A stretch of DNA of 64,000 bases, taken from positions 1 to 64,000 of the IMG/VR virus record IMGVR_UViG_3300021600_000393; one strand, written 5' to 3'. This document shows, piece after piece, positions 1-64,000 of this stretch. The first letter of the stretch is position 1, and the number at the start of each line of letters is the position of its first letter. Made by a program: the position numbers and the translations under genes. The DNA is from a virus (Duplodnaviria; Caudoviricetes). Below the pieces are notes generated by a model. That model worked only from the letters and a program-made list of their open reading frames with translations, searched no databases and had not been told where the DNA came from.

Positions 1-780
1 CTGAAGACGTAATTGTAGGTGTTACAGTATTTGTTGGAGTATTTGTTGGAGTTACTGAAGATGTTATTGTAGGCGTTACTGTATTTGTTGGAGTATTTGT
101 TGGAGTTACTGAAGATGTAATCGTAGGAGTAACTGTATTTGTCGGTGTAATTGTAGGAGTTATTGAAGATGTAATTGTAGGAGTAACTGTATTTGTCGGT
201 GTAATTGTTGGAGTATTAGTCGGTGTATTTGTAGATGTAACTGTAATTGTTGGAGTTATAGTTGTGGTTGTAGTTGGAGTTGGAGTACGTGTTGGTGTAA
301 TAGTTGGTGTTTGCGATATAATTGGTATTGGTGTTGATGTACTAGTCGGTGTTATAGTATTTGTAGGCGTAATGGTTGGGGTTAATGATATTGTTGGAGT
401 TATTGTTGGTGTCGCGGTAACTGTTTTTGTAGGAGTTACTGAAGTTGTAATTGTAGGCGTAATGGTTGGGGTTAATGATATTGTTGGAGTTATTGTTGGA
501 GTTATTGTATTTGTAGGAGTAATAGTTGGTGTCGCGGTAACTGTTTTTGTAGGAGTTACTGAAGTTGTAATTGTAGGCGTTACAGTATTTGTTGGTGTAT
601 TTGTCGGTGTTATAGTTGGGGTTAACGATATTGTTGGGGTTACTGTTGGGTTAATAGTACTTGTAGGTGTTCTAGTTACTAAACAAGGGTCATATGTTGT
701 TGTAACACTAGGTGTTACTGTTGGAGTAGGTGTTGGAGTTAATGTTGGAGTTGTAGTTGACGTTGGAGTCGGAGTAGGTT
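1..780. repeat. Low-complexity tandem repeats encoding Thr/Pro tracts
   Basis: Repeating gttggagt/ttgtagg/attgttgg units. Near-exact larger copies at 361-409 vs 451-499 and about 405-460 vs 525-580. Confidence 0.9.
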
Positions 781-1057
781 CAAAAACATTTAAAATATAT
801 GAACAATCACTTCTACCTGATACCCCATGTACCAATATGGTATATATACCATAAACTTCTCTTGGTGGTGTTAACAGACAAGCTTCAAAAGTATAAGGAA
901 GAGTAACATTCCCTAAATTTAAAACAACAGATTCTCTTGAAGGGTTAAAAATAATTTGAGCACTTTCACCAGAGTAATTTACACTACTAATAATAATATC
1001 TTGGTCGCAAGAATTAACTAAACTTTCAAAAAGATTGTATGTTATTTGTCTAACCAC
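1..1057 (-). CDS. Pro/Thr-repeat (mucin-like) virion/fibre protein, 3' end runs off the window
   Basis: Manually translated. GTG at 1057 ([39 protein letters not shown]...) leads into long TPTPTxTxTPTITP repeats that continue to the window edge. Missing from the ORF track because it is truncated. TATTTATA motif upstream at 1105-1112. Confidence 0.85.
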
Positions 1058-1230
1058 TTATATTTTATGTAAATAAAAGAAATAGCATTATTTTGCGCCT
1101 CCAATATAAATACAAGTGATAAGATTTTTATATTACTAAGTATTAATCATTTTTAATTTTTGATTAAGATTAACCAGGTGGACAATCATAAGAGTCAACA
1201 ATCACCCCAAGATTATTTATTAGAACTAAA

Positions 1231-4200
1231 CTATGCACATGTATTGGTATTAATCCAAGCAGTACCACTCCATTGATACCAAGTATTGCCACTACCACCA
1301 TTTTGTACGCCATAAAACCCTGCACTAGCTAAACTAGATAAACTAGTATTACTGTATATACTAACTCCATTGCTGTATATATTTGATAATGTTGTGTAGG
1401 TTGAAGTGTAGACAGTAAATGACGTATTACCAACATCTGTACAAAATTTAGGTGAACTTATGCTATTATAGTACCCAGTAATTGTTTGATAACCACTAGT
1501 CGGAGTTTCAGTTGGGGTTGGAGTTGGAGTTAATGTTGTTGTTGTCGTAATAGTTGGTGTTGGAGTTGGTGTTGGCTGAACACAATCAACAGAATCGTCA
1601 ATTACCCCAAGAGCGGTTATTTGAACTGAACGATAAAATCCAGAATCATCGACTATTAAATGCCATTCAGTATCTCCCGAATATATGAAAGTTGGCAATA
1701 AATTTGCATTAGTATAAATTGTTTTTCCAGTAATTGAAGAACCAGTTACAGGAGGCGCTAAATACACATTTAATGTTACGACCCCGTCATTACAAGAATC
1801 AATACTAAGAACATACCCAGTCTCATCTAACGTATAATGTATTGCCGGTTGAGTTGGAGTGATTGTTGGAGTTATTGTTGGAGTTATTGTTGGAGTTATT
1901 GTAGGGGTAATTGAAGGTGTAATTGTATTTGTTGGCGTATTTGTAGGAGTCTCAGTCGGAGTCTCAGTTGGAGTCTCAGTCGGAGTTAATGTTGGTGTTA
2001 TTGAAGGGGTAATCGTAATTGTTGGAGTTATTGTTGGTGTAACAGAAATTGTTGGCGTAATTGTTGGAGTTATTGTTGGTGTTTGTGTCGGAGTTAATGT
2101 TGGCGTTGGAGTTAATGTTGGCGTTACAGTACTGGTCGGAGTTGGCGTTAAACATATGGAATATGAACCAATTGTTTCACCACTATTATTTAATTCAATA
2201 ACAACCCCATTATTACTATAAAATCCTGCATTTACCGTAGAAATTACCTCATAAACGTTATTATAAAAAATTAAATTTTCATCAAAATAATTATTTTCAC
2301 CATAAATGGTTGTTGTAGTTGTTCCATAACAAGCTAAATTAGTAGTCCCTCCACTAATAACTGAAAAACTAAACTTTAAATTTGTAGGAGTTATTGTTAC
2401 CGTCGGAGTAATTGTTGGAGTAATTGTTGTTGTTATTGTTGGAGTTACTGTTGGTGTTATTGTCGGTGTTACAGAAATTGTTGGAGTAATTGCTGGTGTT
2501 ATTGAAGTAGTAATTGTTGGTGTTATTGAAGGAGTAACTGTATTAGTAGGGGTTCTTGTAGGGGTAACTGTTCTAGTTGGGGTTCTTGTAGGACTAATAG
2601 AAGGGGTCACAGTATTAGTATTGGTAATTGTTGGGGTAACTGTTTTAGTTGGGGTAATTGTAGGAGTTATTGTTGGCGTTATTGTTGGGGTCACAGAAAG
2701 GGTTATTGTTGGAGTAATAGAAGGTGTCACAGTATTAGTAACGGTAATTGTTGGGGTAATTGTTGGGGTAACCGATATTGTTGGAGTAATTGTTGGTGTT
2801 ATTGAAGTAGTAACTGTTGGTGTTATTGTTGGGGTAACCGATATTGTTGGCGTAATTGTTGGTGTAATTGTATTAGTTGGGGTTGTTGTTGGGGTTGGGG
2901 TTATTATTGCTATACAACCATTAGGGTCATCAGAAGTAATTTCTCCAAGTCCTCCAGAAACAAGATACCACGCAGTACCATTAGAATAATATCCATCAGG
3001 AGCAAATGCTGATAGAAATTTATTACTATATAAAATTTCATAAATGTTAGGGCCTGGAGCGCTTCCTGGTTGGGTATAAATAGCGGTTGATGCTGACCAA
3101 TAATTATTACAAGCATCATATGTCGTTAAACTATCATAACCTAACGTGTACTCATAATATATTGGTGTCGATGTTGGAGTTAAAGTCGGGCTTGGTGTTA
3201 AAGTTTTTGTTGGAGTTAATGTTGGTGTTGAAGTTAAAGTTATTGTCGGAGTTAAAGTTGGAGTGATTGTAGTGGTTACAGTAGGAGTTGGGGTAATAAA
3301 CGGAGAATACACACAAGAAATATCGTAATTTATTTTTAAATTAATTTGTAAATTAATTGCCGCGTCTTCATAACATCTGATTCTCACATCAAATGTGTTT
3401 TCAATAATATTAACATCTACCTCACTAACGATGTCAAAAGATTCTATAACATCTTTAACTGTGTCAGCCCAAACATTATCAGGTGGGTAATCATTTAAAG
3501 TGTCACCACTATAAAAAAGAAGTGATACAGACTCTGTATTAAGAAAAACTTCTACGTAAAATAAAGATTTATTTAAAATGCTTCCAGTATCTCCTGAAGT
3601 TAAATCATAAAACCCTTCAACAACCATCTGTTCAGCACTTCTTTTTAAAATTTGGCCGTTATTTGTAAAAATTGAGTTACATATTTCAAAAGTACCCCCA
3701 CTTGATATAATCATATCACCTAAGATTTGAGCACTAGCAGAAGTTGTGCATCCAATACCATCAGTAACAAAAACAGTATAAGTTCCAGCTGTTAAATTTG
3801 TTGCAGTTATTCCAGTATATCCGTTACTCCATAAAATAGTAAAAGGAGAGTCTCCATTTGTAATATTAACGGAAGCGGTACCATAATTTCCACCATAAGC
3901 GTTGGTTGCGGTTATAAATACACTAGTAACATTTGCCCCATTAATTTCAAAACTTTTACTAATAACACAATTTAAAGTTGTATCTGTAACAGAAACTGTG
4001 TAATTTCCAAATGGTAAATTTTCAAAAGTCGCACCAGTTGACGGACTAAAAATTCCCCCTTGTCCTGAAACTTCATAATTAAATGGCCCAATCGCGTTTG
4101 AATCTAATTCTATTTTAACAATACCATCAGTCCCTAAACACGTTGTTCCTGTTGTGGTCAAACTAAAATCAAATAACGTATTTGCGGATACTGTTATAGG

Positions 4201-5427
4201 ATATGAATATGTACATCCTCCACCACCAATAAATAAAGTATAATTACCACTAGTTATATTTGTAAAAACATAACTACTACTTGAAGTTGTAAAAGTTTGA
4301 TTTATTGTACCACCAGTTAAAGCATATGTATATGGTCCAGACGAACCAAATAAAAACACTTCGATTGACCCTGTTGGTATTGTACAATCCGGATTTATTA
4401 CATTAATATTACCAACTGTTATTGCCCCAGGGATAAACACATTAGTACTAGTATTAAATTTACATAACGCAGCGTCAGTAACTTCAATAGAAAAATTTCC
4501 TGAAGGTATGTTGTAAAACGTTTCAGTGTTGCTAAATGATATTTTAACTTCTCCTGTTGAAGCGGAATAATAATATGGTGTTGTTCCTCCAGTTATTGTA
4601 ACTGTTACTTCACCATCATTTGCAGAACAACTTGGAGGTATTGATACTAAACTACCTAAACCTAATTGACCGACAGTGCCTACAACAACCCCTTTATTTA
4701 AATAACAATTTGCAGAATCTCTTACTGTAACGTTATAATTACCGGCATTTAAATTAAGTAATGAAGAATTAGTGCTACCATCACTCCAAAGATACGTAAA
4801 CGGAGCAACCCCTGTTAATCCAGTTACATATATTTTACCAGAATTAGTTATACATGAGGAATCATTAACTACATAAAACCCATAATCAGTTGGGATACTT
4901 TCTTTAATTATAAAAGACGGAGTTTCCCCAATACACCCAGTGCCATCGTCAATTTTTATGTAATATACACTAGCCGGTAAATTATTAAAATTAGCAAATT
5001 GGTCAATTGTTTGAACTGACGACCTAAAACCAAAAACCGCATCATATAATGAATAAGTTAAAACATTAGAACCAAAATTATTGGCTTGAACTAAAACCGC
5101 CCCATTATTAACGTTACATGTTGTGTTATCAACAGTTATAATTGTACCAGTAGTTCCAGTTGTTAATGTAAATTGTTGTGAATACTGTTGAGAATCTGAA
5201 GGGTCAAATAATGTAAAACTATAAAACCCAGAATTTAAATTTTCTAACCTATATATTGTTGGTTTTCCGTTATAAGGTATGCTACCACTTTGAGGTACTA
5301 AATATGCGGGCGACAACCAAGTTATTTGAACGGTTGTTGTTGCCCCCATACCTAAGGCTAAATTAAAAACCCCAGAACTACTTCCAGAACAATCACCAGT
5401 GTATGTTACTTCATAACTAAACGCCAT
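1231..5427 (-). CDS. Large virion adhesin/tail-fibre-like protein with SprB-like repeats, Pro/Thr linkers and small Cys-bounded C-terminal domains
   Basis: Repeats such as [37 protein letters not shown] and [36 protein letters not shown] match the SprB-repeat pattern. Four TPT tracts separate domains of about 80 aa. Confidence 0.75.
1850..3300. repeat. Thr/Pro tandem repeat tracts inside the 1398-aa protein
   Basis: [17 protein letters not shown]-type arrays at about 1850-2150, 2385-2905 and 3160-3300. Confidence 0.9.
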
Positions 5428-5430
5428 AAT

Positions 5431-8400
5431 TTATATACTAAATATTTTTACAAATGAAAAGTTTATGAATAAAGATAATTCAAAATTTATTTCAGCATCA
5501 TTAGAACCGCAATTAGAATTAAAAATAACTAAAGTGTTTGAATCAGACTCATAATATTCATAACCATAAGTTTCATTTAAATTATCTAAAGCTTGTCTCA
5601 AATAATTATCATAATTTAAATTTGCTCCCGAAAAAGTTGATGCTCCTGGCGGGTATGAAACACCATATCCACCGGTTATTCCATAACCATTAAAAAATGG
5701 AACAGTTTCAACAATCTCACCTTCAATTTTAATAATAATATTCCAAGTTGTAGTTAAAGTATTAAATTGAATACCCTGAACTAATGTTCCAGAATTTGTT
5801 AAAAAATTTTGCCAAACTTGATTTAAAACACCTGAAAAATCTGAAAAATTTACATTTACATTCCATGGATATTTTGAACAAACAACGGTTTGAATTGGGC
5901 AATCGGTATTGTAAATAGACACAATTTGTGAACACGGTCTACATGGTATTGGTATTAATTGACAACCCATTTGTCTTCTCCAAGCATATTTTTGTCTATG
6001 AAAAATTGAATTTTCAATTCTAACCCCTGTATTCCAGATAGTTGTTGCAGGAATCATTTGTTCAATTAGTTTAATCCAATATGAACCCAATCCTTGTACA
6101 TATTCTACCAAGTTATTGTAATTGTAATTATTATTTTGAATACCAACTTCTTTTTCAGATTCTAAATACCTCCAATAAATTGATTGTAATGTTGGGTATC
6201 CGCTTGTTTTACCGTCATAACTAAATAACCTATTTCTAACATTAATAGTATTTAACCAAAATGTTTGTGCAAATTCAAAAAATGTCTTATTTTTTGGTTG
6301 TGGATTGATTACCGTCCAATCAATTCCTCCTCTTTTTGGGTAATTTGAGTCCGGAGTTGGGTTACAATGTGTTGGAGTTATATAATCTAATCCTTGATTA
6401 GGTATTGGATAATTATAAATACGGGACATTGTCCATACATCATAAAGTATTCCTTGAGCCGGATTTAAAAAAACATCCGTATTTTTTACGTTAATAACTA
6501 ACTTATCATTAGACGTATTATAATATGCGTTTATATTACCGTCTAAATTTACTCTTTGCCCTGTTTCATAATCAGCCCAACTTTTATTATTATCTATTTG
6601 AGACCTAACATTAAAACCTAAATTCATAAATGGAAAATATCTAAAACGATTTAAATATACTTCACCATAATTAAATGGTAATAAACTTGTTTGAAAACTA
6701 GGATTATTACCAGTAAAAACCGCGTTTGTTGGATTAGTACTTGCTGGCGCTCTGTGTTGTGGGGTTTGTTCATACCATCCACTACCTATTTGATAAAAAA
6801 AACTGTCACTATTAACCGGTGACATTGGATAACCATTTTTATCAATTGGGTATTCATCTAAAGTAGAAGTAACGTCTTGAAAAGATAATAATGTGGTATA
6901 TCCAGTATAAGTTACCCCAGATATTTTAAAAGTATTACCATCTTCAAGAATAGGTAATTCAGTGACTAATGTTCCTCCAGATATTTTAGCTAATTGTAAA
7001 TCAAATTGATTAACATTTATTCTTTGGTCAGCTAAATAAACAAACTCATTTATCTCAACTAAAGAATCTGGAGCACCAATTAATCTTAATAACATTTCAA
7101 TAGATTTTCTAGTTCCTTTAGATTTAAATAAATGAGCAGAATTTAAAATTAAATTTCTATAATATTGATAATTTAATTCGTCCGGAGTTGTTTCTACCGC
7201 AATCCCAGAAAATTGTGATTTATTTGAGTTTTGTTTTCCAAAAACAGAACTTAATAATTGGTCGTTAGATATTGGTGAAAAATTTGTACTCCACCCTAAA
7301 GTTTTAGCTAAATTTTTTAATAATTGTGAAGGTATATCGTCACCGACATTATAATTAACAGAATTCATGTTAGATAACGCTGAGATAAACTTTTGAGTTT
7401 CGTCAAAACTTCTACCATAAATTTGTAAGATTTTTTCAACTTTTTGGTCTGGGGTATCAAAATCTTTTAATGCCCCAGTTGTTAAAAAACGCGATATTAA
7501 ATTTGTTCTATATAAATCAAATTCTTCCCCAATATTATTTAAATTAACTAAATAATCGTCAAAATTTTGTGTTATTATGTCTAAATTCCAAGGACCATAA
7601 AAAGGCCAACTTAATAGTTTATTAGAAATATAATATTGCCCATCATCAGTAATGCTAGGTATTTTAAAAATTGCGGTGTATTTTGGAATTATATTTCTAT
7701 TTAATATAAAATTTTCAACCTCATCTAAAGTTTCATTAAAAATTTTATTAACTTCAAAATCATTTGGCCGTATAATTAAATTTTTATATGTTATTGTTTC
7801 CCCTGAAAAAGGATTGCCGTTTATATAAATTTTTAAAACACCATTAGTTAATGAAATTGTTGGCTCAATTCTAGTTAAAGAATAACCTTCATCGTCAATA
7901 TATAATGAATATTTATTAAAATTAACTGTTAAATTTCTTAAATATGAAACCTCAATTTCTCTAAGCGATAAATTTCTTGTAGCGTTTACACTAAAATCAA
8001 TCTCAAAAGGATTTCGTATTTTTTCAAGATTTAACTCAAAATTAGTCTCATTTGACTCTTGGTTAAATACAATATTTATTGCCGTTGCCCCAGTTGTAAA
8101 ATCAATACCAAATAAAAGAGATTCTATCGCCCCCGGAAAATTATTAATAATATTAGTAACTGATGATGATAATCTTTTAACTAAAGAACCGTATTGTGTA
8201 AAATTAGTAACTTGACTTAAATCAAAATTTGGATAAACTTTAAAATTATTTTCAATTAATTCTTTAGACTCCTCAATACTATTTATCCCTAATGATTCTA
8301 AATTTATTGGTTTAGAAAAAACACCAATTGAAAAGTTTCGGTTTGTTTTTTCTGAAACGGACGAAGTAAATGTAAAATTTCCTTGCGTAAGCCCGCCACC

Positions 8401-8490
8401 TTGAACTGTTTGCATTCCAACTAAATCATCAGAAAATGTACCTTTACCTGAAACTGATTGGGGGATAGAAATGTATTTTTTAACCGCCAT
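5431..8490 (-). CDS. Baseplate wedge-like structural protein (P2 gpI / T4 gp7-like motif)
   Basis: LLKNLAKTLGW...YRNLILNSAHLFKSKGTRKSIEMLLRLIG resembles the KGT motif of gpI/gp7-type wedge proteins. Lies in the baseplate cluster. Confidence 0.6.
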   Translation of the reverse strand: MAVKKYISIPQSVSGKGTFSDDLVGMQTVQGGGLTQGNFTFTSSVSEKTNRNFSIGVFSKPINLESLGINSIEESKELIENNFKVYPNFDLSQVTNFTQYGSLVKRLSSSVTNIINNFPGAIESLLFGIDFTTGATAINIVFNQESNETNFELNLEKIRNPFEIDFSVNATRNLSLREIEVSYLRNLTVNFNKYSLYIDDEGYSLTRIEPTISLTNGVLKIYINGNPFSGETITYKNLIIRPNDFEVNKIFNETLDEVENFILNRNIIPKYTAIFKIPSITDDGQYYISNKLLSWPFYGPWNLDIITQNFDDYLVNLNNIGEEFDLYRTNLISRFLTTGALKDFDTPDQKVEKILQIYGRSFDETQKFISALSNMNSVNYNVGDDIPSQLLKNLAKTLGWSTNFSPISNDQLLSSVFGKQNSNKSQFSGIAVETTPDELNYQYYRNLILNSAHLFKSKGTRKSIEMLLRLIGAPDSLVEINEFVYLADQRINVNQFDLQLAKISGGTLVTELPILEDGNTFKISGVTYTGYTTLLSFQDVTSTLDEYPIDKNGYPMSPVNSDSFFYQIGSGWYEQTPQHRAPASTNPTNAVFTGNNPSFQTSLLPFNYGEVYLNRFRYFPFMNLGFNVRSQIDNNKSWADYETGQRVNLDGNINAYYNTSNDKLVINVKNTDVFLNPAQGILYDVWTMSRIYNYPIPNQGLDYITPTHCNPTPDSNYPKRGGIDWTVINPQPKNKTFFEFAQTFWLNTINVRNRLFSYDGKTSGYPTLQSIYWRYLESEKEVGIQNNNYNYNNLVEYVQGLGSYWIKLIEQMIPATTIWNTGVRIENSIFHRQKYAWRRQMGCQLIPIPCRPCSQIVSIYNTDCPIQTVVCSKYPWNVNVNFSDFSGVLNQVWQNFLTNSGTLVQGIQFNTLTTTWNIIIKIEGEIVETVPFFNGYGITGGYGVSYPPGASTFSGANLNYDNYLRQALDNLNETYGYEYYESDSNTLVIFNSNCGSNDAEINFELSLFINFSFVKIFSI

Positions 8491-9398
8491 TATTTTGTTA
8501 TGTTTGAGAAACTTTTGCTAAAATCAATATTATTATCTCTATTTTCTTTAACCTCATATAATAAAGCATTATATTGGTCTCTAATTTCATACAAATTATA
8601 TTGTTTAAAAATATTATTATTATCGTCATACATTGTATAAACTCCATCTTCCATAGATTTTGTTTGATTACCAAATAACCCAATAGACAATGTTGAAATA
8701 TCACTACCAACAATTTCTATTTCTGTAGTAATGGGGTTAAAAAAAGTATTTGTTATAATAATACTTTGATTTGGTTGCCCAATATATGGAATAGCGTTTG
8801 GTTTATTTGTTGGTGCCGAAGAAGGAGTTAATGTACAAAAAACTAAATTTGTATTATTATCGGTATACCGATACCTAATTGCTTTTTGTGAAGTGTTTGT
8901 TAAATTTTGTATTACCGGCTCACAAAAAAATGATGAGGTTATTAATCTAAAAAAATTAGGAATTTTTGTCCCATCATTATTTAAATACTCAATTCTATAA
9001 CCAACTAAACCTTGACTTATAAAATTATTTCTATATTGTGACGGTACTGAATTTATATCAATTATTATTCCTCTAACATTAGGGAGAGCACTTAAAACCC
9101 CACAATCTAAAATAAGACATCTTATTTGTGCAGGTCTAATATATAACGTATAAATTCCAAGTTTATTAAAAATATCAGTTGGTAATGTCATATTATATAA
9201 CCCACCTAAAATTTCAACATTTGCGTTACCACCAGTGTTTTGATTATTATAATAAGGTCTTAATAACGTCGATGCGTTTAATTTTGTTAAAACAAAGTTA
9301 TTTGTTTCGTCCCTTGATGGTGTATAATTTAAAATAATTTCTACATCGTCAGGTGATACATCACTAGGTCTTGTTGTTCCGTATGTTCCTACAGCCAT
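8490..9398 (-). CDS. Putative virion structural protein
   Basis: 302-aa ORF translationally coupled within the baseplate/fibre operon. Confidence 0.6.
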   Translation of the reverse strand: MAVGTYGTTRPSDVSPDDVEIILNYTPSRDETNNFVLTKLNASTLLRPYYNNQNTGGNANVEILGGLYNMTLPTDIFNKLGIYTLYIRPAQIRCLILDCGVLSALPNVRGIIIDINSVPSQYRNNFISQGLVGYRIEYLNNDGTKIPNFFRLITSSFFCEPVIQNLTNTSQKAIRYRYTDNNTNLVFCTLTPSSAPTNKPNAIPYIGQPNQSIIITNTFFNPITTEIEIVGSDISTLSIGLFGNQTKSMEDGVYTMYDDNNNIFKQYNLYEIRDQYNALLYEVKENRDNNIDFSKSFSNITK

Positions 9399-9401
9399 AA
9401 T

Positions 9402-10634
9402 TTATGTGTTATTAATTGTTAATATTTTAAAAAATTTATATCCATATCTAACTAAATCCCCAATATTGTCAACTTCACCTAATCTTTCAATATTTTCAAT
9501 TGCAGATATTTTTCCTCTCTCAATAAATACATTAGACTGCAATTCTGGCGCATCAATAATATTTAATAACGCCTCATTTTTTGTAATTGCGGAAGAAACT
9601 AACCAATCAGATGTAATACCTGAAGATTCAACAATAAACACTGTAGTCCCGTCTTTATAATCATAATAAGCTATCTCATTAATAGTGTACGCGGTATAAA
9701 GTCCATTTTCCCCTTCTCCAAAAAATTCACCAACAAACCCAGAACTTCCAGTGACTGGCCCTAAAACAAATTTACCTCCAATTAAATTTGATGTGTTCCC
9801 ATATTGAATTAAATCATTTATTGAAGAATTAGTATAACCAGTAATTATAAATGGTATTGGAGTGTAATTTGAAGAAATATGGTCTTCAACATTGTTATTT
9901 GAATCTCCAGTAAATAAATAATTGTACTCTAAAGGAGTTGCAGACCAACTATTCCCTTGTGGAATAAAATAAGCAGTTCCGTTTGGATTATTAACTTGCG
10001 CAAGTTTAAATGGGACATGTATTTTTTTTTGAATAATATTAATTCCCCATGGGCTCATTCCTGACATTGTCACTAAAAAATCATTTTCAACGTTTTGAAT
10101 TGCATATCCTCCAGGAGTTTCTCCTTGTGGAACACTATATGTATGTGTATAATAATTTGGCGGAAAATCGTTTACAGTTTCTATTGGTGTATTATCCCCC
10201 CAATCAATTTTATATTCAGAAAACGCAAGATATTTTTTTATTTCCCCTCCAGATGTATTATAAACACTCCAAGTATATGGGTCTTGAAGGGTAGATGTAA
10301 ATATAAAATTTCCCATGCCTTCTTTTTGTAAAATAAACCCATCAAAAACAGAATAATACCCTAAATCAATATTTGTTTCTGTAAATAAAATTGGTATTGT
10401 TAGCCCAGTTAATAATGAAACCCCATTAGTTCCCCCAGATAAAATTTGTGTCATTGATGAATACACATAAGTTTCACCAGTAATAAAATCGGTTATTGTT
10501 GTTGGTATTACCTCATCACAACAAGGGTCTGGGTCAGTAGGAGTATTATATGTACCACCAGTATAATAAACTTTAAAAAGTTTATTTTTTATATTTTCCG
10601 GAGAAATATTTATTTTATAGTATCTGTCGTTCAT
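9402..10634 (-). CDS. Putative virion protein with PKD-like motif
   Basis: YKIDWGDNTP...YTHTY resembles a PKD/Ig signature. Operon context. Confidence 0.55.
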   Translation of the reverse strand: MNDRYYKINISPENIKNKLFKVYYTGGTYNTPTDPDPCCDEVIPTTITDFITGETYVYSSMTQILSGGTNGVSLLTGLTIPILFTETNIDLGYYSVFDGFILQKEGMGNFIFTSTLQDPYTWSVYNTSGGEIKKYLAFSEYKIDWGDNTPIETVNDFPPNYYTHTYSVPQGETPGGYAIQNVENDFLVTMSGMSPWGINIIQKKIHVPFKLAQVNNPNGTAYFIPQGNSWSATPLEYNYLFTGDSNNNVEDHISSNYTPIPFIITGYTNSSINDLIQYGNTSNLIGGKFVLGPVTGSSGFVGEFFGEGENGLYTAYTINEIAYYDYKDGTTVFIVESSGITSDWLVSSAITKNEALLNIIDAPELQSNVFIERGKISAIENIERLGEVDNIGDLVRYGYKFFKILTINNT

Positions 10635-10646
10635 TTATCTCATTTA

Positions 10647-11468
10647 TTAAGGGGATATTGGATTTAAATACTCATACATTTTTATAGGATTAATTTCAGT
10701 GCCAATTCTTTGATTTTCCGTATCAAAAACTTGGTATGTATTATTATCATAATTAAATACAACCTTATTATAAAAATAATCTTTATCATTAAATCTCCAC
10801 CAATTACCAGCGTTTAATGGAGAAGAAAATTGTCCTTTATTCATTAATCTAATAAATTGACCTATTTTTGCGTCAAAAAATTTTGCAGACATATAAAATG
10901 TGTTAATGTTATAAAACGTTTCATCTCTTAACCAATAAAGAAAAAATCCTTCTTTATCTCCCACATAATCTAATTTAAAAATTGGTTTTTTTATGTTTTG
11001 CGGTGGTAAAAATTGCGATAAAAAAACATCTGTTGTTTTTCCTTGACTAGTTGGGATAATTACCGTAAAATAATTAATTTGGTTAGACCCACTTGTTGTA
11101 TCATAAAAATCCAATTTAAAAAATGAATTTGTAAACGACCTTCTTTGATAATACAAGTCAGATATTGTAAATGATTGATGTATATAACTAGGTGACCAAG
11201 ACGTACTAGTAGCACCAGTAAATGTATTGTATGATGGCGTACCTGAATAAAAATTAAATTCGTAATTAATACTAGAATTCCCATTATATTCGTCATGAGC
11301 AAACCTAGAAATTTCAAAGTTTTTAGGCAACCCAATCACTTCTTTAGTTATAACGTCTTGATATTCTTGTATAGAATTTTCTCTATCCAAAAAATCCCAT
11401 TTTATTTCAATTGGAATTGAAATATTTTTATTAAGGTTATTTAGTAATATTTTATGGTTATTATTCAC
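10647..11468 (-). CDS. Hypothetical virion protein
   Basis: 273-aa ORF overlapping the upstream gene in the structural operon. Confidence 0.55.
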   Translation of the reverse strand: MNNNHKILLNNLNKNISIPIEIKWDFLDRENSIQEYQDVITKEVIGLPKNFEISRFAHDEYNGNSSINYEFNFYSGTPSYNTFTGATSTSWSPSYIHQSFTISDLYYQRRSFTNSFFKLDFYDTTSGSNQINYFTVIIPTSQGKTTDVFLSQFLPPQNIKKPIFKLDYVGDKEGFFLYWLRDETFYNINTFYMSAKFFDAKIGQFIRLMNKGQFSSPLNAGNWWRFNDKDYFYNKVVFNYDNNTYQVFDTENQRIGTEINPIKMYEYLNPISP

Positions 11469-13530
11469 AATAATCAGTTATTGGCGAGTTTTGAGTTGTT
11501 GTATTTTCATACCAATAAGTAGTACCTTCTGGAATTAATCTAAAAGTAAACGAACTAAATGGATAATGAGCATTGTTTACAAATGGGTAATTAATCCCAT
11601 TTGAATTTGATTTATTAACCCCATATGATAAAAAATCTCTCCAAATAAATAAATTTTGAGACTTTGAAAAATATGCGTAATTTGGTATATCAACAACAGA
11701 CCTTTCGGCAGTTTCAATATATTCTGAGAATTCTTTTATTTTTATAGAATAATGTGGGTTATAATAATATCCATATGGGTTATGGTTATAAATGGTATTA
11801 GGCGTAAATCCCGTAACAAAATTTAACCCTGTTGGTATAGGGATTGTTGGTTGTATATTTGGCATTTGCAAATTAAAAGAACTATAACCATCCTCATCAA
11901 CGCCATCATAAATGGTTGCCGTAATATTTGGGTAAAAACTAAAATATGCTGGGTTAAAATATATTTTATGGTTAACTTTAGAAATTACTTTTTCAATTTG
12001 TTCACTTTCATTCCATTCACAAAAATCCCCATCAATAATATCATCTTTTTTAAGTGAGTCGACATAATAAAAAGTATTATCATTTTTTGTGTAACTTGTA
12101 AATTCTATATTTGAATGATTTAACGCTCCATTAGATGAACCCCAAAAAGATTGAGGAAACGGCACTAATCCTTGTTTTGTTTGTCCAGAAAAATTTATTG
12201 GAAATTTAACATATATAGGTTGGGATTTCATTCCCAAATTAAAATCCCATCCTCTTTTTAAATAATTTGGATTAATCCCGTTAGGTCCACCGTAAGTCCA
12301 TCCCAAATAACCTTTCCAAATTGTTGTTAAAAATAATTCAGAAATTGGTCTTTTTTGATTATCAAAAATATTTGAAGTGTTAAAATCTTTATTTAACGTA
12401 ATATTATATGTTTGAGAACCTTCTTTAATTGACACTCTTGATTTATAATCAGGCGTTGTTGAAGAACTTTCATATTTTTTATTCACTCCAAAAATATTAT
12501 TTTCAAAACCAGCTTTAGTTAAAACAATATCTTCAGAAGGTACTAATATTTTATGCAATCGTACATAATATTTTGAAGTTGTATCACCAGTATTATCAAT
12601 TGATATTACTCTTTTAGCAACACCTTCATTATCTTGATTAAAAGCAGTACCTGTATACCCTAAATTTGCAATGTTAAAAACATAATCTTCGGTTCCATAT
12701 TGACCATTTCCTAAAGAAAATACTGGGAACGTATCCAAACTACTTGAAAATCCAGTATATGGTAATTTATTAGTGTTAATATCATTACTATTATATATTT
12801 TTAACTTAACAAATTCTCCGGGGGTTAACCCATGTTTAATTGGAGAAGAAAAACGTATAACCTTAGTGCCTTGATATGTAACATTATTATTATACCCAAC
12901 ACTAATTCTAAATGGTATACCTTCATTTGCGTTCCAATTTACATCTCCTTTTTGAGCCCCATCTTCTTTAGGGTCTAAAAAAGCGCTCATTTCTAATGTT
13001 GTACTACTAAATGGATATGTTATATAAAATCCCCAATTATATGTTCCAGCACTTTTAGTGTTAAAAACTATTTGTTCTGTTAAATTTTCAATACCAGGAG
13101 CTTTAGTATATCCAGTCACATTATAATCATTTCTAATAAAATCAAATTCATTATATTGTGGAAATCCTGACCAAATAACCGCATTATTTTTACTACCAAT
13201 TGGAATTGTACTATCATTAAAAACAGAACACGATAAATAAGACGCTTTACCCTCATTTACATAATATAAATTATTTTCAAATGGAGGATAATTTGTTGTT
13301 CCTGAATAAAAATTTTTAAATAATAATTCTATTTTAAATGTTGGTCTAAAAATTTTAGATAATTCTCTTTCATCATTATATAATTGCGCTAAATTAACAT
13401 TAGAAATCCTATCATATTGAATTAATTCTTTAACATTTTGTTCAAATGGAATAGGGATAATTAAGTTTGAATTTGGAGCTGATTTATATTTTAAGCTCCC
13501 TAGTAATATTTTTATTCCGTCTCGACTCAT
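11461..13530 (-). CDS. Hypothetical virion/baseplate protein
   Basis: 689-aa ORF in the structural operon. Confidence 0.55.
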   Translation of the reverse strand: MSRDGIKILLGSLKYKSAPNSNLIIPIPFEQNVKELIQYDRISNVNLAQLYNDERELSKIFRPTFKIELLFKNFYSGTTNYPPFENNLYYVNEGKASYLSCSVFNDSTIPIGSKNNAVIWSGFPQYNEFDFIRNDYNVTGYTKAPGIENLTEQIVFNTKSAGTYNWGFYITYPFSSTTLEMSAFLDPKEDGAQKGDVNWNANEGIPFRISVGYNNNVTYQGTKVIRFSSPIKHGLTPGEFVKLKIYNSNDINTNKLPYTGFSSSLDTFPVFSLGNGQYGTEDYVFNIANLGYTGTAFNQDNEGVAKRVISIDNTGDTTSKYYVRLHKILVPSEDIVLTKAGFENNIFGVNKKYESSSTTPDYKSRVSIKEGSQTYNITLNKDFNTSNIFDNQKRPISELFLTTIWKGYLGWTYGGPNGINPNYLKRGWDFNLGMKSQPIYVKFPINFSGQTKQGLVPFPQSFWGSSNGALNHSNIEFTSYTKNDNTFYYVDSLKKDDIIDGDFCEWNESEQIEKVISKVNHKIYFNPAYFSFYPNITATIYDGVDEDGYSSFNLQMPNIQPTIPIPTGLNFVTGFTPNTIYNHNPYGYYYNPHYSIKIKEFSEYIETAERSVVDIPNYAYFSKSQNLFIWRDFLSYGVNKSNSNGINYPFVNNAHYPFSSFTFRLIPEGTTYWYENTTTQNSPITDYCE

Positions 13531-13544
13531 TTTAATTTAGTGTT

Positions 13545-16500
13545 TTATATAAAAACATTTTCAGAATTAACCCATTTTTTATTAAATAAATCAATTGCCG
13601 TTTTTCCTTTTTTTAATCCAAAATAAAAATAAAAAGGCGTTCCAAACGTTACTAAATTATTATTATCACTTGGAGATGTTGAAGTGTTTTTTGACCATGT
13701 ACTAATACTACTATTAATAGTGACACCTGTACCTGGCCCGTTTGACACACCATAAATATATCCCTTAAAAAAATTAGTTTTTGTTTCAATATTTGTTTTA
13801 AAAAATCTTGATTGTGTTTCTAACCTATCTAAAGATTGGTATTTATATGAAAAAAATGTTTCAGTGTTTCCAGTTGTTTTTTTAACAAGCCCTGTATACC
13901 ATTCATTAGTTTCATTACCAAAAATAAATGATGTTGGTGTTTGTGTATTTAAAATACCAAGCCCTATTGTTTGTTTAATTTCCCATTGATACATAGGGAT
14001 TTGTTGTGAAAAATTAGATAATTCGTTAAACGAGCAAAAACTATTTGGAACGTCACCGTTAATTAATGTTCTACGTGGTGACACTAAATCTCTTATTTCC
14101 AAATCAGAATCATAAAACACGCCAAAAGTTGGCCCAACTTTAGAATAAAATATTGGATTGCTTGTAAATCCAGTATTGTTTCCATAATTAGCCTCATCAA
14201 AAGGAGCCACTCCAACTTGAGAATTAGTTGATACCATTTGAGCATAATCTCCATCAATATATAAACCCCTTGAAAAAAAACCGGTCACTAAAAAAGTAAA
14301 CTCTTTTGTAACTACTCTACTTAATATAAATAAATTAAGTAAAGGGTCAACATCACTAAAACTACTTTTATTTAAATTAGTAATATTATACCCATCTAAA
14401 TCATCAGACATAACAATTTCTTGTAAATATTTTGACCTAGGACCCAAGTCCATAATTGTTGTTGGGAATTTAATAAATTTATCGTTTCGACTTCTACCAA
14501 ACGATGGATTGTTAATTCCTATAAATGCACCATCTTGTCTTGTGTCACCTGCTAAAAATGGGCTTGACCTATAATAAAATTCGTTTGTTTTAGAATGCAA
14601 TCTTACAGTGTCCTTACAATATCTACTATACGGGTAATTTGCACTAAAAAATACGCCATATTTTGTTAAATACGGATTTGTTGGACTTACTTTTTTAAAA
14701 TTTGTAAATACTGGTGTAAATCTCCTATCGTTTTTAATTGGAAATGCAAATAAAGTACCATTTATCCAATTATTCCTAAAAACATGACCAAAAACATTTC
14801 GACATGCCGCATAATTTACATTTAATCTATTTCTCCATTCATATATAAGTGCAAAATCTTTACCATTTATTAAAGTATCAAAAATTTTTGTTATCGTTAT
14901 ATAACAACCATTCATTAGTATTTTATCAGTCACTTCAGTACCAACATTGTTATAAAAACATTTGTTATTTTGTGGTAAAACTCCAATAGTATTATTATCG
15001 GTAGTATAACAATCTAACGGAATTAACCCATCACAAGTTGTGGTTGCAAGTGCGTTAGTTGCAAAATTTTCTCCTGCATCGTCTTGTCCGGAAGCAAAAC
15101 CAATAGGTGTTTTTGGAGTTCCTCCTAAAGAAAATGAAAGTCCGTTTTCATCAAGTAAATACGCGGTAAAATATTGATTAGTATGTAATGCAAAACTACT
15201 ATTACCCCCATATGAACTATCTACTTTATTTTCAGTTGTTGATGTTGGTAACCTATCAGACCTCATAATTAATTTACTAGTATCTTCAGTTATTTTAATT
15301 TCAATAACATTATCTTTATTATAGGTTGGAGAATAATAATATCCATCGTAAGCCCATTTACCAACATTAGCTAAATATTCTGTTTGATTATTATAACAAT
15401 TTAACCCTGTATTATACTTATTTTTAAGTAACATGACCCCGCCACCTTCTAAAAATTCATTTGAATAATACCCTCTATTTAACGGCTCTCTATTAATAAA
15501 AACAGAATAACTGTTTTTTATTGAAATCCCAAAAGCTGTATTATCTTTATATGTCACATTAAAACTTGAAGGGCTTCCGTAGTTAGTTCCCATATCAAAA
15601 ATAGGTGTTCCAGTTTGAGTATGATATTTATTTGGGAGTAATAATGGTGAAGGAAACTCAGTTTTATTTAAAGTAAAAAATTTCATAGTAAAAACACCCT
15701 TCAATAGTGTTTGCCAAGAAATTGCAATTTCTTTTGTCATTCTATTAACTTTTAAAATAACATCACTTGGTGTTCCATTTGCAACACTATCAAACGTCAC
15801 TTCAATTTGATTAATAGTTTTTAAAGTAATATTTGGCATAAAAATTATACCATAACCAGTATCATATTCATCAATAGATACATTAAATGTTTTATAATAT
15901 ATTTTGCCTTCACTATTAATCCAACACACAATTAATTCTTTAGAAAGAGGATTAAAATCTAAAGAAAATGATATTACAGTATCCGTTGTTAATATTTCAC
16001 TACCATTAAAATTAGTTCCAACATTATCTGCACTTGTAGGTCCAAAAGTTTTTACTAAATTTCCATTAAAATCAAAGACACTAAAATATAAAGTAGAATC
16101 ACTAGTTTTTCTATATCCACAAGCGTAAAGATTTACAATATCATCCATCCCAACACCATATGAACGAATTAAATCAGATTCGTTATATATTGTTATTTTT
16201 GTTATATCAACAGGGAATGTAGAAATAGGTAAAAACACACTTCCATTTACGAATGTGTCAGGACTAAGTTGACCTGTTACATATCTTTGAGCTCTATTTA
16301 TAAACATTAACACTGGAATTCCTTCAGTTAATGCAGTTCCTCCAACAGGCATATCTGAATATGATGGAACAGGAAACATTAAAATAATACCGCTACTTAT
16401 ATAATCCACCTCAATATCAAAATCAATAAATGAAGTATTTCCACCACTATTTAAAAAACCAACATCGATAAGACTCTCCCCTAAAAAATTAACAGGTGAC

Positions 16501-19500
16501 GTGAGAGTATTAGGAAGAGTCACATCAAAATCTTGATTCCAAAAAGATATGTTAAGTTTATTAAGTGATGGCAATTTATAAGAATCTAATTTAACAATTG
16601 CAACTTCTCCCCATTTAAAAGGTAAAATTTTAATTTTTGAAATTATAATATCAATATTTGGCGGTCTGTCATAATATAATAATTTTGTATTAACTAATAA
16701 CGTATTTTCATCTCGTATTGCAATTCTAGCAATTGTTGAGGCTCTTGAATATTGTGGTTGTACAGTTGGTACAGTATCCCCACTATATGCAACTAAAGAA
16801 TAACTTTTATGCGAATGTAACGAATCTGTAATATACGTATCACCAATACCAAAACCAATATTAGCCCAATAACCACTTGCAACAGCAGTTATTGTTCCAT
16901 ATGTTGCACCTGTAATATTCAGAAATCTTGCGTAAGTATTATTATAACTTTGAAGAATATCTGATGATGGTAATGCTTTATTATAAATTTTTACGATTGA
17001 CAAATCACCATTCACAAAATTAACAGATGAACCTGAATTTACAATAGTTCCGGACCATTTTCTCATCAGTCTTATATCACCACCTGTTTGTGAAGCTAAT
17101 GATGTAGTAACTGTTCCTCCAGATGCCGCCCCATTAATATATTGTCTTACTGTTGTACCATCATATGTACCAACAACTTGATACCAAACCCCTATAGCAG
17201 GAGCAAATCCTGGAGTTCTTTGCCATCCACCATTTTTATAAAATCCTACAGACAGATTATGAGAAGGAGTATCATTCGTACCAATACTAAAATTTAAATT
17301 TGAATTATCAAATTGATTTGTAATAATTGAAGTAAGTTTAGTTGACAATGAAGTTGTTAATCTAAACCAAACTTCAACGGTCCAATTAGATAAAGTTCCA
17401 ATGTTAGGTATTGTTGCATATTCAAAAGACGTACCGGTCATTGTGGGACTATTAACAAATTGTAATTTTCCATTATAAGACGATGAATATGTTGGTGAAT
17501 TAAATAATGTAGAATTATTTGCTCCAATTAAATCATTCCATATACTACCTGTTCCAGGATAAGACGCTAAATTTCCTGAATCAAGATTAATTAATAACCC
17601 CTCAGGTGGTTGAGTTAATGCATGATAAGTACGAACCTTATAATTATAAGGTGCGTTAATATTCATGTGAAAAGGAATTGGTTTAACAACGTAACCCCAA
17701 TTGTTATAATTCCAAGCAGTATTTGCGTGGGTAATTATCCAAGTCGGATTACAATCAGCACATGGCCAACATGCTCCACTTTCAGCTGATGTGGCCATTG
17801 ATAAATCTATCTCAATTTGACGTTTAAATTCTCTAACAAAATAATTAGTTTGGTTAGGTAAACAATTTGTATAACCATCATAATTTTGAATTGCTTCACT
17901 AAATGGTGGAGTATCAATTAAATTATCCGGTTTATAAAAATCATTATTTGGCGTATTTGTATTGCCATCCCTTACTCCCGATTGAGTAAGTTTATCAAAA
18001 CTTGAATAATACATTGGTAAATTAGTCGTATATGAACTAAACGATGCGTTTCCGGAAAATGCAGGTTTAAATCTAAATGAATCGTGATAAAGTGTACCAT
18101 CGGCTTCATTTAAATAAATATCAGGGTCTAAATTACTTGAAATACTATGACTAATACTATTAATATTACCTTTTATTGGGTGATTTAAAAAATAATTCCC
18201 CTCAATTATTAATTGTGAACGTTTCCCCCATTCTTCATCTGTATTATACCCGAATAACCATGATAAATCATATTTGTTTTTTTGTTTTGTTGAATTTGGG
18301 TCAACACCTCTAACACATATAACAACACCTTGTTTTTTACCATCAGAAATTGCCCCTAAAGAATTAACTGTGAACGCACTAGATGCTTGATAATCCCAAT
18401 CCCCATACTCCGTTTTTAATATTTCAAACTTACTAGAATTTCCTAAATAACGACTGTTTAAAGTTACTTCTGTTTCGTTAGGGTTACACATACTTGAAAA
18501 CGTCTCATAAGTCATTGCGGTAATAACCATAAAATATTCAATATCTGTAGCAAATTTTGCGTACATATCCCCTTGTTCTTGCGGTAAAAGATAATCAACC
18601 CCTAACTCTCCGCTACCGTTTGGATTTGCATATGTTATATTAATATTAGAATTAGTTCCCGTATTAATTGCTGTTCCTGTTACACTAAGACTACCATATT
18701 GATTTAACTCACTAAGACCATTTATATTATTATCACTTGAATCGTTAGTATTTTGAAACGATAATAATTGTCCAGGTTTAAGTTTTTTTAATTGGTCATT
18801 ATTAAGTAATAAGGTTAACGTATTATCATAATGAAATTTATTAGGCCCACTATTTAAATCACTACCAAAAGTAACTTTAATACGATTAACCCCTAATCCA
18901 TGATAATTATTATAATTTTCATCAAAATATTTTGATTTAAGATTAAACAAATTCATTCTTTCACTTATTGGTAAACTTAATGAAAATGATAATCTAGTAT
19001 TAGTAACAGGATTTTGACTTAATATTGACCAATAATTATAATCAATATTTTGACCAAATTCAGTATATTGTGGTACTCTTGTTTTAGAAGTTGTAAGTAA
19101 AGTTTGGTTAGGTTCTATCCCAGAAAGTATTGTAGAAATTTTTGAATTTTGTGCTTTATAAAACATTGTAGTCGATGTCGTACCAATAGTAGGGGGGTCA
19201 GGGGGACCATTTACAGGTGCTATTAACAATGTTGCACTAGGAAGATTTGGTATATATTTAGTTACATCGTTAAAAATTAAACCTAATGTAATAGGAGCTA
19301 AAAAACTATTTTTATTTAATTGTTGACTTATTAATTTTTGAATTCCTATTTGGGGGTCATTTTCAACCGCATTCACATTATTATCAGGACTTGATTCATT
19401 AACATTACAGTCACAAAGCTCACAATCAGGATATGTTAACATTGGAATTTTGACTCTTTCAAAATATTTATACAGATTCCTTATCCGTTCCGCAAGAGCT

Positions 19501-21332
19501 TCTAACTGGTCGGCAGCAGTATTACACCAAGTAACATATGCCATATCATCAAAGGGATACCAACCGTCACTACAAAACATAATACATTTCCCGAGTACAT
19601 TTAGTGCTCCAAATCCAAGTCCTCTTATTGAATCTATTATTACATGATTTATAAAATCACAAATTTTTCTTAAAACCCACGCTATAGAATCAAGTATCCA
19701 ACCGATAAACATTCCAAGAATTTTAAGAAGTGTACCTACAATGTGAAAAATAATTACAATAACATTTATTATTATATATGCCACCAAAAGTAAAATTGAA
19801 AATAACAAAAATATAATGTCAAATCTATATTGACCATCGTTTACTGGAAATTTATTATTTTCACTTGCACATTCAGAATTAAGAATATGTTTAATAGCGA
19901 TTTTTCTATTTAATAAAGCCCCACTATTATAACTGTCCATCATTTGGGAAACAGTATATACTTTATTATAAGTTAACTCATAAAAATAATCATCACATTT
20001 AATTGCCACTTCTGGGTCAGGATAATCATTCCAATCAGTACTAAACGAGTATGATTTTTCGGCCAAAGCGGCATTTTCACTATAATTTAAAAATTCTGAA
20101 TTAATCACTTGAATTGCACCATTATTTTCAAAAAATGGGTCTTGGTCATCGGTCCAATATTCTCTAATATTAGGCACTAAAAAATACCCTCTTTTAATAG
20201 CCTCAGATAAAGTATCTCCTTGCGCCCATTTAATTTTAAAACGATATTTTCCTTTAGTAGGGATACCAACTTTTGGGTCTGGAGAAATTATTTGTTCTCC
20301 AAATTCATTAGTTATCACATAATCTAAATTCATTGGTACGTCTACCATCCAAGCACCGTTTTCATCAATTACTTGACCACCTTGTTCTATATCATATAAC
20401 TCTAATCCCGGATAACCAGTGGTAGGGTCAATATACAAAGTTTGTCTTAAAGCTTGGATAATCCCTGGTCCGGCAATTAAACTACATTGGTCTCCTAAAT
20501 TTAATTTTGGTTTACAATTTCTTTTTTGATAATCCACCTCATCACCAGTGATTAACGACCCCATAAATATTGAAGTTGGAGTTATTTGAATTTTAGTTTC
20601 TTTTGTTAAATCAAAATCAACTCTATTAACCCCCAAATTACAAATTTCAGGTTGTCCCCAAAGTGGTTGTACTTCTACGGATTTATTTAATGAAAAAATT
20701 TGTGGTAATTCGTTTAAATTTTCAGACGCTTTAAATTTAATCCCAGCCACTTGTCCTGGAGTCGCTATTCCCATTCTAATTAAATCTTGAGGAGCTAATG
20801 AAAATTCACCAATATCTGATAAATCAACATCCGCATGAATGGTATAAGTTCCAATTGGAACCCCAAAAATCATAAAATCACCACTAGTGTTTGTTGACGC
20901 ACAATATTTATAATATTTATCGTAAACTTCAATTAAGGTTGGTGAAACTAATACATCTTCTCTATCAAAAAAAGTGCCTGTTGGATTATGAGCAGAATGT
21001 GATTTTTTATATGGTAATAAATTATACCTATAACCATCTGCATTTTGGTCGGTTATTTTTTCATAGGGATATAAATCATAAATTAACGGATTTAACTTAT
21101 CTTGTTCTGAAACAGGTATAAATATTGATACTTTAACATTAGGTATTCCATACCCACCATTAACAGTTAATCTACCTACAATAACACCATAGTCAGCACA
21201 AGGCCTTGTATAAATTTGTTCTTGTAAAATTTTGAGTGATAAAATTTCTAAATATTCAAAGTCTTGGTCTAACTGAACACTAAGATAACTATCAACACCA
21301 ACTTTAGTTCTTAATCTGTAAGAATTTGCCAT
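13545..21332 (-). CDS. Giant (2595 aa) virion protein with carboxypeptidase-regulatory-like N-domain, hydrophobic helical segment and LamG/ConA-like domain
   Basis: N-terminal YGVIVGR...GIPNVKVSIF...TNTSGDFMIFGVPIGTYTIH. Long hydrophobic run IIFLLFSILLLVAYIIINVIIVIIFHIVG. LamG motifs WTVEVWF...WYQVVGTYDGTTVRQYING...GDLSIVKIYNKAL. Confidence 0.7.
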   Translation of the reverse strand: MANSYRLRTKVGVDSYLSVQLDQDFEYLEILSLKILQEQIYTRPCADYGVIVGRLTVNGGYGIPNVKVSIFIPVSEQDKLNPLIYDLYPYEKITDQNADGYRYNLLPYKKSHSAHNPTGTFFDREDVLVSPTLIEVYDKYYKYCASTNTSGDFMIFGVPIGTYTIHADVDLSDIGEFSLAPQDLIRMGIATPGQVAGIKFKASENLNELPQIFSLNKSVEVQPLWGQPEICNLGVNRVDFDLTKETKIQITPTSIFMGSLITGDEVDYQKRNCKPKLNLGDQCSLIAGPGIIQALRQTLYIDPTTGYPGLELYDIEQGGQVIDENGAWMVDVPMNLDYVITNEFGEQIISPDPKVGIPTKGKYRFKIKWAQGDTLSEAIKRGYFLVPNIREYWTDDQDPFFENNGAIQVINSEFLNYSENAALAEKSYSFSTDWNDYPDPEVAIKCDDYFYELTYNKVYTVSQMMDSYNSGALLNRKIAIKHILNSECASENNKFPVNDGQYRFDIIFLLFSILLLVAYIIINVIVIIFHIVGTLLKILGMFIGWILDSIAWVLRKICDFINHVIIDSIRGLGFGALNVLGKCIMFCSDGWYPFDDMAYVTWCNTAADQLEALAERIRNLYKYFERVKIPMLTYPDCELCDCNVNESSPDNNVNAVENDPQIGIQKLISQQLNKNSFLAPITLGLIFNDVTKYIPNLPSATLLIAPVNGPPDPPTIGTTSTTMFYKAQNSKISTILSGIEPNQTLLTTSKTRVPQYTEFGQNIDYNYWSILSQNPVTNTRLSFSLSLPISERMNLFNLKSKYFDENYNNYHGLGVNRIKVTFGSDLNSGPNKFHYDNTLTLLLNNDQLKKLKPGQLLSFQNTNDSSDNNINGLSELNQYGSLSVTGTAINTGTNSNINITYANPNGSGELGVDYLLPQEQGDMYAKFATDIEYFMVITAMTYETFSSMCNPNETEVTLNSRYLGNSSKFEILKTEYGDWDYQASSAFTVNSLGAISDGKKQGVVICVRGVDPNSTKQKNKYDLSWLFGYNTDEEWGKRSQLIIEGNYFLNHPIKGNINSISHSISSNLDPDIYLNEADGTLYHDSFRFKPAFSGNASFSSYTTNLPMYYSSFDKLTQSGVRDGNTNTPNNDFYKPDNLIDTPPFSEAIQNYDGYTNCLPNQTNYFVREFKRQIEIDLSMATSAESGACWPCADCNPTWIITHANTAWNYNNWGYVVKPIPFHMNINAPYNYKVRTYHALTQPPEGLLINLDSGNLASYPGTGSIWNDLIGANNSTLFNSPTYSSSYNGKLQFVNSPTMTGTSFEYATIPNIGTLSNWTVEVWFRLTTSLSTKLTSIITNQFDNSNLNFSIGTNDTPSHNLSVGFYKNGGWQRTPGFAPAIGVWYQVVGTYDGTTVRQYINGAASGGTVTTSLASQTGGDIRLMRKWSGTIVNSGSSVNFVNGDLSIVKIYNKALPSSDILQSYNNTYARFLNITGATYGTITAVASGYWANIGFGIGDTYITDSLHSHKSYSLVAYSGDTVPTVQPQYSRASTIARIAIRDENTLLVNTKLLYYDRPPNIDIIISKIKILPFKWGEVAIVKLDSYKLPSLNKLNISFWNQDFDVTLPNTLTSPVNFLGESLIDVGFLNSGGNTSFIDFDIEVDYISSGIILMFPVPSYSDMPVGGTALTEGIPVLMFINRAQRYVTGQLSPDTFVNGSVFLPISTFPVDITKITIYNESDLIRSYGVGMDDIVNLYACGYRKTSDSTLYFSVFDFNGNLVKTFGPTSADNVGTNFNGSEILTTDTVISFSLDFNPLSKELIVCWINSEGKIYYKTFNVSIDEYDTGYGIIFMPNITLKTINQIEVTFDSVANGTPSDVILKVNRMTKEIAISWQTLLKGVFTMKFFTLNKTEFPSPLLLPNKYHTQTGTPIFDMGTNYGSPSSFNVTYKDNTAFGISIKNSYSVFINREPLNRGYYSNEFLEGGGVMLLKNKYNTGLNCYNNQTEYLANVGKWAYDGYYYSPTYNKDNVIEIKITEDTSKLIMRSDRLPTSTTENKVDSSYGGNSSFALHTNQYFTAYLLDENGLSFSLGGTPKTPIGFASGQDDAGENFATNALATTTCDGLIPLDCYTTDNNTIGVLPQNNKCFYNNVGTEVTDKILMNGCYITITKIFDTLINGKDFALIYEWRNRLNVNYAACRNVFGHVFRNNWINGTLFAFPIKNDRRFTPVFTNFKKVSPTNPYLTKYGVFFSANYPYSRYCKDTVRLHSKTNEFYYRSSPFLAGDTRQDGAFIGINNPSFGRSRNDKFIKFPTTIMDLGPRSKYLQEIVMSDDLDGYNITNLNKSSFSDVDPLLNLFILSRVVTKEFTFLVTGFFSRGLYIDGDYAQMVSTNSQVGVAPFDEANYGNNTGFTSNPIFYSKVGPTFGVFYDSDLEIRDLVSPRRTLINGDVPNSFCSFNELSNFSQQIPMYQWEIKQTIGLGILNTQTPTSFIFGNETNEWYTGLVKKTTGNTETFFSYKYQSLDRLETQSRFFKTNIETKTNFFKGYIYGVSNGPGTGVTINSSISTWSKNTSTSPSDNNNLVTFGTPFYFYFGLKKGKTAIDLFNKKWVNSENVFI

Positions 21333-21417
21333 GGATATTATAAAAAATCTTTCAATAATAAATACTTAAGTATCTATTTTCATTAAAAGATAGTCCAATA
21401 TCTTACAAAATAAATTG

Positions 21418-23256
21418 TTATGAGAATTTAATATTTGTTAGGTTTTGAACTCTAACATTAATGTCTTTAGTTGGGTATCTAATTTGATATGTTTGACTTG
21501 ATTCGGCAAATATTGTGTCACTTATCAATTCAATTTCTTTTGTAACCAAATCTTTATATCTTTGAGATGTTTGTGATGACGAATATAACCCTCCAACTTT
21601 ATTAAAAAAACTTATATTTGATATTGATATTACACCATTTTGGTTTTGTATGTTTTTTCTAAGTTCTGACACATTTACATTTTGCCCCATTTGTCTATTC
21701 CCACTAGAAAAGAAATTTGATATTTGATTAGCAATTGATGAAATTACTACTCCTTGATTTTGAGTATTATCAAGAATAATGTCAATTAAAACACCTAAAT
21801 CAATAACGTTTGCCGATTCAATTGAAATATAATCATTTATCATTCTATAATTAGATAAATAATTTGCTAAATTACTTTTAAGAGTGTTTGAAACAGTTTC
21901 AGTTAACATTCCACTATCGTCATAAGATAACATTTTTATTTTAATTTTATTATTTTCTTCAGTAATACTTACCTTTGCAGGTGCTCCAAATTGCGATGGC
22001 ATTGTTCTTATTAATGATTCATAATCATTAATTGTTACCGCTCTATTTTGAGCCGAAAAATTATAACTGACTAAATTCCTTACCTCTTCTAAAGTAGGAG
22101 TATTAGCTCCACCAATAGCTGCGGTAACGTTAGTACAACCTAATGAATTAACAACACTTGTATTAACAGATGATGACGCCCCATTAACTGAAAAATTAAC
22201 AGTTCCTATTTGGTTAATTACATTAACCCCAACATTTGTCGAAACCCCACCTCCAATTCTATATTGAATAAATAAAGTGGTATTTGATTTAAGTGTACTA
22301 CCTAAAGCAAAATTATTTGAATATTTATATAAATCTAAACTGTGCCCATTTCTTGCAAACTCATTTAATTGTTCATCAGCAGATTGACTTCCACCTCCAA
22401 AAGTCATTTTTAAAAACCCTTCAGGTGTAAACTCAGTGATAAATTTAGTAGAAATTGATATGTATTTTCCAATTTTTATTCCAGGATTATCCGAAATTTT
22501 AGTTGGGTCTTCAACAAAAACTTTATCTTCAATTAACGCTTTTACCTCATACCACCTTCCATCAATCGTCATAAAATCTTGACTACTAGGTATGTTTGCA
22601 AATTGTGTTCCATCTTTTAAGATAACACTTGTAATACCTAAGACATTTTTTTCAGGTAAAAATAACTCAAAAAACGGTTTTACGTCATTTGATGTGATAA
22701 CTCTTTTAAATACTTTTGTAAGCCCATTTACAACGGTTTCTCTTTTTTTAATTGTATAGTTAAGTAATTTACCATTTTCATCATAATTAGGGATTTTAAT
22801 TCTATTAGGAAAACCATCACTTCCAGTTGCCGATGTAAAATCAACGTCATATACAGATTCAAATACCTGACCTGCTCCTATAACTTGAGAACCCCTTCTT
22901 AATATTCCACAATAACTTAAATCTTCATTATCTCCAAGAGGTGGTACAGTAATTGAAAAGTCAACTAACGCCACTGAAGGTCTTTGACCTGGTATTTTTA
23001 ACCCATAGGTTCTGGCAATATTGTAAATTGAGGATGTTTGTTGAGCATATTGTAATACAGTTTCTTGAATACTTCTGTCAATATTAAATTGTAAATTATC
23101 GGTTACCGCCGCATTTAAATCCATTAACGCAGAAAATATAGACGCGTCATTAAAATTTTGAATTAAATCAGGGTAGTAAGCTTTAGTAAAATTAATTAAC
23201 TCTTGTCTTATCCCTTGATAATCTCTCGTTACATATGATATTTTTTTGTTTGCCAT
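21418..23256 (-). CDS. gp6: Baseplate wedge subunit (T4 gp6 / baseplate J-like)
   Basis: N-terminal YVTRDYQGIRQELINF, YRIGGG..TNV, AIGG...EEVR and QNRAVTINDY motifs. Adjacent to a gp25-like gene. Confidence 0.85.
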   Translation of the reverse strand: MANKKISYVTRDYQGIRQELINFTKAYYPDLIQNFNDASIFSALMDLNAAVTDNLQFNIDRSIQETVLQYAQQTSSIYNIARTYGLKIPGQRPSVALVDFSITVPPLGDNEDLSYCGILRRGSQVIGAGQVFESVYDVDFTSATGSDGFPNRIKIPNYDENGKLLNYTIKKRETVVNGLTKVFKRVITSNDVKPFFELFLPEKNVLGITSVILKDGTQFANIPSSQDFMTIDGRWYEVKALIEDKVFVEDPTKISDNPGIKIGKYISISTKFITEFTPEGFLKMTFGGGSQSADEQLNEFARNGHSLDLYKYSNNFALGSTLKSNTTLFIQYRIGGGVSTNVGVNVINQIGTVNFSVNGASSSVNTSVVNSLGCTNVTAAIGGANTPTLEEVRNLVSYNFSAQNRAVTINDYESLIRTMPSQFGAPAKVSITEENNKIKIKMLSYDDSGMLTETVSNTLKSNLANYLSNYRMINDYISIESANVIDLGVLIDIILDNTQNQGVVISSIANQISNFFSSGNRQMGQNVNVSELRKNIQNQNGVISISNISFFNKVGGLYSSSQTSQRYKDLVTKEIELISDTIFAESSQTYQIRYPTKDINVRVQNLTNIKFS

Positions 23257-23263
23257 TATATTA

Positions 23264-23722
23264 CTAAATATTGATAATTACAAAATCACTAGATGCAAAA
23301 CTATCGGATGTTACTTGATAGTCAATTCTTATTTTTGCGGTATGTTCTTTTTCTGCAATTCCGGGCACCGTAAATGTTTTTTCTCCGTTAGCATCAATAT
23401 ACGTACCTTTATTTTCTTCACCGTCAGACGCTGCCGTAATTGAAATATTTTGTAAAGTTAATTGTGGTAAATATTCGCCAACAGTTTCCCGTATTTCAAA
23501 TTCAATTTGTGAAAATGTTTGAGCGTCAATAGGTTCAAAAATATATTCATATAGTCTAGTCCCAAAATTAGGCATATAATATCTAGTACCTTTTCTTGTT
23601 AATAACAAATGTATTAAATTACTTCTTATTTCTTCATCAGAAGTAAGTGTTAAATTTAAATAATCTCCGTATTGAGAGTCATTAAATGGGAAACTAACCC
23701 CATATGTTTTTCCAAACGCCAT
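23264..23722 (-). CDS. gp25: Baseplate wedge protein gp25-like (GPW/gp25)
   Basis: IRSNLIHLLLTRKGTRYYMPNFGTRLYEYIFEP is the gp25 signature. Confidence 0.9.
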   Translation of the reverse strand: MAFGKTYGVSFPFNDSQYGDYLNLTLTSDEEIRSNLIHLLLTRKGTRYYMPNFGTRLYEYIFEPIDAQTFSQIEFEIRETVGEYLPQLTLQNISITAASDGEENKGTYIDANGEKTFTVPGIAEKEHTAKIRIDYQVTSDSFASSDFVIINI

Positions 23723-23783
23723 TAATGATAAATATAGTGTCGTCTTTTTTTATTCGAGAAAGAAGATATAAAATTAAACTATA

Positions 23784-26210
23784 TTATGATGAACATCCAA
23801 AACATTCAAAATCAGAATCTAACCCTTTTTTACTGTTTGGAACGTAATCATACGTCATTGTTTTTACTGGAGTCGTTAAAGGTTTTTCTATTTTTGACAT
23901 GTCCAACGCTAAATGTTTTGCTCCTGTTGAAATCGCTTTTGTTCTAACATAATAACATAAAGTTTTTAGTCCTTTTTCCCAAGAATGAAAATGTGATGAC
24001 GTAATTTTAGATAAAGTCGGATTAGACATATAAATATTCATTGATTGTGATTGGTCAATAAATGGTGCTCTATCCGCTGACATATCAATAAGTTCCTTTT
24101 GTGAAATCTCCCAAATTGTTTTATATTTAGGAATTAAATGTTCAATTCTTTTTACTTTTTTATTGTAATTTTTATCTTCAACATCTAAATGATTATTAAA
24201 ATTAATATTTTGTATAGACCCCTCATTTAATATGATTTCATTTTTTAATTCTTCGCTCCAAATACCAATTTTTTCAAAATCATTAATTAAATATTTGTTT
24301 ACAATTGTAATTTCGCCACCAACAACTCTTCTATTAAATAACGCAGAGTGAGCTGGTTCAGTCATTTCAAATGAACCTGTTATTTTAGCCGAAGACGCGA
24401 CCGGCATTTGAGCGGTTAATAAACTATTACAAACTCCAAATAATTTAACTTCTTCTTTAAGTTTGTCCCAATCCCATAATCCACTTAAATCATTTTTAGA
24501 TAATCCCCACATATCAAATTGAAATTCACCTGATTCCATTGGAGACCCTTTAAAGAACTTATAAGGTTCTCTAATACCTTGTTTACATAAACTATTACTT
24601 TCGGTTATTGCCGCATAATAAATTGTTTCAAATATATTTTTATTTAATAATTTAGCTTCACTAGAAGTAAAAACATAATCCATTATGTAAAAAACGTCAG
24701 CCAAACCTTGAATTCCAATCGCAATTGCTCTTTGTTCTAACCCACCTTTTAATCCTTTATCTGTCGAATAACTATTTATATCAATTACATTATTTAACGC
24801 CCTTACAACTTTTCTTGTTTCGTTTAATAATAATTGATAATCAAATTTACCATCAATTACAAAATTCTTTAACACCATTGATGAAAGAGTACATATTGCG
24901 GTAGTTGTTTCATCCGTAAATTGATAAATTTCACAACATAAATTACTTTGTTTAATGGTCCCAATATTTTTATGATTACTTTTACGGTTAGCACTATCTT
25001 TGGCGGATAAATAAGGAACTCCAGTTTCAACTTGAGATTCAATTATTTTACTCCAAATATCTTGAGCTTTAACTTTTTTACCAATTCCTAAAGAAACCGC
25101 TTTATTATAGTTTTCTTCATACTCAGCATCATAACATTCTTGTAATGGTTTAATACCAGATTTAATTATTTCATTTGGACAAAACAAATACCAGTCTTGG
25201 TTATTTTTTACCGCTTTCATAAAATTATCAGGTATCCATAATGCAGTAAATAAATCTCTCGCTCTTAATTCTTCGGCACCAGTATTTTTCTTTATTTCCA
25301 ACAAATCCATAATATCTTTATGCCAAGGCTCAATATAAATTGCCGCACTTCCTGGTCTTCTACCTTGTTGGTTAAAAAATCTTAAAGACTCGTTAACAAT
25401 TTTTAAATATTTTAATAACCCACCAGCATATCCACCAGAAGAATTAATTCTACTTTCTTTACTTCTAATATTTGACATTGATAATCCAATACCGGCAGCG
25501 TCTGACGAATAAGTCGAAATATCATTTAATGTTTGTAATAACCCATTTCTTGAATCTGAATTGTTATAATGTAACACACATGACGCTAATTGAGGTACTT
25601 TTGTACCAGAATTAATCATAATTGGAGTTGCGGGAGAAATAAGTTGGTTTGATAACGAATTATAATATTCAATAGCCTCTTCATAAGTATTTGTAACCCA
25701 TAATGAAACCCTCATGTACATATGTTGAGGTCTTTCTACAACTTTACCTTGAGGATTTTTTAATAAATACATTTCAGATAACGACCTCCAAGCAAAATAA
25801 TCAAAGTTATAATCATTGTCATGATTAATAACAGAATCAATATTATTTTCTCCGTATTTTTCTATAATTTCAATTAATTTTTTATGAATTATATTATCGG
25901 AATACAATTCTTTCATAGTTTCACAAAAACTTGGATTTGTTTCTTTATGATAAGAAGAAATAGCAACTGATGACGCCAATCTAGAATAATCATGATGACT
26001 TCCGGTGTAAGACGCCGCGATTTCATATACAAGTTTATCTAATTCTTTAGTAGTTATAACCCCTTCTGTTGGTACCGAAGTAATTACTTTAATAAAAACT
26101 TCATCTGAATTAACACTTAAACCTTTTGAAGATTTTTTAATTCTATTATATATTTTTTGTGGGTTAAATGAAACATCGTCCCCATCTCGTTTTTTTATTT
26201 TTAATGACAT
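23784..26210 (-). CDS. nrdA: Ribonucleotide reductase class Ia alpha subunit with ATP cone
   Basis: N-terminal ATP cone (IKKRDG...FNPQKI), ATP..NSG, QLASC, SNLCCEI, MPVASS, KTLCYYVR and C-terminal CxxC (ECFGCSS). Confidence 0.97.
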   Translation of the reverse strand: MSLKIKKRDGDDVSFNPQKIYNRIKKSSKGLSVNSDEVFIKVITSVPTEGVITTKELDKLVYEIAASYTGSHHDYSRLASSVAISSYHKETNPSFCETMKELYSDNIIHKKLIEIIEKYGENNIDSVINHDNDYNFDYFAWRSLSEMYLLKNPQGKVVERPQHMYMRVSLWVTNTYEEAIEYYNSLSNQLISPATPIMINSGTKVPQLASCVLHYNNSDSRNGLLQTLNDISTYSSDAAGIGLSMSNIRSKESRINSSGGYAGGLLKYLKIVNESLRFFNQQGRRPGSAAIYIEPWHKDIMDLLEIKKNTGAEELRARDLFTALWIPDNFMKAVKNNQDWYLFCPNEIIKSGIKPLQECYDAEYEENYNKAVSLGIGKKVKAQDIWSKIIESQVETGVPYLSAKDSANRKSNHKNIGTIKQSNLCCEIYQFTDETTTAICTLSSMVLKNFVIDGKFDYQLLLNETRKVVRALNNVIDINSYSTDKGLKGGLEQRAIAIGIQGLADVFYIMDYVFTSSEAKLLNKNIFETIYYAAITESNSLCKQGIREPYKFFKGSPMESGEFQFDMWGLSKNDLSGLWDWDKLKEEVKLFGVCNSLLTAQMPVASSAKITGSFEMTEPAHSALFNRRVVGGEITIVNKYLINDFEKIGIWSEELKNEIILNEGSIQNINFNNHLDVEDKNYNKKVKRIEHLIPKYKTIWEISQKELIDMSADRAPFIDQSQSMNIYMSNPTLSKITSSHFHSWEKGLKTLCYYVRTKAISTGAKHLALDMSKIEKPLTTPVKTMTYDYVPNSKKGLDSDFECFGCSS

Positions 26211-26230
26211 AGTTCTCTTAATATAATAAA

Positions 26231-27178
26231 TTAAAAATCAGAATCAAAGGTTAATGTCTCATTTAATTTTGCTTTTTGATATTCCATAGTTCTGGACTCA
26301 AAAAAGTTCCCTTTTGTTTCAATTGCAATTTGTTCCATAAATTTAAATGGTTGTTCAACATTAAATACTTTTTTACATCCAAATTTAACTAATAAACCAT
26401 CAGTTACAAATTCAAGATATTGTTTCATTAAATTTGAATTCATCCCAATTAAAGAAACAGGTAAAGATTCCGTAATAAATTCTTTTTCTATTTCTAACGC
26501 AGAAAGTAAAATTTCTTTAATCTTATTTTCACTTGGTTTATTTTCAATATGGTTGTTTATTAAGTGTATAGCAAAATCACAATGTAAATTTTCATCTTTA
26601 AATATTAATGAATTAGCATTACAAAGACCTTGCATAACCCCTCTAGATTTTAACCAAAAAATAGAACAAAATGAACCGGAAAAGAAAATACCTTCAACCG
26701 CGGCGAACGCAATTAATCTTTCTTGAAATGTTGAATTTTTAATCCAACTTAAAGCCCAAGTTGATTTCTTTTGAACCGCAGGTAATCTATCAATTGCATG
26801 AAAACATTCATCTTTTTCATTAGGATTTGACACATACGTATCAATTAATAATGAATACATTAATGAATGTATATTTTCCATCATGATTTGAAACCCATAA
26901 AAGAATTTAGCCTCAGGATATTGAACTTCTTTTAAAAAGTTTTCTGCCAAATTTTCGTTGACAATCCCATCAGAAGCCGCAAAAAACGATAATATATTTT
27001 TTACAAAATATTTTTCATTTTCTGACAAGTTTTCCCAATCACGAATGTCATTTGACAAATCCACTTCTTCGGCGGTCCAAAAAGCGGCTTGGTGTTGTTT
27101 ATAATATTCCCATATATCATTGTGTTGTATTGGGAAAATAACAAATCTATCTTTGTTTTCTTTTAGTATTTTTTCCAT
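26231..27178 (-). CDS. nrdB: Ribonucleotide reductase class Ia beta subunit
   Basis: [45 protein letters not shown] and NFFE motifs. Confidence 0.97.
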
Positions 27179-27183
27179 ATTTT

Positions 27184-28557
27184 TTAAGTTTGTCTTTGTT
27201 TTCTTTTTTCCATTAAATCTTTAACTCTATCACGTTGTCTTTCTTCTTGTTTTTCTTCAAGTCCTAAGAAAGTAACAGAACTTTCAGTATCAATCTCAAG
27301 CATACCATTATCAAATTTACAATTTTCAAAAACAACACCATCATCACCAATCCTTGATTTTGTAATTGCGATTGTTGCTAATTTCATTTCTTTTTGTTGT
27401 AAACTCTTCGCAACAGTTATAATAACGTGACCCACTTGGGCCTTTTTAATTGACCCTCCCATTTGGTCAGTAGTAACTACTTCAGAAGAAATAGAACTAC
27501 GATTTCCTTGAGTTGCTGTCCACCCAACTAAATCCATTTCATGACACATTGCTTCAAAAGCTCTCATTACAGACCCTTCAGACTTCCATTCGTCCCCCAA
27601 ATTTTTATCTGGAACAACACAATCAATATAATCTAAAGTAACCATATCAATTTTAATACCGTCAGCAACCATTTTACGAATTTGGTTTTTAATCTGTAAC
27701 ATAGTCATTGTATCTGATGGTAATTTTTTTAAAATTAAATGATTTGGCATCGCCTCTTTTATTTCATTAACTTTAGTCATTACTTCTTCTTTTCTCAATG
27801 TCAACTCATCCGGATGTATTTTAGTCCACAATGTAATATGTTTTCTTTGAATAATTTTTGGATTATCTTCAAAAAATAATTGTAAAACATTATATCCTAA
27901 GTTAAATGCGTGATTTGTAATTTTAGTCATTAGAGTGGTTTTACCGACTCCTGTTGGCGCAAGTATAACACCTATCTCCCCTTTAGCTAAACCACCTTTA
28001 AGTAGTCTATCAATACCTGAAATACCCATTGGAATTGGGTGACGGTAATCTTCATTTAAAACATCATCCAAATTAGAAAACGCATCAAGTAATCCGTCTC
28101 CTTTTGTACCAACTTGTATTGCTTCTCTAATTAATTCTTCAGCCTTATCATAATTTTCAAACTCACCACCATCAATTATTTTTTGAACTTTAACCATGGC
28201 TTTTTGAAGTTCTTGTTGTTTACAAAACTTCATTCCTTTTTCTTGAACAAAACCTAAACCACTACTTGGAGCTTCTTTTATTTTTGTTAAAGTATCTAAA
28301 ACTATTTTTGAAGCTAGTTCTTGTTGTAATTCAACTTTGGTTATTTGTTCTAATGTTTCAAATGACGGAGTATGTTCAAATTTAACATAATATTCTTTAA
28401 TCATTTGAATTATGATTTTAAAATATTTGTTTTCAAAATAATCAGATTCAATAACATCAATTATTGACCTACCGAATTCTTTATCAATTATGATTTGATT
28501 TAAAAGTTGTAACTGAAAAACGCTACCTAAATATTCAAAATTTTTACCAGTTCCCAT
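27184..28557 (-). CDS. dnaB: Replicative DnaB-like helicase (T4 gp41-like)
   Basis: Walker A APTGVGKT, Walker [16 protein letters not shown] and KSR motifs. Confidence 0.92.
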
Positions 28558-28583
28558 TTTTTAATTCTCCGTTTTAATAAATA

Positions 28584-29036
28584 TTACACATCTAACTTAA
28601 CTTCCGCATATTCAAAAGACAATTCGTTCGATGAAAAAATGTCAGTTAAACTTGTCAGTAGTCTTTTTATGTGCGGGCGTATATCTACGGTGTATCTTAT
28701 CTTAGGCGGGTACACTTTAGCGTCAAACATTCTGTGACAAATTGTCATATCATTTATTTTAATATAAATGTTAAAACTTTCAGGACCATCAGTATATGAC
28801 GTATTTAATAGTTCTGGATTATCTTTAATTTCTTCTTTGTTTTCTAAAAGATAAACAACCGATTTTAATTTAAACTCAGCGCTTACCAAGTCTTTAAATT
28901 CTTTCAGAAAAAGATAAAGGTCTTCTGAATATTTTGCATTTGGATTATAATCCCTTACATTAAAAAATCTTTGGACGATTATGTTTTGATTAACCGTCAT
29001 TAAAAATTCTAATTTTGTTGAATCTAGTTCTTTCAT
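28584..29036 (-). CDS. Hypothetical protein
   Basis: 150-aa ORF coupled to the RNase H gene. Confidence 0.6.
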   Translation of the reverse strand: MKELDSTKLEFLMTVNQNIIVQRFFNVRDYNPNAKYSEDLYLFLKEFKDLVSAEFKLKSVVYLLENKEEIKDNPELLNTSYTDGPESFNIYIKINDMTICHRMFDAKVYPPKIRYTVDIRPHIKRLLTSLTDIFSSNELSFEYAEVKLDV

Positions 29037-30046
29037 ATTGTGTTATTTTTTTGATATTTATTTTTTTCTTTTCTTGTTAATTTTAAAAATGGTTTTAAAA
29101 AATAAACCCACGTATCGTCTGTTTTAGGTAAAAATTTAAAAAGTCCATCATCCATCATCATCTTCATTAAATTTTTATAACCTCTACCATCAGGGTCTAA
29201 TGTTTCTTTATAATATTCTTCAACAATTTGTTTAACTTCGTCAGTTATTAATGGTTCCGATAAATCAATAATTTTTGAGTTTGTTTCAAAAAATTTATTC
29301 CCATATATACCATTTTTTGTTCTACCAGACAATAAATTTTTAAGTGATTTGTTATTTTTATCTTCATTTAATAACGTTTCCGCCTTTATTAAAATATCAT
29401 TAAAATTTATGGGTTTTTCAAGTATTTCGGGAAATAATTTAACTAATGTTTTTTCACCTAAATAATAAATTCCATCAATATTGTCAGATTTATCTCCTGA
29501 TAATATCTTATATGTTTTAATATTTTCGTGAGGAAATTCATAATGTTTTATTCGAATTTTATCTCCGTTTTTATAGGTCACTTTACTCATTGGTGAGTAT
29601 ATAGAAACCTTTTCAGAAATTAATTGAGTTAAATCCTTATCTGAAGATACTATGGTTTTATTTTCGTCTTGAGAAATTAAACAATAATACGCAATTAAAT
29701 CGTCAGCTTCATTATTATCCTGTTCAATTTGACGTATAAAAGTTTCTTCTAAATATTGTTTAATTCTACTTTTTTGTTCGTCAAAAGAATCATTTTCCAT
29801 TTCATTAACCCCATGTCTGCGGTTTTCTTTATATTGAGGATATAAAATTTTTCTAGTTGATGAATTGTCGTCACCGTCCCACATAACAACTACTTTATCA
29901 AAGTTTTGTTCATCGATAAGTCTTCTAATAGTGTTTATAAAATACCATATTCCTCCAACATGTTTATCATTATGGTAAAAATCTTTTACTCCACAAACCC
30001 CAATTTTTAATAAATTGTTAGCGTCAATTAATAATGTTTTTGTCAC
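29033..30046 (-). CDS. rnh: 5'-3' exonuclease / T4 RNase H-like flap nuclease
   Basis: LLIDANN, WDG, YPQYKENR, EADDLIA, SSDKDLTQL and GDKSDNIDG (PIN/FEN plus H3TH motifs). Confidence 0.92.
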   Translation of the reverse strand: MTKTLLIDANNLLKIGVCGVKDFYHNDKHVGGIWYFINTIRRLIDEQNFDKVVVMWDGDDNSSTRKILYPQYKENRRHGVNEMENDSFDEQKSRIKQYLEETFIRQIEQDNNEADDLIAYYCLISQDENKTIVSSDKDLTQLISEKVSIYSPMSKVTYKNGDKIRIKHYEFPHENIKTYKILSGDKSDNIDGIYYLGEKTLVKLFPEILEKPINFNDILIKAETLLNEDKNNKSLKNLLSGRTKNGIYGNKFFETNSKIIDLSEPLITDEVKQIVEEYYKETLDPDGRGYKNLMKMMMDDGLFKFLPKTDDTWVYFLKPFLKLTRKEKNKYQKNNTI

Positions 30047-30067
30047 TTCCTTTGTTTATATTCGTTA

Positions 30068-30724
30068 CTATAAAATTTTGTTACTCTTTTTCAAATTATC
30101 TTCCGCCCATAATGGTTGAAGATTTTTATAATGACACAACTTATAAAGTTCGTCCTCTGTTTTTACCGATGATAATGGAATAATATGGTCAATATGCCAC
30201 TCACTCCTGTTATCCCAACTCATACCATTAGTAAATTGAGTTTCTAAATATTCTTTTAGAAATTGGGGGGTACAACCTACAATATCAAAAGTTTTGTTTC
30301 TTTTGGTGACATTTTTGGATTTAAGAAATCTTCTTAACCGACTTCTTACCGAACGGGCAATATTATACATCGGGTCATTAGCTCTTCTATATCTATCTTT
30401 TTCGTTAATGGAATCTCGATTATTCTTATTATTTTCAGAACGAATATTTTTATAAAATACGCGATATTTTTCATCATATTTTTTTTTATCGTCTTTATTT
30501 TGTGAATAATAATTTTTACCATATTGTAGTTTAGTTTCCCTATTTAAATAATAATACTTTTTAGAATAGTTTTTTTTTGTGTCTTGATTTAATAAGTATC
30601 GTTCTTTTCTAACTTTACTGTCACACAATTTACAAATACTAATATATTTTTCCCAATCTTGTCTATAATAAAAATTACAAACATTTTTTTCTTCCTTACA
30701 TTTAGTACAAACTTTAGTTTCCAT
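30068..30724 (-). CDS. Free-standing HNH homing endonuclease with N-terminal zinc ribbon
   Basis: CTKC...CKLC zinc ribbon, basic helical linker, and WHIDHIIPLS...LCHYKNLQPLWAEDNLKK HNH core. Confidence 0.88.
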   Translation of the reverse strand: METKVCTKCKEEKNVCNFYYRQDWEKYISICKLCDSKVRKERYLLNQDTKKNYSKKYYYLNRETKLQYGKNYYSQNKDDKKKYDEKYRVFYKNIRSENNKNNRDSINEKDRYRRANDPMYNIARSVRSRLRRFLKSKNVTKRNKTFDIVGCTPQFLKEYLETQFTNGMSWDNRSEWHIDHIIPLSSVKTEDELYKLCHYKNLQPLWAEDNLKKSNKIL

Positions 30725-30866
30725 TTTTAATATATTCTATTAATAATTTATTAACAAGAGAAGATAAGTTTATAGATTTATTTTTAAAATATTGTGGTAG
30801 TTCAGGGTCAACCGAAACACCAATTTTAACTTTTTTTTCTATTTCTTTTTTTTTCTTTCTTCCCAT
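30714..30866 (-). CDS. Small ribbon-helix-helix-like DNA-binding protein (50 aa, not in ORF track)
   Basis: Manually translated MGRKKKKEIEKKVKIGVSVDPELPQYFKNKSINLSSLVNKLLIEYIKNGN. Overlaps the HNH start. TATTTAT lies 4 nt upstream. Confidence 0.7.
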   Translation of the reverse strand: MGRKKKKEIEKKVKIGVSVDPELPQYFKNKSINLSSLVNKLLIEYIKNGN

Positions 30867-30916
30867 ACTAATAAATATCTACAAATTATAAAAAAGTAGA
30901 ATTATTACAACTTTTT

Positions 30917-31906
30917 TTATTCGTCAGAATTTTCTTCACTAGTTTCATCTAATATAATTTCCCCAGTACCGCTTAAAATAGCATTCCAATAACTAGAATA
31001 TTGTTTTTTATATTTATCTAACGCCTCTTTTGTATCCGCAATATACCCTTGAGGGACTGCAATTATTTTACCATCCTTGAATGCAATTCCTGTTACGTGA
31101 TTTTTTAATATAGAAACTTTTGTTCTAACAGCATAAGATATGGTTCTTCCATTTTTAGTTGCGGTAATATGATTTACACCAGAACTTTTTTGATTACCAA
31201 ATAAAAATACTAAAGATGAGGATAAAAATAACGCCTGACCTCCTTTAGGTTGTATTGTTGCTTGTCCGAAAGGTGAATCGGGGAGTTGAACCCAAGGTTG
31301 TACAATTACCGACATAGTGTTTAGATATGGATAATCTTCTTTTTTTGATTTTGATATTCTTGAATGAATCCCTCTACCTATTTTATCAGCTAAAACTCTA
31401 GCGTCGTGCATAGTGCCGCCTCCCCCATCAAAAGTTTGTTTACAAGGTATAGAACCTATCGAATCAATAAAAAACGCTAAATTATAAAGTATTTCACCTT
31501 TTTCTTGAGCGTCCAACAACTCATTTATATAATCAGTTAATTGTTCTATATAATCAAACGAATCATTAAAAATAAATTGTCCATCCCACTCACCATTTTC
31601 ATTTTGTTCCGCTTGTAATCCCAATTCAACACTATGTTCAAAACTCCATTTTTTTTCTGTTATGATAAACACCGGTAAGTGACCTTTTTTTTGAGCGTCT
31701 GCCGCGGCTAATATCATCGCGGTTGTTTTTGAAGAATTTGAATGTCCTAAAAACATATTAATCCCCCCCATTACAGGTCCAGGTAAACCACAAGCATCCA
31801 TAAATGCGTCACCACAATTATAAAAACTTTCGGGTTTGTATTTTGTTTTTGTTGAGAATTTCTCTTTTATATTTGAAAGAGAATTGTCTTTTTTCTTAAT
31901 CGCCAT
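30917..31906 (-). CDS. recA: RecA/UvsX-like recombinase
   Basis: P-loop-like GHSNSSKTT, FIITEKK, Walker B FFIDSIG, KGG.AL and KNH motifs. Next to SSB. Confidence 0.85.
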   Translation of the reverse strand: MAIKKKDNSLSNIKEKFSTKTKYKPESFYNCGDAFMDACGLPGPVMGGINMFLGHSNSSKTTAMILAAADAQKKGHLPVFIITEKKWSFEHSVELGLQAEQNENGEWDGQFIFNDSFDYIEQLTDYINELLDAQEKGEILYNLAFFIDSIGSIPCKQTFDGGGGTMHDARVLADKIGRGIHSRISKSKKEDYPYLNTMSVIVQPWVQLPDSPFGQATIQPKGGQALFLSSSLVFLFGNQKSSGVNHITATKNGRTISYAVRTKVSILKNHVTGIAFKDGKIIAVPQGYIADTKEALDKYKKQYSSYWNAILSGTGEIILDETSEENSDE

Positions 31907-31908
31907 GG

Positions 31909-32133
31909 TTAAATATATTTATTAAAATGGTTAATTGCGTCAAGTTTGTCTTTAGCGTTTGCTAATTTTTCAACAAATTTATCCATTTCTTCTAAATGTT
32001 GTGGGTGTTCACCAATACCAACCGGATTTGTAAAATAAATAAGTAATGTTGTTTCAGCTTCACTAATTTGAGCTTCATATTTTTTTACAAGTGATTCATA
32101 CATCATTTGTGATATTTTTTGTTCTGTTTTCAT
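31909..32133 (-). CDS. Small conserved phage protein (GIGEH motif)
   Basis: NPVGIGEHPQHLEEMDK helical hairpin, a motif recalled from T4-like phage hypothetical proteins. Confidence 0.7.
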   Translation of the reverse strand: MKTEQKISQMMYESLVKKYEAQISEAETTLLIYFTNPVGIGEHPQHLEEMDKFVEKLANAKDKLDAINHFNKYI

Positions 32134-32155
32134 AATTAAAATTAAAAATTTACAT

Positions 32156-32194
32156 AAAAAAAAGCGTGGATTAAATTAATTATAATCCACGCTT
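32156..32194 (-). terminator. Intrinsic terminator after the SSB gene
   Basis: Inverted repeat aagcgtggatta (32162-32173) / taatccacgctt (32183-32194), followed by a T-run on the minus strand. Confidence 0.8.
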
Positions 32195-32200
32195 ACTTAA

Positions 32201-33058
32201 TTAAAACGGCATTTCTGAATCTGGTTCTGAATCAGATTGTGGGTCTTTATTTGTAGTTAAAGATTTTCCACCCATGGAAACAGTACTTTCTGTTGTATTA
32301 CTATAAGCGTATTTTCCTGCTTCAGAATCCCAACGTGGAGTTTCACCTCTCGCAATTGATTCAAGATATTCAACAGGTTTTTTAGAATAAACATCATCCC
32401 AACCTAATTCATCGGTAATCCAACCACTAGAAATATCTTTACTTTTATGTAATGGAGTTGGGTCATCATGCATAATAGTTTGAATAACAGTATATGTTGC
32501 ACCTTTTGGAGTTTTTGCTTTTGCTAATTCAAGGATAATGTCTCTACCATTTTCAGGGTCAGTAATATCACCTTTTGCTCTCCAAATAGGGATAATTTTA
32601 TCTAAAACACCTTCATTTTTATAATTGTGTTTAAATCTCCAAAATTTAACTCCATCATTTTCATTATCACGGTCAATAAGTTTAACGATATAAAATTTGC
32701 GAGCTTTGTATTGTTTCGCTAATTCTTTATCAGACTCTTTACCAGTTGACATAAGTTCTTCATGAACTTCAGTTAAAGGAGAACGTTCGTTATCATTTTT
32801 TCCTGGGTCATAAAATTTTTGCCATTTACCATCTAATAAAATCTCATGAAACCAAACTTCTTTAAATGGTGAACTTCCATCGTTTGTTGGTAAAATTCTT
32901 AATTTACGCTGACCTTGTTTTTCATTATCTTTTAAGATAGCCGCGAAATATTTTTTCATTCTTTCATCTTGTGACATTTTAAAAGTGGAAGATGAACCGC
33001 TTTGTTTTGAGGTCTCATACTGAGCCAAAACTGAATCTAATGTGCTTTTTGTAGACAT
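32201..33058 (-). CDS. gp32: Single-stranded DNA-binding protein (T4 gp32-like)
   Basis: LRILP...PFKEVWFH, GVKFWRF, GDITDPENGRDIIL and an acidic C-terminal tail ending EMPF. Confidence 0.85.
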   Translation of the reverse strand: MSTKSTLDSVLAQYETSKQSGSSSTFKMSQDERMKKYFAAILKDNEKQGQRKLRILPTNDGSSPFKEVWFHEILLDGKWQKFYDPGKNDNERSPLTEVHEELMSTGKESDKELAKQYKARKFYIVKLIDRDNENDGVKFWRFKHNYKNEGVLDKIIPIWRAKGDITDPENGRDIILELAKAKTPKGATYTVIQTIMHDDPTPLHKSKDISSGWITDELGWDDVYSKKPVEYLESIARGETPRWDSEAGKYAYSNTTESTVSMGGKSLTTNKDPQSDSEPDSEMPF

Positions 33059-33088
33059 GTGTATATATATTTAAATTGTTTCACATAA

Positions 33089-33117
33089 AATATAGGCAAT
33101 AAAAAACGTTATGTCAA
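33089..33117 (-). promoter_or_regulatory. Sigma70-type promoter driving the replication module
   Basis: Minus strand reads TTGACA-N17-TATATT about 30 nt upstream of the SSB start. Confidence 0.7.
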
Positions 33118-33132
33118 TTACCATTTAAATTA

Positions 33133-33154
33133 AAAACGACCCTAAGGTCGTTTT
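33133..33154. terminator. Intrinsic terminator, possibly bidirectional
   Basis: Hairpin aaaacgacc-ctaa-ggtcgtttt right after the stop of 33159..33797. Confidence 0.75.
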
Positions 33155-33158
33155 ATTA

Positions 33159-33797
33159 TTAAATATTATTAGTTGGTTCGTTGTTTTGAAAGTTCCTAAA
33201 ACTTTTTTTGATTTCACTTGGTTGATAATTTTCAACTTCGTCTTGAGTTAGAATATATTGGTCTTTCCCAGATTTTTCAAAATCTTCTTGTTTGTCTTCA
33301 AAAAAATCGCTAAGTTTTTGATTATATGGTCCAGAATCTAATGTTCTTAATTGTATTTTTTCTTCAGGGGATTTAATTCTATATTTTTCAATTTTTGCCT
33401 CTAAACTGTTAAGTTTATTAACAATAGTATCCATATCAGATAATTTACTTTCTAAGTTAGTTAACTGACTAAATAAATTTTGAAAATACTCTTCTTGTTT
33501 TTCTTCAACATTTTTTTGTGACTTAACTAAGTCTGTAATATCAAGTTCTTCTTTTTTATCTGAATCACCATCAAGTTTTTCAACATCTGGGTCGTTTTTA
33601 ACATCCACAGGAACTGGGGGTGTTGAAGCATCACCAGTTGGTGGCGTTTCTGGAGCCGGAGGCAATAAAGGTAATTCCTCACCTGTTGGAGCGGGAGCTC
33701 CCGGATTTGGGGGTAATGCCGCATCTTGCTCACTAATATAACTATTAATACTGTTATACCTTTTTAATTCTTCTAAAATTTTTATGTCTATTTTCAT
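33159..33797 (-). CDS. Hypothetical protein with Pro-rich linker and coiled coil
   Basis: 212 aa. PPNPGAPAP segment and heptad pattern LFSQLTNLESKLSDMDTIVNKLNSLEAKIEK. Confidence 0.7.
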   Translation of the reverse strand: MKIDIKILEELKRYNSINSYISEQDAALPPNPGAPAPTGEELPLLPPAPETPPTGDASTPPVPVDVKNDPDVEKLDGDSDKKEELDITDLVKSQKNVEEKQEEYFQNLFSQLTNLESKLSDMDTIVNKLNSLEAKIEKYRIKSPEEKIQLRTLDSGPYNQKLSDFFEDKQEDFEKSGKDQYILTQDEVENYQPSEIKKSFRNFQNNEPTNNI

Positions 33798-33801
33798 TTT
33801 G

Positions 33802-34026
33802 TTATCCGTTTAAAAGTTGTTTAACCCCTTGCAAAGTTTCAACTTGAATTTTTTTATTTTGTTTCATAGTGTTGTCAACTCTTTCAATTAAACCATCTTT
33901 CATTCTAACGGTATAACAATCTCCAGTGTCTAAATCACATACTTCTTTATATCCATTACCAGCATCTTTTTCAGTGGTACGAGCACTTTTACCTAAATAA
34001 CTGTCCAAAATTAATTTTACATCCAT
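33802..34026 (-). CDS. Small hypothetical protein
   Basis: 74-aa ORF with TATTTATA at 34039-34046 upstream. Confidence 0.65.
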   Translation of the reverse strand: MDVKLILDSYLGKSARTTEKDAGNGYKEVCDLDTGDCYTVRMKDGLIERVDNTMKQNKKIQVETLQGVKQLLNG

Positions 34027-34109
34027 AACTTTTTTTATTATAAATATTGCGACTTTTAAAAAAGTGTTATTGAAGTCATTATTGTTGGAGTAATAATTAA
34101 AGAACCACT

Positions 34110-37100
34110 TTACGTTTTTGTGACACTAAAAAGATTTATACCTTCACTAATTCTTTGTTGCATAATCTTTTTTTCTTCAATACCAATATTATTATAATTT
34201 TCCTGACCAACATTAAAATCGCTCTCTATATTAATTATCCAAAACTTTAAAGCTTCTTCAGATTTTAATTGTAATTTTTCATTTAAACTTAATTGATATA
34301 ATCGTGTGCTCCATCTATTAACTAAAAAAGAGATAGGATTACTTACATTATCAAATACGGCATATGGTTTAACAATATTAGTATCATTTGTTAAACACAC
34401 ATAACTATTTTTATTGAAGAAATCTGAAGGTTGCGCCCAATCACTTGTTAAATCAATAGAGGCAAAATTATTATTTATTGATGAAAATCCAGTTTTATTA
34501 CCTGATGTTAAATAAAAAGAACAAAATATAATTTGTTCTAATATCTCTTTTTCTCTAGTTGACAATGCGGCAATATTTACTATAGAAATTATCATAGTTT
34601 TAATTTCTTTAAAATTATAAATTGTTTTTACTTTATCACCACTATCTAATTGATAGTATTTTTCGTATCTAACATATAAACTTTCATTACAATCCGCAAC
34701 CTCTGCAACGGTTAACCCCTTAGTCGCTTTTGATACTATATAAGAACTATTATTTTTAACATTACCACTACTTAATTTACTATCCAACGCATTTTGTTTT
34801 ATAAGTTGTTCAGATTTAGTGATTAAAGATTGTTTTAATGTTTCTAAATAATCAGTTGGTAATGGTAAACTAGCAACAGGTTGTCTTACACCTTCAAAAG
34901 AAGTATCAAATTTACCTGGAGATATTGTATGATTAACACTAGTTATCATATATGGGCCTGAAAACATTGGAATGTGTCGAAGATTAAAATACATTGTTGG
35001 TTGAATCATAGCATTACCTAACATATTAACACTACATTTATAAGACCTAGTTTTATACAAATCATATAATCCAACACTTTGTGACGACGCTCCTCTTCCA
35101 GAACCTTGATTTCTTAATTCAAACGCCATTTTTAATGATTCTGCAGTTTCTAATTTAGCGTCTTGAGCTACTGTAAACCCATTAAAAATTGATTGATTTT
35201 GTGGGCCAAATTCCACATTAAAAGCCACAACTTTATTTGAAAGAGCCCAATCACTTTTATTTTGTTGATTTTCAGATAAAGGATTGTCACTAGCTCTTCT
35301 CATATCAAACGAATCATCTTTAAATCTAACAGAACTATTGTTACCTGTCTTTAAATATTCACTAGCTTTACCACCATAAAAACAAACCATTTTTGATGAT
35401 GATTGTCTATAATCAACATTTGTAAAAGTCCCAAATAACGTATTACCAAACTCTAAAGTACCTTCAGTTTTTGGTATTGGGTTTTTAATAACATCTTGTA
35501 CATTATAAAAATTAATATATGATGGTAAATTCATTATAACAAAATTAGAAGTCTCAATAATACTTTTAACTATAGTTAATAAACTATTTCTAGGTTCTAT
35601 TTTTGTCAAATAATTATCTTTTATTTTAAAAATATCAACAATAACGTCATCCCCAACATTTTTACTAGCTCTATCAATCAATAATACATCCTCAAACAAT
35701 GTTTTATTTTTAAAATCATTACCTGAAATCCATTTATCATTTATTGCTTTAAAACTATCATATAATTCGTATTTATTTTGTGTTCCTTGAATTGTAGAAT
35801 TTTTTGTTATTAATGGTTCAATTTTTACCGTATCTAATTTTTTATTAATAATTGATGAAATATCGTTAATAATATCATCATGAAATGTTATTGATTTATC
35901 TAAATAGTCATCCATTGATTTTTTAAATGCCAAATTAGATTCAGATTGTTTTGTTGTTGGAATGTTAGAATAACTAGGGTTTGGTAATTTTACATAATTA
36001 ACAACAAGATATTTTTGTAATGCGGCTCTAGGGTCAGAAAAATTTTTTCCGTAATATTCAATTATTACTTCATCCACAATCCCCCTAATAATTTCATCAT
36101 CAGTAAGATTACCACCAACATTATTGATTAATGTTTTATTTGGTGAAATATATATTGTTTTACCACTTAAATCTCTTAATATTGGAACAATATTAAAATT
36201 AGTTGTCTTATATAAATTTAAAATTTCATCACCAATAATATTTGAAGATGATGGAGCTCCACTTGAAGGTGTTGGTGTCCCAATTGACAGTGTTGGCGTT
36301 ACTGATGGTGTTGGAGTTACAGATGGAGCTCCATTTGAAGGTGTTGGAGTAACAGTTGGAGCTTGTTTTATTTCGGCGTACGCTATTAAATCTTTATCAA
36401 TTGAAGAAATAGGAACTCCCGGCGTTTTTTCTGAAAAAGATTGGAACAATTTTTGAGAAGCGTATAATTTAATTATTGTTGCTAATTTTTTTATATTTGT
36501 ACTTGTAAAAGCAACATTAAAATCAATAAAAAAATCAGTTATATAAGAACCATCATTACTATAGGTTAACTTTGGATTATTTGAAAACCCAACATACACT
36601 TCTAAATCTTTCCAGGCCTGCGAATAACTAGCTTTAGAGTCTATTAATAAAGGAACCGGATTTCCTTTAACAGGTAAAGCATTTGGCGTTGTTGTTGTAT
36701 ACAACTCCCAAGTAATTGGTTCAGTAATTAATTTATTTGAAAATGAATAAAAAAGTTTTTTATCAAAAAATGATGGGTTCCCGTTTACAAATAAAATATC
36801 ATTTTTTAAAAAATTATTTAAAACAAGAGTAATGTTTTTAATTTGCGCGGTTTGTATTTTTTCTAATAACCCTTCATTTGTCATTCCCTTATAAAAAGTT
36901 TCATCATATGGAACCGTTAACATACTTTTAATTAAAACTTGAAAATTTATATTATTCAAAATTGGGTTTTCCGACAAAATTTTTGAATCAATATTTGTAT
37001 CAGAAACACAAAAATTTAAAAATTCTTTTTCAAAACCATCTAATATATTTTTATCAAAAACTGAAAACATTTCTTCAAAATTTGAATAAGGTATATCTTG

Positions 37101-40100
37101 CCCATTTATTGAATAATTTTCTTGTTCAGGTTGACCAGAAAAAATATGTTTCATGTATTGATTTGGCGTTGGTCTTGTTATTTTTTCAACATCAAAATAC
37201 CCAAATTGAGACGCTGCCCAAAATAATCTAATTGACCCATTATGTATTGAAGTATTTCCGGTTACACTTTGAATTAATTTATTATTATCGTTAATTATTT
37301 CATTATATGCTTGATTTTTAAAAGAACCGTGCGAAGGTAAGATGTAACTATTTAATTTATCATCACTATAAATAATAGAAGTCCATGGTGTTATTGAAAA
37401 ATCTTCAAATTTAGAAATTATTGCATCGTTTATTAAAAAAGTTTTAAGTCCTGGACTTCCATCTATAGACATTTTTGATTGTATCTCTTCTGAAATTGAA
37501 GTACCTGTTGTACCAGTTGTTTTAATTTCAAACAAATCTTTCCCCGTTAAGAAAAAATTAAAATCGTTAATAAGTTTAGGGTAAAACCCAACGTTTATTG
37601 AGGTAAATTTAACGTTTCCAAAAGACATATTTTTTTCTAAAACAATGTCATAATTGTTATTAACGCCTGTTAAATAATACGTAAGTTCTGGATTTTTAGT
37701 TATTGGGTCATAATTATTAAGATAACTAAACCCAGACCAAGATTGGTTTAAAATATCATTACCGGTTTGAATATGTTTCTTATAACGATGCCAAATTGAC
37801 CCTATTTTTAATATCCAAGAATACGGTAATTTATGAACACCAGCAAATTTTTTCAACGACGCAAAAATATAATCTAAATCTTCAATAGAAGATGGCCCAG
37901 CTAAACCTTCCGGAGTAAATGTTTTATATTTTTCTTTTAATGTTGACAATGGTAAACTATTTAAAAAAAGATAAGCGGCGGAAATAAATGGGGGGTCGAT
38001 TGAGTTGTTTTTATAATTATTAATTCCTTCTTGTAAAGCATTTATAAAAAATGGGGTGTTTAAAATTGAAGTTGTTTGATTGTTTCCTACAAACCCGCTA
38101 TAATTAAAATATCTAACATTACCTTCAGTTATAAATTGATTATTGAACTTTCTATCTTTATAAAATTCATTAAAAAAATTGTCATTAGACTTTAAAACTT
38201 GAGGCGTTATTGATTGTCCAGTCTCAGTTAAAAAATTAACAATTGGTCTTCTTGTTAAACTGGTAGTCTCAGAATTAAAATTAGTAATGGTTTTTAAAGT
38301 TTTGTGGTATTTTAATGTTGTTTTTGTTTCAAATCCATTTTTTTTTATATTTTTTCCATCCGCAAAATAATCTTTAACCCAATTTAAATCTATAAATGGT
38401 TGTAAATCTGTAAAGTCAAAATTATTACCACTATCCGAGCTAAGAAATTCATCTATTTCTACAACATTACTTAAAGAAGGTTTTGGTTGATATGCGGTGT
38501 TTGATAAAACATTAATATTTAAGATTGAAAATTGAGAGTTTTTTAAAATGTTCTGTATATATGGCGTTACAAATTCTCCCCTTATAAACGTTAACCAATT
38601 ATCCCCACTTCCGTTATTTGAAGCTTGTCTTAAAACATCCTGAAAATTAGTACTACTTATATTATATTCCTTTAAAATGTTAACTAAAAATGGGCTGTTA
38701 TTACCTAAGGCGGTAATTAAATTATTTGACTCAACTTCGGTAACAGAAAATAATAATTTGGAATAATTATCTGTATCTGCCTTTTTAGATACTCTAGATA
38801 ATCTTGAGTAGTTAGCAGTTAAAAATATTCTTTCATATAATTCATATAAAAATCTAACAACTTCTTTATTTGAAAAAACTTGGTTATTAATTGGTATTTC
38901 AATAGTGTTAAAACTAAGTCTTTCAATATCAACATCTGAATTTACTGTTGGCGGTAAACCTTGTGATACTTCTTCAGTTTGCGTTAAAGCGTTAACAAAT
39001 TCTTCAACAAACTCAACTTCAGGCCAAATACTATAATCATTCCCTTTAGTCTGAGTAATTAATTCTGGGTCCCCAGGATATTTATGATTATAAATACCTT
39101 GACCATTTTCTCCTTTAGATTTAACAATAAATGACGGCCAAGGATAAACTGGAGTGTCATTACCGTCAATTGCATCAGGATTTGCGCTTTTTGTAAAAGT
39201 ATTTAAAACAGAATTAACTCTATCTTCATCCTTACTTTTTTCCCAAGCTTTAGTATGAACATCATCTAAAAGCCTTAAAAAAGCTTCTCCATTTGCAAAA
39301 AAAACAGATAAAACATTTCTTAAAGTTGGTTGAAATTTTATTCCTGTGTTTCCTCCACTTTTAACAAAATTTCCAAGAGCGGCGGTTATACTTTCTTCAA
39401 TTTTATTTTTTTTATCTTCAAGTTCTTTTTTTATGTCTTTTATAATTGGAGTAAAAGTGTTTGGTGTTCCATCATCAAAAACAAAAAACATTTGTCTTAT
39501 TTCGTTTTTTGTGTTTCCTTCGGCGTCTATAACTATTTCAATTTGTTTTGCTTTCAGTTTGAGAATTTCATTTTCATACGCCTTTTTTTGTGTTTCATTT
39601 GGTCCAGAATTACTCCCTGTCCTTTGTCTCCAAGTTTTTTCAATATTAATGTCTTCACCGTTATTAAAATTATAAACAAATTTTTCATAGGTTATCTTTG
39701 TAACATTTGAAATTTCTGAATCTTCTGAGTTTGATTTATTTCCATTACCATTATTAATAACATATTTTCCTCCAGTACCAAAAGTTTTATTTTTTAATAA
39801 AAGGTCATTAAATTTAATAATTATACCTTTTAATTTCTCTTTTACCTCATATTCTTTACCGTCTAGTAAAAAAGCATCATTTAATTGATAAAATATTGCT
39901 CCATTATTTAAAACAAAAAAAGCTTTTGTATCTAAATATTGTTTAGCCCATGACCCTTCAATAGACGCGTCACCAAGAAAAATTTTTCGATTATACTCAT
40001 TAAGGGTATCGTTGTAAGCCCTAATATCTGATAACGGACCTAAATTTTGTTTACTAAAAGATTCTATAACATTTTTTGCAAAAGTATCTAAATACGCTTT

Positions 40101-41030
40101 AAGTTCCATTAAAGTGTATTCAGGTAAATTATTATTAATCAAACCTTTTATTTTATATTCACTATAAACCTCACTTAATTTTTGTTGCCCTAAAGTAAGT
40201 GTGTTATTTGTAACGTTTTTACTTCCGTCATTTGAATTTAAAGTAGATGTTGTAGTAACTGTGGTTTTATACATATGAGGTAACGCTAAAACGTGTCCCA
40301 TCGTTATTTCACTTAATATTGTATATTTATAAGTTAAAAAATTTAAATCAATTACAAAATTTCCCGTTTCATGAGAATACCTTGATGTAAATTTTTGTAA
40401 CATTATCTCATATCTAACGGCTTTTCCATAATAACCTTTTAAAGTTAAAAAAAATTTTGGGTATGGTAAATTAAAAAAGGCAGCATATGGTGAATTATCT
40501 CCAAGTTCAAATAATGCCCTTCCTTTTATGTCTTCTAAAACGACTGAAATTGTTGGTAGAAAAGATGTGTTTTGTTTAATTGTAATACTTTTTATTCCCA
40601 ATAATCCATTATTAACAGAACCTGGTTTACCTCCCGAATTAATCGATTTTGATAAATAATATTCATCAGGTTTATTATCATTAACTTCGATTTTTGATGT
40701 TAACACAACTTGATTATTACCTTTACCCTCAATAGAATCTTTACCAGTTATTTCATCTGTCCAACTATTATCCAAAAAAGTTTTATCCTGTTGTTTTAAA
40801 AAATTAATTGTGGCTAATGAAACAATATTTGCACTATCATACGATTCACCTAAAACTAATTTAGTTCTAGGTATCATCTTACACTCAAGATTTGCATACA
40901 TAACAAGATTTTCTTGTTTTACAAATCTATCACTTACAATTCCATTTTCATTTATAACCCTATTAGGGTCAACAACAACAATGTTATTATAATCAAATTC
41001 TACAAAAATGTTTTCTGAATTATCTTCCAT
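34110..41030 (-). CDS. Giant (2306 aa) baseplate hub-like protein (gp27/GpD/VgrG-like termini)
   Basis: C-terminal YKCSVNMLGNAMIQPTMYFNL...FSGPYMITSVNHTISPGKFDTSFEG and N-terminal GIKSITIK...ISVVLEDIKG motifs are typical of hub proteins. Follows the LysM/gp53-like gene. Confidence 0.65.
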   Translation of the reverse strand: MEDNSENIFVEFDYNNIVVVDPNRVINENGIVSDRFVKQENLVMYANLECKMIPRTKLVLGESYDSANIVSLATINFLKQQDKTFLDNSWTDEITGKDSIEGKGNNQVVLTSKIEVNDNKPDEYYLSKSINSGGKPGSVNNGLLGIKSITIKQNTSFLPTISVVLEDIKGRALFELGDNSPYAAFFNLPYPKFFLTLKGYYGKAVRYEIMLQKFTSRYSHETGNFVIDLNFLTYKYTILSEITMGHVLALPHMYKTTVTTTSTLNSNDGSKNVTNNTLTLGQQKLSEVYSEYKIKGLINNNLPEYTLMELKAYLDTFAKNVIESFSKQNLGPLSDIRAYNDTLNEYNRKIFLGDASIEGSWAKQYLDTKAFFVLNNGAIFYQLNDAFLLDGKEYEVKEKLKGIIIKFNDLLLKNKTFGTGGKYVINNGNGNKSNSEDSEISNVTKITYEKFVYNFNNGEDINIEKTWRQRTGSNSGPNETQKKAYENEILKLKAKQIEIVIDAEGNTKNEIRQMFFVFDDGTPNTFTPIIKDIKKELEDKKNKIEESITAALGNFVKSGGNTGIKFQPTLRNVLSVFFANGEAFLRLLDDVHTKAWEKSKDEDRVNSVLNTFTKSANPDAIDGNDTPVYPWPSFIVKSKGENGQGIYNHKYPGDPELITQTKGNDYSIWPEVEFVEEFVNALTQTEEVSQGLPPTVNSDVDIERLSFNTIEIPINNQVFSNKEVVRFLYELYERIFLTANYSRLSRVSKKADTDNYSKLLFSVTEVESNNLITALGNNSPFLVNILKEYNISSTNFQDVLRQASNNGSGDNWLTFIRGEFVTPYIQNILKNSQFSILNINVLSNTAYQPKPSLSNVVEIDEFLSSDSGNNFDFTDLQPFIDLNWVKDYFADGKNIKKNGFETKTTLKYHKTLKTITNFNSETTSLTRRPIVNFLTETGQSITPQVLKSNDNFFNEFYKDRKFNNQFITEGNVRYFNYSGFVGNNQTTSILNTPFFINALQEGINNYKNNSIDPPFISAAYLFLNSLPLSTLKEKYKTFTPEGLAGPSSIEDLDYIFASLKKFAGVHKLPYSWILKIGSIWHRYKKHIQTGNDILNQSWSGFSYLNNYDPITKNPELTYYLTGVNNNYDIVLEKNMSFGNVKFTSINVGFYPKLINDFNFFLTGKDLFEIKTTGTTGTSISEEIQSKMSIDGSPGLKTFLINDAIISKFEDFSITPWTSIIYSDDKLNSYILPSHGSFKNQAYNEIINDNNKLIQSVTGNTSIHNGSIRLFWAASQFGYFDVEKITRPTPNQYMKHIFSGQPEQENYSINGQDIPYSNFEEMFSVFDKNILDGFEKEFLNFCVSDTNIDSKILSENPILNNINFQVLIKSMLTVPYDETFYKGMTNEGLLEKIQTAQIKNITLVLNNFLKNDILFVNGNPSFFDKKLFYSFSNKLITEPITWELYTTTTPNALPVKGNPVPLLIDSKASYSQAWKDLEVYVGFSNNPKLTYSNDGSYITDFFIDFNVAFTSTNIKKLATIIKLYASQKLFQSFSEKTPGVPISSIDKDLIAYAEIKQAPTVTPTPSNGAPSVTPTPSVTPTLSIGTPTPSSGAPSSSNIIGDEILNLYKTTNFNIVPILRDLSGKTIYISPNKTLINNVGGNLTDDEIIRGIVDEVIIEYYGKNFSDPRAALQKYLVVNYVKLPNPSYSNIPTTKQSESNLAFKKSMDDYLDKSITFHDDIINDISSIINKKLDTVKIEPLITKNSTIQGTQNKYELYDSFKAINDKWISGNDFKNKTLFEDVLLIDRASKNVGDDVIVDIFKIKDNYLTKIEPRNSLLTIVKSIIETSNFVIMNLPSYINFYNVQDVIKNPIPKTEGTLEFGNTLFGTFTNVDYRQSSSKMVCFYGGKASEYLKTGNNSSVRFKDDSFDMRRASDNPLSENQQNKSDWALSNKVVAFNVEFGPQNQSIFNGFTVAQDAKLETAESLKMAFELRNQGSGRGASSQSVGLYDLYKTRSYKCSVNMLGNAMIQPTMYFNLRHIPMFSGPYMITSVNHTISPGKFDTSFEGVRQPVASLPLPTDYLETLKQSLITKSEQLIKQNALDSKLSSGNVKNNSSYIVSKATKGLTVAEVADCNESLYVRYEKYYQLDSGDKVKTIYNFKEIKTMIISIVNIAALSTREKEILEQIIFCSFYLTSGNKTGFSSINNNFASIDLTSDWAQPSDFFNKNSYVCLTNDTNIVKPYAVFDNVSNPISFLVNRWSTRLYQLSLNEKLQLKSEEALKFWIINIESDFNVGQENYNNIGIEEKKIMQQRISEGINLFSVTKT

Positions 41031-41346
41031 AATAGAAAAAACGGTTTTCTAACGCCGCTTTATAGTCTTGTAATGAACTTACTAAAGGAAATGGAATTGT
41101 CAAGATAGAATTATTAGGTATTGCCCACTCTTGACTCCCAAATTGTGGATTTGCCATCATAATTAACCACCCAAAATACGGTGTCCCATAATAAAGTTGA
41201 GATACTTTATCCATTCTAGATTGTCCAGACTTATATATGTAACGTTTATCTGTTGATTTACTTTGTATTAAAACAAATGGTAATACCGTTTGTTCCCCAT
41301 TAATTATAAAATCGGAATATCTATTATAATATTGTCTTGATGCCAT
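41020..41346 (-). CDS. LysM/tail-X (gp53-like) baseplate protein
   Basis: SRMDKVSQLYYGTPYFGWLIMMANP...LTIP. Confidence 0.8.
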   Translation of the reverse strand: MASRQYYNRYSDFIINGEQTVLPFVLIQSKSTDKRYIYKSGQSRMDKVSQLYYGTPYFGWLIMMANPQFGSQEWAIPNNSILTIPFPLVSSLQDYKAALENRFFYYGR

Positions 41347-41348
41347 TT

Positions 41349-44300
41349 TTAGTTAAATTTAATTTTACCGTCAAAAGTAGTTGTATCCACGTTAGGGTTT
41401 TGTGTTGCATATAAATCTTTTATTTTTTTCTTTTGGTCACTGTCCTCAGCAATTGGAACGGTTGTATATGTAAATTTTCTTATTGGCCCTTTTACATATG
41501 TATTTTGAGAAAGTTTATCAATAAACTCTTTTTTTACCGATTCTTTACGTTTTCCAAATTCTTTAATTTCATTATCAAATTTAGTAATATAAATTGTTGA
41601 TACATTGTTTAACGAACTGTCAAAAGCTTGAATTTCTTTTTTATATTTTTTTACGTCCTTTAACAACACACCTAAAACATTTGCTCTAAATTCATTTTTT
41701 TTGTTTTTAAGAGTTTGAACAATGACACTATAAAATGCTTTAGCAATCGGCGGATTTTCATTTCTTGTTATTTTTAAATAAAGGCTGCCTATTCCTAACC
41801 CTTGGTCACCATAAAATTTTAAAACGTTTTTGCCAAAATTATCAAAATCAGATTTTAACTCATCTAACGTATTATTAATACCCTGTTTTGCTGGTTTAGT
41901 TATATCATCTGTACCCTCTAAATTATAAATCCGTATATTACCACCACCTATAATAATCCCATCTGTTTTTTCAGATATTAAATTTATTTTTCTTATATCT
42001 TGAACTAAAGACTCTTGTTGTGTAGATAAATTTTGAATAATTTGTTGGATTGAATTACTAAAATTACTTTGTACTTTGTCTTTTATATAGGTTTTCATAT
42101 TATCTTTAATTATTTTTAAAGTAGTACCTGAAATATTTTGCATTTTTTCTAAAATTCCACCTATTATTGGATTTGACGATTTATCTATATCAGTATAAAC
42201 ACTTGTAAACAAGTCATTTATATTTGTACCAATCTCCGGTTTTGGTTTACCAAAAATTTTAGTTTTTTGTCCACCTGTTAAAACGGTTCCCTCAATAAAC
42301 AATCTGTCTTTTCTAAATAATTCTAAAATATCAAGATTATAAGTTTTAACAATAATTTCTAACTGATTTAATAAATTTGTATAATATGTTTTAGTATCGT
42401 CAAATAATAAATCCATTATGTTTTTATATGAAATATCTCCATTTGACCCTACAGCATTTGATTTTGTTGTTAATATTTGCCCAATTGTAGTACCACCATT
42501 ATTATTAATTTGGGAAGCTATGTTGTTAACATCAGTTTTTATTTCACCTTTAACAATTGAATTAAAAAACTCCATATCCATAGCGGAAGTGTCTTCAGTT
42601 GGTACCGCTCTTTCATCGTAAATTTCAGTGTTTGCGTAATAATTAAAAGATAACGCATTTTGAAGTTGTTCTATTGGTCTTTGTAATCCAGACCCACCAA
42701 TAAAATTAAACGCCATTGTTATTTTGGCAATCATTGGTTGGACTCCTATTCCTTCGGGATTTAAATCAAATAAAAGCGGGTCATATTGAATACCGAATTG
42801 AGTTGGGACTATTTTGGTGTTATAAAAATCGCCAATTCTAAGAACTAAAATTGGTGGAGTCCCAAAAGAAGTGTTTAAAGCGTCATTAAATTTTGGCTTA
42901 CCATCAGGGCCAATTACCGGAATTGTGTCACCAGGTCTTACGCATTGTTGTAAAAAAGTTAGTCTTGAATTTAATCCTTCAGGAGTCATTGAATGAAACG
43001 CAGGGTTAAAATGTTTAATTTTTTCTTTTATTGAGGCGTAAACCATTGGAGAATTCTCTTCAATCATTTCAAAATAACTAGCCTCGTTTAACAGCCCTCT
43101 TATTATTTTTTTTGCAATTCCTTCTTTAAGTTTTGAAGTTATTCCAATTACCTTTGGTAGAATTGGTGTTTTTTTAATCCCAATTTTTGACTTTTCAACA
43201 ACATTTTCTTCTTTAATTGTTTTGGAATAGTCTTTCGCACTTATGTCAGAAATTACAACTCTACGACAAGCCATAGCACTAACCGAATAAACTTGAGCGT
43301 CCTTAGGCGTTTGTAAGTCAGTACATGTAATATTATTACCAAAGTCACCTGTACCTCCTTTTGGGGTTACATTTTTTTCAGATTCTCCTTTGGAGTCAAA
43401 AGTTATTTCTAAACTTCCGTCCAATAAAGCCTCTTGAAACGTTTTAGATGATGTTTTAAAATACGTCTCAATAGAGTCAACTCTGTTTTTGGACAACGTT
43501 AGATTGTACTTATCATCAGCAAGAGCCGATGCTGAACCAACAAAAGTGATTTTTACTTCTCCCTGTTTTTTAATTAAATAAGTTTCAAGGTCAGACATAA
43601 GATTTTTATCGGGGTTACCAATTGTCTTATCAATCTGTTTAAAATTATTAACAATTATGTTTTCAAAAAACTGTGTTGTGTTTTTATTAAAACCAGTAAA
43701 ATTTTTAGAAAACGTTTCATATGTTCCACTTCTTCCCGTATACGTATTAAATAAAGTAAGATAATTTCCAGCACCAACATCATTATCAAAATAAAAACCA
43801 AGGGATTTGTAATCATTAAATGAATCGTTTGTTTTTGGACCAATCGTTGTTTCCTCTGTTTTTGTTTCTTTAACAATCTCAGTAATTTGTTCAACGCTAA
43901 CTCCAGGTTTACTTAATATTTCTTGATACGTTACCAAATCTTTTGATTCTACATAAGGAAATCTTTTTGCTAATTCAATTATGTCAAATTTTGCACATCC
44001 AGCAAAAAAAGATTCAACAATTGAATTTACTCTTTCACTATCAGCGTTTTGAAGTTGTTTTTTAACTATAAGGTTTAAAATTGATGGATGGTCAACAATT
44101 ATTTTCCAAGATAAAGTTCCAGTCCTTGTAGTTTCTTTATATGTATATATTGGCTCTGGTCTTCCAAGAAAACTTGTCGGAGTAAAACTTGGATTACTGG
44201 TTTCGCTAAAACTAATATCATAAGGTGGAAACCACATAACTCTACCCCCATTTTGTCCTTTTTCTTCAGCAGGTAATTGGTCATAAGTAAAACCATCTCT

Positions 44301-46247
44301 ACTAGATGTTCTCCAAGCTAAATTTTCAATTGAAAACATGTATTTTTTAACCGATTTTTGTCCATTACTATTAACAACAATATTTGTAGACTCAGTCCCA
44401 GCCGCTCCATTCATTGGAGCAATATTTAAATTATATGTATTATCTAAAACCGAATTTGTAAAACGTCTGTTTTTTGTTGTTATACCATCTGTTTTTTGTA
44501 AATCAGCATATGTAAAATATGGAGTATCTTTAGCAAATACTCTACCATATTCAAACCCTTTTTGAATCCCGGTAGTGTTATCTTTGTATCTTAAAATCTT
44601 AGAACCTTTAGTTATTTCTTTATACCCATCATTAAAAACTTTACTTACTTGATTAATCGCATTACCAACATGTTTTAATCTAGTAATACCGTTAACGTTA
44701 TCCGCAGAATCAATAAGTCTTTGAGTGTTATCTAAAATTGAACTTGATTTAAATTTTATGTTTGTTGATTCATTTTTAAAATAATCACTTGATATTTGAT
44801 TAAATTGTTTATCAACAGGGCCAGGTCCTCCACCAATTGTTGGTGCAAAACCAGCTGCGTTTTTATATCTTGGAGAAACCCAGACAAATTCACCTCCAAT
44901 ACCCCCACCATCAGTTAATGATTTACCAGCTAAACCAAAATTAAGTCTACCTATATTACCTTCATATAAATTACTTAACTCCGTTGGACCATAAACTGGT
45001 GACGACACTTGACGCCCAAAAATGTTTATAGGTATTTGATTTCCTGGTGAAGTAATTAAACTAGGTTCGGCATTTGCGCTACCAACATAGTAACCACCAG
45101 TTGGGTCTCCAAGAAACTTTAAGGCGGTATTAATTGCTTTTAAAGTTGCCCCGACAATACCACCTGCGGTTCTATCTAACGATGGTTTATATCGATTTAA
45201 ATCAATATTTGAAAATAAACTTGATTTTTGTCCGTCCCCAGTATTTGCTATAAAAATTTGTGAAGGATTTCTAATTGTATTTAACGCTCCGGATATAATC
45301 CCACCTGTTAATTGATTTAAAGAATTTAATATTAAAGAACCTTGTATTGCTGACGCACCAAGAAATAAATTAGGTGTAAAATAATCACCAGGAATTGGTG
45401 ATGTTGGATAAAACTCACCGTTCAATCTTGTTTTTAAATTTGTTTGAAAACTACTTTGGTTTTCTGGAACAGTAATTGACCAATTTTTATAAATTAATTG
45501 TTGTTTACCAGTCGCTAATGAACTTGTTTGATTTGGGTCTTTTAATGATTGTAACGTATTTTTACCAAAATTGTTACGGGATAATTCAGCGTCAGCTCTA
45601 ACTTTAAATAAACCTTGTAAATAACTTCCCCCTAACTTAGCAATAAATGAATCGCTAGATAATGCTCCATCACTACCATTTGGATTTTTATTATTAAATA
45701 TTTCAGACGAAGTATATGTTGAAGGAACAAAACTTGGAGGCCCCCAATAATTTTCATAAAGTTTATTATTATTTTGAATGTCGGTTATTGTTACCATATT
45801 TTGATAACCACCCGTTGGACCATAAACATTTTCATTATATGATAAATCAATAAAGAACTCATTTAATAAGTCCATTTTTGTGTCTTTTGGGCTATATTCA
45901 CCTTGATTTGAATTAATAGGTAATGGAGCTCCATTATATGTAATGTCAATGTTATAACCACCCTCAGGGCCATATTGATTTAAAGGAAATAATTTTTTTG
46001 CAAACGGGTCTTCCGCAATATAAGAATCCGGAGAATCGATAACTGGTGAATCAGTAAGAATTGTTTCGTAATTTAAATTTCCAACTGAAGGTGAAAAAAC
46101 TCCAACAACTTTATACGCCGCAAGGTTTTTTCCAACTAATAAATCCCTAAATGTTTTTGTAGACGCAAAAGATAAAAAACTTTTACCCGGAGAACCAATT
46201 GAGTTCTGACCGTTTGTTACGCTATTTGGTATACCTTCAACCGCCAT
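41349..46247 (-). CDS. Tail-tube-initiator-like baseplate protein with inserted OmpA-like peptidoglycan-binding domain
   Basis: FPPYDISFSE...FLGRPEPIYTY..TTRTGTLSW and PPILVLRIGD...PMIAKITM (tube-fold motifs) flank FYFDND...VGSAS....YNLTLSKNRVDSI...CRRVVI (OmpA_C motifs). Sits right after the tape measure gene. Confidence 0.65.
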   Translation of the reverse strand: MAVEGIPNSVTNGQNSIGSPGKSFLSFASTKTFRDLLVGKNLAAYKVVGVFSPSVGNLNYETILTDSPVIDSPDSYIAEDPFAKKLFPLNQYGPEGGYNIDITYNGAPLPINSNQGEYSPKDTKMDLLNEFFIDLSYNENVYGPTGGYQNMVTITDIQNNNKLYENYWGPPSFVPSTYTSSEIFNNKNPNGSDGALSSDSFIAKLGGSYLQGLFKVRADAELSRNNFGKNTLQSLKDPNQTSSLATGKQQLIYKNWSITVPENQSSFQTNLKTRLNGEFYPTSPIPGDYFTPNLFLGASAIQGSLILNSLNQLTGGIISGALNTIRNPSQIFIANTGDGQKSSLFSNIDLNRYKPSLDRTAGGIVGATLKAINTALKFLGDPTGGYYVGSANAEPSLITSPGNQIPINIFGRQVSSPVYGPTELSNLYEGNIGRLNFGLAGKSLTDGGGIGGEFVWVSPRYKNAAGFAPTIGGGPGPVDKQFNQISSDYFKNESTNIKFKSSSILDNTQRLIDSADNVNGITRLKHVGNAINQVSKVFNDGYKEITKGSKILRYKDNTTGIQKGFEYGRVFAKDTPYFTYADLQKTDGITTKNRRFTNSVLDNTYNLNIAPMNGAAGTESTNIVVNSNGQKSVKKYMFSIENLAWRTSSRDGFTYDQLPAEEKGQNGGRVMWFPPYDISFSETSNPSFTPTSFLGRPEPIYTYKETTRTGTLSWKIIVDHPSILNLIVKKQLQNADSERVNSIVESFFAGCAKFDIIELAKRFPYVESKDLVTYQEILSKPGVSVEQITEIVKETKTEETTIGPKTNDSFNDYKSLGFYFDNDVGAGNYLTLFNTYTGRSGTYETFSKNFTGFNKNTTQFFENIIVNNFKQIDKTIGNPDKNLMSDLETYLIKKQGEVKITFVGSASALADDKYNLTLSKNRVDSIETYFKTSSKTFQEALLDGSLEITFDSKGESEKNVTPKGGTGDFGNNITCTDLQTPKDAQVYSVSAMACRRVVISDISAKDYSKTIKEENVVEKSKIGIKKTPILPKVIGITSKLKEGIAKKIIRGLLNEASYFEMIEENSPMVYASIKEKIKHFNPAFHSMTPEGLNSRLTFLQQCVRPGDTIPVIGPDGKPKFNDALNTSFGTPPILVLRIGDFYNTKIVPTQFGIQYDPLLFDLNPEGIGVQPMIAKITMAFNFIGGSGLQRPIEQLQNALSFNYYANTEIYDERAVPTEDTSAMDMEFFNSIVKGEIKTDVNNIASQINNNGGTTIGQILTTKSNAVGSNGDISYKNIMDLLFDDTKTYYTNLLNQLEIIVKTYNLDILELFRKDRLFIEGTVLTGGQKTKIFGKPKPEIGTNINDLFTSVYTDIDKSSNPIIGGILEKMQNISGTTLKIIKDNMKTYIKDKVQSNFSNSIQQIIQNLSTQQESLVQDIRKINLISEKTDGIIIGGGNIRIYNLEGTDDITKPAKQGINNTLDELKSDFDNFGKNVLKFYGDQGLGIGSLYLKITRNENPPIAKAFYSVIVQTLKNKKNEFRANVLGVLLKDVKKYKKEIQAFDSSLNNVSTIYITKFDNEIKEFGKRKESVKKEFIDKLSQNTYVKGPIRKFTYTTVPIAEDSDQKKKIKDLYATQNPNVDTTTFDGKIKFN

Positions 46248-46282
46248 GTTTTTTTAATAATAAATAGGTTGAATTTAATTTT

Positions 46283-48298
46283 TTAATTGGGTCGACTACC
46301 ATTAGTTACAACATCTTTTATACTTGTTGCAACAACTTGTTTTAATCCCATATCATCTTTAAATGCTTGAGTAACAACATCAACTATTTTTTGATTTAAA
46401 TCAGGATTAATATTATCGTTTGATGTGCTTACTCTAACTTCAATAACTACTTTATTTTCATTTGATGTTTCATTTGTTGTTGAATTTTTAGTCATATTTT
46501 CCAACTCTTTTGTTGGTATATTTAATCCTTTAGATATCATTTGAATAATATCACCGTTTGTATTAATAGGATTAATATCTTTAATAGTTGAACTTGTTTC
46601 CATACCATTAGACATTGGTGAAATATCACCTTTAATCATTTTTGCAATATTATTAAGTCCAGTTCCAGCAATAATTGTATCTTTTTCAAAAAATTCAATA
46701 TCCCCATCTTCGGTCCTAATAAAATCATCCCCCGTTTGTGTCTTAATATTTTTTGATATTTCTGATAAAACACTCCCAATGCCCACACCTAATAAAGTTA
46801 ATTTATTAGTTAACTCACCAATTACAATATTAAATGGTTCAGGTAATTTTGCAGTTTCTATATCTAGTTGTTGACCACCTTTATTTATATCAAATAATGA
46901 TTTTGGAAATGTTTCTAAATACTTATCACGTTCGGCCTTGGTTGGAAAAGTTTTTACACTAACATTATCTTTTTTTTCTGTAATTTTTCTAGTACTACCC
47001 CCCGCAAATTCTCTAAATATTTTTGCTAAGGATTCATTAATGTCCTGACCTATTTTTGCTGCGTTTATTGTTGATGACGCAACAGCCATACCTAACCCTT
47101 TACTCACACCAACAGTACCTATAGTTTTATTTAATAGTTCTAATTGAGTTAATTGCTCTTGAGCTAATTTTTCAACTGTTTTTGGTTCTAATTGTTTTAA
47201 CATATCCTTATTTATTTCCCCATTTTCACTTATTTTTGCCATATAATCATCCAGATTTTCGTCAACACCATTAACGGCAATTACAAATTTTCCTTTGTCA
47301 TTTAAACGTGTCATATTTGCAATTAACGTTTTTTGTTCTTCAGTTGCCATTTCAGGAAATTTAATACCAGCCATTTTACTTTCTAATTCAACGCCAGACC
47401 TAGCCATATTAGTTAATGATTCATAAGGTATTTTTAATTCAGCAGCAATTGCTCTAAGTTGTTCTCTACCACCTGGTAATATTTCCATTTGACCCGCCTC
47501 ATTTAATTTAGTAAACCCCTTTGTCATTTCAGCAATTTGTCTTTGAAGTTCCGCAGGGTCATTTTGAGATAAATTCATTAATCTCATTGGGTCTAATAAA
47601 TCAGATTGAACAACACCTAACCTTTGTAACGCTGCCGCCATATCAATTGCATTTTCCGGGCTTAACATTCTGTCTGCAAAGTCTAATGTTGATTTCATTT
47701 CAACCCTCATTTGAACGGCCTGCGCAGCCATTTTTGTTAAACCATCAACCCCACCTTGAAATGTGTATTTATCCATAGCGGACATGTTACTAGCCATTTC
47801 GTCACTTACTTTTTTACCATTGAGCCCAGACGCTCTTGCAACATCAAGAGTCTTACCCATTTTTTCTGAAATAGATTCTAAACTAAATCCAGCATTAGTA
47901 AATTTTTCCGCCAAGGTTTTAGCCTCTATACCAGTAACCTTTGCTGTTCCTTGTAAGTCTCCAAATAACTTATCATTATATAAAGCGTTTTTTCCGGTGA
48001 CCTGACTTAAAGTCACCATCATGCCTTGAGCGAGTTCTATTGATTTTTGAGCATCATACCCAAGTTTTTGGATACCTTCTACTGAACCAGCAATATTTTT
48101 TCTGATAGCGTCAGCAGATTCTTCTCCAAGACCAAGTTGATTAGTTGTTTGAGCCGCTAAATCGTAAACGGTTTGAAAAGTTTTTTTAAGGGTTTTGGTA
48201 CTTAAAGCGTCAGCAAGTTTTCCAAGGAAAGTGTTAAAAACATCATTTATGTCAGCTATTTCAGTTAAGACTGCCTTTTTTTTGTTACCTGGTGGCAT
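46283..48298 (-). CDS. Tail tape measure protein
   Basis: Ala/Met/Gln-rich alpha-helical sequence in the canonical position downstream of tube and chaperone. Confidence 0.75.
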   Translation of the reverse strand: MPPGNKKKAVLTEIADINDVFNTFLGKLADALSTKTLKKTFQTVYDLAAQTTNQLGLGEESADAIRKNIAGSVEGIQKLGYDAQKSIELAQGMMVTLSQVTGKNALYNDKLFGDLQGTAKVTGIEAKTLAEKFTNAGFSLESISEKMGKTLDVARASGLNGKKVSDEMASNMSAMDKYTFQGGVDGLTKMAAQAVQMRVEMKSTLDFADRMLSPENAIDMAAALQRLGVVQSDLLDPMRLMNLSQNDPAELQRQIAEMTKGFTKLNEAGQMEILPGGREQLRAIAAELKIPYESLTNMARSGVELESKMAGIKFPEMATEEQKTLIANMTRLNDKGKFVIAVNGVDENLDDYMAKISENGEINKDMLKQLEPKTVEKLAQEQLTQLELLNKTIGTVGVSKGLGMAVASSTINAAKIGQDINESLAKIFREFAGGSTRKITEKKDNVSVKTFPTKAERDKYLETFPKSLFDINKGGQQLDIETAKLPEPFNIVIGELTNKLTLLGVGIGSVLSEISKNIKTQTGDDFIRTEDGDIEFFEKDTIIAGTGLNNIAKMIKGDISPMSNGMETSSTIKDINPINTNGDIIQMISKGLNIPTKELENMTKNSTTNETSNENKVVIEVRVSTSNDNINPDLNQKIVDVVTQAFKDDMGLKQVVATSIKDVVTNGSRPN

Positions 48299-48310
48299 GT
48301 TATTTTTAAT

Positions 48311-48318
48311 TATAAATA
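48311..48318 (-). promoter_or_regulatory. TATTTATA putative phage late promoter (tape measure gene)
   Basis: One instance of the recurrent TATTTAT motif, 12 nt upstream of the ATG. Confidence 0.6.
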
Positions 48319-48326
48319 TCTAAAAA

Positions 48327-48473
48327 CTATTTTTGAGACTCTAATAATTTATTCATTAAAAAAGTTTTTACATATGTAGGCATATTTAAAAATTCAGAAT
48401 AACCAATATGTAGTAATTTTGCGAAATAAAAATATTGGTTTAATACAACCTCAATATGATTAGAAGAAAGGCC
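48327..48473 (-). CDS. Frameshift-accessed C-terminal extension of tail assembly chaperone (gp51/GT-like, 48 aa)
   Basis: The +1 frame stays open as GLSSNHIEVVLNQYFYFAKLLHIGYSEFLNMPTYVKTFLMNKLLESQK*, filling the gap to the TMP promoter. No ATG at its 5' end. Confidence 0.7.
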   Translation of the reverse strand, partial: GLSSNHIEVVLNQYFYFAKLLHIGYSEFLNMPTYVKTFLMNKLLESQK

Positions 48474-49218
48474 GAAAAAATTCAACCCCGAAGGTAATAT
48501 TAATATCTACCATTTCTCCTGACGGGGTTTTAACTTTTCGTTTAAGGTCTAAACCTGGGTTATTGTTATTTAAAAATTTTCTTATGTGTTTAGAATCCAT
48601 AATTGGAAGTTTTTCAACATATGTAGAAATAAAAATATTATCTTCATTACCATTAACACTAACAATTTCTTTATTAAGTCTTAATGTAATAGACGGAACT
48701 GTTCTTCCAACTGGGTATTGATTAATTATTGATTCTAATTCTCTTTGTTCACCATACGACATTAGTTTTAACTTAATAGTATCCCCACTTCTTGGAAGAA
48801 CGGTAGTTAAATGTCCATTTTCGTCTGGAGTAACTTCAGTTTTTTTAATGTTTAATTCATCTAAAAGAATCGAAGATTCAAATTTTTTACTTGTTTTTGT
48901 GTCGGTTATTGAAAAGAAATATTCATGTCCAAATGAGGTGTTTCTTAAAAAAATTAATATCGCTTCAATATCACCATCTAAAAGTTCTTCAACTTTTAAT
49001 TCTGGTTCATAAAGTTTACTTCTAATTAATGTTGTTATTATGTTAGCCGATGGGTTAGATAACGCTGACGCAATTATATTTTCATCTGAAGCGGTTAAAT
49101 AACCAACCTTAACAACCTTTTTTTTTGATTTATAATAAATTCCACCTGACGGTAATGTTACCAAATCGTGGGGTAAATTCATATTTTGCGTTCCCGCATT
49201 AATTAATTCTTGGTCCAT
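48460..49218 (-). CDS. Baseplate hub assembly / tail assembly chaperone (T4 gp26-like)
   Basis: VTLPSGGIYY, LTASDE, GDIEAILIFLRNTSFG and C-terminal FGVEFFRP. Located between tube and tape measure genes. Confidence 0.8.
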   Translation of the reverse strand: MDQELINAGTQNMNLPHDLVTLPSGGIYYKSKKKVVKVGYLTASDENIIASALSNPSANIITTLIRSKLYEPELKVEELLDGDIEAILIFLRNTSFGHEYFFSITDTKTSKKFESSILLDELNIKKTEVTPDENGHLTTVLPRSGDTIKLKLMSYGEQRELESIINQYPVGRTVPSITLRLNKEIVSVNGNEDNIFISTYVEKLPIMDSKHIRKFLNNNNPGLDLKRKVKTPSGEMVDINITFGVEFFRPFF

Positions 49219-49250
49219 CTTTTTATTTTAAAAATAAACCTTTAAATAAA

Positions 49251-49373
49251 TTAATCAATCTTTTTATTAACTTTTTTTACTTTTTTTTTATGTCTATTTT
49301 TAAATTCTTTTTCAGTTTCAAATATTTTTCCACAATTTGTACAAGTATATCCGGTGATTATGTTGTTTTCCAT
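49251..49373 (-). CDS. Tiny zinc-finger-like basic protein (40 aa, not in ORF track)
   Basis: Manually translated MENNIITGYTCTNCGKIFETEKEFKNRHKKKVKKVNKKID. Confidence 0.5.
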   Translation of the reverse strand: MENNIITGYTCTNCGKIFETEKEFKNRHKKKVKKVNKKID

Positions 49374-49411
49374 TTTATTTAGTTTTGTATTAGTACTTAT
49401 TATTAATTTTT

Positions 49412-49448
49412 AAAAAAGAAAAACCCATATATTTTAGTATATGGATTT
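49412..49448 (-). terminator. Probable intrinsic terminator after the tail tube gene
   Basis: Minus strand aaatccatata-ctaaaa-tatatgggttt followed by a T-rich tract. Confidence 0.55.
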
Positions 49449-49479
49449 AAAATTTGGATGTAAAGGATATGTAAAATAT

Positions 49480-49968
49480 TTAGTAAACTAATATACAACG
49501 GTCCATTCTTAATTCAGTAGTAATTGTTGCTAATTTATCAGAATCATACCCAAGGGCTCCAAAATCAGCACTAGTTAAAAAACAACCTTCTAAAATCCAT
49601 TTTTCAACTACAACACCTGTTGGGTCCAACATTTCAAGGTCAACATTTTTTTTATATCCTGCGGCATAACCCATACGACCTGTAACGGATTCTGCACATA
49701 ATCTAACCCATTCCATTAATGCTTGAGACGCTGAAGGACCTATAGGGTCTCTAAACGTAACCGAAATTGGTGACCATTCAAATCTACCAGCAACATAAGT
49801 TGATGTGTTTAAAAAAGGAATTGGGGTTGAGTTAATTTTTATGCTAGGTCTTTTTGCGGCTTCAACAAACCATTCGTTTATACCTAACGTTGAAGGAAAA
49901 CGCATAATAAACCTGTTAGCTCTTTTTGGTTCATACGGTATGGGCATTTTCATTAATAAATCGGCCAT
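49480..49968 (-). CDS. gp19: Tail tube protein (T4 gp19-like)
   Basis: YEPKRANRF, YVAGRFEWSPISVTFRD, LMEW, YKKNVDLEMLDPTGVVVEKWILEGCF. Downstream of the sheath gene. Confidence 0.9.
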   Translation of the reverse strand: MADLLMKMPIPYEPKRANRFIMRFPSTLGINEWFVEAAKRPSIKINSTPIPFLNTSTYVAGRFEWSPISVTFRDPIGPSASQALMEWVRLCAESVTGRMGYAAGYKKNVDLEMLDPTGVVVEKWILEGCFLTSADFGALGYDSDKLATITTELRMDRCILVY

Positions 49969-50002
49969 GTTATTTTGTTTTAATTGTTTTTATTTCTTTT
50001 AT

Positions 50003-50010
50003 TATAAATA
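50003..50010 (-). promoter_or_regulatory. TATTTATA putative phage late promoter (tail tube gene)
   Basis: Recurrent motif upstream of the gp19-like start. Confidence 0.6.
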
Positions 50011-50071
50011 TACGGTTATAAAATTTTTCTATTTACTTTTGTTTTTTATTTTTTATCATAACAATATAAAA

Positions 50072-50950
50072 TTACTGCAGTTTTTTAATTCCGCCATATG
50101 TTGAATATGTTTTAAGATTATTTTTTGGATTTTTATCAAAATGTCCTTTTATTTTTTCTACATTTTTTAAATCATCATCAGAAAAACCAATCATAGGTTC
50201 TCTTTCCATAAAAGAATTATTAACTTTTGTTATAAGTCCTCCATTTTTAATTAATTCTTTTAAATTACCAACATTATGTTTTACATATTGTAAAAATTCA
50301 GTTAAAGCTTCAATTTTACCTTGTTCTGGGGAAGACGCTTGATTTGAACCAAAACTAACTGGATAAAATTTACAAAGATTTAAATATTCATTAACTAATT
50401 GTTCTTTAGTTTCATTTTTATTAATTGGTTCGTTAGCAAGTTTTTTAAATTTTATAATGTTTTTTACCACTTCATCAGAATTAATTCCGTTATGATTTGA
50501 CATTATATACATATAAACACCTTTTTTAAGAGTATTTGGGTTATGTCCTCTTGCGGTCACTATTGAAAAAATTGAAGCGTGATTAATAGCTTCTTTAAAA
50601 TCTTCCCAAGCCGGACCTTCTTTAGCATTTAAAATATCTTTTAAAAACTTAGAATCCCCCTGAACTTGAAAATTTCTAAAAGAATTATCTGCAAATTCAA
50701 CAATTTCTTGTCCCTCATACGTAAATGGAACTTTACCTATTTTACTTCGATATGTTGCAAAATCTTCAGTTGACATTCCAACTTCATCACCTTTTGAATT
50801 TTTTAGCATAATTTCGGTTGGCATTGTTACAATATTATCATCCCAATCAAATGAGTAATATTTTAAACTTGGTAGTCCTTCTTTATCAAAATTTTCATCA
50901 ATTAAAAATTTAAAATTTTGATATTGTTTATTTGTTAATTTAAAGTTCAT
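50072..50950 (-). CDS. HAD-superfamily phosphatase-like protein
   Basis: Motif I YSFDWDDNI, motif II IVTARGH, Lys in QGK and motif IV FSDDDLKN. Confidence 0.75.
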   Translation of the reverse strand: MNFKLTNKQYQNFKFLIDENFDKEGLPSLKYYSFDWDDNIVTMPTEIMLKNSKGDEVGMSTEDFATYRSKIGKVPFTYEGQEIVEFADNSFRNFQVQGDSKFLKDILNAKEGPAWEDFKEAINHASIFSIVTARGHNPNTLKKGVYMYIMSNHNGINSDEVVKNIIKFKKLANEPINKNETKEQLVNEYLNLCKFYPVSFGSNQASSPEQGKIEALTEFLQYVKHNVGNLKELIKNGGLITKVNNSFMEREPMIGFSDDDLKNVEKIKGHFDKNPKNNLKTYSTYGGIKKLQ

Positions 50951-50962
50951 AATGGCTAATTA

Positions 50963-50995
50963 AAAAACAAGTTGACATTACATCAACTTGTTTTT
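50963..50995. terminator. Intrinsic terminator after the tail sheath gene
   Basis: Perfect inverted repeat aaaaacaagttga-cattaca-tcaacttgttttt. Confidence 0.8.
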
Positions 50996-51004
50996 AATAA
51001 AAAT

Positions 51005-54000
51005 TTATATATTCTCAAACGATGCTCCAGTTGGAGTAATGTAAAAGGTTATGTCAATAAATTCAAGTGACTTAGTTGGTTTGATATAAATCTTACCAGT
51101 CAATTGATTTCTATCTAAATCAGCTGCGTCTGAAGAAACTGTTACACGAAAATCGTATAAACCTCTATCTCTTCTAATCGCGTCTAAAATTGGATTAACC
51201 GCGTCTAAGAAATCTTGTCTTACTTTAGCGTCATTTTGTTCAAATAATAATCTAACAGAAACTGCTGATATTAATTTACGAGCTTGTAATAACAATCTTC
51301 TTACGTTTATTCTATCAAGTGCGGATTCTCTAATTTGTAAAGTTTTATTTCCCCAAATAACAGTTCCAACATCAGAAAAAGTTGCAATTGGATTGATTCT
51401 ACCTTTATATAAAGTATCTCTATCCTCTTGTGTTAATTTTTTTCTTGCTTTGATAGCGTTTACTAAACCACGTGTATAACCAGCCGCTGCGAACCAAGGG
51501 AACGCAATGTTATCGGTTAACGCTAAGTTTCTTGTAACCTCAGCGGTAGGTGGTAGGTAAATTTGAGTGTTATTAACACTATCTCTAGTTAAAACCCAAG
51601 GGTAATAAGTTGCGGTGTAGTTAGAGTCAATTCCAGTACCTTCTAAATTATCAACCGATTCTTGTGGGTAAATAATATCAGTTGGTTCTCCAACTGTAGG
51701 ACTAAATAAATTATAATCTGGTGTTGTACAAATATATAATGAATCAGCTCTATCAAATTCAATCATTTGAATTGCTCCTTCAACTAAATCAGAATTATTT
51801 AAATAATCAATACCAGGAGTCACAAATAAATTAATATTAACCGCCTCAGGATTAGAAAATGTATTAATACCTAAAAGATAAGCATAATAGTCAGAATTAC
51901 CATATTCAATTGTGTTGTCACCAACAGTAATTTGTTTAAACGCTCCCCAACCTGTTGCTGTAGGATATTTAATTGACGGACAAGCTCCTTTTAAATAACC
52001 ACCTCGACCTAAAACAAATCTATCAGCGTTAGTTCTATATTCTCTGTAAATATCCCAACCGTCAAAACCTCCTATACAAAGTAAAGTAAATTTACGAGAA
52101 AATAATCTATAATATTGGTTTGACTCATTTACAGGGTCTGTTGTAAAAGATGATGCTCCAACAAAAAACAAAGGAGTTCCACTTGTAGTGTAATTACTAG
52201 ATATTGTTAATGCACTTGCGTTAACATCCATATGATAACCTCTTGTTTTATACGCCCAATCGTCACCAGTGCTATCTGAACAAACACTAAGAGGTAATTG
52301 TTTACCTTTGTATTGTAAGAAATCAGTATCAACTCCAACTGAATCAGATATACCTAAATAAGTTCTTCTTACTTTATCACCGTTACTTCTGATTGCGTCA
52401 TCAGCTCCTGATGCCAAACCAAATGGTGGATTGTAAACTACTTCCCCAGGAAAATCGTACTTTGTTTTATAAACTGGGAATGGAGGTCTTACACCAGCAT
52501 ATTCTCTATATTGGAAACCTTCAAATCCACAAGGTAACGCGTCAACCGGAGCGTCATCATTCATTTCAACCATTACTAATTTAGAATTTAATGTGTATTC
52601 TCCGTTTTTAGTTCCTATTTTTTTCCCAATAAATCCATTATCATTAGGGTTCATATTACAATTTGTAAATTTTTCTAACACAACTGGTGCTTCGTCACTA
52701 TCAAAGAAATCTCTAATTAATACGTCAAAATTACCATTACCAAATGATATATTTGCAATTGAAATTTTAATTTCAGTGTTAGCAGCGTCACCATCAGCAA
52801 TTGTTGTAAATTTAAATAAATTAGAAACTTTATTTCCTCTTAATTCAGAAACTACCCAAGGTGATGTTGGTGATTGATATTGTTCTAAATACCAACCAAT
52901 ACTTGTTGGGTCTGAACCTTGTCTTGCATCTGGTAAATAAGTTAAGTTAGAACTTACACCTCTAATATATCCTTTTCTATAACCATATGTTAATAATGCC
53001 CCAAATTGTTCTTCAACAAATAAAGGTACCGTAGTCCTCGGTTTTGAAAAATTAGACGCTCCAAAAACTTTTGATACATAATTAACATCAGAAATTTGAA
53101 AAGAAGTTTCAAAAAATAAATTATTACCGTCTTTATCAGTAATATTAACACCAAAAGTTGAAAAAGGATTTTTAGATGCTCCAGAATAAGAACTTGAAAA
53201 ATCTAAAGTCATTCCAGTTTGTCCGGTAACTTGATATACTGCCCCAGTATCGGTAGAGTAAGTCGCTAACCCTCTTGACCTCATTGTTGCAATAACTAAA
53301 TCATCATAATTTAAGTAAGGTGTTCCTGAATAAATGTATAATGTTCCATTAACAGTTCCACTAAAGTTAGTAATTATAATTCCGTTATTATTATTTCCAG
53401 TATTACCTGTCACACAAGGATTACAAGGGTCACTAATTTCAACATTTACTGTCCAACTTTCAGTTACCGTAGTATCTTCTGACACTAAAACGTATGTTTT
53501 TGTTAAACCGGTAAAATTAACGGTACTTCCGGTAGAGTATTGTGTTACAGAATTAAGAGTTACCCCTGTTGTACAAGCACTAAATGTAACCGTTAAAGCG
53601 GATAAATCATTAATAGTTGTTGCTGAAGGAAGACAAAATGAAATAGTATTTGTGTTGTGGTTAATATTACCACTATAAGTACTACCACTAAGAGCGGATG
53701 ATGCTCCACTAACTGAAAACGAATAAAACGTAGCACAATTTGATGAAGTGGATGTTTGAGTTAAACCTGAAATATAATTATAAAACGAATAACCGCTATA
53801 TGTACCATTACCATTATTATCAAATAATGCATAATACCAAGGGTCGTTATTTGGGTCATTAAAATTAGCATTTCCTGAATTAACATAATCTAAATTAAAG
53901 ACATTTGTTGACGCTGTATAACCACTTAATGAATTATAATCGGTTTGAGGTATAACACCAAAATATTTTATAGAATAGTTCTCAGTATTGTTATTAGATA

Positions 54001-54589
54001 TTACACCATAAATTTGATTTTTTAAATCTGAACTTAATGTTGATGTTGTACCGTTAAATTGTTGATAAGTAGAATTTAAGTCTTCATTTAATAACCAAGG
54101 AAATGTTTCTGTAAAATCTACCGAAGTAACATTATCATTATTCCCTGTAAAAGAAACTGAATAAGCGTATTCTTCATATTCAACACAACTTTCAACACAA
54201 TCAACTGTTGATGAACTAAAACAGTTTTGACCAACAGTAGTTGTATCAACGTTTGCAACAGTCGTTATACTCCAAGATGGACCGGCGTCATAACCAGATA
54301 AACCCAAAACTCTCGTAACAAATAATTGGTTTGATTGTTGTAAATAAGATTTAGCTATATAAGCAGCTTCATATTTAGGGATTTGTGTGTTTATGAATTT
54401 TTCGGCGGATGTTCCACCAAAATACGTTGAAAATTCATCAAAATTTGTGATGAAAATAGGTTCAAAAGCGGGACCTTTTAATGTCTCACCAACAATACCT
54501 AAAGTTGTAACGCCAACACTTTGCGCAACAAAACTCAAATCAACTTCCGAGGTATATACTCCCGGGGACACGAATACTTTATTTGCCAT
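51005..54589 (-). CDS. gp18: Tail sheath protein (T4 gp18-like) with large insertion
   Basis: FVSPGVYTSEVDLS, GETLKGPAFEP, TYYPWV, PWFAAAGYTRG, INPI, IWGNKTLQ, RINVRRLL and IKPTKSLEFI motifs. Confidence 0.95.
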   Translation of the reverse strand: MANKVFVSPGVYTSEVDLSFVAQSVGVTTLGIVGETLKGPAFEPIFITNFDEFSTYFGGTSAEKFINTQIPKYEAAYIAKSYLQQSNQLFVTRVLGLSGYDAGPSWSITTVANVDTTTVGQNCFSSSTVDCVESCVEYEEYAYSVSFTGNNDNVTSVDFTETFPWLLNEDLNSTYQQFNGTTSTLSSDLKNQIYGVISNNNTENYSIKYFGVIPQTDYNSLSGYTASTNVFNLDYVNSGNANFNDPNNDPWYYALFDNNGNGTYSGYSFYNYISGLTQTSTSSNCATFYSFSVSGASSALSGSTYSGNINHNTNTISFCLPSATTINDLSALTVTFSACTTGVTLNSVTQYSTGSTVNFTGLTKTYVLVSEDTTVTESWTVNVEISDPCNPCVTGNTGNNNNGIIITNFSGTVNGTLYIYSGTPYLNYDDLVIATMRSRGLATYSTDTGAVYQVTGQTGMTLDFSSSYSGASKNPFSTFGVNITDKDGNNLFFETSFQISDVNYVSKVFGASNFSKPRTTVPLFVEEQFGALLTYGYRKGYIRGVSSNLTYLPDARQGSDPTSIGWYLEQYQSPTSPWVVSELRGNKVSNLFKFTTIADGDAANTEIKISIANISFGNGNFDVLIRDFFDSDEAPVVLEKFTNCNMNPNDNGFIGKKIGTKNGEYTLNSKLVMVEMNDDAPVDALPCGFEGFQYREYAGVRPPFPVYKTKYDFPGEVVYNPPFGLASGADDAIRSNGDKVRRTYLGISDSVGVDTDFLQYKGKQLPLSVCSDSTGDDWAYKTRGYHMDVNASALTISSNYTTSGTPLFFVGASSFTTDPVNESNQYYRLFSRKFTLLCIGGFDGWDIYREYRTNADRFVLGRGGYLKGACPSIKYPTATGWGAFKQITVGDNTIEYGNSDYYAYLLGINTFSNPEAVNINLFVTPGIDYLNNSDLVEGAIQMIEFDRADSLYICTTPDYNLFSPTVGEPTDIIYPQESVDNLEGTGIDSNYTATYYPWVLTRDSVNNTQIYLPPTAEVTRNLALTDNIAFPWFAAAGYTRGLVNAIKARKKLTQEDRDTLYKGRINPIATFSDVGTVIWGNKTLQIRESALDRINVRRLLLQARKLISAVSVRLLFEQNDAKVRQDFLDAVNPILDAIRRDRGLYDFRVTVSSDAADLDRNQLTGKIYIKPTKSLEFIDITFYITPTGASFENI

Positions 54590-54623
54590 TATTAATTTTT
54601 TTTAATTAGTTATTTATTTTCTA

Positions 54624-54630
54624 ATAAATA
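54624..54630 (-). promoter_or_regulatory. TATTTAT putative phage late promoter (tail sheath gene)
   Basis: Recurrent motif upstream of the gp18-like start. Confidence 0.6.
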
Positions 54631-54712
54631 TTTCATTAAATAGCAAAAAACTTGACTTTATGATAAGTATTAATAAATTAGGTAGACTTTTTTCTGCCTT
54701 TTTTATCTTACC

Positions 54713-54880
54713 TTGCAAAACGAGTCAAAAATAAAGAATTTAAAAATTTCAAAAGACGCTCATGAAATTTTAAAAACCTATTGCAACAAAAAAGGAATTA
54801 AAATTTATAGATTTATTGAAAAATTAATTTTAGAAAAATGTAAAAATAAAAAAGATATTTATGGGGATAATTTAGATTAA
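54713..54880 (+). CDS. Small ribbon-helix-helix-like protein (55 aa, TTG start, not in ORF track)
   Basis: Manually translated MQNESKIKNLKISKDAHEILKTYCNKKGIKIYRFIEKLILEKCKNKKDIYGDNLD. Fills the gap divergent from the sheath gene. Confidence 0.65.
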   Translation: MQNESKIKNLKISKDAHEILKTYCNKKGIKIYRFIEKLILEKCKNKKDIYGDNLD

Positions 54881-55909
54881 AGAATTTTCGTATAAAATTT
54901 TAGATTCTAAACTACCATTTGTTTTTATAATAACAATTCTTAAAGTGTCTTTATTATTTATTTGTATCTCAGTTAAATCGGACCCATAATAATTATTGTT
55001 AATATACACATCAAAACTACTAATATTAATTTTTGATTTTATTAGAATATTTGTATTGTAATCATAAACTTGAGTTATAGTACTATTACCAATAATAAAC
55101 AATATTTCTTTTGGTCCTATTATCACATCTTCTTTGTCTTTTTTACGATTAATAATTTTTCGATTATCTAACTCAAGTACTTTAAGAATTCTAGTGATTG
55201 CCGGGGAAACCTCAAATTCGTTTTCGTCTATTAAAAACCCCAACATTGTGAATTCATAACTTTGAATATAATACTTTCTTTTTTCAAGACCAGATTCAGA
55301 CTCATCTGTTATGTTCCCCATAACAATTGGAATATAATGTCCTTTAATTTCAGCGTAGGCTTGTCTTGACGAAAACTTTTCTAAAACATTCTTATTAAAA
55401 GAATTAATTTCTCTCATTCTATTACATATTATTTTAACAGAATAAGTTATATCGACAGGAACTGGTTGTGGTATTTTATATACGTCCATACCATTTCGTG
55501 TACCATCCCAAGTAGGAACCTGAGCGTAAAAAAATTGTTTTCGATTGGGTATTGTGTAAAGTAGAGATGGATTTGTTCCGTATTTAACTTCAGGTATTCT
55601 AACTATAGTTATAAAAGGAGGTTCAACATTTTTATCAATATTTTGTAAATCCCAAGTTTCGGTAAATTGAACCCAATTTTGAGTTGTTATTAAGATATCA
55701 ACCGTTGGAATAATTTTACCGTTAACAATTGTTTTAAGTTCGTTTTTTACAAAAGATAAAAACCCCCCATCTAAATCCGCATGTAATAAAGATTTTGGAA
55801 GGTAAGTTCCATCCATATTAATTTTTTCAACTAATTCTTCTCGTCTAGAAAATAACGTTCTTTGATTAGTTAAAGGTATATTTTTTTTTATTTTACTTGG
55901 TAACGCCAT
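54872..55909 (-). CDS. Tail completion/terminator protein (T4 gp15-like)
   Basis: PPFITIVR and PQPVPVDITYSVKI motifs. Immediately upstream of the sheath gene. Confidence 0.65.
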   Translation of the reverse strand: MALPSKIKKNIPLTNQRTLFSRREELVEKINMDGTYLPKSLLHADLDGGFLSFVKNELKTIVNGKIIPTVDILITTQNWVQFTETWDLQNIDKNVEPPFITIVRIPEVKYGTNPSLLYTIPNRKQFFYAQVPTWDGTRNGMDVYKIPQPVPVDITYSVKIICNRMREINSFNKNVLEKFSSRQAYAEIKGHYIPIVMGNITDESESGLEKRKYYIQSYEFTMLGFLIDENEFEVSPAITRILKVLELDNRKIINRKKDKEDVIIGPKEILFIIGNSTITQVYDYNTNILIKSKINISSFDVYINNNYYGSDLTEIQINNKDTLRIVIIKTNGSLESKILYENSLI

Positions 55910-56511
55910 TACATATCTTTTTTAACCCAATTATAAAATAATTCAGATATTTCTTTTGGGTTTGTTATATTTTCATTTTTTAACATCATTCTAACTTGAC
56001 TAATTAACCCAACAAAATGTTCTGGTGGTACATTTTTATAAAAACCCTCAAAATTTGCTTCGTTTGGTTTAATTATTCCAAATTTAACAAATTCTCTTAA
56101 TTTTCTTTTTGCAAATTCATCGGCAACGGTTTCTATTTTTTTCATAAAAATTGCGGCTTCAATCAAACTAATATTACCTAAATAGCACTCATACATTTTT
56201 TCAGCACCGTATTTTTTAAATTGATATTGATGAGCGATTTCGTGAAATAATATAAATAAAAAATTTGGTAAACTATTGTTAAATATCGTTGAATTTAATA
56301 TTACCCTATCATCTAAAGAAACTCCCATCCCCATTTTTAATGGTTCAACTGTTATCTTTTGACATTCAGAATTTTCTATAAATTTATTTATTTTTTCAAT
56401 TTGGGTATCATCAATATTAAAATTATCTTTAATTTGTGACAAAAAAATGTCAATACCTAAAGTTTCTTCGGTAATTAAATTATATTGTATTTTATTAATT
56501 TTATATCTCAT
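55909..56511 (-). CDS. Zincin-like metallopeptidase (HExxH)
   Basis: FILFHEIAHQYQ plus downstream ETVADEFA third-ligand motif, as in ImmA/IrrE-like peptidases. Confidence 0.7.
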   Translation of the reverse strand: MRYKINKIQYNLITEETLGIDIFLSQIKDNFNIDDTQIEKINKFIENSECQKITVEPLKMGMGVSLDDRVILNSTIFNNSLPNFLFILFHEIAHQYQFKKYGAEKMYECYLGNISLIEAAIFMKKIETVADEFAKRKLREFVKFGIIKPNEANFEGFYKNVPPEHFVGLISQVRMMLKNENITNPKEISELFYNWVKKDM

Positions 56512-56927
56512 AAAAATCTATATTCAAATTCATTATAAGTTACCGTCTTAACAGGTAAATTAAAATAAAATTTAAACCATTCTTTCATTGGTTCCTTCCA
56601 ATGATGACTAAACACAGAATTTAAATGTTCAGCGTATTTACCTTGAACTTCTAAAATTGGTGATTTATCTCTAAATGGTTTATGTGATTCGTCATTTTTA
56701 TTGTAGTAATCAACATCAAAATAATAAAAAATAACATCTGAATCTTCATCGCCTTCCCAATCTCCATTGTAAAATATTAAAAAATTTTCGGTTTCTTCTG
56801 GTTCATTATATTCATTTTCAGCATCAACAGCACCATATGTCCAATTAATTTTATTACCCTCAAGATAATCATCGATATATTTACTGATTACATCGTGTAA
56901 TTTATTTTCACTTATAATTGTTTTCAT
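56508..56927 (-). CDS. Hypothetical protein
   Basis: 139-aa acidic ORF coupled to its neighbours. Confidence 0.65.
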   Translation of the reverse strand: MKTIISENKLHDVISKYIDDYLEGNKINWTYGAVDAENEYNEPEETENFLIFYNGDWEGDEDSDVIFYYFDVDYYNKNDESHKPFRDKSPILEVQGKYAEHLNSVFSHHWKEPMKEWFKFYFNLPVKTVTYNEFEYRFL

Positions 56928-57439
56928 TATAATCCTCTAAATTCATTATCAACAACTGCTGACGCAGTTATTGTCCTATAAAATGGTTTGTATCCCGCAT
57001 AATTATGTTTATTGTCAGATATTACTCTACCGTCATTATTAACCGTATAGTATCTTACGCGGTCTTCAGTTTCATAATAACCAATATAATCACCATAACT
57101 AATATCTATATTTAATTCATCAAGTTGTTTTTGATACACAGAAACAGTTAAATTTCCAGGTTCAAGTTGTTCTATTTTTGAAGTGCCGTAAGTTTTATTT
57201 TCTGGGGCCACTATTTTAACATACCCCTTAAATTCAACCGGAGGTAAAAATTTAATTCCATCGGAAACGGATTCGCCGTAAACATTATCTGTTTTAGTTT
57301 TCATTCGGTCAATCCTATATAAAACCAATGTAAAATTTAAATCACCATAAAGCCACTCAGAACCTACTGACGTGTCTAAATCAAAATCTTCTTGTGAAAA
57401 AAATTTACCTAACCTTGTTATTGGTACTTTGTTAACCAT
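56927..57439 (-). CDS. Neck/head-closure protein (T4 gp14-like)
   Basis: DNVYGE....KF..PVE and GDYI motifs, in neck/tail context. Confidence 0.6.
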   Translation of the reverse strand: MVNKVPITRLGKFFSQEDFDLDTSVGSEWLYGDLNFTLVLYRIDRMKTKTDNVYGESVSDGIKFLPPVEFKGYVKIVAPENKTYGTSKIEQLEPGNLTVSVYQKQLDELNIDISYGDYIGYYETEDRVRYYTVNNDGRVISDNKHNYAGYKPFYRTITASAVVDNEFRGL

Positions 57440-57478
57440 TATTGATAAATATTAGAATAAGCCTTATTTTTCATTTAA

Positions 57479-59236
57479 TTGACATCAATAAAAAATAATA
57501 CAATTGAACAAAAACCATTATCAATTCTAACTGATTATAATGGGGCTAATAATTATATTATTAATTTAAAAATAAAAAAAGAAAGTAATAATAAATTTTA
57601 TTTAACCCCTTCTCAATCCGAATATTTAATTAATTATTCAAAAATAATTCCAAAAGTCGCAAAAAAATGGGTGGACATTGACCCTTATTTTGCAAAAAAA
57701 ATTGCCGACGAAAAACTATTAACTTTTATACCTGAAAAAATTTGGGTTGAAAAATTACTTGTTGAAAAAGAAAAATCTTATCATATTTGGGGAAAAATTT
57801 TATCGGGAGATACAAATTACGATTTTTGGTTACCAAAAGGAGCTTTTATTAAAACCCACGTAATTAAAGATGTAAAAATTGATTATAATAAATACTCTAA
57901 TAGGTTTCCACTTGAACATCAAAAAATAGCGATTGAAAAATTGGCAGGGTCGTCAAGGTTTATTCTTGCGGACGACATGGGGTTGGGTAAAACTCTAAGT
58001 GCGGTAATAGCCGCGTTGGAAACAAATGAAAAAAGAATTTTGGTAGTTTGTCCTGCAACGCTTAAAATAAATTGGAGAAGAGAATTTGAATTTTTTACAA
58101 AAAAAACAATTTTTATTGCGGAAAGTAAAACATTTTCTGACGACGCTGACATTGTGATTGTTAATTATGATATACTTAAAAATTTTCACAATCCAAAAAA
58201 CATCAAGGAGTCTAAAATATACGATAAGTTTGATATAATAATTGCGGACGAATGTCATTATGTGTCTAACCCTCAATCAAAACGAACTAAAATATTTAAC
58301 CATTTTGCAAAAAAATCAAAGTATCTATGGTTATTGTCAGGAACTCCAATGACTAATCGTCCAATTAATTATTTTAATTTACTTTCCCTTATTGATAGTC
58401 CAGTTGCTCAAAATTGGGTAGGTTATGCGGTTCGTTATTGCGAGGGGTACCAATTTAACGCCGGAGGTCGTAAAATATGGAATGTGTCTGGAGCATCTAA
58501 TTTAGAAGAATTAAGAGAAAGAACATCAAGACAATTTTTAAGACGATTGAAGACGGAAGTTTTAGAGTTACCTGAAAAAATAATAACCCCAATTTATTTA
58601 AAATTAAAATCAAAATTGTACGAAAACTTAATGGGCGAATATTATGATTGGTACGATAATAAAAAAGAAGAGTCAACATCACTTACAATTCAATTTAGTA
58701 AATTAATGAAAGTAAGGCAAGTTATCGCCGAAGAAAAAATAAATAACACGATTGAATTAGCACAAAATATAATTGACCAAGACAAAAAAGTTATTATTTT
58801 TACAAATTTTACAGACACGTTAAATAGAATTGCTGACCATTTTGGTAAACAATCGGTTAGGTTAGATGGTTCAACCCCAAAATTAAAAAGACAAGAATCC
58901 GTGGACCAATTTCAAGAAAATGAAAAAGTAAAAGTCTTTGTTGGTAATATGAGAGCTGCCGGAGTTGGAATAACTTTAACATCGGCAGAAGCGGTTATTA
59001 TTAACGATTTGTCTTTTGTTCCTGGGGAATTATCTCAAGCTGAAGACAGAGCTTATAGGTACGGTCAAAAAAACAACGTTTTAGTTTACTATCCAATATT
59101 TCATAATACTATTGAAGGGGGGATATATGATATTGTTGTAAATAAAAAACAAATCATTGATACTGTGATGGGTGATAATTTAGATAAAAGCGACGTTGTT
59201 GCTGAAATCATGAACAGAATACAAGAAAAAAGATAA
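57479..59236 (+). CDS. SNF2-family helicase (HARP/SMARCAL1-like)
   Basis: LADDMGLGKT, DECH box, LSGTPMTNRP, RRLK, GVGITLT and QAEDRAYRYGQ motifs. Confidence 0.92.
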   Translation: MTSIKNNTIEQKPLSILTDYNGANNYIINLKIKKESNNKFYLTPSQSEYLINYSKIIPKVAKKWVDIDPYFAKKIADEKLLTFIPEKIWVEKLLVEKEKSYHIWGKILSGDTNYDFWLPKGAFIKTHVIKDVKIDYNKYSNRFPLEHQKIAIEKLAGSSRFILADDMGLGKTLSAVIAALETNEKRILVVCPATLKINWRREFEFFTKKTIFIAESKTFSDDADIVIVNYDILKNFHNPKNIKESKIYDKFDIIIADECHYVSNPQSKRTKIFNHFAKKSKYLWLLSGTPMTNRPINYFNLLSLIDSPVAQNWVGYAVRYCEGYQFNAGGRKIWNVSGASNLEELRERTSRQFLRRLKTEVLELPEKIITPIYLKLKSKLYENLMGEYYDWYDNKKEESTSLTIQFSKLMKVRQVIAEEKINNTIELAQNIIDQDKKVIIFTNFTDTLNRIADHFGKQSVRLDGSTPKLKRQESVDQFQENEKVKVFVGNMRAAGVGITLTSAEAVIINDLSFVPGELSQAEDRAYRYGQKNNVLVYYPIFHNTIEGGIYDIVVNKKQIIDTVMGDNLDKSDVVAEIMNRIQEKR

Positions 59237-59270
59237 GGTACCTGTTATTAACAATTACAGTCCCTTGTAA

Positions 59271-59277
59271 TATTTAT
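59271..59277 (+). promoter_or_regulatory. TATTTAT putative phage late promoter (SOD fusion)
   Basis: Recurrent motif 5 nt upstream of the ATG, in the plus orientation matching the gene. Confidence 0.6.
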
Positions 59278-59282
59278 TGTAA

Positions 59283-60833
59283 ATGGAAAAATTAAAATTA
59301 AAATCACAAAAGATTGAAAAACAAATCTTATTAGCCGAAAAACAAGACGTTAAAGAAACCCTTATTACCGAAATGAAAAAAATCGGTATTGAAAAATTAC
59401 CCTATTCGTACACTTCTTTAAAAAAATTTATTGACTCTGAAACAATGTCAATACATTATAATCGTCATTATAAAAATTATGTTGAAAAATTAAACAAACT
59501 AATTTCTAAAAAAGATTATCCAGATATGGAACTCGAAGAAATTGTTAAATCTATTAGTCGATTTAATAAAGGGGTTAGAAATAATGCAGGTGGGGCGTTT
59601 AATCACGCTTTGTTTTGGAAAATGTTGTCTCCAACAACTCAAGAACCTAATGGTGAAGTATTAGAAAGAATTAAAAAAGATTTTGGAACTTATAAAAGTT
59701 TTGTTAATATGTTTCAAAACGCAGCAAAAGAAAGATTTGGTTCTGGATGGGTTTGGTTGGTTTTAACTAAAAATAACGTATTAAAAATACTTTCGACTGA
59801 AAACCAAGACAATCCGTTAATGAATGTTGTGAAAGATGGCGGATACCCAATATTAGGGTTAGATTTATGGGAACACGCGTATTATTTAAAATATCGAAAT
59901 AAAAGAGACGAATACGTTACTAATTTTTGGAAATGTGTAAATTGGGAATTTGTTAATTCACTTTATAATTCAAGATTAAAGAAAAAAATTAATGAAACAG
60001 AAAATTTACGTAAACTTATTTCTGAAACAAAATCAAATACTTGTAGTTGGCCAGAGGTTGAAGCGATTAGGTTTATTTTTAATAACAATCCAAATATTAA
60101 ATATATGTACAGAACGGCTATAGATATAATTTTATCTGAAGTTTTTCCTGAACATTATTATAAAGAAAATGAGTATGAACCAAACAGTTTATATGGAATT
60201 TATGATTTAGAACAACCTGGAAGGTCAGGAATAAATAAATTAAACACTAATTATAACACTTTTTGTACCTTACTTAAAGATATAAATCTTGTTATTACCC
60301 GTGAAAAAGGAAGTGACCCAATAAATAAAATAAATATTGTTGGTGTTAAACCATTTGAACAAATATTACAAACTAAAAAATTTATTGAATATTTAAACGA
60401 ATATAAATTTCGAATCTTTTCAAGAAATTCAGAAACATTTAATAATTTAATGGTAATTTTAAAAGAAAAAGACTCTATTGGTGAAAAAAGAGAATCGTCA
60501 GTTGTCAAAAAACTTAAAGAAATTTATGGCGAAGACAACGTAATAAAAGTAGGTGAATTAGGTAGTAAAAGAGACACTAAAGATGGTGTGGATTGTGAAA
60601 TAATTATAAATGGGGAGGTATTAACAGCTCAAATAAAACCATTTTTAAAAGCTGAAGATATCGGGGAAAATTTTAAAATGCACAATACTGGAAATGTAAA
60701 ACCTTACAAAACAAATTTTATTATTTTTTCAACAATGAGTAATAAAATAATGGTATTTAAAAATGATGATATCACAATTAAAAATGGTAATTATATAATA
60801 CCAAAGAAAAATTTAATTCATAATATTTATTAG
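59283..60833 (+). CDS. sodA: Fe/Mn superoxide dismutase (Mn-type signature) fused to a C-terminal PD-(D/E)xK-like domain
   Basis: LPYSY, HYNRHY, NAGGAFNHALFW, FGSGWVWL, NQDNP and DLWEHAYY motifs. About 280 extra C-terminal aa with GEKRE...DGVDC...AQIK. Confidence 0.88.
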   Translation: MEKLKLKSQKIEKQILLAEKQDVKETLITEMKKIGIEKLPYSYTSLKKFIDSETMSIHYNRHYKNYVEKLNKLISKKDYPDMELEEIVKSISRFNKGVRNNAGGAFNHALFWKMLSPTTQEPNGEVLERIKKDFGTYKSFVNMFQNAAKERFGSGWVWLVLTKNNVLKILSTENQDNPLMNVVKDGGYPILGLDLWEHAYYLKYRNKRDEYVTNFWKCVNWEFVNSLYNSRLKKKINETENLRKLISETKSNTCSWPEVEAIRFIFNNNPNIKYMYRTAIDIILSEVFPEHYYKENEYEPNSLYGIYDLEQPGRSGINKLNTNYNTFCTLLKDINLVITREKGSDPINKINIVGVKPFEQILQTKKFIEYLNEYKFRIFSRNSETFNNLMVILKEKDSIGEKRESSVVKKLKEIYGEDNVIKVGELGSKRDTKDGVDCEIIINGEVLTAQIKPFLKAEDIGENFKMHNTGNVKPYKTNFIIFSTMSNKIMVFKNDDITIKNGNYIIPKKNLIHNIY

Positions 60834-60834
60834 T

Positions 60835-61974
60835 ATGTTAAATATTAAATTGTCAAAAAAACAATTAAAAGTTTTAGTTGAAGATATAAATAACAATATC
60901 GATTACACATATCGACTTTGCAAACAATCAGTTGACAAAAAAATTAACTCCTCCCCTTGGTGCGAATTAAAAAATATAAGTTATCGAGCGTCAGATGTTT
61001 TAAACAAACAATTACAGGAAACTTTAAAAACCTTACTTGATTTTTTTCCTAGACATCATACAGGTATTTTACCTAACATTATTAAAATTTCACAACAAGA
61101 CCAAAATAGAACTATTTCGTTTTTAAAAACAATTGCCGATTTTATAAACGACCCATTGTTTAGTGATGACCAAAGTAAAAAAACATTACAAAATTTTAAA
61201 AATCTTGATGAAATACCAAGTGATTTAGAAGACCTTTTAAAAGTTGTAAGAGCTAAAGAATATTCAAATTATGAAAATTCTTTTGTTGGGAACGAATTTA
61301 CACTCAAACGAGGAATGTTAAAACTAGATTACAAATGTGGCGATTTAACTGAAACTAAAAATTTTTTTGAAATAATTAAAAAAATTAATCAAGATTCTAA
61401 TTTAGCATCTGAATATTGTACAAAAATTATTGAATGTGTAAAATCTTCAATAAATAACATAAACATTCCGCAAAAAGGAGATTTAATTACTAATTCACCA
61501 TTATACGTTATTGAAAATGGGGTTAATAAAAAGATTTTTGATGCCAATTCTTTTTTTGAAGTTAAAAAAATGGATGTCGAAATTGATAGTTACCTTTCAG
61601 AATTTTTTTCTATTTTTAAAAAAACAGATTTAAAAAGTTTAAAACCGGAGTATATTCAAACATATAATAAAGTAATGTCAGTATTATATATGTGGATTAA
61701 ATCTAATGGAAATGAATTTTTAAATAATGTAAGAAAATCACTTAATGGAATAATTTATGATAAAAACATAATTGTTCCAACAGAAAATATTGAATTTTAT
61801 TGGTCAAATAAAGGACAACGAGGTTGTGATGAATTAAGACTTTCTATACGATTTAGAATTAAACCTCAAATCACAAAAATTAATGGTTACAAATACATTA
61901 ACGGGTCAAATATTCTTGAAAATTTTGTTTTTGATGTAAAACAAAAAGACACTGAGCAAATAATTTGTAAATAA
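60835..61974 (+). CDS. Hypothetical protein, possible PD-(D/E)xK-like fold
   Basis: 379 aa. KGDLI...FEVKK spacing is only suggestive. Has its own TATTTAT motif. Confidence 0.55.
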   Translation: MLNIKLSKKQLKVLVEDINNNIDYTYRLCKQSVDKKINSSPWCELKNISYRASDVLNKQLQETLKTLLDFFPRHHTGILPNIIKISQQDQNRTISFLKTIADFINDPLFSDDQSKKTLQNFKNLDEIPSDLEDLLKVVRAKEYSNYENSFVGNEFTLKRGMLKLDYKCGDLTETKNFFEIIKKINQDSNLASEYCTKIIECVKSSINNINIPQKGDLITNSPLYVIENGVNKKIFDANSFFEVKKMDVEIDSYLSEFFSIFKKTDLKSLKPEYIQTYNKVMSVLYMWIKSNGNEFLNNVRKSLNGIIYDKNIIVPTENIEFYWSNKGQRGCDELRLSIRFRIKPQITKINGYKYINGSNILENFVFDVKQKDTEQIICK

Positions 61975-61997
61975 TCGAGAGTTTTCAATAACTTAAA

Positions 61998-62005
61998 TAT
62001 TTATA
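61998..62005 (+). promoter_or_regulatory. TATTTATA putative phage late promoter (neck gene)
   Basis: Recurrent motif upstream of the gp13-like start. Confidence 0.6.
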
Positions 62006-62018
62006 CAATAAATACTTT

Positions 62019-63146
62019 ATGTCAATTATCGCAGAACCGCAAAGAACGGAACTTTATACAAGATTGAGGCATTTACTTGGTGCTCCTCTTAGAAGTGTTG
62101 AATTAGAAGATGAGCAATTAGATTCTTTTTTACAATTATCGATTGATGATTATTCACAATATGTTCAAGACTGGTTAATTGACTCACAATGGGCATCTTT
62201 GGATAATCTTAATTTATCAACACAATCATTATCTAAAGCTTTTTTAACTAAAAGTTTAAATTATGAACAACGTTATTCCTACGCATATTCAAAAATAGTT
62301 GGGTTACAAGCCGGTGGAGATTCGGTCTTAAAAAAAGACTATATTGTTTTAGAAGCAAATCAACAAATTTATGAAATCCCAGCTGGGAGAGAAATTAATG
62401 AATTATTATGGTTTTCTCCATCGGAATTAAACAACGCAATGTTTGACCCTTGGTCTTTTGGGTCATTGGGAGCTGGTGGGGGATTAGGTGGTGGAGGTGG
62501 ATTGGCTCAACCGGCCGGTATGGGTGGTGGGTATTTTATGATGCCGGCATTTGATATGTTGTTAAGAATGCAAGAGATTAACATTCAACGAAGAATTATT
62601 GCCGGAGACTTAACATATAGAATAACCGCATTACCTGATGGTAAAAAAGCAATTCATTTAATGAACACTCCAGGTGGTAAATTTGATTTTGGTAACGGAA
62701 CTTTAACTAAAGGTAAAGTTTGGTATTGGTATTATGATGTTGGTCCAGACGATAGAGACAAATGTTTAAAAATGAATCCAGATATTATTAAATTACCATC
62801 AGACGTACCAATGGATAAAATTTACTGGGAAGAACTTAATAGTCCATCCCAAATTTGGATTCGTCGTTGGTTTTTTGCATACGCAAAAGAAGCTCTTGGA
62901 AGAATTCGTGGTAAATTTAGTGGTAATTTAAAAACGCCGGATAGTGAACTAACTATGGATTACGCATCGTTATTTACGGAAGCTAAAGATGAAAAACTTA
63001 AATTATTAGAAGAGTTAATTGGGGTTGAAGGTAGATTAACAAGACTAAGGCCAGAAAAAGTTATGGAAAGAGAGGCATTAATTGCAAAATCTTTAAACGA
63101 CCAAATGAAATTTAGAGCGTTTCCAAGACAAATTTATGTAATTTAA
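62019..63146 (+). CDS. gp13: Neck protein (T4 gp13-like head-tail adaptor)
   Basis: LGAPLRSVELEDEQLD and WIRRWFFAYAKEALGRIRGKF...EAKDE motifs. Confidence 0.8.
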   Translation: MSIIAEPQRTELYTRLRHLLGAPLRSVELEDEQLDSFLQLSIDDYSQYVQDWLIDSQWASLDNLNLSTQSLSKAFLTKSLNYEQRYSYAYSKIVGLQAGGDSVLKKDYIVLEANQQIYEIPAGREINELLWFSPSELNNAMFDPWSFGSLGAGGGLGGGGGLAQPAGMGGGYFMMPAFDMLLRMQEINIQRRIIAGDLTYRITALPDGKKAIHLMNTPGGKFDFGNGTLTKGKVWYWYYDVGPDDRDKCLKMNPDIIKLPSDVPMDKIYWEELNSPSQIWIRRWFFAYAKEALGRIRGKFSGNLKTPDSELTMDYASLFTEAKDEKLKLLEELIGVEGRLTRLRPEKVMEREALIAKSLNDQMKFRAFPRQIYVI

Positions 63147-63158
63147 AAAAATAAAAAT

Positions 63159-63518
63159 ATGAGTATAATTAAAAAAGGGAATTTTATAAGAAAAACAATT
63201 GGTGAAAAACAATTTAAAGTTGATTCTGCTGTAGATGAAGGTAAAAAATTTATAACTGAAGAAGTTTATAATACTAATGGTGAGTATCTGTTAGTGATAA
63301 AAAACGTTGACACATGTAGAGTTACTTTAGATTCGGACACAACTGACCATATTATAATTAAAGCGTTAACAGGGACCTATATTGTTCCAAAACAAGGGTT
63401 AATTGATGACCAATATGGTGAAATTTTTATTGATAAAGGAGCGTGTGTTGAATTTTATTCGTTAGAAAATCAATGGTTTATTGTATCTTCAGATGGACTT
63501 AAACTAGACGAAAACTAA
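63159..63518 (+). CDS. Hypothetical protein
   Basis: 119-aa ORF downstream of the neck gene. Confidence 0.6.
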   Translation: MSIIKKGNFIRKTIGEKQFKVDSAVDEGKKFITEEVYNTNGEYLLVIKNVDTCRVTLDSDTTDHIIIKALTGTYIVPKQGLIDDQYGEIFIDKGACVEFYSLENQWFIVSSDGLKLDEN

Positions 63519-63519
63519 T

Positions 63520-64000
63520 TTAAAACTCCGAATAAAAAACTTTACCTCGGTCTACAAAATCCTCGGTATTTTCGTTAAATTCTAATTGAATATTATTATC
63601 AATAGGGTTAAAAATAAATTTACCAAAAGACCCTTCATTTATTTCCCACCCACTATAAAAATTACCTAAACTCTCATATAAAAAATTCTCAACATCATTA
63701 TCGTAATTTACGTCTAACAATCCATTATTTTCATCATAAACTGACGTTTCTATATCACCACTATCTCCACCACCATTAAATTCAACATAAGCGATAGGAA
63801 TACTTAATTCTGTTAACAGTTTCATAAATTTTACAACCCCTTCATTATCTTCAAAATCAGTAAAATCATATTCAGTTCCGGATTCTCTTGTGCCATAAAC
63901 TCTTTCATTTAAAGTAATTAATATTTTACATTCTACCGCGTCAATATTAATGTCTAATTCGCCACTATTATCACAATCAGAAAAAGATTTTGAAGATAAT
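63520..64000 (-). CDS. Hypothetical protein (5' end beyond the window)
   Basis: The frame of the 101-aa track ORF stays open to the window end. Contains VEFNGGGDSGDIE. Confidence 0.6.
   Translation of the reverse strand, partial: LSSKSFSDCDNSGELDINIDAVECKILITLNERVYGTRESGTEYDFTDFEDNEGVVKFMKLLTELSIPIAYVEFNGGGDSGDIETSVYDENNGLLDVNYDNDVENFLYESLGNFYSGWEINEGSFGKFIFNPIDNNIQLEFNENTEDFVDRGKVFYSEF

Follow-up and report, generated by a model that had tools for sequence, protein, structure and literature searches.

A phage superoxide dismutase fused to a PD-(D/E)xK nuclease-like domain, with candidate head-protease sites at its joints

A single gene in the window (the whole 64,000-nucleotide stretch of viral DNA that was analysed) encodes a 516-aa protein in which an Fe/Mn superoxide dismutase (SOD) is joined to a 265-aa C-terminal domain (CTD) whose last ~120 aa form a nuclease-like core. 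The source of this protein is a freshwater T4-like giant (jumbo) phage. We find that the fusion is real, that the gene occupies a slot in which domains are shuffled, and that cleavage of the protein inside the phage head, into a SOD and a nuclease-like protein, is a plausible reading for which belief and doubt are nearly in balance.

Gene layout and integrity of the fusion

The gene is laid out as follows.

59283..60833, + strand, whole gene (leader-SOD-linker-CTD), an ORF with an ATG start, 516 aa plus stop
59283..59372, + strand, leader, aa 1-30, a predicted helix with I28-T29-E30 at its end
59373..59966, + strand, Fe/Mn superoxide dismutase, aa 31-~228 (Pfam PF00081 + PF02777)
59967..60047, + strand, linker, aa 229-255, with I236-N237-E238 (59988-59996) and I246-S247-E248 (60018-60026)
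60048..60470, + strand, N-subdomain of the CTD, aa 256-396, mostly helical in the CTD model (pLDDT 94.2)
60471..60830, + strand, PD-(D/E)xK nuclease-like core of the CTD, aa 397-516, assigned from structure searches and conserved residues
60492-60494, 60591-60593, 60630-60632 and 60636-60638, + strand, core residues E404, D437, Q450 and K452, respectively

The leader, linker and ORF features described in an earlier, sequence-only reading of this DNA are all found where that reading placed them. It had also allowed that the fusion might be an artefact of assembly at 59960-60030. We found 73 distinct fused homologs on many independent viral contigs of up to 322 kb; both SOD Pfam domains are present in 44 of 64 homolog hits, and the best 80 viral loci all hold near-full-length fused genes, with matches that begin at aa 1, 2 or 11. 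The exact SOD-linker joint is found in 14 DNA runs from 11 studies, runs that are near-identical, possibly include the source sample and are not all independent. DNA contigs of 13,586 and 3,874 bases span 59100-61100 unbroken, without a joint or indel, and an RNA-library contig (X16 record 14) covers 59918-60068 and with it the SOD-linker joint. Because fused homologs are many and contigs from DNA runs and one RNA-library run span the joint, the artefact reading, whether of assembly or of frame, is refuted, and we give it a negligible probability. In the RNA-library contigs, 60172-60439 and the positions beyond 60775 are without coverage, which carries no interpretable meaning.

At the DNA level, the region 57000-63500 gave zero matches against 50,697 phage records, and a tblastn search of phages with the protein matched the SOD part only, the CTD being covered by none of the 30 records listed among 31 matched. 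Database names of the homologs are confined to 'Fe-Mn family superoxide dismutase' and 'hypothetical protein'.

The superoxide dismutase and the C-terminal domain

The sequence-only reading claimed a complete SOD with all four metal ligands, and the module bears this out. Both Pfam domains score well above their gathering cut-offs (Sod_Fe_N, PF00081, aa 37-116, E 9.2e-22, 77.8 bits against a cut-off of 27; Sod_Fe_C, PF02777, aa 122-226, E 1.3e-38, 131.6 bits against a cut-off of 20.9), alignment to the solved S. aureus SodA 5n56 (E 3e-59) shows all four metal ligand positions retained, and the ligands H58, H108, D194 and H198 are invariant in 48/48 fused homologs. The NCBIfam Mn model matches at 1.3e-54 versus 5.6e-51 for the Fe model, both far below their equivalog cut-offs, and the top solved-structure matches of the SOD are mostly Mn or Mn/Fe enzymes. 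The module also carries GG and NQD signatures, which we take to be of Mn type, and its M31 stands where Met1 of a free SOD would stand. We regard the module as intact and probably active, and as a possible Mn-type member of the Fe/Mn SOD family.

The C-terminal part had been read as ending in a Mrr-like nuclease pattern, and structure searches show that aa 397-516 do fold as a PD-(D/E)xK core. With VIA-align, the CTD model matched Hjc (2wcw, Z 8.0), I-Ssp6803I (2ost, Z 7.5), NhoI (Z 7.1) and HhaI (Z 6.8), Z values of 7-8 lying in the range that the tool grades as 'middling', and the 18 chains at Z>=5 are, with few exceptions, PD-(D/E)xK-fold nucleases. The best Foldseek match is 2ost_C (I-Ssp6803I), with E 7.9e-4 and probability 1.00. 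The aligned core comprises ~100-108 residues at Z 6-8 and rmsd 3.1-4.0, with an identity of 11-16% (3% for NhoI), and the CTD model, at pLDDT 94.2, has the core alpha-beta-beta-beta fold.

The motifs singled out from the sequence lie at aa 400-404 (GEKRE), 431-438 (DTKDGVDC) and 448-453 (TAQIKP), with their E...D...QxK residues in place. Across 67 diverse family members, in which the mean column identity is 20%, G400, D437, Q450 and K452 are invariant and E404, D431, G435 and Y475 are at least 90% conserved. In the models E404 lies on the long helix 384-415, D437 opens strand 438-442 and Q450-x-K452 is found on strand 445-453; E404, D437 and Q450-x-K452 make up a putative PD-(D/E)xK active site of the CTD core. 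A QxK in place of (D/E)xK is the Mrr-type variant. With known PD-(D/E)xK nucleases (Hjc, I-Ssp6803I, NhoI/HhaI/DpnI/PvuII, Mrr/NOV_C) the CTD shares the core fold, with an acidic residue in helix 1, Asp where a strand begins and x-K in the strand that follows. Unlike them, it is without sequence-profile membership, adds a 140-aa helical N-subdomain and differs in the strands that follow the core.

The likeness to Mrr holds at the level of the fold but not of the sequence family, as Pfam finds no Mrr model in the window's protein. Indeed, the window's CTD matched 0 Pfam families at E<=0.1 and had no match in PHROG, NCBIfam or PADLOC, and a search of PDB sequences with the CTD profile yielded nothing usable (best E 0.22). 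Among the 67 members, MjaI, Mrr_cat_2 (0.0045) and EcoO109I were each matched by 1/67. The ESM-Atlas leads for the CTD all belong to restriction-endonuclease-like families, at scores below 0.9 that make them leads only, and it is solely as such leads, at 0.80-0.83, that NOV_C and Mrr_cat appear. The N-subdomain, aa 256-396, is covered by few rows of the fold searches and has no match in Pfam, PHROG, NCBIfam or PADLOC.

The genomic slot and its upstream motif

The gene occupies a domain-shuffling slot between a SNF2 helicase gene and a neck-like gene, an observation that is new here. Around the gene, the window holds the following.

57479..59236, + strand, SNF2-family helicase, upstream neighbour and left slot border (SNF2-rel_dom 1.2e-27, Helicase_C 2.7e-18)
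59271..59277, + strand, TATTTAT, candidate late-gene signal, 6 nt before the ATG and starting at -12
60835..61974, + strand, 379-aa gene, downstream in the same modular slot, with no family in Pfam, PHROG, NCBIfam or PADLOC
62019..63146, + strand, neck/head-tail-adaptor-like gene, right slot border (phrog_211 head-tail adaptor Ad2, E 2.2e-9)

Both flanks are conserved in related loci, and within this variable slot the SOD-CTD fusion is one among many SOD architectures: 44 of the 79 loci sampled by way of the neighbouring gene have SOD+CTD, 26 have SOD alone or with other, unassigned domains and 9 have the CTD only. The sequence-only reading had raised the possibility that relatives carry the two halves as separate genes. 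Each half does occur without the other, in 26/79 and 9/79 loci, but the SOD is a separate neighbouring gene in none of 157 CTD-anchored loci, and no separate SOD gene was found elsewhere in the SOD-less genomes G003 (100% complete) and G004. At locus L245, a homolog of the 379-aa protein (37% identity, E 2e-51) is itself fused behind leader-SOD-CTD-like in one 911-aa ORF, and the joint between its CTD-like and 379-like parts, ...KTILITE↓TQKNILE↓A..., has both I-T-E and I-L-E. The partner domains X, Y, 149-like and 379-like, and nine G001 proteins, some of them tag-bearing, gave no meaningful family. The window holds no tRNA genes; RNR, UvsX and helicase genes are present in it.

The late-type TATTTAT motif that had been reported ahead of the gene is indeed found, at 59271-59277, and is the most enriched upstream 7-mer of the genome (18/81 upstream regions versus 2.3 expected). 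It stands ahead of the gp25-like, tube, sheath and neck-like genes and of giant ORFs, and ahead of the downstream 379-aa gene at -11; it does not stand ahead of RNR, endoVII, UvsX or SSB, with a DnaB-like gene as the exception. TATTTAT is a putative promoter. At -12 it is unusually near the start codon, and as a T4-like late promoter it leaves almost no 5' UTR. The canonical T4 late promoter, TATAAATA, was not informative, with 23 matches versus 21.3 expected.

Joints, head protease and possible cleavage

The Lys/Glu linker described behind the SOD is present as LKKKINETENLRKLISETK at aa 232-250. Among the 73 fused proteins, the residue at E30 is Glu in 72/73 and part of a full [LI]xE in 71/73, that at E238 is Glu in 73/73 and part of a full [LI]xE in 68/73, and [LI]xE is found at E248 in 72/73; at the linker sites P3 is L or I, and P2 and the neighbouring residues are variable. 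Four [LI]xE sites are conserved in at least 90% of the fused proteins, three of them in the two short joints and one inside the SOD, at its L-W-E-H motif. The full-length model falls below pLDDT 50 only at aa 21-31 and 235-251, that is, at both joints, and its pTM of 0.52 indicates no fixed packing of SOD against CTD. Helices are predicted for residues 2-28 of the leader and for 221-248, running into the linker. In a proteome this rich in K, E, I and L, [LI]xE occurs often, and with the linker predicted to be partly helical the conserved L/I could reflect helix packing.

The leader directly precedes the SOD even when it is internal, behind a ~130-aa X domain, and in 24/24 proteins with sequence upstream of the leader an [LI]xE stands directly before (M/A)KK-I-G. 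When a downstream domain of any kind is present, 1-3 (typically two) [LI]xE sites follow the SOD; X-SOD proteins of 363/364 aa, which end after the SOD, are without such a linker. The stand-alone CTDs of loci L110, L113, L115 and L117 have neither the leader nor an [LI]xE ahead of the domain.

A leader-type targeting sequence common to other proteins was considered and rejected. An HMM of the leader, run over the 364 ORFs of G001, a complete relative, found only itself (2.8e-10; next best 0.085) and, because the leader is found in no other G001 protein, there is no common targeting sequence of leader type in the style of the T4 internal proteins. Another short tag, with x-(I/L)-T-E at its end, opens 17-18 G001 ORFs versus about 1-3 expected, and its bearers include a CTD paralog in the head module.

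Peptidase_S77, the T4-type prohead protease, is found in 3/3 complete relatives, within a head module of T4 order; the gp21 homolog of one complete relative lies at L167:3086-3811. Neither the window's own record (34% complete) nor G004 (73% complete) contains the protease, and because the window's record is without it the case for the protease is drawn from relatives. The major capsid protein (MCP) of the clade has [LI]xE at E6, E23, E44, E51 and E60 and three more in the remaining ~557 aa, and BLASTP aligns its H-L-I-N-E60↓A with F-L-T-E65↓A of T4 gp23. The prohead protease removes exactly 65 N-terminal residues from T4 gp23 (PMC9958956), the cut sites of T4 Alt are given as ITE-6 and LTE-619, and the T4-type head proteases are all stated to cut after Glu (PMC5694885). 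The capsid protein of the clade thus retains the gp23 maturation site as I-N-E↓A. In G001 the CTD paralog (E 2.9e-33) has the prohead protease gene on one side and the scaffold-like and MCP genes on the other, and it starts M-K-I-T-I-S-E↓G; such a head-module paralog is found in 1/3 complete genomes, G003 having its second copy elsewhere and G002 having none.

Given (L/I)-x-E sites at flexible joints, the prohead protease of relatives and the I-N-E↓A of the MCP, cleavage in the head is plausible, and the polyprotein proposed in the sequence-only reading gains real, if circumstantial, support. A late or virion setting is suggested by the TATTTAT motif that the gene has in common with sheath, tube, gp25-like and neck-like genes, by its place next to the neck-like gene and by the CTD paralog in the head module of G001. 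The protein would be made together with the virion genes and would then enter the prohead, where the T4-type protease of the clade would cut after E30, E238 and/or E248, with release of a free SOD that has a native-like N-terminus (M31) and of a free nuclease-like protein. The residues behind the two linker sites are T239 (S239 in relatives) and T249 (G249). [quoted passage not shown] There the SOD would reduce superoxide in the first moments of infection, and the nuclease-like protein would work on DNA.

The main rival, which we hold to be a serious though somewhat doubtful possibility, is that the uncut protein is one bifunctional enzyme of the infected cell, for example a DNA-tethered SOD that keeps superoxide away from the phage's DNA during replication or from its class Ia ribonucleotide reductase, and that the (L/I)-x-E motifs are helical-linker features inherited with the SOD module. 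Against it, the most invariant linker residues are the Glu and not those at the hydrophobic positions, and the linker is missing where nothing follows the SOD. Helices are nevertheless predicted for the leader and for much of the linker, [LI]xE is frequent at this composition and the G001 ORFs show no common targeting leader, all of which suits an uncut enzyme. So does the fusion's stability under purifying selection across 73 distinct sequences, although the SOD occurs without the CTD at 26 of the 79 loci and the CTD without the SOD at 9, and partners that are interchangeable or absent argue against an obligatory SOD-CTD functional unit. The pTM of 0.52, which gives no predicted SOD-CTD interface, points the same way. 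The uncut enzyme further draws on the RNR, UvsX and helicase genes of the window and on the general view of viral SODs as cytoplasmic ROS detoxifiers (PMC10583209).

Two other readings concern the CTD itself. That it retains the nuclease fold while serving as a structural, DNA-binding or regulatory domain is unlikely: its putative active-site residues are the most conserved of the 67-member family and the structural neighbours at Z>=5 are nearly all nucleases, with ESM-Atlas leads, no more than leads at their scores, that are all restriction-endonuclease-like families. On the other side stand 'middling' Z values, a window protein without a nuclease Pfam match (with 1/67 members each for MjaI, Mrr_cat_2 and EcoO109I) and a Gln, not Asp or Glu, as the third motif residue. 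We consider it very improbable that the CTD is a selfish, free-standing homing endonuclease of I-Ssp6803I type lodged between conserved genes, the fusion to SOD being a by-product of its mobility. The CTD is in the same slot in 53/79 neighbour-sampled loci and diverges (45-60% identity) together with its flanks (62-84%), which resembles vertical descent more than sporadic invasion; the most constant element of the slot is the SOD (70/79), not the CTD; such enzymes have neither the 140-aa helical subdomain nor joints conserved in frame; and a CTD paralog is located in the head module. What speaks for a homing endonuclease is that I-Ssp6803I, a PD-(D/E)xK enzyme of this kind, is the best Foldseek match, that the slot is polymorphic for presence/absence and that T4 has free-standing homing endonucleases between head genes (segD, segE).

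The cleavage reading shares with T4 Alt and IPI-III a T4-type phage, a gp21 homolog (here in complete relatives), diverse enzymatic cargo behind short N-terminal peptides and proposed (L/I)-x-E cut sites as in T4 Alt and gp23. It differs in its 2-3 folded modules per chain with internal sites, in a leader that is unshared and in that packaging is a proposal, and the T4 head proteins described in the available part of the source include no SOD or PD-(D/E)xK protein. Polyvalent proteins (Iyer et al. 2017, PMC5512222) and P1 Dar likewise combine unrelated domains in one polypeptide beside late virion genes; processing into separate units and delivery with the DNA are proposed there as they are here, and the SNF2 ATPase, a neighbour in our case, is a frequent partner among them. 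In contrast, 'superoxide' has 0 occurrences in that survey, in our case the prohead protease would do the processing in trans, and Pfam found none of the polyvalent hallmarks (zincin-like MPTase, other peptidase, MuF, ART) in the protein or in the alternative architectures. Other viruses also carry a SOD of their own, as with the Cu,Zn SODs of chloroviruses and megaviruses and the SOD-like A45R protein of vaccinia. Giant-virus SOD is taken to detoxify ROS early in infection and a reference title calls A45R a virion component (PMC10583209). Records of Pseudomonas PA5oct-like and Vibrio jumbo phages contain Fe/Mn SOD genes that stand alone. These SODs differ from the present protein in being single-domain, and those of eukaryotic viruses belong to the unrelated Cu,Zn family.

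A wider reading, which we regard as possible if rather unlikely, is that the clade runs a much-enlarged T4 internal-protein system, in which tagged proteins would be packaged, the tag would be cut by a gp21-type protease and modules would be strung together with their tags becoming linkers. Its scope would be dozens of unrelated small proteins or modules, each headed by a short tag whose last residues are x-(I/L)-(T/S)-E. The SOD-CTD protein would then be an example of such a string, and its phage would be the first known to load and inject an active SOD and a restriction-enzyme-like nuclease.

Viral SODs and phage-packaged enzymes are already known; in the literature we found no phage SOD described as joined to a nuclease-like domain or suggested to travel in the capsid. 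Should the cleavage model hold, oxidative stress during entry of the DNA would be important enough that abundant lake phages carry an antioxidant enzyme ready in the particle, the CTDs would be a new family of packaged PD-(D/E)xK proteins, and the (L/I)-x-E tag would offer a practical sequence rule to predict which proteins uncultured T4-like jumbo phages eject. Even without cleavage, the locus is a clear natural case of domain shuffling around one enzyme, sampled in fused, split, deleted (scar-bearing) and re-partnered forms.

The SOD-CTD gene, its genome and its relatives

The window (G+C ~29%) encodes a baseplate wedge, hub, tail tube and sheath, several giant ORFs, a class Ia RNR, a DnaB-like helicase, a UvsX-like recombinase, an SSB and an endonuclease VII homolog. 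Its virus is a T4-like myovirus to which cultured phages are only distantly related (sheath identity ~31%), with no DNA match for 57000-63500 among 50,697 phage records. The window's own record, 101 kb long, has a completeness rating of 34%, and relatives of up to 318-322 kb have one of 100%. The genes discussed here are as follows.

13545-21332 (-), giant ORF, 2595 aa
34110-41030 (-), giant ORF, 2306 aa
41349-46247 (-), giant ORF, 1632 aa
49480-49968, tail tube gene
51005-54589, sheath gene
57479-59236 (+), SNF2 helicase gene
59283-60833 (+), SOD-CTD gene: leader (aa 1-30), SOD (aa 31-228), linker (aa 229-255) and C-terminal domain (CTD)
62019-63146, neck/adaptor-like gene

The SOD-CTD ORF opens with ATG and stays open for 516 codons. 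Its product contains the Pfam domains Sod_Fe_N (aa 37-116, E 9.2e-22) and Sod_Fe_C (aa 122-226, E 1.3e-38), and this part is matched by solved Mn and Mn/Fe SODs, best by S. aureus SodA (5n56, E 3e-59). The four metal-ligand positions are kept in the alignment to 5n56, which bears out the sequence-only reading of an SOD with all four ligands, and all 48 fused homologs compared keep H58, H108, D194 and H198. Because the alignment begins at 5n56 residue 5, M31 occupies the place of a free SOD's first residue. The strings quoted in that reading are present: the linker at aa 232-250, GEKRE at aa 400-404, DTKDGVDC at aa 431-438, TAQIKP at aa 448-453 and TATTTAT at 59271-59277. Pfam has no match to aa 243-516, nor PHROGs to any part of the protein.

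An assembly artefact at the SOD/CTD joint, a concern raised with the original observation, is excluded by joint-spanning contigs and by many fused homologs on viral contigs, 73 of them unique proteins. All of 59100-61100 lies unbroken, with no joints or indels, on contigs of 13,586 and 3,874 bases, and an RNA-library contig spans 59918-60068. The exact SOD/CTD joint is present in 14 DNA runs from 11 studies, some of which runs may be the source sample; by their labels, runs containing the sequence come from freshwater or lake water metagenomes. Searching with the CTD region yielded 64 homologs, 44 with both SOD Pfam domains, 15 with none and 5, short and probably truncated, with the SOD C-domain only. 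Confirmed relatives on viral contigs number 473, and the best 80 of these loci all carry a near-full-length fused gene, with matches beginning at aa 1, 2 or 11; contigs carrying the fused gene reach 322 kb. The 157 loci provided 155 complete ORFs, whose products reduce to 92 unique proteins; 73 are fused, 17 stand alone and 2 have 479 aa. Databases name SOD-CTD proteins only as SOD or hypothetical, and BFVD includes a fused homolog annotated only 'superoxide dismutase'.

Predicted fold of the C-terminal domain

With aa 243-516 as query, an exhaustive search gave 154 representative clusters (E<=0.001), most of which are stand-alone proteins 240-300 aa long. Among 67 diverse CTD members, whose alignment has a mean column identity of 20%, G400, D437, Q450 and K452 are invariant and S315, E404, D431, G435 and Y475 are at least 90% conserved (full-length protein numbering). 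The N-subdomain (aa 256-396) is predicted to be mostly helical, and few fold-search matches extend into it. In the AlphaFold2 model built from this alignment (pLDDT 94.2, pTM 0.88), CTD model residues 155-274 (aa 397-516) match PD-(D/E)xK nuclease structures.

Structure comparison of the CTD model, matches to aa 397-516 (each single Z is in the middling range on the tool's scale)
Hjc (2wcw): Z 8.0, rmsd 3.6, 102 residues aligned
I-Ssp6803I (2ost): Z 7.5
NhoI: Z 7.1
HhaI: Z 6.8
DpnI, PvuII, tRNA-splicing endonucleases and others: below HhaI

Z of at least 5 is reached by 18 chains, and the top Foldseek match is 2ost_C (E 7.9e-4). The models place E404 on a long helix, D437 at the start of a strand and Q450-x-K452 on the following strand. 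It is the uniformity of the match list and the conservation of the motif, not any single Z, that give the assignment its weight. The CTD has no sequence-profile membership in any named nuclease family; its profile found nothing among PDB sequences, and NCBIfam and PADLOC gave no match. The Pfam families MjaI, Mrr_cat_2 and EcoO109I are each matched by only one of the 67 members, and ESM-Atlas hits to NOV_C, BpuJI_N and Mrr_cat (0.80-0.83) point in the same direction as leads only. The earlier proposal of an Mrr-like nuclease thus survives as a predicted PD-(D/E)xK fold at aa 397-516, whereas its Mrr-like character is not seen at profile level in the window's protein.

Two long proteins are further architectures of the CTD family. 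P0121 (1151 aa) has 11 separate matches to CTD residues 197-248, suggestive of a repeated beta-hairpin bearing the QxK motif, and the marine-phage protein A0A8D9CCA0 of BFVD (1113 aa) holds a whole CTD inside.

A shuffling slot and its joints

The gene order SNF2 helicase, variable gene(s), neck/adaptor-like gene, 119-aa gene is conserved. Sampled via the neck-like gene, independently of the CTD, this slot was covered at 79 loci, which tblastn divided into 38 fused, 32 SOD without CTD and 9 CTD only. The CTD profile revealed divergent CTDs in five distinct 'SOD-only' proteins (loci L198, L224, L245, L248 and L249); L254 was counted with them because its slot ORFs had been deduplicated with those of L249. 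The final tally is 44 SOD+CTD, 26 SOD without detectable CTD and 9 CTD only.

Architectures at the 26 SOD-without-CTD loci (duplicates classed by gap size)
Leader-SOD alone, 257-262 aa: 8 loci
X-SOD-Y, 693-701 aa, one locus split into 602+78 aa: 13 loci
X-SOD plus one member of a tandem 149-aa paralog family, 507 aa: 3 loci
X-SOD, 363/364 aa: 2 loci

X, Y and the other partner domains match no known family. A frameshift, stop or sequencing error may have split the X-SOD-Y gene at L205:3931-5978 into its 602-aa and 78-aa ORFs. At L195:2047-5964 and L196:2483-5964 the slot is filled by tandem arrays, with four or five paralogs of 148-151 aa; these start M-K-I-I-I-(T/S)-E-S-Q-Y, and one copy is fused behind X-SOD in the 507-aa form. 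L245 is a single ORF of 911 aa, leader-SOD-CTD-like-379-like, its last part homologous to the window's separate downstream 379-aa gene (37% identity, E 2e-51). At L097 and L098 the 309-aa proteins still have the leader, the linker end and, of the SOD, its first nine residues; this deletion scar documents SOD loss from a fused ancestor, and the complete genome with the scar form has no SOD anywhere. As to whether relatives carry the two halves as separate genes, the SOD is never a separate neighbour in 157 CTD-anchored loci.

In the 73 fused proteins, [LI]xE motifs end at E30 in 71, at E238 in 68 (Glu alone in 73) and at E248 in 72, and the sole further [LI]xE kept in at least 90% is the SOD's own L-W-E-H. 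Per-column counts in the linker show Glu and the P3 Leu/Ile conserved, and P2 and the flanks variable. Three of these four sites fall within 28 of 516 residues, for which rough arithmetic assuming uniform placement puts the probability near 6e-4. The full-length model (pLDDT 83.4, pTM 0.52) drops below pLDDT 50 at only two segments, aa 21-31 and aa 235-251, exactly the joints. An [LI]xE lies immediately before (M/A)KK-I-G in 24 of 24 proteins with sequence upstream of SOD; the 30-aa 'leader' precedes SOD even when it is itself internal, and so is no N-terminal signal. One to three [LI]xE sites follow SOD whenever any domain follows, irrespective of the domain, and the two X-SOD proteins ending after SOD are without a linker.

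Virion context and possible processing

No 7-mer is more enriched upstream of genes in this genome than TATTTAT (18 of 81 upstream regions vs 2.3 expected), and (A)TATTTAT is ~8-fold enriched upstream of genes, mainly structural ones. It stands upstream of the gp25-like, tube, sheath and neck-like genes and of giant ORFs, and at -12 of the SOD-CTD gene and -11 of the 379-aa gene; it is absent before the RNR, endonuclease VII, UvsX, SSB and SNF2 helicase genes, DnaB being an exception that carries it. The canonical T4 late box TATAAATA shows no enrichment, and the clade may use TATTTAT as a late promoter or a translation-start signal. The three giant ORFs have no PHROG match; since the motif precedes two of them, they are probably tail-fibre or baseplate-associated. 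The SNF2 helicase start is uncertain because its longest ORF opens at TTG and the ATG-only call at 57977.

In G001, a complete 322-kb relative, a 318-aa CTD paralog (L167:4104-5060 (+), equal to G001:118104-119060; profile E 2.9e-33) lies between the prohead protease gene and the scaffold-like and major capsid protein (MCP) genes. It retains the G..E / D..GxD / QxK residues and has an additional ~65-aa K/E-rich C-terminal tail; its start M-K-I-T-I-S-E/G aligns with the linker end K-L-I-(S/T)-E/(T/G), where '/' is the proposed cut. This placement is not general: one of three complete genomes has a head-module paralog, the second CTD copy of G003 is weaker (E 7.7e-12) and elsewhere, among small paralogs, and the complete genome G002 has no CTD paralog.

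Peptidase_S77 (the T4 gp21 family) is encoded by all three complete relatives and was not found in two incomplete records, the window's own included. The G001 head module follows T4 order: portal, two small genes, protease, 318-aa gene, 506-aa acidic protein, MCP. Conserved [LI]xE sites of the clade MCPs (74 unique sequences) lie at E6, E23, E44, E51 and E60, and the remaining ~557 residues hold three such sites. BLASTP pairs MCP H-L-I-N-E60/A-T-S with T4 gp23 F-L-T-E65/A-E-I ('/' marks the gp23 cut and the MCP position aligned with it; second segment, E 1e-5), and the prohead protease removes 65 N-terminal residues of gp23 (PMC9958956). The proteases of T4, phiKZ and SPN3US all cut after Glu, the cut sites of T4 Alt are ITE-6 and LTE-619, and several sites inside one propeptide are usual (PMC5694885). 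Given the MCP match and this known cutting after Glu, the clade's protease very probably has T4-type specificity. I-N-E is common to the MCP site and E238. The G001 MCP (L167:6692-8545) has 617 aa vs 521 in T4; beyond residue ~113 it has a variable insertion, and residues ~325-335 are Cys-rich in the BLASTP comparison with gp23.

Tags resembling the joints begin other proteins: 18 of 364 G001 ORFs start with one like M-K-K-x-I-R-L-T-E-S-D-L (0.93 expected), and 17 start M-K-(F/Y)-(L/I)-I-T-E vs 0-3 in size-matched inner windows. A like tag forms the CTD-like/379-like joint in L245 and the start of the tandem 149-aa paralogs. The tag-bearing G001 proteins have no annotation, and the clade's tag occurs in only 1 of 81 ORFs of the window's partial genome, not above control; a shared N-terminal tag system is possible. 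About 30 G001 ORFs carry a tag ending x-(I/L)-T-E, in two flavours, on otherwise unrelated proteins (in loci L161-L177, for example, L163:1107-1478, L167:16110-16604 (-) and L177:12370-13395 (-)). The one tagged ORF of the window's record lies at 56508-56927 (-); it has 139 aa, starts M-K-T-I-I-S-E-N and is without family match.

We propose, tentatively, that the SOD-CTD protein may be a processed, packaged polyprotein, as the conserved joints and the protease of the relatives might suggest. Against cleavage, the case for that protease comes from relatives, [LI]xE occurs often in such composition, no other protein shares the SOD leader, some stand-alone CTDs are without a leader, and TATTTAT at -12 is oddly near the ATG. 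The linker is also partly helical in the full-length model, and an uncleaved bifunctional enzyme is the main rival reading, only somewhat less likely. An origin from a homing endonuclease is highly improbable. For the CTD itself, with its invariant motif residues, a non-catalytic relic of the fold (an estimate separate from the other readings) appears unlikely.

Among the closest working analogies to the SOD-CTD protein are T4 Alt and the internal proteins, together with the polyvalent proteins of Iyer et al., which share a like neighbourhood and processing logic and in whose paper superoxide is not mentioned. In literature listings and abstracts, no fusion of a phage SOD with a nuclease-like domain appears, nor any phage SOD put forward as capsid cargo. 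Viral SODs are known in giant viruses (PMC10583209), and free-standing SOD genes are present in jumbo phage records.
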